From positions 690,001 to 722,000 of the forward strand of contig CP178758.1 in the NCBI GenBank assembly GCA_047651235.1: 32,000 bases of DNA, given 5' to 3'. The stretch's first letter is position 1. The number at the start of each line of letters is the position of its first letter. The position numbers were made by a program, and so were the translations under genes. A model generated the notes under the pieces. The model saw only the letters and a list, made by a program, of their open reading frames with translations. It had not been told where the DNA came from and did no database searches. Of the stretch, positions 1 through 32,000 are shown piece after piece. The DNA comes from Candidatus Electrothrix yaqonensis (lineage in GTDB: Bacteria; Desulfobacterota; Desulfobulbia; Desulfobulbales; Desulfobulbaceae).

Positions 1-554
1 AGGAGGAGATTGCCCATTCACGGGGTCTGATCACCAAAGATGAAATCCGGGCCGTGATTCTGCATCGTCTCCGGTTGCCGCCGACCGGAGTGCTCTGGGA
101 CGTGGGCGGCGGTTCCGGCTCCGTGTCCGTGGAAGCGGCCCGTTTCTGCCCGGAACTGGCTGTTTATACAGTGGAACAGAAAGAGGAGAACCAGGAGAAT
201 ATCCGGGCCAATATCGTCCGGTACGGTTTGTATAATATCCGGCTGATCTGCGGCCAGGCTCCTGACGAGTTTGCCGGACTGCCTGATCCTGACCGGGTGT
301 TTATCGGCGGCAGCAAGGGGCTGCTGGCTGAAATTATTCCTCCCTGTGCGGAACGGCTGACGCCCGGAGGCAGAATGGTGGCCAGTGCGGTGCTGAAGAA
401 CACAGCGGAACAGGCACCTCTGCTTATGGCGGCAAACGGCCTTGAGGTGGATGCCCGCACAGTGGCCGTGACCAGGGAAAAGCAGCCGTACACTGACGAC
501 AGGGAGCCGGGCGTCCGCCTAAACCCTATCACGATTATTACCGGGAAGAAATGA
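1..554 (+). CDS. cbiT: Cobalt-precorrin-6B C15-methyltransferase (decarboxylating), CbiT type; 5' end lies outside the window
   Basis: The frame is open from nt 3 (EEIAHSRGLITKDEIRAVILHRL...), so the GTG at 54 in the ORF track is internal. It has the SAM-binding loop VLWDVGGGSGSVSVEAA. Its stop overlaps the next start (ATGA at 551-554), and it lies in a run of corrin methyltransferase genes. Confidence 0.8.
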   Translation, partial: EEIAHSRGLITKDEIRAVILHRLRLPPTGVLWDVGGGSGSVSVEAARFCPELAVYTVEQKEENQENIRANIVRYGLYNIRLICGQAPDEFAGLPDPDRVFIGGSKGLLAEIIPPCAERLTPGGRMVASAVLKNTAEQAPLLMAANGLEVDARTVAVTREKQPYTDDREPGVRLNPITIITGKK

Positions 555-1309
555 GCAGAACTGAGCAGACAGGCCGCCTGTATCTTGTCGGGGTCGGGCC
601 GGGTGATCCGGAGCTGATGACCTGTAAGGCCGTGCGTATCCTGGAAAGCGTACAAGTCTGGGCCGTACCCAAGGCACGGGAGGACGGAACAAGCAGCGCC
701 CTGCAGATCGCCTCAGCCATGATCAGCCTGAAGGACAGAACTGTGCTGGAGCTTTGCTTTCCCATGAAAAAGATCCGCCTTGAACAGGAGCATGACCCGG
801 AGGTGGTCCAAAGCTGGCTGAAGGCGGCCAGTACCGTGCTGGAGCATCTTGATCAGGGCAGGGATGTAGCCTTCCCGACCCTTGGTGATCCGGGCGTCTA
901 TTCCACCTCGTTTTATCTCCTGCATGTTCTCCATGGACTGCGGCCGGAACTGCGGGTTTCGATGGTGCCGGGTATCACGGCCATGTCTGCCTGCTCGGCC
1001 CAGGTCTGCAGGCCGCTGGGCCTGGGTGATGACATACTGTCCGTGGTGCCGGCAGCCTTTGACGACGACCGGCTGCGGGAGATTCTGCTCACGGCCGATG
1101 CCGTGGTCCTGATGAAGGTCTTCCGCCGCCTGCCCCGGATCATTGCCCTGCTGGACGAGCTGGGCCTGACTGGACAGGCCGTGCTGGTGGAACGCTGCGG
1201 CATGGACGATCAGCATATCTATACGGATATCCGGGAAGCAGCAGACCTAGACCTGCATTACTTCTCCACCCTCCTGGTCCGGAAAAAACAGGTAAGCAGG
1301 ACGGAATAA
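551..1309 (+). CDS. cbiL: Precorrin-2 / cobalt-factor II C20-methyltransferase (CbiL/CobI type)
   Basis: It carries the tetrapyrrole-methylase N-terminus LYLVGVGPGDPELMT and the FPM, GDPGVYST and PGITAM motifs. Both ends overlap neighbouring genes (ATGA and TAATG). Confidence 0.8.
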   Translation: MSRTEQTGRLYLVGVGPGDPELMTCKAVRILESVQVWAVPKAREDGTSSALQIASAMISLKDRTVLELCFPMKKIRLEQEHDPEVVQSWLKAASTVLEHLDQGRDVAFPTLGDPGVYSTSFYLLHVLHGLRPELRVSMVPGITAMSACSAQVCRPLGLGDDILSVVPAAFDDDRLREILLTADAVVLMKVFRRLPRIIALLDELGLTGQAVLVERCGMDDQHIYTDIREAADLDLHYFSTLLVRKKQVSRTE

Positions 1310-2070
1310 TGCAGACACCGATTGTTTTTCTCGGGGCCGGACCGGGTGACCCGGAACTGATTACTCTGAAGGGCCGCCGCTTGCTGGATGAGGCGGACGT
1401 GATTGTCTATGCGGGCAGTCTGGTCAATCCGGCCCTGCTGGATGGAATACGGGCGGAAATCCATGATTCTGCCGGAATGACCCTGGATGAGGTGCTGGCC
1501 GTACTGATTCCTGCCTGGCAGGCAGGAAAGAAAGCGGTGCGCCTGCATACCGGCGATCCCTCGATTTACGGGGCGATCCGGGAACAGATGCAGCGGCTGG
1601 ATCAGGAAGGCGTCCCGTATGAGGTGGTGCCAGGGGTGACCTCGGCGATGGCTGCAGCTGCCGCACTCAAGGCGGAGTTGACCGTGCCTGAAGTCACCCA
1701 GACGGTGATTTTTACCCGTCAGGCCGGGCGGACGCCGGTACCTGAGTCGGAGTCCCTGCGCAGTCTTGCTGCTATCCGGGCATCCATGTGCATCTTTCTT
1801 TCTGTATCCATGATGGACACGGTGGCCGGAAAGCTTATGGAGGGCGGTTATCCGCCGGATACCCCGGTAGCAGTGGTGGAAAAGGCATCCTGGCCGGATC
1901 AGAGCATTGTCCGGGGCACATTATCCGACATTGCCGAAAAAATTAGGGCCTCGGCCATCCGCAAGACCGCCATGATCGTGGTGGGCCGGGCCCTGTCCGA
2001 TGATCCGGCTGCCGCCTCAAAGCTCTATGATGCCGGGTTCAGTCATGGGTACAGGGACGGCCAAGGATAG
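1309..2070 (+). CDS. cbiF: Precorrin-4 / cobalt-precorrin-4 C11-methyltransferase (CbiF/CobM type)
   Basis: It has IVFLGAGPGDPELITLKG, ADVIVYAGSLV, HTGDPSIYGAI and VVPGVTS, which are typical of CbiF/CobM. Confidence 0.8.
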   Translation: MQTPIVFLGAGPGDPELITLKGRRLLDEADVIVYAGSLVNPALLDGIRAEIHDSAGMTLDEVLAVLIPAWQAGKKAVRLHTGDPSIYGAIREQMQRLDQEGVPYEVVPGVTSAMAAAAALKAELTVPEVTQTVIFTRQAGRTPVPESESLRSLAAIRASMCIFLSVSMMDTVAGKLMEGGYPPDTPVAVVEKASWPDQSIVRGTLSDIAEKIRASAIRKTAMIVVGRALSDDPAAASKLYDAGFSHGYRDGQG

Positions 2071-2222
2071 GAGGAGCAGGGAGACTGACGTTCCTTTTCA
2101 TTTCATTTAAATACTAACCTTTAGTGCCATTTTTTCAGCCTGCAAACTGAACTTAGCGGTGCCGGGTCAAATCCGCTGATCTGTATTTTAACTTGTTAGC
2201 TACAAGATGAGACAACGGGAGG

Positions 2223-2552
2223 ATGTTTATGCATGAGCTCGCCATAGCATTCCTGTTTGCAGTCGTTGTTACAATAATTGTTGCAATAAAATATATCTCA
2301 AGCAGTACAATAAAGAAAAAAGAGCATATCGACCTGCTGAAAGATTGGTACAAGGAGAACTACAGTAAGGATACAAAGAAAGATTTTGAATGTAAACTGG
2401 AGTGCGCATTTCCCGATTTTCATAAGTGGGTAAAGGCTAAAAATGAAAACAACGCACGGAAGAGTGCTGATATTCTCACAAATAGTAAAAAAATTCTCTG
2501 CGTGGCTATTATTATCACCACCATGCTGTTACTCATGCGTTTCGACAAATAG
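2223..2552 (+). CDS. Hypothetical small membrane protein (two predicted TM helices) in an AT-rich stretch
   Basis: This is a 109-aa ORF. A GGGAGG Shine-Dalgarno at 2216-2221 favours the second ATG (2229). It has hydrophobic N-terminal (LAIAFLFAVVVTIIVAI) and C-terminal (ILCVAIIITTMLLLM) segments and a lysine-rich middle. It is visibly more AT-rich than the cbi genes, and I recognise no family. Confidence 0.45.
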   Translation: MFMHELAIAFLFAVVVTIIVAIKYISSSTIKKKEHIDLLKDWYKENYSKDTKKDFECKLECAFPDFHKWVKAKNENNARKSADILTNSKKILCVAIIITTMLLLMRFDK

Positions 2553-2571
2553 TTATGGTATGGAAAAATAA

Positions 2572-2634
2572 AAGACTACCTCGATAAATCCCCGTTCCAC
2601 CGTGGGCACGGTGACCGAAATCTACGACCATCTA
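2572..2634 (+). pseudogene. Relic (about 20 codons) of a uvrA-like gene
   Basis: It translates to [21 protein letters not shown] directly after an in-frame TAA. From memory this matches the conserved N-terminal UvrA segment (E. coli ...[24 protein letters not shown]...). No other UvrA sequence is nearby. Confidence 0.5.
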
Positions 2635-2659
2635 CCGGCGAGTGAGCATTCAAACCAGA

Positions 2660-5600
2660 TTACCTGAAAACATCAGCCTCATCAACAGATGGATGTCCCT
2701 CAAAAAACTCCTTAAAACACACATTGGCCCGCAGGCTCTCTTCGTTCTGAGCGATAGCAGTGAAAAAGGTCTCGCTGCCCACGACAATGAGTTTATGGCG
2801 GGCGCGGGTGATGGCAACGTTGAAGCGGTTGGGGTTGTTGAGAAATTCGCCCAGTACCTGAGCCGAGTCTGAGCAGGTAAAACCGAACAGGATCACCTCC
2901 CGTTCTGCACCCTGGATGCGTTCCACGGTATCAATTAGGGGCAGATCGTCGCTGCTGCCTAACAGTTCCGTTAAACGGCGGCTTATCCGGTTATTCTGGG
3001 CACGATGGGGCGAGATCAGGGCCAGTTGTTCCTTGTGCAGACCGTATTTGCTCTGTAGGCGATGGGCCAAGCGGGTCATGATTTCCGCCTCCACGATGGA
3101 TTCCTGGCCGCAGCCCTGATGGTCGGCACGGACTAGGACCACGGGTTGTTCTGGATCAATGATCCTATCCAGAGGATCGTTGCCGAGTCGGCCCTTGAGC
3201 GACAAGCGGGCAGCAGCATTTGCCGGGGCCGGGCGTAATTTGGAATTGTACCAGGTGCGGCTGGGAAAGGCGCAGATTTCCGCGTTCATGCGATAGGTCA
3301 GGTCCAAAAATACGCTTTGCTGCGGGTAGCGGTGCAGCATGAGAGTGAGCAGGGAGCGACGGACCTCGCTTTCCAGAGCTTCATCATTCTCATGATCCTC
3401 TTGGTGCTCAACGTGGTGAAAGTGGTTAATTGTGTCCTTCTTGATCGGCGCTGAACGGATCACCGGCGGCAACTGATGCACATCGCCGAGAAAAAGAAAG
3501 TTGCCCTTGCCGTGCACCAGACTCAGCATGGCCTGCGGCAGCAAAACCTGTGATGCCTCATCAAAAATCACCCAATCAAAGGGTTTGGCAGGCAGCTTTT
3601 TGTTTTTCTGCAAATAAGTCAAACCATAGCCGGTGGCACCGAGAATGAGGTGGGAAAAGCGCAGTACCTGGTCAGGGGCTTCCAGCAATTCCACCTGCAT
3701 TTCGTCACTGTTTTCATCAAACTCCGGCCCATCCCACCTGCCCCATTTGCAGCAGCGGCCCGGAAAGTCAGGCAAATCATGTTGGTTGACCAGTTTAATC
3801 ACCTTGCTGAGTACCTGATCAATGGCCTGATGGGTCAAGGCACTGATCGCAATGCGAAGCGGCTCATCCCTTGCCTGGGCGTGGCGGACCAGCGCAATCA
3901 AAATCCAGCCCAGTAGATTGGTCTTGCCTGTGCCGGGCGGCCCCTGAATCAGGCTCAGGGCATGGCAAAACGGCATTTGAAGCCCCTGTTCTTGCGCCGC
4001 ATTCAAGCCGGCAAGCTTGCCTTCCGTGTGCAGCCATTCCTGTACCCATTCCTGCCAATCCGAAGGCTGGGCAAAATCCCAGGCTCCGTCAAACAGATCC
4101 TGCAAAGGATGGTGGATTTTTTCCGAATAAACGCTTTGCACTACCTCAATGAGCTTGGGCGTGGTCCAATCATCAGCGTCTTCTTCCAGCGAATAGGAGA
4201 TATTTTTCTGCAAGCGGAGCGTGCTGCGTTGCCGCGAAGAAAGGGTAACTAATCCTTGGTGCGGCTCGTAGCTGTTCACAATCACCGGCATACCGCTTTG
4301 CAGGTCTTTTACTCCTTGGGGAACCAGCTTGAGAAAATCCCCTTGGCGAAATTTGGAAACTCTCGTTCCTGCCCCATCGCTCTCTTCAATTGCTTCAAAG
4401 AGATAGAGAAAGCCTCCTTCATCATCCAGACCGGTGCCGGTAAAACGGAGCGGCCCCAAGGCCCGAAACCGTTCCACCCGCTCGGCCAGAGACAGTTCCT
4501 GCACGTCTCTGATATCTTTTTCTTGCACAGCCTGTTCCGCCTCGATGAAATTTTGAAAGGCTAGGCCCCTGCTCGACCCGGCTTGCGCAGGCTCATCCGG
4601 ATTATCCCAAGTAGGGGCGACTGGCTGGTCGCCCCTACTCCAATCACTGCTTAGGTGAGAGGCGATCCATTGCTGAACTTGCCTGTCAATGTTCAGAACT
4701 GCGGCAAGGTGCTCCTTTGCTTGTAGGGGTCGACCTATGTGTCTACCCTGTGATGTATTATCGGAAAAGGGCGGACACACAGGTACCGCCCGTACAGTGT
4801 CCGGCAAAAAGTCAAAGTGGACAAGGGACGCAGGGGCTGGCAAATTCTGCTCCGTGTGCAAGCCCAAAACGCGGGCCAGATCATACAGGGTGAGCGTGGC
4901 GGAAATGGGCAGGGCAAAATGCTTGTGCAACACCTGGTCAAGATCGGTCCAGGAGGGATCAAGGCTACGACGAAAAAGATTGCGCAGCGGCTTATCCGCC
5001 ATTATTGCTGCCCAGTCATCAAGCCCTTGCCGGATACCTGCACCGAAAAAGAAGATATGCGGCCTACCTTGCTTTTCGACAGCCTCTTGCCAGAATTTGA
5101 GGAAACAGTCCGAAAAAGCACGCCAAATCTGTTGTCGTTCTGCCTTCGCCGCTTTATCCCCGACCACCCAGGTAAATATCTGCAAATCCTCAGCACCCTG
5201 ACCACGTTGCCCAACTCCCAAACCCACAGCCTTGGGCAGCATGGTCACGGGATCATTGAGCAGATGAACGAAAAAACAGGTTGCAATATGGGCTGGAAAG
5301 AGATCTGTCCGTTGCCGGGTCAGAATGATTTTATTTTCGTGCAAGGCAGTGACAGCATTGTGCAGACCTTCTCTTTGCGCCGGGCTGAAATCGGTATTGA
5401 CGATACATGTTGTAGGGGCTGGCCCCTGTGCCTGCCCGGCACATAGGGGCACGGCGCGCCGTGCCCCTACAAAACCATCGGCAAACCAGGCCGAGGCATC
5501 CTCAATATTCCGCAGATCCAAGGCCCGCATTTTCTCCAAAGCACCTTGAGAAAGCCGGGGAATGAACTGGATATCTTCTTCGTGCAAAGCTTGCTGATAA

Positions 5601-8600
5601 CAAGAGGGAAAATAGGGACAACTCAGGCAATGCGCTTGTATTTGCCACCCGGCTTGATCTGGAGGATGCGAGAGACATTGTGCAAAATTACGTAAAAGCG
5701 CTGGCAAGCTGGCCAGATAGGGCTGGAGAGCAAAGGTATGCCGTTGCGGTTTGTCATCAAGGGGGGAGCGAATCAGAAGAAACCCGCTGTCATCAACCTG
5801 AACGCCTTTTGTATCAAGCCGCTCCTGCTCCAAAAAGGTCTTGAGCAAAAACGCATAAAAGGCCACCTGCCATCTCTGATGATAACGTGGTTTGGCAACG
5901 CTTTTAATGTCGCCCACTTCCAAGATGATATGTTGCTCTCCGGCTGCATCTTCGGCTGAAACACGGATGAGATCAGGAATGCCGACCCCGTCCACATCCA
6001 CCCTATCCACATTCAAAGGTGACAACAGCGCGGGCAAGAGAAACACGCCCTGGGCCAGATAGACGTTCCCTGCCAGATCCTTTTGCCCGAAAACACGTTG
6101 CAACCAATCTCGAGTTTCCGCATAACGGGACTCCAGAGAACGTGGCATCCCGGACTGATCCTTTTCCTGGACAAGATGAAATTGTTCTTTGAATCCGGCA
6201 AGCTCAGCCATAATTTCCTGTTCAAAGGCTAGGCCCCGTGCCAAACGAAGGCTGGCATACTCGTCGTCCATCGGGCTTTGTCGGGGGGGCTGATCCTCGG
6301 GCCGGAGAAAAGAAGCGCAGAACTGACGATCACATTGGTGGTGGCGAAAATATTCACCGATCATGGTGCCGGTCAAGGGTCTGGTCTGATAGCGAACCTT
6401 CTTGTCCTTGACAAAGACCGAAGCAGCATCTCCGGCATCTTCATACCGCTCCTTTTCCAAAGCCAATAATGGTTGACTCTGTACCTCAAAAAAGGTGGGC
6501 GCCTGTTCTTCAGTCTGCTCAGGATGAAATTCAAGATTGCGCGGATCACCCTCTACGATCTCGGAGGAACTGTCTTTGTATTGCTGAAAAAAAGCAATCA
6601 GTCGCTGATCAAAGATGCAATCAACCAGTTCGTGGCGCAATATTTCCGGCGGCAAAGTCGTACAAAAGGCATTGAGCGGAAACATGGCCCGCAGCTGCTT
6701 ACAATGGCTTTTGACCCAAGCCGTGAAATCATTGCGTTGCACGGGCAGGGGCAACTTTTCAAAAGGAATCCATTGACTACAGATCAGGCCGATCTCATCG
6801 GAATCCACCTCAACATCTTCTGATTGTGCAGCAAAATATTCCTTCACGCTCCAGGCGAGTAGCATATTGCCCACCGCGCCCAGATAAGTGCGGTATTGAA
6901 AAGATCCTTGATCGGCAAGGACCACCTCAATGCCGTTATTGAGCAAGACCGCCTTTGCATCTTGGGCCAGCTGCTGGCGGATGAGTTTGCGGGTTCGGGA
7001 AAAAAGCCCGGCAGCAGCCTCATTATCAGCAGCATTTGGTGATTTGAGGACTGCCCGCATAGCCTGCGCTGTCTCCAAAAAAACGTGACAGCCCATGCCG
7101 AGCCAGAGCAATTCCTTATCATCCAGCCGCTCCTGAGTGGGTTCCGCAAAAATCCGTTTATCCGCTTTGGTACTGATCCAGAGAATACGTAAAGGCCGAC
7201 CGGCTAGTAAAACCTTGTCGCCGGGATCAAGCTGCTTGACAATGGTCTGCGGAATATCAGCCACAGGCTCGCCTGCCACATCCAGCTTGTACTCAATCTC
7301 GGTTTCCGGGAAATTGGACCAAATTTGATACTCCGTCAAGGCCTCCCAATATCGCCATCCTCCTGTATATAAGCCCTCAGTCTTGTCCTTACGTAGCCAT
7401 TGTTTCTTGATCAGCGATTGGAAGATGTTCTCAAGCCGGGTCGCCGCTTCCTCGTTGCCCGAATCAACCCCCGGATCACAAAAGAGTTCCTGCACCGATG
7501 GTAAAGAAAGGCGTTTTTTTTCATACAAACAGGAAATGACCTGCTGGCTCAACACGCTGGGAAAGTTTTTGGGCAGGGCTGCTTCCACCTGTCCCTGCCG
7601 GGCCAGACTGAGCAGGGCGAGAAAACGCAAGACCTGCTGGCCTGCCTGTTCGCCCCGGCATATTCCCCAAAAATGAATGGCCTTTTGCCGTCGATTGGCC
7701 CGACCAATACGTTGCAGAAAGGCGGCAACCGAATCCGGCGGCTCAAAGAGAATGACCGCATCCACATCCCCCACATCAATGCCCAGCTCCAGAGTCGAGG
7801 TAGCAATGCAAATTGACCTGCTCTGCTTGCGAAAACTGTGCTCCACCTTTTGGCGTTGTTTAGCGGTGAGATTGGAGTAATGCAGATGAGCCCTGCCGCG
7901 AAAGGAACCAAGCCGATTCAACAGCCCGAAAATTTTATCACAGCGTCCCCGGCTGTTGGCAAAGAGCAGAATTTTGCGATAATCCCATTCACGGTAGAGA
8001 TCATCCAGAAAACCGATCAGCTCCTGTTCATCATTTGCAAGATGCACCATCCTGGGCACGATGTCCCTACTCACCTTATCAGCAAGAAAGACGGTATCCG
8101 ACGAGCAACCCAAAAAGCGGCCCACTTCATCGGGATCGGCAAGGGTGGCGGATAAGGCAAGTCGTTGCACTCTTGAGCCAATACGCCGTTCCAGACGTTG
8201 GAGCAGATAGACCAGTTGACGGCCACGATATTGATGGATAAAGAAATGGGCCTCATCGATGATCACAATGCGCACCCGTGCGAGAAAACCGCGCAGATCC
8301 TGATTGGAACTGCCCATCATCACGTCCAGCGACTCAGGCGTGGTGAGCAGCAGAGCAGGGCGTCCACCGCCTCTTTGTTTGAGGTCACCGGTGCGAATGG
8401 CGAATCCGAGCCCCAGTCGTTCGGTGATAACCGCTTTGAAACGCCGATACAGATCAGCGGCCAGGGCTCGGGTGGGGACGATATAGAGGACGGATTTGTT
8501 GGACCCGGAACGGATGACCCGTTCCATACACGGGGCCAACACGGCTTCGGTTTTGCCGGACCCGGTAGCAGATTGAAGAATAAGATCTTTTTGCGCCAGT

Positions 8601-8689
8601 ACCGGTTCAACGGCCTGTTGCTGGATGGGATGCAGCTGCCGGAATGCGCCGTAAAAGGCGCGATAGGTATTGGGGAGGTGGTTGATCAA
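2660..8689 (-). CDS. Giant 2009-aa multidomain protein: Lhr-like DEAH (SF2) helicase + Fe-S Cas4/RecB-type PD-(D/E)xK nuclease + RNase-H-like module + Dna2/Upf1-type SF1B helicase
   Basis: It is an uninterrupted 6-kb ORF.
- SF2 core (about 7655-8647): Q-motif LHPIQQQA, motif I SATGSGKT (8550-8573), PTRALA, DEAH (IIDEAHFF, about 8249-8263), SAT, ATSTLELGIDVG and QRIGRANRR.
- Nuclease (about 5585-6365): C786/C791, D906, E924-x2-D927-I-K929, QVAFY (QxxxY) and C1021-x2-C1024-x5-C1030.
- SF1B helicase (2660 to about 4040): GPPGTGKT (3920-3943), VIFDEASQV, GDVHQLPPV, TVERIQGAEREVILF and NVAITRARHKLIVVG.
- Start codon: it must be non-ATG (TTG at 8689), because motif I precedes the first in-frame Met (residue 55). 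Confidence 0.85.
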   Translation of the reverse strand: MINHLPNTYRAFYGAFRQLHPIQQQAVEPVLAQKDLILQSATGSGKTEAVLAPCMERVIRSGSNKSVLYIVPTRALAADLYRRFKAVITERLGLGFAIRTGDLKQRGGGRPALLLTTPESLDVMMGSSNQDLRGFLARVRIVIIDEAHFFIHQYRGRQLVYLLQRLERRIGSRVQRLALSATLADPDEVGRFLGCSSDTVFLADKVSRDIVPRMVHLANDEQELIGFLDDLYREWDYRKILLFANSRGRCDKIFGLLNRLGSFRGRAHLHYSNLTAKQRQKVEHSFRKQSRSICIATSTLELGIDVGDVDAVILFEPPDSVAAFLQRIGRANRRQKAIHFWGICRGEQAGQQVLRFLALLSLARQGQVEAALPKNFPSVLSQQVISCLYEKKRLSLPSVQELFCDPGVDSGNEEAATRLENIFQSLIKKQWLRKDKTEGLYTGGWRYWEALTEYQIWSNFPETEIEYKLDVAGEPVADIPQTIVKQLDPGDKVLLAGRPLRILWISTKADKRIFAEPTQERLDDKELLWLGMGCHVFLETAQAMRAVLKSPNAADNEAAAGLFSRTRKLIRQQLAQDAKAVLLNNGIEVVLADQGSFQYRTYLGAVGNMLLAWSVKEYFAAQSEDVEVDSDEIGLICSQWIPFEKLPLPVQRNDFTAWVKSHCKQLRAMFPLNAFCTTLPPEILRHELVDCIFDQRLIAFFQQYKDSSSEIVEGDPRNLEFHPEQTEEQAPTFFEVQSQPLLALEKERYEDAGDAASVFVKDKKVRYQTRPLTGTMIGEYFRHHQCDRQFCASFLRPEDQPPRQSPMDDEYASLRLARGLAFEQEIMAELAGFKEQFHLVQEKDQSGMPRSLESRYAETRDWLQRVFGQKDLAGNVYLAQGVFLLPALLSPLNVDRVDVDGVGIPDLIRVSAEDAAGEQHIILEVGDIKSVAKPRYHQRWQVAFYAFLLKTFLEQERLDTKGVQVDDSGFLLIRSPLDDKPQRHTFALQPYLASLPALLRNFAQCLSHPPDQAGWQIQAHCLSCPYFPSCYQQALHEEDIQFIPRLSQGALEKMRALDLRNIEDASAWFADGFVGARRAVPLCAGQAQGPAPTTCIVNTDFSPAQREGLHNAVTALHENKIILTRQRTDLFPAHIATCFFVHLLNDPVTMLPKAVGLGVGQRGQGAEDLQIFTWVVGDKAAKAERQQIWRAFSDCFLKFWQEAVEKQGRPHIFFFGAGIRQGLDDWAAIMADKPLRNLFRRSLDPSWTDLDQVLHKHFALPISATLTLYDLARVLGLHTEQNLPAPASLVHFDFLPDTVRAVPVCPPFSDNTSQGRHIGRPLQAKEHLAAVLNIDRQVQQWIASHLSSDWSRGDQPVAPTWDNPDEPAQAGSSRGLAFQNFIEAEQAVQEKDIRDVQELSLAERVERFRALGPLRFTGTGLDDEGGFLYLFEAIEESDGAGTRVSKFRQGDFLKLVPQGVKDLQSGMPVIVNSYEPHQGLVTLSSRQRSTLRLQKNISYSLEEDADDWTTPKLIEVVQSVYSEKIHHPLQDLFDGAWDFAQPSDWQEWVQEWLHTEGKLAGLNAAQEQGLQMPFCHALSLIQGPPGTGKTNLLGWILIALVRHAQARDEPLRIAISALTHQAIDQVLSKVIKLVNQHDLPDFPGRCCKWGRWDGPEFDENSDEMQVELLEAPDQVLRFSHLILGATGYGLTYLQKNKKLPAKPFDWVIFDEASQVLLPQAMLSLVHGKGNFLFLGDVHQLPPVIRSAPIKKDTINHFHHVEHQEDHENDEALESEVRRSLLTLMLHRYPQQSVFLDLTYRMNAEICAFPSRTWYNSKLRPAPANAAARLSLKGRLGNDPLDRIIDPEQPVVLVRADHQGCGQESIVEAEIMTRLAHRLQSKYGLHKEQLALISPHRAQNNRISRRLTELLGSSDDLPLIDTVERIQGAEREVILFGFTCSDSAQVLGEFLNNPNRFNVAITRARHKLIVVGSETFFTAIAQNEESLRANVCFKEFFEGHPSVDEADVFR
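4610..4639. repeat. GC-rich perfect palindrome (12-bp arms, 6-nt loop) in frame inside the helicase ORF
   Basis: The sequence is AGTAGGGGCGAC-TGGCTG-GTCGCCCCTACT. It is 30 nt long, encodes SRGDQPVAPT (residues 1351-1360), and is flanked by Trp codons on both sides. Confidence 0.9.
5412..5470. repeat. Composite GC-rich palindromic element of the same family, in frame inside the helicase ORF
   Basis: Outer arms GTAGGGGC...GCCCCTAC enclose a perfect 26-bp palindrome TAGGGGCACGGCG|CGCCGTGCCCCTA (5444-5469) and the small stem GTGCC-TGCCC-GGCAC. The element encodes VGARRAVPLCAGQAQGPAPT (residues 1074-1093). Confidence 0.85.
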
Positions 8690-8867
8690 GTCAGGACGGT
8701 CTGCTGATGGATAAAATTCAATTGATTGAGCAAGCCTGTTTCACTTTTATTGAAGCAGGAGAAAACAGCTGAGGTCGGAATCAAAAATAAACGACTCATG
8801 GCCGGTTGGGATAACGATTACTTGCTGAACGTACTGACTGGTCTATAAATTAAATGCGTTTACCATG

Positions 8868-8995
8868 GAGTTCATTCGCTTTTTCTGATTCATCCTTCTT
8901 TATAAATTATCCTCTCCGAATTTATTGCCGACCGTACCGATATGATGAGAGAATTGCATTTCCTCGTTCTGTCTGTGCCAGCGGCAGGCGGCCTT
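8868..8995 (-). pseudogene. Decayed remnant of a second brnT (3' end) plus brnA (first ~13 codons)
   Basis: It aligns by eye to 9606-9735 (the intact brnT/brnA junction) at roughly 80 percent identity. A 2-nt indel breaks the brnT frame, and the brnA start is mutated from ATG to ATA. Homology stops abruptly at both ends. Confidence 0.7.
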
Positions 8996-8999
8996 CCTG

Positions 9000-9230
9000 C
9001 TACGACCTTAACAGATATTTATTGTGCTGCCGGGCAATGTCGGCATCCTCCCCCTCCGCCATTCCCACAATATCCAGCAGGGCATCCTTTTTCTGTGCAG
9101 CAGGCGCACCATGGGATATTGAAGCCGTGTCTTCTTCCTTTGAGAGCTTTGACAAAATAAATCGCATCAGTTCAAACTTGTCTGCACAGGGAAGCGCATC
9201 AATAAGCGGTATAACCTCGGCAAGTGTCAT
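9000..9230 (-). CDS. Small antitoxin-like protein with no cognate toxin gene beside it
   Basis: The 76-aa ORF starts at ATG 9230 with a GAGGAGG Shine-Dalgarno 6 nt upstream. The N-terminal pattern MTLAEVIPLIDALPCADKFELMRFILSKL and the C-terminal acidic tail (GEDADIARQHNKYL) resemble addiction-module antitoxin components. The family assignment is from memory only. Confidence 0.5.
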   Translation of the reverse strand: MTLAEVIPLIDALPCADKFELMRFILSKLSKEEDTASISHGAPAAQKKDALLDIVGMAEGEDADIARQHNKYLLRS

Positions 9231-9277
9231 GGGAGTCCTCCTCAAGCTATGGGAAAATAGGTAGATCGGAATGTGTA

Positions 9278-9306
9278 ATTATACCAAGGGATACCTGGCT
9301 CAGCAA
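9278..9306 (-). promoter_or_regulatory. Sigma70-type promoter for the 9230 ORF
   Basis: On the minus strand it reads TTGCTG (9306-9301), a 17-nt spacer, then TATAAT (9283-9278). It lies about 48 nt upstream of the ATG. Confidence 0.55.
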
Positions 9307-9312
9307 GGGAGA

Positions 9313-9373
9313 CCAAACGCAATCAGCAGGCAGGTTCCAGTAAGGTGTGAGGAAGGGGTGGAAGTTCCTCCCC
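9313..9373. repeat. 61-bp conserved block, copy 1
   Basis: The block is CCAAACGCAATCAGCAGGCAGGTTCCAGTAAGGTGTGAGGAAGGGGTGGAAGTTCCTCCCC. It is identical at 61/61 positions to 10042-10102, while the flanks have diverged. Confidence 0.9.
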
Positions 9374-9396
9374 ACGGAAGATGAACGTGCCCCCTG

Positions 9397-9642
9397 TCAC
9401 TGCTGCACCTTGGAATGCTTTACCAAGCGGGTTGATGCCGCTGCCAGTTCCAGCAGAGAGCGAAGCGCATTATTCACAGCTTTATCATTGGGAAAAGCTT
9501 GGGCAATATCGGGATCCAGAAGGACAATGTTGGATTCCTCTTTAATACGGTCCGCATATTTACCACGCACAATTTTTCCAAAATCCGATCTCTTGTATTC
9601 GGGTCGGAGTTCATCCGCTTTCTCTGATTCAGCCTTCTTCAT
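9397..9642 (-). CDS. brnA: BrnA-like antitoxin (downstream partner of BrnT)
   Basis: The 81-aa ORF overlaps the brnT 3' end by 14 nt. It contains LRPEYKRSDFGKIVRGKYA...IVLLDPDIAQAFPNDKAVNNALRSLL, a pattern typical of antitoxins encoded after DUF497 toxins. Confidence 0.6.
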   Translation of the reverse strand: MKKAESEKADELRPEYKRSDFGKIVRGKYADRIKEESNIVLLDPDIAQAFPNDKAVNNALRSLLELAAASTRLVKHSKVQQ

Positions 9643-9901
9643 AAATTATCCTCTCCGAATTTGTTGCCGGGCGTGCCGATATAATGCGAATCGCATTGCC
9701 TCTTTCTGTGTGTGCCACTGTAAGCAGGCGGCCTTTTGAGGACATGCCGAAAGTCACAAAGCGATCTTCATTTTCTGAATGGTCAGGGTCATACGCAGTC
9801 GCTGAAAAGGAATCACGCAGGGCGCTGGATGCTTCCTCGAATGTAACACCATGTTTGCGCCGGTTTATTCTTGCCTTGTTCGGATCCCACTCAAAATGCA
9901 T
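9629..9901 (-). CDS. brnT: BrnT toxin (DUF497 family)
   Basis: The sequence MHFEWDPNKARINRRKHGVTFEEA...DPDHSENEDRF...GRLLTVAHTERGNAIRIISARPA matches the DUF497/BrnT signature. Confidence 0.8.
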   Translation of the reverse strand: MHFEWDPNKARINRRKHGVTFEEASSALRDSFSATAYDPDHSENEDRFVTFGMSSKGRLLTVAHTERGNAIRIISARPATNSERIIYEEG

Positions 9902-9944
9902 ATCTACCCGACTCCGTCATTTTCCTCTGCCTGTTCATACAATC

Positions 9945-9973
9945 AGGGTAGACAGAACCGGTTATCCCGTCAA
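9945..9973 (-). promoter_or_regulatory. Candidate brnTA promoter with a palindrome in the spacer
   Basis: On the minus strand it reads TTGACG (9973-9968), a 17-nt spacer, then TACCCT (9950-9945). The 8-bp palindrome AACCGGTT (9956-9963) lies in the spacer, a plausible autoregulation operator. The -10 element is weak. Confidence 0.3.
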
Positions 9974-10041
9974 GTTTTTTCCTATTTTGCTCGCTCGTGG
10001 ATTATGGAAGGATATGTCGGTGGGAGATGCTTACAGGAAAG

Positions 10042-10102
10042 CCAAACGCAATCAGCAGGCAGGTTCCAGTAAGGTGTGAGGAAGGGGTGGAAGTTCCTCC
10101 CC
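10042..10102. repeat. 61-bp conserved block, copy 2
   Basis: It is identical to 9313-9373 and offset from it by 729 bp. Confidence 0.9.
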
Positions 10103-10172
10103 TTGGAGATCATCCTTCGTCACAAGGGGATTGCATTTCGCACCTTGGGGATCATCATGCGTCACAGGGGGA
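10101..10172. repeat. 42-bp-period tandem repeat, units R1-R2 (30-bp core plus 12-bp linker)
   Basis: R1 is CCTTGGAGATCATCCTTCGTCACAAGGGGA followed by the linker TTGCATTTCGCA. R2 is CCTTGGGGATCATCATGCGTCACAGGGGGA. The array is cut at 10173/10174 by the IS701-like end. Confidence 0.7.
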
Positions 10173-10173
10173 T

Positions 10174-11178
10174 TACTTCTACTTTGGCACTCACAAAGGC
10201 TGTGGTAATAATTTGCAATTCCGTTGTTTCTCATATGCGAAATCAATCGAAGCTTGCCTCTTTTCATGCCGTTGACAAAGCTGTCTTATAACTTCATCTT
10301 CGTTTACATCTCGACGTGGAAAATTGACTTGAGTAATGTTGTTATATCAGCGCAACTCAATAACGGGACACCGACTTGATGGTATAATCGTTGCTCGACC
10401 ATAAACAACATGGCCATCATGACCATAGTCATATGATGATGCCAAGCCAGCCATCCCCGAGCCTTAGCCTTAAGACAACGTTCCTTGTCATCCGTCCAGC
10501 TTTTCGGTAAATACAGCCGATAGTCGATTGGCGTGGAAAAACGGCCATATCCCAAAGTCGCGAACACTGCTACCTGACAGTTGTCGGTTTTACCAAGCTG
10601 CCCGCACCATTGACGAGAAACCCCGACAGACATCTTCCCCTTTTTGGGCATCCCGGATTCATCAATAAAAAGAGCGCTATCTTCCTTTCCTCCAAAAATG
10701 TTATCCGCATCTTTAGCTACGTGGTTGTTTACAGGACGCCAATCCCAGTTCGATTCGGAAAGAAAATACTGGAGGGGCTCATATTTAACGCCCGGAACCT
10801 TTTCCTCCATACGTTCCATGTTTTTTTGTCAGACTGGAATAAACCTTTCAAGTATTGGAATGCTTTATCTGACAAAATTACCGTATGTCTCTTAAAAAAA
10901 TGATGATATCTTTCGTGAAAAGACGTAAGTTGCCGGGCGATGCCGGTCAACTCAAAGAATTTGTCATGGGGACTTCTTTTTTCGGGGCTGGGAGCGTTCA
11001 TAAAAAGAATAAAGTTATAATCAGGGCGATTGACGGGTATTTTTTTGATAGCTGTTATCAGGTGCTAGCTTGATCAAAAAGCGATAAAATCTTCCTAATG
11101 AAAGATACAACTTTATCCGGATATTGCAAGAAGTTTTTACAAATAGATCAAAAGGTTATGGTTGACAAAGTAGAAGTA
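10174..11178 (-). mobile_element. Decayed IS701-like insertion sequence (about 1 kb)
   Basis: Terminal inverted repeats TACTTCTACTTTG (10174-10186) and CAAAGTAGAAGTA (11166-11178) enclose a broken transposase gene. Confidence 0.65.
10304..11001 (-). pseudogene. IS701-family DDE transposase, frameshifted and internally deleted
   Basis: The N-terminal piece (10729-11001: ...KAFQYLKGLFQSDKK) and the next piece (10304-10819: ...LQYFLSESNWDW...SRQWCGQLGKTDNCQVAVF...) are in different frames, shifting at a T-run near 10820. The sequence jumps from the early catalytic region (ERCLKAKA) straight to the C-terminal RGWLAWHHHMTMVMMAMLF, so most of the DDE domain is missing. Confidence 0.7.
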
Positions 11179-11187
11179 GCCTTCGCC

Positions 11188-11280
11188 CCTTGAGGATCAT
11201 CGTGCGTCACAGGGGGACATCCCTTCGCCCCCAGTGACGGAACATGCGCCCTTTGGGGAGAACGTCTCGGAGCAGGGGGA
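11188..11280. repeat. Continuation of the 42-bp-period repeat on the far side of the IS (units R3-R4 and a degenerate tail)
   Basis: R3 is CCTTGAGGATCATCGTGCGTCACAGGGGGA followed by the linker CATCCCTTCGCC. R4 (11230-11260) has the central GTGACG... core in inverted orientation. The tail ends in AGCAGGGGGA. Confidence 0.6.
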
Positions 11281-11459
11281 TGAATTTGTTTTCCGTGCTC
11301 CGATATCCTATTCAGTGGCCTGTTGGGGTTGACCGGCAAAACGACCAGCATGGGATCGGAGGCAACTTGACCATGTCCCATCTTTTATGATTCAATGAGA
11401 TATGAATCTACAGAGTAATTATACAACAAATGGAGGATGATCATGAACCGAATTCAATG

Positions 11460-12030
11460 TACTATGGACTGAAAGTCGCTATTTCGGCTAAAGCCGATTA
11501 AAACCGCTGACTCAAGTCAGTGTGTAACGACTGAAAGTCGTTATTCTATTTTAAAATCGTCATTATTATGATTTGGGTCATTTCTGTGATTTTCAATATA
11601 ATTCCGTATCATTTCATCAGTAACGTGTCCGGAACTCAAAGCAACGCAGCCAATACCCCAAAAATGTTTTCCCCAGTATCTTCTGGACAGTTGAGGAAAT
11701 TCTTCCTGAATCTTTTTTGAAGAGCGGCCCTTGAAAAATCGCACCATTTCACTCACGGATATCTTGGGAGGATACGACACATAGATATGGACATGGTCCT
11801 GACTGATATTTCCTTTGATGATCTGAATATCTTTCGAATCACATGTTTGGCGTATTATCTCTCTGATTCGAATACTTATATCCCTGCTTAACACGTTGTA
11901 ACGATATTTGGTTATCCAAATCAAGTGAACTTTCAGATCATGTACGCTGTGCGATGATTTTCTATAAGGCCTCATAAATGAGAATCTACTAAAAGTCTTG
12001 GACTGAAGTCCATAGTTTTAACTGACGATT
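11460..12030 (-). mobile_element. IS200/IS605-family element (tnpA only); ends approximate
   Basis: A Y1 transposase gene is flanked by subterminal hairpins that share a GACT-N2-3-AGTC core, at 11467-11477, 11484-11497, 11507-11520, 11526-11542 and 12000-12013. Confidence 0.7.
11541..11975 (-). CDS. tnpA: IS200/IS605-family Y1 (HUH) transposase TnpA
   Basis: The 144-aa product has HLIWITKYRY, an HUH motif (DHVHIYV), and C-terminal MIRNYIENH carrying the catalytic Tyr. Confidence 0.9.
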   Translation of the reverse strand: MRPYRKSSHSVHDLKVHLIWITKYRYNVLSRDISIRIREIIRQTCDSKDIQIIKGNISQDHVHIYVSYPPKISVSEMVRFFKGRSSKKIQEEFPQLSRRYWGKHFWGIGCVALSSGHVTDEMIRNYIENHRNDPNHNNDDFKIE

Positions 12031-12138
12031 AGTTCTACTTTGGCGATCATAAACATAACCAGCTTATTTTTATTAAGTATTTAAAAACCCCTGTTTTTAG
12101 TATTATTAATATTATTAAATAGTTAATGGTATGGTCAC

Positions 12139-13179
12139 CAATAGACCTCCTGCAAAACTTGGTGATTTGACAGAAACGGCGGATGCTGATATTTTTTCGG
12201 TCACTTTTTCGATTATCAACCCCGGAGGTCTGAAAATCATGCTCACATTCGAAAAACTCTCCCGCCGCCCTGAAACATTCCGCCGTCTGACCGGTGTCGA
12301 TATTGATCTTTTCAACGGAATGACGGAAAAGATCCGCCCTTTATGGGAAGAGCGGAGAGATAATTTTGAAAAGGGCGGGAGAAAGCACAACTTGGAAGGA
12401 GCTGAAAACCACCTTCTCGCCATGCTCCTGCGAAGTCTTCGCTTATCTATTACCGTTGTTACGTGACATATGAGTTCCTCAGTTTTTTCTTCGATTCCGA
12501 TGAGACGACGGTGATGCGCGCAGTGAAACGGATGGAAAAAATCGCGGTACGGGTGATTCATATTGAAAAAAAGCGTGAAATCACACGGGAAGATGCGGAA
12601 TACCTGATAATCGATGCGACGGAGCAGCCGGTTCAGCGCCTGAAGAAAGGACAGAAGAAGTATTACAGCGGAAAGAAGGGAAAACACACGCTCGGAACGC
12701 AGTTTACCGCCGGTCCCGACGGACGGATTTTTTCGGTTTCGGCGTCGTATCCCGGAAGTGTTCATGATTTCAGGATATATAAGGAACAGAAGGGGCGGGA
12801 GCGTTTTCACGGTATTCCGAAGAAGGCCGACAGCGGATATCAGGGAATCGCGGCATATGACCGGCGCGCCGAAATTCCCTTTAAAAAGCCCCGGAACGGT
12901 GAACTGACCGCCGAACAGAAGGCATATAATCTTGATTTATCGAAAAAACGTATCAAAGTTGAGCATGTCATAAGAGAGGTGAAGGTATTTAAAATCATGT
13001 CGGAAACATACCGGAACAGGCTTAAAGGCCATAATATAAAGAAAAATATCATATCCGGCATAGTGAATATGAAGGTTGCGGCACGGAAAATGAAGAAAGC
13101 TGCCTGAAGCGGAAAATTTTGAAAAAGGGAAAAACCTCACCGCCTGAGAAGAACAGGCAGTTCTGCAGGAGGTCTTGTG
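12139..13179 (+). mobile_element. IS5-family (Harbinger/PIF-like, DDE_Tnp_4) insertion sequence, 1041 bp
   Basis: The inverted repeats are CAATAGACCTCCTGCAAAACTT (12139-12160) and the reverse complement of 13158-13179 (CACAAGACCTCCTGCAGAACTG), matching at 18/22 by eye. Confidence 0.75.
12239..13107 (+). pseudogene. DDE_Tnp_4-type transposase split by a frameshift near 12430-12445
   Basis: ORF A starts at ATG 12239, with GGAGG 10 nt upstream, and reads MLTFEKLSRRPETFRRLTGV...HLLAMLL. The continuation ...IYYRCYVTYEFLSFFFDSDETTVMR... IIDATEQPVQR... YSGKKGKHT... SVHDF... KVEHVIREVK is in another frame. No slippery heptamer is visible at the shift. Confidence 0.7.
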
Positions 13180-13649
13180 TAGCAGCAGGTATTTTGCTTC
13201 TGGCCACCGGTTCAAATCAGGCAGCAGCTGGCCCGTCTTTACAGGCTGGCAAGATTACCATTGACAAAAATAATGCCGATAGGGATTTTGCCATCATCAG
13301 AATGAGGGATATGACCGGTCTTGAGGCGGATGTTTATCCTAACGCTGGTCTGTGGGTGGGGATACGTGGTACTGGTTGGGCGTACACCCATTGGGCGGGG
13401 GGCATCCCTGCCGCAGATATAGTCGGCAACAGACTGCTGTTCGAAGATGATGCGATCGAGTTGACCTGCAATCTGCCTAACGAGCTGTGCAATCTTGTTG
13501 TAAAACGTACTCATATCAATGAGAATAAGCTGCCTGCTGGGAGCGGGTTGATTTGGGTGGGTATTTGGGTTAGTGGCACATACTATAGCAACTGGTCTAA
13601 CTGGTCGGGGACAGCCTCATCCAGCCAGATCAGGTATGACACTCCGTAA
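13119..13649 (+). CDS. Secreted hypothetical protein; the annotated 5' end lies inside the IS5-type right end
   Basis: The 176-aa ORF has a signal-peptide-like core VAAGILLLATGSNQAAA. Its first 20 codons (TTG start) fall within the IS right inverted repeat region. I recognise no family. Confidence 0.5.
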   Translation: MKKGKTSPPEKNRQFCRRSCVAAGILLLATGSNQAAAGPSLQAGKITIDKNNADRDFAIIRMRDMTGLEADVYPNAGLWVGIRGTGWAYTHWAGGIPAADIVGNRLLFEDDAIELTCNLPNELCNLVVKRTHINENKLPAGSGLIWVGIWVSGTYYSNWSNWSGTASSSQIRYDTP

Positions 13650-13740
13650 TAGAGTTGTTCCTGTATAAGATTACAGGCCCATTTTTCGTTTTTCAAGTGG
13701 TTGTTTTTGGGGACTCGGAGGTTATTCAGGAACAACTCTA
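13650..13740. repeat. 91-bp unit bounded by perfect 14-bp inverted repeats
   Basis: TAGAGTTGTTCCTG (13650-13663) pairs with CAGGAACAACTCTA (13727-13740). There is an inner stem CCTGTA-TAAGAT-TACAGG (13660-13677). The unit begins immediately after the stop codon at 13647-13649. Confidence 0.8.
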
Positions 13741-13778
13741 ATGTAATGTTCTGTAATTCTGAACGACACACCTGACCA

Positions 13779-13812
13779 AAACGCGCGGGGACTTCGGTTC
13801 CCGCGTTTTTTT
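13779..13812. terminator. Rho-independent terminator, probably bidirectional
   Basis: A GC-rich stem CGCGGGGA / TCCCGCG with a CTTCGG-type loop is followed by T7 on the plus strand and by TTTT on the minus strand. It lies between the convergent genes ending at 13649 (+) and 13936 (-). Confidence 0.6.
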
Positions 13813-13935
13813 CTTCCCGTCAAAGCATTGCGGTTATTCGTTCCGCTTCTTTCCACGCCTTCCGTTTATTTCATTCCAGTAAAGCAGATATTCCGTTTCC
13901 CCTGAATCCAACTGACAGGATTCATTCTTCCGGTT

Positions 13936-14544
13936 TTACAGAGCCTTTTTTCGGAAACTCTCCTCTGTTCCCCGGAGCAGCCGTCTGATATTCTGAGAAT
14001 GCCTGATCCAGATGAGCAGAACAGTACAACCAGCCAGAATGATTTTCCAAGACGGTTCGGAGAAAAAATACAGGCAGGGCAGGACTGCGGCTGAACCCAG
14101 CAGGGAACCGAGTGAAACGAAACCGGTTGTCGCAACTACGACGATAAAAACAAAAAGGCTGAACAGAACTGCTGCAGGGGCCAAGTACAGAAAAATCCCC
14201 AGTCCGGTCGCCACCCCTTTGCCTCCCCTGAAGCGGAGATAAACAGGAAACATGTGGCCGACAACAGCCGCGCCGCCGCAAAGAGCGATAAGCAGATTGC
14301 GGTGTTCCGCACTGCCCGCCAGAATATCGGCAGCCAGCATGGGCAGATAGCCTTTGCCGCAGTCAAGCAGGAAGGTAAAAGAACCTGTTTTTCTCCCCGC
14401 CAGACGGGAGACATTGGTGGCCCCGATATTTCTGCTGCCCTGCTCGCGGATATTCACGCCCCGGCTGCGGGAGAGCAGCAGGCCGAAAGGAATTGCGCCG
14501 ATCAGGTAAGATGCTGCGATAAGAAGGAAGTGCGGGACAGGCAT
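13936..14544 (-). CDS. plsY: Glycerol-3-phosphate acyltransferase PlsY
   Basis: It has LIGAIPFGLL and GSRNIGATNVSR (the PlsY signature GSGNxGATNV with one substitution), and it is a multi-TM protein of typical length. Confidence 0.85.
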   Translation of the reverse strand: MPVPHFLLIAASYLIGAIPFGLLLSRSRGVNIREQGSRNIGATNVSRLAGRKTGSFTFLLDCGKGYLPMLAADILAGSAEHRNLLIALCGGAAVVGHMFPVYLRFRGGKGVATGLGIFLYLAPAAVLFSLFVFIVVVATTGFVSLGSLLGSAAVLPCLYFFSEPSWKIILAGCTVLLIWIRHSQNIRRLLRGTEESFRKKAL

Positions 14545-14793
14545 GATCGTCTGTTCAGGTTTGTATTCGGATTCAGCGGTCGGGCAACAGCAGTTTTTTT
14601 ATCATATTTGGCCTATGTTTTATTCTTTTTCAGGAGAAAGTCAAGCACCCATGCCGGATCAGGGAGCGATTTCTTCCTCCGGGCGTGCTTTCCTCCGCGA
14701 ATTTTCGTTGTATAAAGTTCCACATTTCATCAGGCTGTCCGGATATTCAGTGAAGATAAATCATCACCTTGTTGCAGGACTACCAGATTCCGA

Positions 14794-14823
14794 TTGCCGG
14801 GAGAGTGCTCTGTGTGATATAAT
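14794..14823 (+). promoter_or_regulatory. Candidate sigma70 promoter for the 14918 gene
   Basis: It reads TTGCCG (14794-14799), an 18-nt spacer, then TATAAT (14818-14823). The gene has a strong AGGAGG Shine-Dalgarno before its ATG at 14918. Confidence 0.3.
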
Positions 14824-14917
14824 TATACTGTGATTTTGCTGGAAATATCAGCAGGTCAGCAACCTGAAATCTCACCTGCGGTGAGGCAGAGTATAATCCG
14901 AAAAAGGAGGAAAGAAC

Positions 14918-17059
14918 ATGCAATGGCGTTTTGTTATCCAGGCAGTAACAGCAGCAGTGTTTTTGACGGTCAGCAGCGCATCAGCTGCTGTTCCGGGTGT
15001 CGGTCTTTCCTGTCTTTCGCAGTCGATAAAGTCTCCGACTGATGACCTGTTCATCTGGTTTTATCTCAAGGTGGTCAACAACGGGTCAACAGCTGTTGAC
15101 CTGAACCGTATCAGGATAAAATACTGGTTCACCTATGAACAGCGAAACGAAAATTCAATAATACAGCATCCCAAACTTACGTATCCTGATGTAGAGTTCA
15201 GTCCGGTAGAAGACCGTGAAGGGGTTGATACAGTCGCGGAAATTACCTTCAGCAGCAGTACCGAAAGCATCAGTCCCGAGTCCGGAACAACCAGATTCGT
15301 CATGAAGTTTCTGGATAGCGGGTGGGGAATACATCAGGATGAAACCAATGACTACTCATACCGCGCCGAGAATCCGATGACGCTTGCGCCTAACGAGAAA
15401 ATAACTGTCTATTACGACGGAGTACTGGTCTACGGCACTGAGCCGCCTCTGCTTCCCTGTTTTGATGGGGTACAGAATAATAGCGAAACCGGGGTGGACT
15501 GCGGCGGTTCCTGTCAGCCCTGTACTGATGATGTACTCCGCAGTGCGGTGTATCCTGAAAATTGGACACCGGGCTGGCAGACAGTCCGGCCTGAGGACGG
15601 CGCCGTGCTTTTCCTGCAGGATTATTCCTATGCAGGCTACAAAAACGGTGAAGAGGCTCTTCCGTCCGACCCTGTGACTGTTACGGTCACAGCACCGAAT
15701 GACGGCTCGGTTGATGTGAAGGATCAGATTCAAGCAGCTCTGGACAGCGCAGCAGCAGCGGAAGGCGGGGTTGTCTATCTCCCGGCAGGGCTGTATCGGC
15801 TGGACGGAGAGCTGAACATCGGCAGCTCAAATGTAGTCCTGCGCGGCGCAGGGGAAGAGCAGACGCAACTGTTCTTCACAGATGCCGTTGATGCGGTTAC
15901 TGTGGGCGGCTCATCCTTGGGGCTGATCGATAACGCCGACTGGAAAATCACGGCTGACGGAGATGTATTTGAAACCTCTGTTGAGGTGCAGAACGCTGCC
16001 GGGCTCTCTCCGGGTGATGATATTCATATTGCCTGGAATATCACGGCTGATTTTAAAGCGGAACATAACAGCAGCGACTACTGGTTCCATATTCCGCTCA
16101 ATACCCAGCGCACTTTTTTCCGCAGAACAATTACAGCTGTGGACGGCAACAGAGTTTATTTCAAGGTTCCGCTGCGCTATCCTGTCAAAGCATTACGCGA
16201 CAGTGCCGTGGTACGCAAAGCTACCTCCTACGTCTCCGGCAGCGGCGTTGAACATCTGGGCATCAGCACCGCCCTCGGCAGCGCGGAAGAAAACTGGAGC
16301 AGCGGTGTTGATCAGACAACAGCCATCCGGATACGACAATGCAGGGATTGCTGGGTGCAGCATGTCCGGAGTTTCGCCCAACTTGGGCACGATTATCATC
16401 TCAGGTCACACGGCATTTATATTTATGAAAGTTTCCGGGTAACCGTTGATAACTGCGTCCTTGAACATGCAGAAAATCTGGGCAGCGGCGGTAACGGCTA
16501 CCTGTTCCAGATATCGACCACCAATGAAGCGCTGATCAAGGACTCGATTGGTCGGTATGGACGGCATAACTTTGCGATCAACTGGGATTTCGGGGCAACA
16601 GGTAACGTTTTTCTGCGGGTGGAAAGTTCTGAAGCACGCATCTGCAACACCGTAGATGATCAGATCGATGATACCTGCTATGAAGGCGACAGTAATATCC
16701 ATCACGCTCTGGCGACTGCAAACCTGTTTGATTCCTCGACGTTCAATGACGGGCTTGCCGTGGGAAACCGTCAGACTGCTTCAATAGGAGCCGGGATGAC
16801 CGGAACCCAGAATGTCTTCTGGAACCTGAGCGGCAGCGGAATGATCCGGTCATATAATTTCGGCATGGGGTATGTTATAGGAACAACGCCGGAGCTGCAG
16901 GTCGAGACGAACATGACCCTGACCGGCTACCCGTATCCTGATTATTATGAAGATACCGGGCCGGAAGATTTTACCGAGTATCTCGGCTTTGCCACCCAGC
17001 TTGAGCCGGCTTCTCTGTACGAAGACCAGCTGTCGAAACGACTCGGCTCTGCTCCCTGA
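14918..17059 (+). CDS. Secreted multidomain protein: CBM3-like beta-sandwich + Cys-rich GVDCGGSCQPC module + pectate-lyase-fold (right-handed beta-helix) domain
   Basis: It has a signal peptide (AVFLTVSSASAAVPG) and LKVVNNGSTAVDLNRIRIKYWFTYE, a CBM3-style signature. The motif DVKDQIQAALDSAAAAEGGVVYLPAGLYRLDGELNIGSSNVVLRGAG is typical of Pectate_lyase_3 / tailspike-like beta-helix proteins. Confidence 0.75.
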   Translation: MQWRFVIQAVTAAVFLTVSSASAAVPGVGLSCLSQSIKSPTDDLFIWFYLKVVNNGSTAVDLNRIRIKYWFTYEQRNENSIIQHPKLTYPDVEFSPVEDREGVDTVAEITFSSSTESISPESGTTRFVMKFLDSGWGIHQDETNDYSYRAENPMTLAPNEKITVYYDGVLVYGTEPPLLPCFDGVQNNSETGVDCGGSCQPCTDDVLRSAVYPENWTPGWQTVRPEDGAVLFLQDYSYAGYKNGEEALPSDPVTVTVTAPNDGSVDVKDQIQAALDSAAAAEGGVVYLPAGLYRLDGELNIGSSNVVLRGAGEEQTQLFFTDAVDAVTVGGSSLGLIDNADWKITADGDVFETSVEVQNAAGLSPGDDIHIAWNITADFKAEHNSSDYWFHIPLNTQRTFFRRTITAVDGNRVYFKVPLRYPVKALRDSAVVRKATSYVSGSGVEHLGISTALGSAEENWSSGVDQTTAIRIRQCRDCWVQHVRSFAQLGHDYHLRSHGIYIYESFRVTVDNCVLEHAENLGSGGNGYLFQISTTNEALIKDSIGRYGRHNFAINWDFGATGNVFLRVESSEARICNTVDDQIDDTCYEGDSNIHHALATANLFDSSTFNDGLAVGNRQTASIGAGMTGTQNVFWNLSGSGMIRSYNFGMGYVIGTTPELQVETNMTLTGYPYPDYYEDTGPEDFTEYLGFATQLEPASLYEDQLSKRLGSAP

Positions 17060-17060
17060 T

Positions 17061-17100
17061 CCCCCGCCTGTTTTATTTTTTTAAGGGCAGGGGATTTTTT
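17061..17100 (+). terminator. Probable intrinsic terminator
   Basis: An imperfect stem CCCCGCC / GGCAGGGG with one bulge and an A/T-rich loop is followed by ATTTTTTT. It lies between convergent genes. Confidence 0.4.
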
Positions 17101-17130
17101 TATTAGTGCGGCTTGGGAGGGGCCAAGCGA

Positions 17131-18342
17131 TCAGTCCTCCAGCGCGGCCAGAGCCGTTTTGACCCGCCCCATACCTTCCTTTATGACCTCCATAGAAGTG
17201 GCAAAGGAGAAACGGACAAAATCATCTGCACCAAAGGCGATACCTGGCACAGAGGCGACTTTGGCCTGATTAAGGAAGTAGGCCGCCATGTCGGCTGAAT
17301 CCTTGAGCTGCACACCGTTAAAGGACTTGCCGTAGTAGGCCGAAAAGTTCGGGAACACATAAAAGGCGCCGCTCGGATTGACGCAGGTGACGCCGTCAAT
17401 GGATTCCAGATCGCTGACAAAAAAGTCCCGCCGGGGCAGGAACGCCTTTTTCATGGTTTCGGGAAAATCCTGCGGTCCGGTCAGGGCAGCCAGAGCAGCA
17501 TACTGGGCCGGAGCACAGGGGTTGGAGGTGGACTGGCTCTGAATTTTATTCATCGCCTTGATCAGATGTCCCGGCCCGGCGCAGTAGCCGATCCGCCAGC
17601 CGGTCATGGCAAAGGATTTAGAAACCCCGTTCAGCACCACGGTTTGTGCCTTCAGAGCAGGTTCCACATCCAGGATATGCGGCAAATTGCCATCCATATA
17701 GGTGATGGTTTCATAAATATCATCGGTCACGATGAGCCAGCCTTTTTCCAGGGCCATTTTTGCCACTGTCTGCAGGGCCTCGGCGGAAAAAACAGAGCCG
17801 CTCGGATTGGACGGACTGTTGAGAAAAAGAGCCCGTGTCCTGTCCGTGGCTTTTTCGGCCAGCGTGTCCGGATTCAAATCAAAATGCATGGCTTCATCCA
17901 GGGGAACAGGAACCGGCACACCGCCTGCCAGCTGAACCATGGGCGGATAGGAGACCCAGTACGGCGCCGGAATCAGCACCTCGTCACCGGGATTGAGCAT
18001 GGCCTGAAAGATATTGTACAGCCCGTGCTTGCCGCCGCAGCAGACCTGAATTTCTTCCGGCGTGTAATCCCAGCCGTGATCTTCCTTGAAGCGCATACAG
18101 ACCGCTTCCCGCAGCTCCGGGATACCGGGCACGGCCGTGTAGCGGGTATATCCGTCGTCAATGGCTTGTTTACCGGCTGCGCAGACATGCTGCGGCGTAT
18201 CGAAATCAGGTTCGCCGACGCTGAAATTGAGAATATCCTCACCTGCCGCTTTCAGGGCCTTGGCCTTGGCATTGATTGCCAGAGTCGGGGAAGGCGGGAC
18301 CTGCAGTACACGTTCAGCAAGGGAGATTATTTCCTGAGCCAT
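17131..18342 (-). CDS. Class-I PLP-dependent aminotransferase (aspartate/prephenate aminotransferase type)
   Basis: It has LNFSVGEPDFDTP, NSPSNPSG and SKSFAMTGWRIGY (the PLP lysine), at 403 aa. Confidence 0.85.
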   Translation of the reverse strand: MAQEIISLAERVLQVPPSPTLAINAKAKALKAAGEDILNFSVGEPDFDTPQHVCAAGKQAIDDGYTRYTAVPGIPELREAVCMRFKEDHGWDYTPEEIQVCCGGKHGLYNIFQAMLNPGDEVLIPAPYWVSYPPMVQLAGGVPVPVPLDEAMHFDLNPDTLAEKATDRTRALFLNSPSNPSGSVFSAEALQTVAKMALEKGWLIVTDDIYETITYMDGNLPHILDVEPALKAQTVVLNGVSKSFAMTGWRIGYCAGPGHLIKAMNKIQSQSTSNPCAPAQYAALAALTGPQDFPETMKKAFLPRRDFFVSDLESIDGVTCVNPSGAFYVFPNFSAYYGKSFNGVQLKDSADMAAYFLNQAKVASVPGIAFGADDFVRFSFATSMEVIKEGMGRVKTALAALED

Positions 18343-18900
18343 GATGGTTTCCTCTTCACGTTGGATAATATATTTGTTTATTGAACGGAAATTTTTTTCC
18401 AGCTCTATCAGGTTCCGCTTTTTTTAGCAACAGCAAACGTACTTTTTCTGATGGTCTTTTTGAGAGTATTTTCGGCACAGCTCACAAAAAGAACTGATGA
18501 GCGCATCCATTTTTCAGAAGCTATTTTCAAAACCATCCTGCTCCAAAATGCCACCTCGAATGGATCGGGCAAGGTTGCTTTTCAAAGGGACACTATAGAC
18601 TTCCAGCAAATCTAAAAAATACGTCTCTCAACTTACTGATATAGTGCATCTTGCGAGAGACAACCGAGATATCCTGCCGCTTCCGTTTGGTTACCTGTCA
18701 AGCCCCGATTTAAATCCCCCTTCATGAAACGGATCGTTTTCCCTGTCCCGTTCTGCGGCACAACATACCCTGCCCCTTGACATTTCACAAAGACTTCTTA
18801 CGTTACACCTGCAGACTGTGCTGATGCAGCGGCAGCCCCTGCCGGACAATCCCTTCGTCATTTACTTACCGATATTCCGATCAGATAAGGAGAAATACAT

Positions 18901-19950
18901 ATGAGTGTGTCCATTGATGCTGTTTCTGCTCCCCCGCCTGCCGAGCAGAGCGGAACCCAGGAGAATGTTTCAGTTCAGGCCATCAACAAAGCTGTGCAGG
19001 AAAGCTCGGCTTGGGTTGGTCTGCTGAAAAGTGAGGTAGGGAAAAATATAGTCGGTCAGGAGGGGCTGGTGGAACGGCTGCTTATCGGCCTGCTCACCGG
19101 CGGGCATATCCTGCTGGAAGGCCTGCCCGGTCTGGCCAAGACCCTGGCCGTGAAGACCCTGGCTGCAGCGGTGTCCACGGAATTTCAGCGCATCCAGTTC
19201 ACCCCGGACATGCTGCCAGCAGATATCATGGGCACGGAGATCTACAATCCCAAAGATACCTCTTTTGAAGTTAAGCAGGGGCCGATTTTTTCCTCCATCA
19301 TCCTGGCGGATGAAATCAACCGGGCACCTTCCAAGGTCCAGTCTGCCCTATTGGAAGCTATGCAGGAAAAGCAGGTGACTATCGGTGAGTCCACCTTTCT
19401 CCTGCCCAAGCTATTTTTGGTCCTGGCGACCCAGAACCCCATTGAACAGGAAGGCACCTATCCTCTGCCCGAAGCCCAGATAGACCGCTTTATGCTCAAG
19501 GTAAAGGTAGACTACCCGACCCGCGAGCAGGAACGGCAGATTCTGGACATGGTCGAGCACACCGACTCCAGCGTCAGCGTGCCGCAGATTATTGCGCCGG
19601 AAGACATCCTCGCCGCCCGCAGGGTGGTGGACTCCATCTATCTGGACGACCGGATCAAGGACTATATTGTCGAGTTGGTTTATGCCACCCGCGACCCGGC
19701 AGGCATCAGCGCGGAGCTGAAAGATTACATCGAGACCGGGGCTTCGCCCAGAGCGACCATCAATCTGAAGGTGGCGGCTCGCGCCTTGGCTTATCTCAAC
19801 GGTCGCGGTTATGTGATCCCGGATGACATCAAGAACTGCGCTCTGGATGTGATGTGCCACCGGCTGCGGATCAGCTATGAGGCCGAGGCTGAAGGGATTA
19901 CCAGCGAGGATATTATCCGCAAATTGCTGGATACGGTACCGGTGCCGTAA
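18901..19950 (+). CDS. moxR: MoxR-family AAA+ ATPase
   Basis: It has IVGQEGLVERLLIGLLTGGHILLEGLPGLAKT (Walker A), ILADEINRA (Walker B) and LATQNPIEQEGTYPLPEAQIDRF. A strong AAGGAG Shine-Dalgarno precedes the start. Confidence 0.9.
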   Translation: MSVSIDAVSAPPPAEQSGTQENVSVQAINKAVQESSAWVGLLKSEVGKNIVGQEGLVERLLIGLLTGGHILLEGLPGLAKTLAVKTLAAAVSTEFQRIQFTPDMLPADIMGTEIYNPKDTSFEVKQGPIFSSIILADEINRAPSKVQSALLEAMQEKQVTIGESTFLLPKLFLVLATQNPIEQEGTYPLPEAQIDRFMLKVKVDYPTREQERQILDMVEHTDSSVSVPQIIAPEDILAARRVVDSIYLDDRIKDYIVELVYATRDPAGISAELKDYIETGASPRATINLKVAARALAYLNGRGYVIPDDIKNCALDVMCHRLRISYEAEAEGITSEDIIRKLLDTVPVP

Positions 19951-19951
19951 G

Positions 19952-20866
19952 ATGGAAAAAACAATCACCAAGGAAATCCTGAAAAAGGTCCGCCGTATCG
20001 AGGTGCGCACCCGGCGTATGGTGGATGACACCCTGGCCGGGAGTTACCATTCGGTGTTCAAGGGCCAGGGCATGAATTTTGACGAGGTGCGGGAATACGT
20101 GCCCGGCGACGAAATCCGCAGCATTGACTGGAACGTCACGGCCCGGACCGGGGTTCCCCATGTCAAGAAATTCGCTGAAGAGCGGGAGCTGACCATCATG
20201 CTGATGATCGATATCAGCGGCTCCGGCGGATTCGGCTCCGGGGAGCAGTCCAAACGGGAGATGATGGCCGAGCTGGGTTCAGTGCTGGCCTTTTCCGCAG
20301 TACGCAACAACGACAAGGTCGGGCTAGTTCTGTTTTCCGATTTTGTCGAGCTGTTCGTTCCGCCGGACAAGGGCCGGAAGCATATCCTCCGGGTTATTCG
20401 AGAAATTCTTTTTTTTCAGCCCCAAGGCAAGGGCACCAAAATCAATGAGGCCCTGGACTTTGTCAACCGGGTGGCCAAAAGCAAATGCGTGACCTTTCTG
20501 CTTTCGGATTTCTGTCTGCCCGGTGATTTTGACGATGCCCTGGAGGCCATCCGGCCCAAACTGCGGATCACCGGTCGGCGGCATGACCTGATTGCCGTGT
20601 CGGTCACGGATACTCGGGAGCGGGAGCTGCCAAATGTGGGCGAGATCACCTTGGAGGATGCAGAGACCGGCGAACAGATCGTCCTCAATACTGCTGATCC
20701 CTGGACACGACAGGCCTATGCCAACTTGGCTGGTGACCGGGCAGAGCGTTTTGCCCACACCGTGCGCAGTGCCGGGATTGATCTGCTTCGGCTCTCCACA
20801 GATACGCCGTATCTCGCTCCTCTGATGGGGTTTTTCCGCTCCCGAAAAAGGAGGCTGGCCCGATGA
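19952..20866 (+). CDS. DUF58-domain protein (MoxR partner)
   Basis: The chosen start is ATG 19952, 1 nt after the moxR stop, rather than the track's upstream ATG at 19877, which would overlap moxR by 74 nt. It has FKGQGMNFDEVREYVPGDEIRSIDWNVTARTG, the DUF58 signature. Confidence 0.8.
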   Translation: MEKTITKEILKKVRRIEVRTRRMVDDTLAGSYHSVFKGQGMNFDEVREYVPGDEIRSIDWNVTARTGVPHVKKFAEERELTIMLMIDISGSGGFGSGEQSKREMMAELGSVLAFSAVRNNDKVGLVLFSDFVELFVPPDKGRKHILRVIREILFFQPQGKGTKINEALDFVNRVAKSKCVTFLLSDFCLPGDFDDALEAIRPKLRITGRRHDLIAVSVTDTRERELPNVGEITLEDAETGEQIVLNTADPWTRQAYANLAGDRAERFAHTVRSAGIDLLRLSTDTPYLAPLMGFFRSRKRRLAR

Positions 20867-21558
20867 AGCGTTTGTTTTTCGGAATAAGGGGTGTAGGGGC
20901 GAAAGATTTTTTGTCCTTGCTGCTTATTCTGCTGAGTATTTTTTCCGGCATTGGATTCGCCGATCAGGTGACCGTTCCTCTTACTGATCCGGCGGCGCAG
21001 AACCAGTCCGCTGATCAGCAGACGCAACCACCCAAACCACCTGCTATCGGGCCGGACCAGCTTTATGATATCAAGGAGCCAATTCTTATCCCTGAGCATA
21101 ACCGTATTCTGTGGATAGTCGCAGCGACGGTGCTGGCAACTCTGCTGCTTATCGTTCTGATCCTCTTTCTCCGCAAACGGAGCAAAAAGCAGAAGGCCGT
21201 CCTGGCCCATGAAACTGCTCTGCACGAATTGAAGCGGGCCGGGCTGCTGATTGAAGAGGAAAATATTGCTGCCTTTGTCAACCTAATCGACCAGACTCTG
21301 CGCCGGTATATTGAGCAGCGTTTCGGCATCTTTGCCCGCAGGCAGACCACCCGCGAGTTTATCAGCGGTTTGGCTGAAGACCGGGAAGATGTGCCGGTGG
21401 ACCTGAAAAAAAATTCCGACAACCTGAAAGCCTGGCTCCAGCACTGCGATATGGTCAAATTTGCCAAAGCTGGGCTGAGCCGGGAAACCATGATGGATAT
21501 GGCTGCAAATCTGCGTGTGTTTATTGAAGCAACTAAGGTGGAGGCTGAAGAAAAATAA
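20863..21558 (+). CDS. DUF4381-like membrane protein of the Bat/MoxR operon
   Basis: An ATGA overlap links it to the upstream gene. It has an N-terminal signal-like segment, a Pro/Gln-rich linker and one TM helix (ILWIVAATVLATLLLIVLILFL). The position between the DUF58 and VWA genes is typical. The family call is from memory. Confidence 0.55.
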   Translation: MKRLFFGIRGVGAKDFLSLLLILLSIFSGIGFADQVTVPLTDPAAQNQSADQQTQPPKPPAIGPDQLYDIKEPILIPEHNRILWIVAATVLATLLLIVLILFLRKRSKKQKAVLAHETALHELKRAGLLIEEENIAAFVNLIDQTLRRYIEQRFGIFARRQTTREFISGLAEDREDVPVDLKKNSDNLKAWLQHCDMVKFAKAGLSRETMMDMAANLRVFIEATKVEAEEK

Positions 21559-22547
21559 TGGACAGCCTTGGTTTTGCCTATCCCCAATTGCTCTGGTTCC
21601 TGCTTCTTCTTCCCGTTCTGGGATTTCTCCGGGGCAGACGCGGCCCGGCACCTGCCCTGGTATTCTCCTCTGTTGCAGTGGCCAGAGCGATTTCTTCGGA
21701 AAAAATGACCCGGCCGGGCAGACTGCTGGCCTGGCTGCGCTTGGCTGCCCTCGGTCTGATTATCCTGGCAATGGCCCGTCCCCAATGGGGCAGCACCAGC
21801 ACCGAGGTCGAGGCGTCAGGCATTGATATTCTGCTGGCCGTGGATGTATCAGGCTCCATGCAGGCCATGGACTTTACGCTGAAAGGCAGGGCTGTAGATC
21901 GTCTGACAGTAGTCAAAGCGGTGGTGAAAAAATTTATTGAAGATCGGCCCAATGACCGAATCGGCTTGGTGGCCTTTGCCGGACGACCCTACATGGTCTG
22001 CCCATTGACCCTGGATCATGACTGGCTCTTCCAGCGGCTGGAATCCCTGCGCACCGGGATGATTGAAGACGGTACCGCGATCGGGTCGGCCATTGTGGCT
22101 GGGGTCAACCGGCTGCGAGATCAGGAGGCCAAGTCCCGGATCATGATCCTGCTCACTGACGGGGTCAATAATGCGGGCAAGGCTGCGCCGCTCACTGCTG
22201 CCGAAGCGGCAGAGACCATGAAGATCAAGGTCTACACCATCGGGGCGGGAAAACAGGGGATTGCCCGAATGCCGGGTGTGGATATATTTGGCCGACCCAA
22301 TATGGCTGAGGTGGATATTGACGAGGATACCTTGGGCAAGATTGCCGAGATGACCGGAGCCAAGTATTTCCGGGCCACTGACACCCGTTCGCTGGAAAAA
22401 ATTTACGAGGAGATTAATGCGATGGAAGCCACGACCAGGAAGATCAAGCATTTTTCTCAGTATAGGGAGCTGTTTTCCTGGCTGGTTACTGCGGCCGTGC
22501 TGCTGCTGGGAGTGGAATTGGTTGTTTCGCGGAGGCGGTTGCCGTAG
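21558..22547 (+). CDS. VWA-domain membrane protein (BatA type)
   Basis: It has the N-terminal FAYPQLLWFLLLLPVL, the MIDAS motif DILLAVDVSGSM, ILLTDGVNN and a C-terminal TM helix. A TAATG overlap links it to the upstream gene. Confidence 0.8.
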   Translation: MDSLGFAYPQLLWFLLLLPVLGFLRGRRGPAPALVFSSVAVARAISSEKMTRPGRLLAWLRLAALGLIILAMARPQWGSTSTEVEASGIDILLAVDVSGSMQAMDFTLKGRAVDRLTVVKAVVKKFIEDRPNDRIGLVAFAGRPYMVCPLTLDHDWLFQRLESLRTGMIEDGTAIGSAIVAGVNRLRDQEAKSRIMILLTDGVNNAGKAAPLTAAEAAETMKIKVYTIGAGKQGIARMPGVDIFGRPNMAEVDIDEDTLGKIAEMTGAKYFRATDTRSLEKIYEEINAMEATTRKIKHFSQYRELFSWLVTAAVLLLGVELVVSRRRLP

Positions 22548-22639
22548 GATAAAAAAAATCAGGGCCGTACAGAATTCTCTGTATTGCTGTTTGGCAAGGT
22601 GGCCGGGGAGGAGTCTGACGGAATACAGGAACTTCCGGG

Positions 22640-22911
22640 TATCCATCTATTTCGCATCATATTTCCGCAGAGCCGGAAACAGTTTTTTATCCTCTTTGTC
22701 TGTATGCGCCAGCACGGCAGTGATCATTGTCTCGCTTGAAGTGATGATCTTTTTGACCTGCCCAGTATTCGGCTGCGAGCCGAAAGAAAATATGATCTTC
22801 CGGAACTCGGTGAGAAGACGTAATATCGAAGCATGATCCTCCTGCAGTTCCTGCACCAGCTTTTTTTCCTGAGCATCACTCCGGGCAAGCAGAACTGAAA
22901 ATACCTCTTTT
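22640..22911. repeat. Direct repeat, copy 1 (about 272 bp), matching 26786-27057
   Basis: Aligned by eye at an offset of 4146 bp, about 19 mismatches appear. Most lie in the last 50 bp. Confidence 0.9.
22647..22911 (-). pseudogene. 3' fragment of a hemerythrin-like gene (the N-terminal half is missing)
   Basis: It encodes ...QELQEDHASILRLLTEFRKIIFSFGSQPNTGQVKKIITSSETMITAVLAHTDKEDKKLFPALRKYDAK. This is nearly identical to the C-terminal half of the intact gene at 26793-27242. Similarity ends near 22911. Confidence 0.8.
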
Positions 22912-23040
22912 TATATGTGCATGAATACGCATTACCCCCACAATGTGTACACTTTTAGCTTTACTTTTTCGTTTCAGTATGTATAAGATTTCTGTAGATC
23001 ATTAATAATTGCAAAATGTTTCTGGAGGAGGACAGGTGAA

Positions 23041-24975
23041 ATGAGTTTAAAAGAAAGCAGAAGGATCGGCAGATCCGGCAAGATCATTCGGCAGCGTATC
23101 CGTTTGAAATCGTTGACGGCCAGTATTATCATCGTCATGGCATTGACTGTATCTGGAAATCCTGCAGCTGCATCAAATCATTCGTCAGAATCTCCGGATA
23201 TCAAATTTCTGGATCAGGGCTGGAATCCCGAAATCCGTGAGTCTTTTTATTATACCCCTCAAGGATCCCGCCTGATGCCTTATAAGTGGTTTATGGCCCT
23301 GGAACAAGCGGGCAGCACCAAGCGATTTTCTTCTGCAGAGAACTTGTCCCGATACGGTTGGCTGAAGCCTTCTAAGGGAGCTACGGAACTCAACCCGGGT
23401 GAGTTGCCGGTAGGTTTTGCTGTTGATCCGGTTGAAGTGGAGGGGACAGGTAAATGGATGGGGCTTACCTGTGCTGCCTGCCATACAAATGATGTCATGT
23501 ATAAGGGAAAACGGCTGCGTATTGACGGGGCACCTGCACTGGCTGATTTCGGTGCCTTTATGCAGGATCTCTCCACAGCAGTAAATGCCACATTGCTGGA
23601 TGAGAAAAAGTTCAGGCGTTTTGCGGCCAAAGTACTTTCCCCTGATGCCAAGGAGGATGACGTCACCAATCTTCGTGGGGCCTATCTTGCTTTTACGAAC
23701 CGAATTACAGGACGTGCGTGGATGCGTACCCCGCCGCTTCCCGCCGGGGCAGGACGGGTTGATGCGTTGGGGCAGATAATAAACGCCCTGGCTGTATTTG
23801 ATCTGGAAGTGCCGGATAATCTGCGTCCTCCCAGTGCACCGGTAAGTTATCCTTTTCTCTGGTATACACCCTTTCTCTCTTGGGTGCAGTGGAATCCTAT
23901 TGCCAGTAATCCTATCGCCCGAAACGCCGGAGAAGTACTGGGCGTGTTCGGATCTGCTCAGTTCACCGGTTCCAGATTGGAACAGGCCGATCTGGCCGCA
24001 AAAATAAAGATTCACGAAAAGCTGCAGCAGCTGGCCAAGGATCTGGTCCCGCCTGATCTGCATAAGCAGGCTCCTCCTGCCAGCCGGAAGCTGAAACAGC
24101 TTATCGATAAAATACAGCATGCTGAAGGGAAGGATTCTACAGGCATGCTCTCTTCCACAGTACTGTATACAAATCTTAATGATCTTGAAGGATGGCTCCG
24201 GGAGCTGAAAAGCCCGCGTTGGGATGATGAGCTGTTCGGACCGATCGATATGGAACTCGGCAAAAAGGGCGCTGAACTCTTTACAAAAAACTGCCGTGGC
24301 TGCCACAACATGCCTCCCTTTGACATGACCCCGAAGGAAGAAAATATCGTCGGTAAGCAGTTCATCAAGATCGGTCGGATCAACTATCAAGAGGTGGGGA
24401 CTGATCCTGCCTACATCAATAATTTGATTGCACGTTTTACTGCCACCGGTGACCTTGCTTCCATTTTGTTTGAAGGGAAAGGGGTTGTACCGGCAGCCAC
24501 GTTTTTTCTGGGCAGTGTAAGCGCGGTGGTGGAAAAGGGCTTGAATGACCTGGGGCTGAGCAAAAAACAGCTGCTGGAATATTCCGATTACCGTTTTTAT
24601 CCCGCAAAACCAGGTGAAGAACCAAAGCCTTATCAACCGGACGATGTAACCAGCTTTAAGGCCGGACCGTTATTGGGTATGTGGGCCACCGCTCCTTTCC
24701 TGCACAACGGTTCCGTACCGAATATGTATGAGCTGCTCTCCCCGCCTGAAGAGCGTTCCAAGGTTTTCTGGGTAGGCAATCCGGAACTGGATCTTGAACG
24801 GCTTGGTTATGTTTCTGTTGAGCAGCCCGGCCTTTTTCGTTTTGATACCTCACTGCCCGGCAACAGCAATCAGGGTCACATCTATCCTGCCCGTCCCTAT
24901 ACGCATGAACAAAAGATGGCGGTAATCGAATTCCTGAAAGATCCCTACAGATTCCTTGAGGAGGCGGAATTATGA
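23041..24975 (+). CDS. Secreted di-haem c-type protein of the cytochrome c peroxidase / MauG superfamily (RoxA-like size and layout)
   Basis: It has a signal peptide (SLTASIIIVMALTVSGNPAAAS). There are two CxxCH motifs: CAACH at 23470-23484 and CRGCH at 24292-24306. It also has GMWATAPFLHNGSVPNMYELL, a CCP-family distal motif. Confidence 0.75.
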   Translation: MSLKESRRIGRSGKIIRQRIRLKSLTASIIIVMALTVSGNPAAASNHSSESPDIKFLDQGWNPEIRESFYYTPQGSRLMPYKWFMALEQAGSTKRFSSAENLSRYGWLKPSKGATELNPGELPVGFAVDPVEVEGTGKWMGLTCAACHTNDVMYKGKRLRIDGAPALADFGAFMQDLSTAVNATLLDEKKFRRFAAKVLSPDAKEDDVTNLRGAYLAFTNRITGRAWMRTPPLPAGAGRVDALGQIINALAVFDLEVPDNLRPPSAPVSYPFLWYTPFLSWVQWNPIASNPIARNAGEVLGVFGSAQFTGSRLEQADLAAKIKIHEKLQQLAKDLVPPDLHKQAPPASRKLKQLIDKIQHAEGKDSTGMLSSTVLYTNLNDLEGWLRELKSPRWDDELFGPIDMELGKKGAELFTKNCRGCHNMPPFDMTPKEENIVGKQFIKIGRINYQEVGTDPAYINNLIARFTATGDLASILFEGKGVVPAATFFLGSVSAVVEKGLNDLGLSKKQLLEYSDYRFYPAKPGEEPKPYQPDDVTSFKAGPLLGMWATAPFLHNGSVPNMYELLSPPEERSKVFWVGNPELDLERLGYVSVEQPGLFRFDTSLPGNSNQGHIYPARPYTHEQKMAVIEFLKDPYRFLEEAEL

Positions 24976-26219
24976 GCTTCGGTGAAATTTCCTTTTTAGA
25001 GCAGTATGACAAGGCTGCGGAACATGAGAAATTCCCTTTGGTACGGGAATGGATGGACAACAACCCAAGGGCGTTTTTCAGAGAATTGCGGAAGAACCGA
25101 CCTGTCCTCACAACGCCGGTCTGCATCCTGGTGGCCTTGTTTGATGATGTAGTGGAGGTGCTGCGGCACCACTCAGTCTTTACAGTGGAACTCTATTTCC
25201 CTAAAATGGGCGATTATATGCTTGCCCAGGACGACACTCCCCTCCATTACCGCGAGAAAGCAATTATGCAGTCAATGCTCAATCGGGATGACCTGCCCAG
25301 GGTGAGGGAGCTGATCGGTACATTCTCCAAGGAAACTCTGGAAAATGCAGGTTCGCAGATAGAATACGTAAATAATTTCTGCCGCCTGATTCCGGCTCTT
25401 CTGGTCCAGCAATACTTTGGTCTGGATGGTACTGATCCCCGGCAGCTGATTGAATGGTCATACTGGAACCAGTATGACACCTTTCATAACCAGCCTTTCG
25501 ATATCGTGGATGATCCTGACGCGATTCACGCTAAATCTCTGAAAGGGGCGCAGGAGATGCGCGGTTATCTGGGTGACCTGATAAAACGGAAGATAACAGC
25601 TGTCCAGAAAGGAGAGCATGCAGATGATATCGTTTCCCGTCTGCTGCGTACTCAATTTCCGGAAGAAGTGACTTTTCCTCTGGACCGGCTGGCCCGGAAT
25701 ATTGGCGGACTGCTGATCGGTGCAGTGGAAACCACCGCCCAGGCAGTGGCCCAGATTCTCCAGGAACTGCTGCGCAGACCGAATGTGCTGGCTCAGGCCA
25801 AGAGAGCGGTTGATGATATTGCACATTTTGACAGTATCGTCTGGGAGGCTCTGCGTTTTAATCCTATTTCTCCCTATTTGTTCCGCAAATCTATTGCTGA
25901 TTACACATTGGCACGGGGAACGGACAGAGAGACCGTCATTCCGGAAGGCAGCTTAGTTCTGCCGCTGATTCTCTCAGCCACTTTTGATGAGCGTGCCTTT
26001 TCTAAACCGGAGAAGTTCAACCCGGACCGCCCTTGGCTGGACACCTTTCACTTTGGTTTCGGGCTGCATGAATGTCTCGGTAAATATATCGGCATGGTGA
26101 TGATCCCGGAAATGGCGCGCCAAACCTTGATGCGTCCCGGTCTTCAGGCGGACAGTGCCATTGACTTTAAGGGAGGTCCCTTCCCGGAACACTATCAGCT
26201 CTCCTGGAGGAAGCGGTAG
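24972..26219 (+). CDS. Cytochrome P450
   Basis: It has the Cys-ligand loop FHFGFGLHECLGKYIG, the I-helix GAVETTAQAV (acid-alcohol pair) and the ExxR motif (WEALRF). Its start overlaps the upstream stop (ATGA). Confidence 0.9.
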   Translation: MSFGEISFLEQYDKAAEHEKFPLVREWMDNNPRAFFRELRKNRPVLTTPVCILVALFDDVVEVLRHHSVFTVELYFPKMGDYMLAQDDTPLHYREKAIMQSMLNRDDLPRVRELIGTFSKETLENAGSQIEYVNNFCRLIPALLVQQYFGLDGTDPRQLIEWSYWNQYDTFHNQPFDIVDDPDAIHAKSLKGAQEMRGYLGDLIKRKITAVQKGEHADDIVSRLLRTQFPEEVTFPLDRLARNIGGLLIGAVETTAQAVAQILQELLRRPNVLAQAKRAVDDIAHFDSIVWEALRFNPISPYLFRKSIADYTLARGTDRETVIPEGSLVLPLILSATFDERAFSKPEKFNPDRPWLDTFHFGFGLHECLGKYIGMVMIPEMARQTLMRPGLQADSAIDFKGGPFPEHYQLSWRKR

Positions 26220-26221
26220 AA

Positions 26222-26695
26222 TTGCATCCTAACGAGAAATTACTGCATACTTTTTATACCTGTTTTCAGCGGAAAGATCATAAAGGCATGGCAGCCTGCT
26301 ACGCTCCTGACGCAGTATTCAGCGATCCCATTTTCAATCTCAAAGGGAAGACTGAGGTGGCTGCTATGTGGCATATGCTTTTCAATGCCGGGAAGGATTT
26401 GAAGATTGATTTTACCGTGCTCAAAGCAGATGACAAGCAGGGACAGGTACACTGGGAAGCCACCTACATCCTCCGGCGTACTCAGCGAAAAGTTCACAAT
26501 ATTGTGGAGGCGGAGTTTTATTTTGCCAATGGTAAAATTTTTCGGCATCACGATGAGTTCGGATTTTACCGCTGGGTACGTATGGCACTTGGCCCGACCG
26601 GCCTGACTTTAGGTTGGCTGCCCATGATGCGTAAAAAACTCCAAGGTCAGATGCAGGAAGCACTCAGAGAGTTCATCGAAAGACATTCATTCTGA
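26222..26695 (+). CDS. NTF2-fold (SnoaL/ketosteroid-isomerase-like) protein
   Basis: The TTG start lies 2 nt after the P450 stop. LLHTFYTCFQRKDHKGMAACYAPDAVFSDPIF...GKTEVAAMWHML is typical of SnoaL_2-type NTF2 proteins. Confidence 0.65.
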   Translation: MHPNEKLLHTFYTCFQRKDHKGMAACYAPDAVFSDPIFNLKGKTEVAAMWHMLFNAGKDLKIDFTVLKADDKQGQVHWEATYILRRTQRKVHNIVEAEFYFANGKIFRHHDEFGFYRWVRMALGPTGLTLGWLPMMRKKLQGQMQEALREFIERHSF

Positions 26696-26785
26696 ATAGT
26701 TATCTGTTCGTGGACCAGGCACAACGGCTGATTTCTTCCGGCTGATCATCCGCAGGACACGGTAACAGAATATAAAAATCAAGGA

Positions 26786-27057
26786 TATCCCTCTATTTCG
26801 CATCATATTTCCGCAGAGCCGGAAACAGTTTTTTATCCTCTTTGTCTGTATGCGCCAGCACGGCAGTGATCATTGTCTCGCTTGAAGTGATGATCTTTTT
26901 GACCTGCCCGGTATTCGGCTGCGGGCCGAAAGAAAATATAATCTTCCTGAACTCGGCAAGAAGACGTAATATCGAAGCATGATCCTCCAGCAGTTCCTGC
27001 ACCAGCTTTTTGTCCTGAGCATCACCTTTGGTAAGCAGAATCGGGAATACTTCTTTT
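26786..27057. repeat. Direct repeat, copy 2 (inside the intact hemerythrin gene)
   Basis: It matches 22640-22911. Confidence 0.9.
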
Positions 27058-27242
27058 TCCTCAAAGGAAAAATGCTGCACAATGTACTGATCAAAGAACT
27101 GGTGCAGCCGTTCCGTATAGTCTGGGATTTCATTGCTGGTGATGGTTTTGAGGAACTGTTCAAAAAAGACCATTGACTCAACGATCCTGCCGTGATCATG
27201 CGCCTCTCTGGTCAGTTTGTCCATTTTATCCGTCGGTAGCAT
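26793..27242 (-). CDS. Hemerythrin-like (HHE cation-binding) protein
   Basis: It has the HFSFEEKEVFPIL and HTDKEDKKLFP motifs. I prefer ATG 27242, but the track's TTG at 27260 is possible. Confidence 0.75.
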   Translation of the reverse strand: MLPTDKMDKLTREAHDHGRIVESMVFFEQFLKTITSNEIPDYTERLHQFFDQYIVQHFSFEEKEVFPILLTKGDAQDKKLVQELLEDHASILRLLAEFRKIIFSFGPQPNTGQVKKIITSSETMITAVLAHTDKEDKKLFPALRKYDAK

Positions 27243-27636
27243 TGTAAATTTTATTGACAAGAAGAACGGGATATTGTGCCCGATCCGTTGTTCCGGTCAT
27301 CCCGTCGGGGGGGCGGCAGGTACCTGCAGGCCGCGTTCCTGCCGTGATTTCTTGGCTCCCTGATAACATCAGAAAACAAGAAAGAGTATTTCCATCCATA
27401 TACGTATGGCCTGTGCCTATATGATGACAGGAAACGGAAAAGAAAACAACTTCTATTTATTTGCTGAATTTTCTTTGCACACAGACAAACAGGGCAGAAT
27501 AGCGTATACTGCCCGGGGCGGCGGACGGTTCAGTCCGCAGAGCCTGTGCAGAGTCTGACATGCCCGCTCTGTCGGACAACAAACTGACCTTGACTGTCCT
27601 TGTCTACGCTTAACCAGAAAACGCTGCAACAAGTTT

Positions 27637-28716
27637 ATGTTTTACCATCTGCTGTATCCGCTGCATACTCACTTCAGCGCCTTCAACGTTTTTCGTTATC
27701 TGACATTCCGTTCCATCGGGGCGGCAGTGACCGCCTTTCTCATTCTATTTCTGTCCGGCCCTTTTTTTATCCGCTGGCTGCAGAGCAAACAGATCGGCCA
27801 GATCGTCCGGGATGACGGGCCGGAAAGTCATTTCAGCAAACGGGGTGTCCCCACTATGGGCGGGATGCTGATCCTGATTGCCATTACCGGTTCTACGCTG
27901 CTCTGGGCGAATCTGAGGACCGGACTGGTCTGGGTCTGCCTGCTCCTCACCCTGTTTTACGGCCTGATCGGCTCGGTTGATGACTGGAAAAAGATCACCA
28001 GGAGTAATACCAAGGGGCTGTCTCCGCGCGGCAAGCTGCTGCTCCAGGTGGCCGGAGCCTGCATGGTCGGCCTCTTTCTTCATCTGCATTCCGGCTATGA
28101 CGGCAACTTGAGCCTTCCCTTTCTCAAAGGCGTGTATCCTGATCTCGGCTGGTGGTATATTCCCTTTGCCGTGGCTGTAATTGTCGGGGCATCCAATGCG
28201 GTTAATCTGACCGACGGGCTGGACGGCCTGGCCACCGGGACCGTGATGATCACCGCATCAGTCTATTTTATCTTTGCCTATGCGGCCGGGAACGTGCTGA
28301 TCTCCAAGTATCTGCAAATCCCGTATGTGCTGGGAGCCGGTGAGGTAGCTGTATTCTGCGGAACCATTGTCGGAGCCTGCCTCGGCTTTCTCTGGTTCAA
28401 TACCTATCCGGCCCAGATCTTCATGGGCGATGTGGGCTCGCTTGCTCTGGGCGGCGCCCTCGGTGCAGTGGCGATTATCATTAAACAGGAGTTCCTGCTG
28501 GCTATTGCCGGAGGAATCTTTGTTATGGAGGTGCTGTCGGTGATTTTTCAGGTGAGCTACTTTAAAATGAGCGGCGGCAGGCGTATCTTTCTGATGGCTC
28601 CGTTTCATCATCATTTTGAAAAGAAAGGATGGGCAGAACCCAGAGTGGTTGTCCGTTTCTGGATTATTTCGATTATCCTTGGTCTGATGGCACTGGCGAC
28701 CTTGAAGTTGAGATAA
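27637..28716 (+). CDS. mraY: Phospho-N-acetylmuramoyl-pentapeptide transferase MraY
   Basis: Similarity to E. coli MraY runs end to end, including [65 protein letters not shown] and APFHHHFE. Confidence 0.92.
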
Positions 28717-28806
28717 CCGGCAGAGGGAGTTTTCCGGAAACTCTGTCAACAACATGGAAAGTTTCCACTTCTGGATACTGTTACCCTCCAAAAAAAAAAT
28801 AATCCT

Positions 28807-29376
28807 ATGAAAAAAATTATCTTTCTTATATTTTTACTGTGCAGTGCAGCTGTACAGGCGGAAGTCAGATTAAGGCCTTCTAAATGGGCTGTCCCGGTAA
28901 TTGGATCATCCCTGCAAAACTTCTATGCTCTAGACAGCAAGATATACCGATCTGAACAGCCAGACAGTAAAGCCTTTGCTGAACTTGAAAAATTTGGCAT
29001 TCAAGAGGTATTGAATTTACGGCAATTTCATACAGACAATGACGAGGCTGAGAAAACAGATATTAAGCTTCACCATGTAAAAATGAACACCGATGATATC
29101 AAAGTTGAACAATTAGTTCAAGCTCTTAAAATAATTAAAAATTCAAAAGGTCCTGTTCTTATTCATTGTTGGCATGGCTCAGATCGTACCGGCATTGTCT
29201 CCGCATCGTATCGAATCATTTTGCAAAATTGGTCAAAAGATCATGCTATCGAAGAACTGAAAGATGGGGGATACGGCTATCATGCTAAGATATATCCAAA
29301 TATAATTGAGATGCTGAACTCTCTTGATGTTCAAGCTATCAAAGCCGAATTGGGCTTGTTGCAGACCCCTTTTTAA
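28807..29376 (+). CDS. Secreted Cys-based (CX5R) protein tyrosine / dual-specificity phosphatase-like protein
   Basis: It has a signal peptide (IIFLIFLLCSAAVQA) and the active-site loop HCWHGSDRTG. Its composition is low-GC. Confidence 0.7.
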   Translation: MKKIIFLIFLLCSAAVQAEVRLRPSKWAVPVIGSSLQNFYALDSKIYRSEQPDSKAFAELEKFGIQEVLNLRQFHTDNDEAEKTDIKLHHVKMNTDDIKVEQLVQALKIIKNSKGPVLIHCWHGSDRTGIVSASYRIILQNWSKDHAIEELKDGGYGYHAKIYPNIIEMLNSLDVQAIKAELGLLQTPF

Positions 29377-29398
29377 CGCGTGTTAGAAATGAGGCAAC

Positions 29399-30727
29399 AT
29401 GATGAATCAACGCATTGTCGTGGTGGGAGCAGGTATTGCCGGTCTCACAGCAGGCTATTTTTTTAAGCAAGCAGGGCACCATCCAGTTGTCTTGGAGCAA
29501 TCAGACCGGGTCGGCGGCAGGATGGGCACTGACTTTGTCAACGGCTTTACTGTTGATTATGGCGCCCAATTTCTCACGGATAAATTCACATTAGAACTCG
29601 ACTTGATTGACAGGCTCGGTCTAAACAAGGAATTTATCGAGACAAGTCAACTCTTTGGAATAGAAAGAAAAGGCAAGGTTCGAACATTATGCGCAGCAGA
29701 TGCGTTATCGGCATTGAAAACAGGAGGCCTAAGTCTCTCAGGGTGGCTTCGCTTTGCTTATCGCGGCTACAGGCTTTTGGCCAAGACTAAATCAATTCCC
29801 CTGACGCAATTCTCCGCATGGTCAAACTACGATGACATAGATGCGGAAACGTGGAGCAACCGCTACTTCGGAGAGGAAATTACCGATTACCTCATAGAAC
29901 CTCCACATGATGCATTTTACTATCAATCACTCAAGGATACATCAAGAGTGGTGCCTATGTTTACAACTTCTTTGCTGTTCCTGAAAAGAGCTAAATACAT
30001 GTCGTTAACCGGTGGCATCAATGTTTTGCCTCAACGTATGGCTTCCGAATTGGACGTGAGACTTAATACATCGGTACAATCGATGTCGATTGATAAAACC
30101 GGCATAGAACTGAACACGGACAATGAGCGGATTTCTGCCGACAGGGTCATACTCGCAACCACTGCATCTGTTTCGAGAAACTTATTGAAAGAACCGTCGG
30201 CCATTGAACGGAAGCTCTTAACCACGCCATACAGCTCAGCAATCGTTATCGCCCTTGCAGTCAAAGACTCATTTGGCATTGCACCCGAAATAGCGCGGCT
30301 CTTTGGTATCCTGATACCGAAAAAGGAGAGAAATGTTGTTAACGCAATAGCGAATGGGGATCTGGGGAAAAAAGACAAGAGCCGAGTTGCCGACGGCAAG
30401 TTGCTTGTGGCTTTCTTGTCGGGTAAAGCGAGTTCAGAAATGATCGATTGGAATGACAGAGATATCCTTGCCGTTGTTTTGAAAGACATGGAAAAGTATG
30501 TTGTCGGCATTTCGGCAAATCTGCTTTTTACGAAAGTATATCGTTGGAAAGAGGCAGCGGCTATGTCCCCACCGGGAAGAAGCAGAAATATTGCCCAGTA
30601 TAGAAAGAACGTTCATCATTCTATGAAGGTTTTCCTCGCAGGCGATTATATGGGATTTCCCTGCACAGAAGGGGCGGCAGAGAGTGGAAAATGGGCTGCA
30701 GAGGCCGTTATGAGGAATCTCACCTAA
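29399..30727 (+). CDS. FAD-dependent oxidoreductase (amine oxidase / protoporphyrinogen-oxidase-like fold)
   Basis: It has the N-terminal dinucleotide fold IVVVGAGIAGLTAGYFF...VLEQSDRVGGR and the C-terminal GDYMGFPCTEGAAESGKWAA. Its composition is low-GC. Confidence 0.7.
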   Translation: MMNQRIVVVGAGIAGLTAGYFFKQAGHHPVVLEQSDRVGGRMGTDFVNGFTVDYGAQFLTDKFTLELDLIDRLGLNKEFIETSQLFGIERKGKVRTLCAADALSALKTGGLSLSGWLRFAYRGYRLLAKTKSIPLTQFSAWSNYDDIDAETWSNRYFGEEITDYLIEPPHDAFYYQSLKDTSRVVPMFTTSLLFLKRAKYMSLTGGINVLPQRMASELDVRLNTSVQSMSIDKTGIELNTDNERISADRVILATTASVSRNLLKEPSAIERKLLTTPYSSAIVIALAVKDSFGIAPEIARLFGILIPKKERNVVNAIANGDLGKKDKSRVADGKLLVAFLSGKASSEMIDWNDRDILAVVLKDMEKYVVGISANLLFTKVYRWKEAAAMSPPGRSRNIAQYRKNVHHSMKVFLAGDYMGFPCTEGAAESGKWAAEAVMRNLT

Positions 30728-31041
30728 CCTTAATGCAGCGAACGCCCAAATCTGCGCCGCTGATTTCGGTCGCTATGTAAGAGGATATTTTTCTTCGATA
30801 TAATTTCGTGTCATTCTGATCAATCGCTCCACCGGACCGCGCTGGCGTAGCTGGTATACAGCCATGAAGCTACGATAGGCGGCAACGGAATCCCGTCCTG
30901 TTTTATTCTTAATTATTAGAAAAGCTGGCAACAGACTGAACCGGGTCCCTCAAGGCTCGTTTTTTTTACAGGCAGTAAGGAGGCGTCCATCGGATGAACG
31001 CTCTCTGACGAATAACTCTATCTATAGAAGGAATTAGTAAA

Positions 31042-32000
31042 ATGAACGTAAGTATCGGCCTGATGTTTATGGCTCTGACAACTCTGATGCTGGAACTGAC
31101 GCTGGTCAGGGTCTTTGATGTAATTTGGTATCCTAATATGGCCTACATGGTCATCACTCTGGCGATGTTCTGTTTCGGACTGTCCGGCGTTTATTCCTCC
31201 CTGCGGCCTTTGAGCCGTGACACGGATCCGGGACGTTATCTTTCTGTTCTTGCCCTGTTGTTCAGCATTTTCGCCCTGCTGATTCTGCCTGCATTAAACA
31301 GCCTGCCGTTTAACTTTGACATTTTATATGAATCACCTGTGAAAGGTGCGGCACTGTTTCTTATTATGTACCTGATTCTCATCCTCCCGTTTTTTTTTGC
31401 AGGTCTGGCCTTTACTACGGTTTTTTCTGCCTATGCGGGAAAAATTCAGCGCCTCTATTTCTGGGATCTTGCCGGAGCCGCTGTGGGCTGCCTGATGCTT
31501 ATTCCCTTTTTACCGCCGATCGGTCCGGGAGGGATTCTCTTTCTTGCTGCCGCCTTTGGTCTGCTTGCCTCCGGCTGCTTTTCATCAAGTAAAATCTGGA
31601 CTGCTGCTGCAATAGTTTTCTCCGTTCTGCTGACTGCTGTTCCCTTTATCCATGACGGGTATTTTGAATTTAAGGATCATATCGATAAACGCGGGGTAAA
31701 AAAAGCCAGAGATAAAGGATTTGTGCAACTGTCGCATTGGGATCCGATTTCAAGGATCGATATTATTGACTACGGCAAGATGAAGCATGTAGCCTATGAC
31801 GGGGGGTCCCAGTCATCCTTTATTATCCCGTTTAACGGCGATTATGTGCAGCTCCGCCAGGATGTACTCAACAACATAGGATACCATTTCTACGGAAGCA
31901 ATGTCTGGCTTTCCCATGCTCTGAAAAAAGACAGCAACCAGGAGGTGCTGGTGATCGGTGCTGCCGGCGGTTCTGAAACAAAGGCGGCATTGATGTTCGG
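31042..32000 (+). CDS. Membrane-anchored spermidine-synthase-like protein; 3' end lies outside the window
   Basis: The ORF is not in the supplied track because it has no stop in the window. I translated it by hand from ATG 31042 and it stays open to 32000. It has several TM helices (MLELTLVRVFDVIWYPNMAYMVITLAMFCFGLSG; YFWDLAGAAVGCLMLIPFLP). These are followed by HWDPISRIDII and the start of a SAM-fold (VLVIGAAGGSE). Confidence 0.6.
   Translation, partial: MNVSIGLMFMALTTLMLELTLVRVFDVIWYPNMAYMVITLAMFCFGLSGVYSSLRPLSRDTDPGRYLSVLALLFSIFALLILPALNSLPFNFDILYESPVKGAALFLIMYLILILPFFFAGLAFTTVFSAYAGKIQRLYFWDLAGAAVGCLMLIPFLPPIGPGGILFLAAAFGLLASGCFSSSKIWTAAAIVFSVLLTAVPFIHDGYFEFKDHIDKRGVKKARDKGFVQLSHWDPISRIDIIDYGKMKHVAYDGGSQSSFIIPFNGDYVQLRQDVLNNIGYHFYGSNVWLSHALKKDSNQEVLVIGAAGGSETKAALMF

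Follow-up and report, generated by a model that had tools for sequence, protein, structure and literature searches.

Gene D, which encodes a 2009-aa helicase-nuclease-helicase protein in the 32-kb stretch of Candidatus Electrothrix sp. YB6 DNA analyzed here (the window), supplies the large subunit of a four-gene system that is conserved, previously undescribed and related to the phage-defense modules Shango and BREX. Its product is a BrxHI/SngC-type Lhr-like SF2 helicase fused to a TM0106/Dna2-type module. The preliminary description had treated the product as a single polypeptide whose gene stands alone on its strand. The protein is not a self-contained system: elsewhere gene D takes fourth place in an operon, behind genes A, B and C.

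The open reading frame runs from a TTG start to a TAA stop with no internal stops, and the longest ORF overlapping it in another frame was 209 aa. The product was 100% identical to the database protein "DEAD/DEAH box helicase [Candidatus Electrothrix sp. YB6]", and more than 100 colinear full-length homologues were found in several phyla. An independent Logan assembly of run SRR31704081 gave an identical 2009-aa product; its contig was 100% identical to the window over 2659 bases downstream and over the 653 bases it covers upstream of gene D. The possibility of an assembly chimera was ruled out by this second assembly together with the colinear homologues. Compared with three Electrothrix orthologues, dN/dS was about 0.18 overall and 0.10-0.27 per domain, showing that purifying selection continues on every domain. 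Since all three orthologues share the split arrangement described below, gene D has been under selection since the operon split.

Domain architecture and conserved motifs

The four-part layout proposed earlier, namely an Lhr-like SF2 helicase, a four-cysteine Cas4/Dna2-type nuclease, an RNase-H-like domain and a Dna2-type SF1B helicase, was upheld (Table 1). Pfam DEAD and Helicase_C matches covered residues 21-334, and the best solved relatives of the SF2 core were structures of M. smegmatis Lhr (5V9X and 7LHL). Residues 16-696 aligned with positions 22-682 of the 698 in the PADLOC BrxHI profile PDLC02503 (3e-89). Shango's SngC profile matched the N-terminus as well (1.4e-75); the preliminary list of known helicases had left out both. 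The domains behind the SF2 core were assigned using the published domain description of BrxHI (PMC12839542).

Table 1. Features of gene D and its surroundings in the window.
Feature	Position	Strand	Basis
Gene D, 2009-aa helicase-nuclease-helicase	2660..8689	-	ORF translation, identical database protein, independent assembly, dN/dS
Residues 1-385, SF2 DEAH helicase core	7535..8689	-	Pfam DEAD 1.2e-36, Helicase_C 4e-19; motifs conserved
SF2 core motifs: I GSGKT K46; II DEAH 145-148; III SAT 180-182; VI QRIGRANRR 326-334			
Residues 386-700, Lhr/BrxHI-type accessory domains after SF2 core (winged helix, barrel, C-terminal domain)	6590..7534	-	BrxHI, SngC profiles
Residues 740-1040, PD-(D/E)xK nuclease, Cas4/AddB/Dna2 kind	5570..6472	-	Invariant Cys, Pfam in homologues, Foldseek
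Nuclease pattern: C786 ... C1021-x2-C1024-x5-C1030; D906; D927-I-K929; Q941-xxx-Y945			
Residues 1100-1350, RNase-H-like (PF13482-type) domain	4640..5392	-	AF2 topology, Foldseek, hhalign
Residues 1400-1555, beta-barrel and stalk before SF1B core (Upf1/IGHMBP2 domain-1B-like)	4025..4492	-	Foldseek, secondary structure
Residues 1560-2009, SF1B (Upf1/Dna2-like) helicase core	2660..4012	-	Pfam AAA_11 and AAA_12, NCBIfam
SF1B motifs: GPPGTGKT (K1589); DEAS 1710-1713; GDVHQLPP 1735-1742; TRAR 1961-1964			
Relic of gene C 3' end (second BrxD-like ATPase), 62 nt	8686..8750	-	blastn, alignment, translation
BrnT-like toxin ORF, 90 aa	9629..9901	-	tblastn, translation
81-aa ORF overlapping BrnT-like ORF, presumed antitoxin	9397-9642	-	Position
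IS fragment cluster	10304..13107		Pfam matches
DDE_5 IS fragment	10304-10819	-	Pfam
IS200-type Y1 transposase fragment	11541-11975	-	Pfam
DDE_Tnp_4 IS fragment	12463-13107	+	Pfam

The presence of a nuclease fold in the center of the protein was confirmed. When an AF2 model of residues 700-1560 (pLDDT 77) was searched with Foldseek, the best PDB match was Dna2 (5EAN, E 4e-5), followed by MGME1, RecE and AddB, and the nuclease segments of 13 homologues matched Pfam Cas_Cas4 in 10 cases and PDDEXK_1 in 9. The nuclease is predicted to bind an Fe-S cluster.

The RNase-H-like domain was modeled with a beta-beta-beta-alpha-beta-alpha topology. Its Foldseek matches to RNase H and PIWI folds were weak (probability 0.2-0.3), and direct searches returned no Pfam or PDB sequence match. 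In hhalign it aligned with the start of the PF13482 domain of an Erythrobacter protein (locus L052), where DFEGDP corresponds to HLLNDP in gene D. This is the least conserved domain of gene D and it lacks the catalytic acidic motif (DxE). The RNase-H-like call has indirect support, from topology and alignment; judged from its sequence, the domain is probably degenerate and catalytically dead.

The beta-barrel and stalk matched IGHMBP2 (4B3G) and Upf1 with a Foldseek probability of 1.00 over about 160-180 columns. In the SF1B core, Pfam AAA_11 and AAA_12 spanned residues 1566-1973 and the NCBIfam IGHMBP2 family matched at 4.6e-45; the best solved relative by sequence was Dna2 (5EAN/5EAW, 2e-23), followed by Upf1 and Sen1. 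Dna2 was therefore the top PDB match both by fold and by sequence, in agreement with the earlier view that the C-terminal two thirds are Dna2-like.

Motif conservation was scored in an alignment of 30 full-length homologues. Every motif cited in the preliminary description was found at its residue, and most were conserved. D145 and E146 of D145-E146-A-H148, S180-A-T182, the nuclease cysteines C786, C1021, C1024 and C1030, G1583-PPGTGK1589-T and D1710-EAS were invariant; K46 of GSGKT and D906, D927-I-K929 and Q941 of the nuclease were at least 90% conserved; and Q326-R-I-G-R-A-N-R-R334, G1735-D..QLPP and T1961-R1962 were present in gene D. The first nuclease cysteine had been given as C786 or C791. 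C791 was not conserved, leaving C786 as the candidate for the first ligand.

A four-gene operon and its known relatives

Gene D was the fourth gene, with A, B and C directly upstream on the same strand, at all nine non-Electrothrix loci examined (L002-L008, L085 and L086); at L086, C and D overlap by 4 nt. Gene A encodes a conserved 280-aa protein without a recognizable fold. Genes B and C encode two diverged BrxD/SngB-type (ORC/Cdc6-like AAA+) ATPases with intact Walker A and B motifs; gene B matched the BrxD and SngB profiles at 3.5e-49 and 1.2e-34, and gene C the BrxD profile at 5.7e-20.

Gene A was 63-78% identical across orders and even phyla. Between Electrothrix and one MAG, identity was 81% for gene B but only 57% for gene D. 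Identities between phyla of 45-47% for gene D and 65% for gene A point to horizontal transfer and to a distribution that is patchy and accessory. For genes of an immune system, A and B show unusually strong conservation. The system was found in every Electrothrix species examined, a pattern more like that of a maintenance function, and most non-Electrothrix loci were flanked by ordinary metabolic genes rather than defense genes, which speaks against an immune reading.

By profile comparison, three of the four components were shown to have homologues among the parts of Shango and of BREX type 2. The SF2 helicase of gene D resembles SngC and gene B resembles SngB, but gene A is not a TerB protein; likewise, the SF2 helicase resembles BrxHI and genes B and C resemble BrxD, but the methyltransferase and PglZ of BREX are not nearby. 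Because of these differences, A-B-C-D is strictly neither Shango nor BREX. SngC, BrxHI, DruE and DpdJ form a defense-specific SF2 clade (PMC12278908), Shango protects against phage (PMC10250203), and in BREX type 2 BrxD and BrxHI are a tightly linked dyad with a loader role proposed for BrxD (PMC12839542).

The C-terminal two thirds of gene D belong to the class annotated by NCBI as "TM0106 family RecB-like putative nuclease" fused to a DNA2/NAM7 helicase. Erythrobacter sp. AP23 has a canonical SngA-SngB-SngC operon and, overlapping its end, a gene whose product combines Cas4-like nuclease, RNase_H_2 and SF1B parts; this gene order provides an independent link between the two halves of gene D. 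A short form on Desulfomonile tiedjei plasmid pDESTI.01 comprises an A-like gene, two BrxD-like genes and a 701-aa BrxHI-like helicase. The stand-alone TM0106-nuclease-SF1B plasmid genes inspected adjoin a McrBC-like pair, WYL and HEPN genes, or a SIR2 gene; one stand-alone TM0106-type homologue, on a Rhizobium plasmid, adjoins imuA-imuB-dnaE2 and dinB.

The combination had been said to match none of a list of named helicase-nuclease defense proteins. For the whole fusion, the literature search found no paper, and the best 25 of 101 PADLOC v2.0 matches, all partial, included no full-length family. The fusion was also missing from the 72,556 plasmids and 50,697 phage records searched.

Break-up of the operon in Electrothrix

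In YB6, the partner genes A, B and C are located elsewhere on the 3.74-Mb record that contains gene D; none of the three was found in the window. Genes A and B are intact. In a Logan contig of the same sequencing run, the one assembly read, gene C contains an in-frame TAA and may therefore carry a nonsense mutation. The unlinked partner genes and this stop codon in YB6 count against the effector reading given below.

A relic of gene C remains directly upstream of gene D, its TGA stop overlapping the TTG start. It was 82% identical to the end of the intact gene C at locus L091 (blastn), and an alignment compared it with the ends of genuine C genes and with its counterpart relics in L091 and L087. 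In E. communis, only a 52-aa relic of gene C is left near its gene D copy. In tblastn, the BrnT-like ORF shared 50% identity across 90 aa with the BrnT genes located after gene C in L091 and L087; the BrnT module is an insertion at the place where gene C once adjoined gene D. Gene D does not stand alone on its strand as first described, since two ORFs precede it in the same orientation, the BrnT-like one and the small one that overlaps the 3' end of the BrnT-like ORF. The three IS elements and a uvrA relic noted nearby were recognized, the former as fragments by Pfam and the latter as a stretch encoding a short peptide similar to UvrA (about 2590-2640).

In L091 the BrnT gene lies directly after gene C, whereas in the window the IS fragments lie beyond BrnT; the IS cluster is likely the breakpoint that parted genes A-B-C from gene D in YB6. 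The C/D junction in L091 has gathered BrnTA, NTase/HEPN, an Eco57I-type methyltransferase, GmrSD and a RelA/SpoT gene. In the Electrothrix cable bacteria, the operon has been split by toxin-antitoxin, defense and IS insertions. The setting previously likened to a defense island thus consists of secondary insertions at a former operon junction.

Possible functions of the gene D protein

The best explanation, with a probability of roughly 0.6, is that gene D encodes the effector of a system related to Shango and to BrxD-BrxHI, an effector that unites in one chain a nuclease and two motors of opposite polarity. For A-B-C-D as a whole, a defense role appears likely. Lhr helicases have 3'-5' polarity, and Dna2/Upf1-like SF1B helicases 5'-3' polarity. 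The A/B/C ATPase complex would sense or mark the DNA substrate and load or license the gene D protein, whose Lhr-type motor would move 3'-to-5' on one strand and whose Dna2-type motor would move 5'-to-3' on the other. Opposite polarities on opposite strands would make both motors drive the protein in one common direction along a duplex end or fork, like RecB and RecD within RecBCD; this cooperation is predicted from family polarities only. Meanwhile, the Fe-S nuclease would cut the threaded single strand, and the most likely biological role would be to destroy the DNA of invading phages or plasmids.

A RecBCD/AddAB-like end-resection or fork-processing repair machine, loaded by the AAA+ partners and serving the cell's own genome, is an unlikely if credible reading. 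It would suit the strong conservation of A, B and C, the retention of the system in all Electrothrix genomes examined even once unlinked, and the purifying selection on all gene D domains. The nearest solved relatives, Lhr and Dna2, are repair or replication enzymes, and DNA repair genes are found beside the Rhizobium homologue and, as an HhH-GPD glycosylase gene, near loci L002 and L003. However, synteny with repair genes is not conserved, the helicase and ATPase parts match defense profiles best (BrxHI, SngC, BrxD and SngB), and the operon junction draws toxin-antitoxin and defense genes. The plasmid-borne D. tiedjei short form and the horizontal transfer suggested by the identities between phyla also argue against repair.

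It is distinctly improbable that gene D acts on RNA:DNA hybrids or R-loops of invading elements or of the host, in a transcription- or replication-linked process, through its Lhr-type motor, Upf1-like motor and RNase-H-like domain. Lhr is known to unwind, and to prefer, RNA:DNA hybrids; the resemblance of the SF1B core extends to the RNA helicases Upf1, Sen1 and IGHMBP2, and the RNase-H-like fold is kept across the family. Yet that domain is the one without the DxE motif and with the least conservation, the nearest SF1B relative is a DNA enzyme, and four-cysteine nucleases of the Cas4/AddB/Dna2 type are DNA nucleases.

Compared with the effector reading, decay of gene D in YB6 into a non-functional orphan, separated by IS and toxin-antitoxin insertions from both operon and promoter, has very little probability. 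The absence of A, B and C from the window, the reduction of translational coupling with gene C to a 62-nt relic, the TTG start codon, the in-frame TAA in gene C and the E. communis relic would be expected of such an orphan. By contrast, the 2009 codons of gene D contain neither stop nor frameshift, dN/dS is low against orthologues with the same split arrangement, all catalytic motifs are intact, and so are A and B. In YB6, gene D probably continues to function together with genes A and B, unlinked though these are.

The domains of the 2009-residue gene product D

The open reading frame of gene D ran uninterrupted for 2009 codons from a TTG start, and ORFs overlapping it in other frames were no longer than 209 aa. 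Its product was 100% identical to a protein of the window's organism, the cable bacterium Candidatus Electrothrix sp. YB6 (3.74-Mb record), which is annotated only as 'DEAD/DEAH box helicase'. The same 2009-aa product was recovered in an independent Logan assembly of run SRR31704081, on a contig whose flanks were identical to the window (2659 bases downstream and the 653 bases present upstream), and more than 100 colinear homologues were found. An assembly chimera, a possibility raised in the preliminary description, was therefore excluded. The ORF and all motifs claimed in that description were recovered residue for residue. When 30 full-length homologues (42-86% identity) were aligned, K1589, D145/E146, S180-A-T182 and D1710-EAS were invariant, as were C786, C1021, C1024 and C1030. 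Residues K46, D906, D927-I-K929 and Q941 were at least 90% conserved, and C791 was not conserved. None of 72,556 plasmids and 50,697 phage records contained the full fusion. When genome collections were scanned with the full-length alignment, the patterns picked automatically, GPPGTGKT among them, lacked specificity, and only about 5 of 80 loci were true full-length relatives.

Pfam placed DEAD/Helicase_C at residues 21-334 of D and AAA_11/AAA_12 at 1566-1973, with nothing between residues 334 and 1566. The PADLOC profile of BrxHI, the BREX type 2 helicase, matched residues 16-696 from end to end (profile positions 22-682 of 698, 3e-89) and scored higher than that of the Shango helicase SngC, which matched residues 16-585 (positions 22-616 of 720, 1.4e-75). 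The closest solved relatives of this SF2 part were Mycobacterium smegmatis Lhr-Core (5V9X, 6e-33) and full-length Lhr (7LHL), and the layout of Lhr-Core, an SF2 DEAH motor with a winged helix and the domains that follow, was found in D. The Lhr-like families of NCBIfam matched below their cut-offs.

With the window sequence alone, residues 740-1050 gave a borderline match to PDDEXK_1 (2e-4). The corresponding segments of homologues matched Cas_Cas4 in 10 of 13 cases and PDDEXK_1 in 9 of 13, with best E-values near 1e-6. Since a profile search of this segment against PDB sequences returned chance matches only (flavivirus NS5, E 0.2), the nuclease call rests on the Pfam matches in homologues and on a fold search. 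For the latter, residues 700-1560 were modelled with AlphaFold2 from an 18-sequence alignment (mean pLDDT 77, pTM 0.76), and Foldseek returned Dna2 (5EAN, E 4e-5) as the best match in the PDB. The nuclease part also matched MGME1, RecE, AddB and lambda exonuclease, and the beta-barrel ahead of the SF1B core matched IGHMBP2 and Upf1. The PD-(D/E)xK motifs (D, D/ExK, QxxxY) were present in a RecB-like fold, and a four-cysteine pattern (C ... C-x2-C-x5-C) spanned the nuclease core; its C-x2-C-x5-C part aligned with a protein of Erythrobacter sp. AP23 (locus L052). By its motifs, the domain is thus a predicted Cas4/AddB/Dna2-type nuclease, with a putative iron-sulfur cluster. Compared by sequence, the C-terminal 610 residues were nearest to Dna2 among solved structures (2e-23), followed by Upf1, Sen1 and IGHMBP2. 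The layout of Dna2 was therefore found in one chain, with the nuclease N-terminal to an SF1B (Upf1-like) helicase and the barrel between them. The preliminary description had read D as an Lhr-like SF2 helicase, a four-cysteine Cas4/Dna2-type nuclease and a Dna2-type SF1B helicase, and this reading was right.

The RNase-H-like domain that it had also proposed had indirect support, from an alignment to the Erythrobacter protein. Pfam and PDB-sequence searches with residues 1095-1365 of D and with 8 homologues gave no match (PF13482 included), TIGR03491 was not among the 25 NCBIfam matches listed for the D protein, and Foldseek returned RNase H and PIWI matches of low probability. The 1148-aa L052 protein carried PF13482 (RNase_H_2, 6e-21) between its N-terminal region and its SF1B helicase. 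A profile of the central region of D aligned with this protein in hhalign (probability 83%, E 9e-6) from the nuclease through an HhH-like linker to the first strand of the RNase H domain, where L052 had the catalytic DFEGDP and the window protein HLLNDP. The acidic residues of DEDD/RNase-H-like catalysis (DxE, first strand) were thus not found in D; the positions are H1123 and L1125, and the first varies among homologues (H, Y, R, Q, L). The domain was also the least conserved of D, with 24-43% identity against 42-72% for the motors. It is probably a PF13482-related fold that has lost catalysis, and its assignment is the weakest claim on the architecture.

The A-B-C-D operon and its relation to known systems

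Three partner genes, A, B and C, lay upstream of D on the same strand in nine of nine non-Electrothrix loci with enough upstream sequence (L002-L008, L085 and L086). These came from Desulfobacterota and other metagenomic lineages, with D identities of 35-57%. Spacing was tight, with a 4-nt overlap of C and D in L086. Gene A (about 280 aa) had no Pfam or PADLOC match. Gene B (about 430 aa) matched PF10923 BrxC_BrxD (1e-61) and PADLOC BrxD (3.5e-49), which scored higher than SngB, the Shango ATPase (1.2e-34, profile positions 5-409 of 439). Gene C (about 400-425 aa) was 23% identical to gene B and matched PF10923 (4e-23), BrxD (about 6e-20) and SngB (6.8e-12). Walker A and B motifs were kept in both, as GDGKT and LMDE in B and GQGKS and LFDE in C. 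The preliminary description had treated D as a system made of a single polypeptide. Because the operon is conserved, D is instead a subunit of a larger system, and a defence protein that acts from a single gene, in the manner of Nhi, Hna or DdmD, was ruled out.

Gene A was 63-78% identical across the family, a Latescibacteria homologue included. Its AlphaFold2 model (pLDDT 86) showed a long helical hairpin with alpha/beta parts and had no significant match among PDB folds. A profile search of 1.84 billion representatives returned 348 relatives of similar length, of which only a handful were close, and Pfam found no informative domain and no TerB in ten distant ones. A hidden TerB protein was ruled out by these Pfam/PADLOC, fold and relative searches; SngA of L052, used as a positive control, gave TerB_N at 7e-63 and SngA at 1.6e-98.

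Shango, which comprises a TerB protein, an ATPase and a helicase, protects Pseudomonas aeruginosa from several phages by a mechanism that is unknown, and protection has been shown for the P. aeruginosa and Escherichia coli systems only (PMC10250203). As in Shango, a BrxD-like AAA+ ATPase and an Lhr-like SF2 helicase share one operon in A-B-C-D. However, A-B-C-D has two ATPase paralogues where Shango has one, its helicase carries 1300 extra residues (nuclease, RNase-H-like domain and SF1B motor), and gene A matched neither TerB nor SngA. The absence of a TerB protein argues that A-B-C-D is not Shango, and the profiles of B and D fitted BrxD and BrxHI slightly better than SngB and SngC. Gene B scored best against the BrxD profile, and the first 700 residues of D against that of BrxHI. 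BrxD and BrxHI are encoded as a tightly linked pair that is specific to BREX type 2, and BrxD, an ORC/Cdc6-type AAA+ protein, is the proposed loader or activator of BrxHI (PMC12839542). A BrxD-type ATPase and a BrxHI-type helicase formed a linked pair in the same nine loci. By contrast, Pfam found no PglX methyltransferase, PglZ, BrxC/PglY or PglW within 8-10 kb (L002, L003, L004, L085, L086 and L088) and no core BREX family among the window ORFs scanned, and BrxHI lacks the nuclease and second motor that D has. With no methyltransferase or PglZ at the loci inspected, A-B-C-D is not BREX. The most fitting description is a variant of the Shango/BrxD-BrxHI kind to which a Dna2-like effector has been fused.

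SngC, BrxHI, DruE and DpdJ belong to an SF2 clade that is possibly defence-specific (PMC12278908). The earlier statement that D matches no named defence helicase had overlooked BrxHI and SngC. No paper was found on the fusion or on the A-B-C-D system. Nothing relevant came from searches on PLuB/DUF2791, on TM0106/PF13482 or on Lhr, Cas4, Dna2 and BrxD in combination, and a modularity-network preprint did not cover the system.

The C-terminal two thirds of D have relatives of their own. Proteins annotated at NCBI as a TM0106-family nuclease with a DNA2/NAM7 helicase (about 1100-1150 aa) have the probable domain order of D residues 740-2009, namely a Cas4-like four-cysteine nuclease, an HhH-like linker, RNase_H_2 (PF13482) and an SF1B helicase. 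In tblastn, D was about 30% identical to such stand-alone versions in L010, L021, L030 and L046. They differ in that they stand alone and keep DxE (DFEGDP in L052), whereas D has lost DxE and is fused to a BrxHI-like helicase. The stand-alone form ('TM0106 family RecB-like putative nuclease' with SF1B) was present in 69 plasmid records. Four such loci were inspected. In one, the neighbours were an McrBC-like pair together with WYL and HEPN genes; in another, WYL genes lay nearby; a third stood beside a SIR2 gene and the cluster imuA-imuB-dnaE2, and the fourth came after a large gene related to helicases.

Erythrobacter sp. AP23 had a canonical Shango operon, with SngA containing TerB domains (330 bits), SngB (595 bits) and SngC (897 bits). 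The gene that came next, overlapping the operon and in the same orientation, encoded a Cas4-like nuclease, RNase_H_2 and SF1B in one protein. The two halves of D are therefore adjacent genes there. The cDHS1 of P. aeruginosa PA14 (PMC10250203) could hold a counterpart of this Shango-following nuclease-SF1B protein. Just upstream of the Erythrobacter operon were genes for a DEDDh exonuclease and for a Cap17-like ATP nucleosidase, the latter matching PADLOC CBASS 'Effector' at 670 bits, and a TrwC relaxase lay downstream. As a whole, this stretch resembles a conjugative element that carries a defence island. A short form without the nuclease-SF1B extension was found on plasmid pDESTI.01 of Desulfomonile tiedjei DSM 6799, where a gene A relative (E 2e-16) and two BrxD-like genes accompanied a BrxHI-like helicase of 701 aa. 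A Cellvibrionaceae MAG locus (L011) looks similar.

Like Dna2, D combines a PD-(D/E)xK nuclease of the Fe-S type (four-cysteine and predicted Fe-S in D) with a following beta-barrel and SF1B helicase in one chain. It differs in the RNase-H-like domain between nuclease and barrel, in the SF2 motor in front, and in being bacterial and operon-linked to AAA+ ATPases; similarity beyond the helicase core is at the fold level only. The extra domain and the SF2 fusion argue against orthology with eukaryotic or archaeal Dna2. Unlike Cas4 proper, D did not lie beside CRISPR-cas adaptation genes. No cas family was found by Pfam among the window ORFs scanned or in the called genes of homologue loci, apart from a weak Cas3-like_C_2 match of D itself. 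With RecBCD and AddAB, D shares two helicase motors of opposite polarity and a nuclease, that of AddB being a four-cysteine Fe-S PD-(D/E)xK enzyme. However, D is one polypeptide, its 3'-5' motor is SF2 (Lhr-like) rather than SF1A, and no Chi-scanning domain was identifiable. The analogy would be one of inferred mechanism, not homology of the whole.

Break-up of the operon in Electrothrix

Genes A, B and C were absent from the window, where a short relic of gene C was the sole remnant. In YB6, gene A (P0299, locus tag ACL93V_13250) and gene B (P0251, XOF32972.1) were intact outside the window, on the same 3.74-Mb record as D. On the Logan contig of run SRR31704081 (L092), A and B were intact and gene C, with a full-length identity of 91% to its E. 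gigas counterpart, had one in-frame TAA where relatives have Glu (RPR*FPW against RPREFPW). This stop may reflect a nonsense mutation of recent origin, variation between strains or a mistake in the assembly. Other Electrothrix loci differed in arrangement. In L091, whose D was 79% identical to that of the window, A-B-C was separated from D by a 7.2-kb insert, a small defence/toxin-antitoxin islet with BrnT/BrnA, an NTase/HEPN pair, an Eco57I-type N6 methyltransferase and GmrSD-like, RelA/SpoT-domain and PDDEXK_2 genes. E. gigas had A-B-C with D not nearby; E. communis kept just a 52-aa gene C relic, then BrnT/BrnA, 9.3 kb upstream of D; and a PhD/PIN module preceded D in Electrothrix sp. GW3-4. 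The flanks of D differed in each Electrothrix genome inspected.

Coordinates of features in the window and at loci with relatives
Feature	Location	Remarks
Gene D	window 2660..8689	minus strand; 2009 aa
Gene C 3'-end relic	window 8686-8750	62 nt directly upstream of D start; TGA stop overlaps TTG start
BrnT-like ORF	window 9629-9901	upstream of relic; 50% identical to BrnT after gene C in L091
Presumed UvrA-like peptide	window 2590-2640	+ strand, frame 3
ORF beside it	window 2223-2552	109 aa
Corrin methylase genes and methyltransferase fragment	window 551-2070 and 54-554	downstream of D
Bat-like operon	window 18901-22547	
C/D insert	L091:2848-9907	7.2 kb
Gene C relics at helicase start	L091:9930-10000; L087:9930-10000	
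C/D insert	L085:6680-7955	two small ORFs (270 and 152 aa)
C/D insert	L007:2078-3666	about 1.6 kb
Gene C with in-frame TAA	L092:4467-5711	
Cap17-like and DEDDh exonuclease genes	L052:4161-6004	just upstream of Shango

The relic peptide was compared with ...LVNQLDFVQQGVVLG* at the end of the real YB6 gene C, and the same relic preceded D in L091 and E. communis. The 3'-terminal 60 nt or so of gene C were duplicated, as the intact gene end and as a relic at the helicase start. Its presence at the start of D in three Electrothrix-type loci indicates that the operon-splitting insertion duplicated or preserved the translational-coupling junction. Beyond the BrnT-like ORF of the window were three IS fragments. 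The ancestral operon acquired an insertion hotspot at its junction between C and D, and in YB6 it was probably an IS-associated rearrangement that separated A-B-C from D. Inserts at the same junction in L085 and L007, outside Electrothrix, suggest a recurrent insertion site. Taken together, the arrangements in L091, E. gigas, E. communis, GW3-4 and the window show that the toxin-antitoxin and IS neighbourhood of D, earlier described as a defence-island-like context, is secondary and arose from insertions at the former C/D junction.

The spacer downstream of D was non-coding apart from the peptide RSTVGTVTEIYDHL, which, as noted in the preliminary description, may resemble a conserved segment of UvrA. 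The peptide gave no database match, and the ORF beside it had none in Pfam or the PDB. Further downstream, two tetrapyrrole (corrin) methylase genes and a methyltransferase fragment formed a cobalamin-biosynthesis cluster of about 60% GC, compared with about 52% for D. A set of MoxR-type AAA_3 ATPase, DUF58, DUF4381 and VWA/BatA genes elsewhere in the window was a Bat-like aerotolerance operon unrelated to D.

Proposed working and role of the system

The boldest reading, to which we give a probability of roughly 35%, is a machine of four components, whose ORC/Cdc6-like ATPases, together with a protein of novel fold, load a single-chain, RecBCD-like bipolar helicase-nuclease on foreign DNA. That the machine is widespread and undescribed in the literature found belongs to this reading and is equally tentative. 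The A/B/C complex would recognise the substrate and load or license D. Polarities of 3'-5' for Lhr-type and 5'-3' for Dna2-type motors are established for both families, and the two motors of D would act on opposite strands and drive the enzyme one way on a fork or duplex end, in the manner of RecB and RecD. The four-cysteine nuclease would then degrade the threaded strand.

A defence role is favoured by the profile affinities to parts of defence systems, by the signs of horizontal transfer from phylum to phylum, by the short form found on a plasmid, and by the defence and toxin-antitoxin genes that collect at the C/D junction. Two observations speak instead for a part in genome maintenance, which we consider the less likely function: A and B evolve slowly, and every Electrothrix genome examined has the system.

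If the four-component machine is real, it would show what effector logic has been missing from the picture of Shango and of the BREX type 2 pair BrxD-BrxHI. The Shango and BrxHI helicases would act as delivery or unwinding modules, serving a Dna2-like nuclease that can be fused (as in D), adjacent (as in Erythrobacter) or absent. Both are defence modules established experimentally or genomically, with no obvious nuclease, and D would be a clue to their open mechanism. Gene fusion is a classic sign of functional partnership, and a protein that joins such a helicase with a nuclease of the Dna2/Cas4 type and with a motor of opposite polarity offers a concrete, testable model for those helicases. 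D would also be a rare two-motor, RecBCD-like end-processing enzyme built as one polypeptide from SF2 and SF1B. Electrothrix provides a natural experiment, in which the operon was split by toxin-antitoxin and IS insertions while D is still under selection. Within the genus D was under purifying selection, with a dN/dS of 0.18 overall and 0.10-0.27 for each domain.
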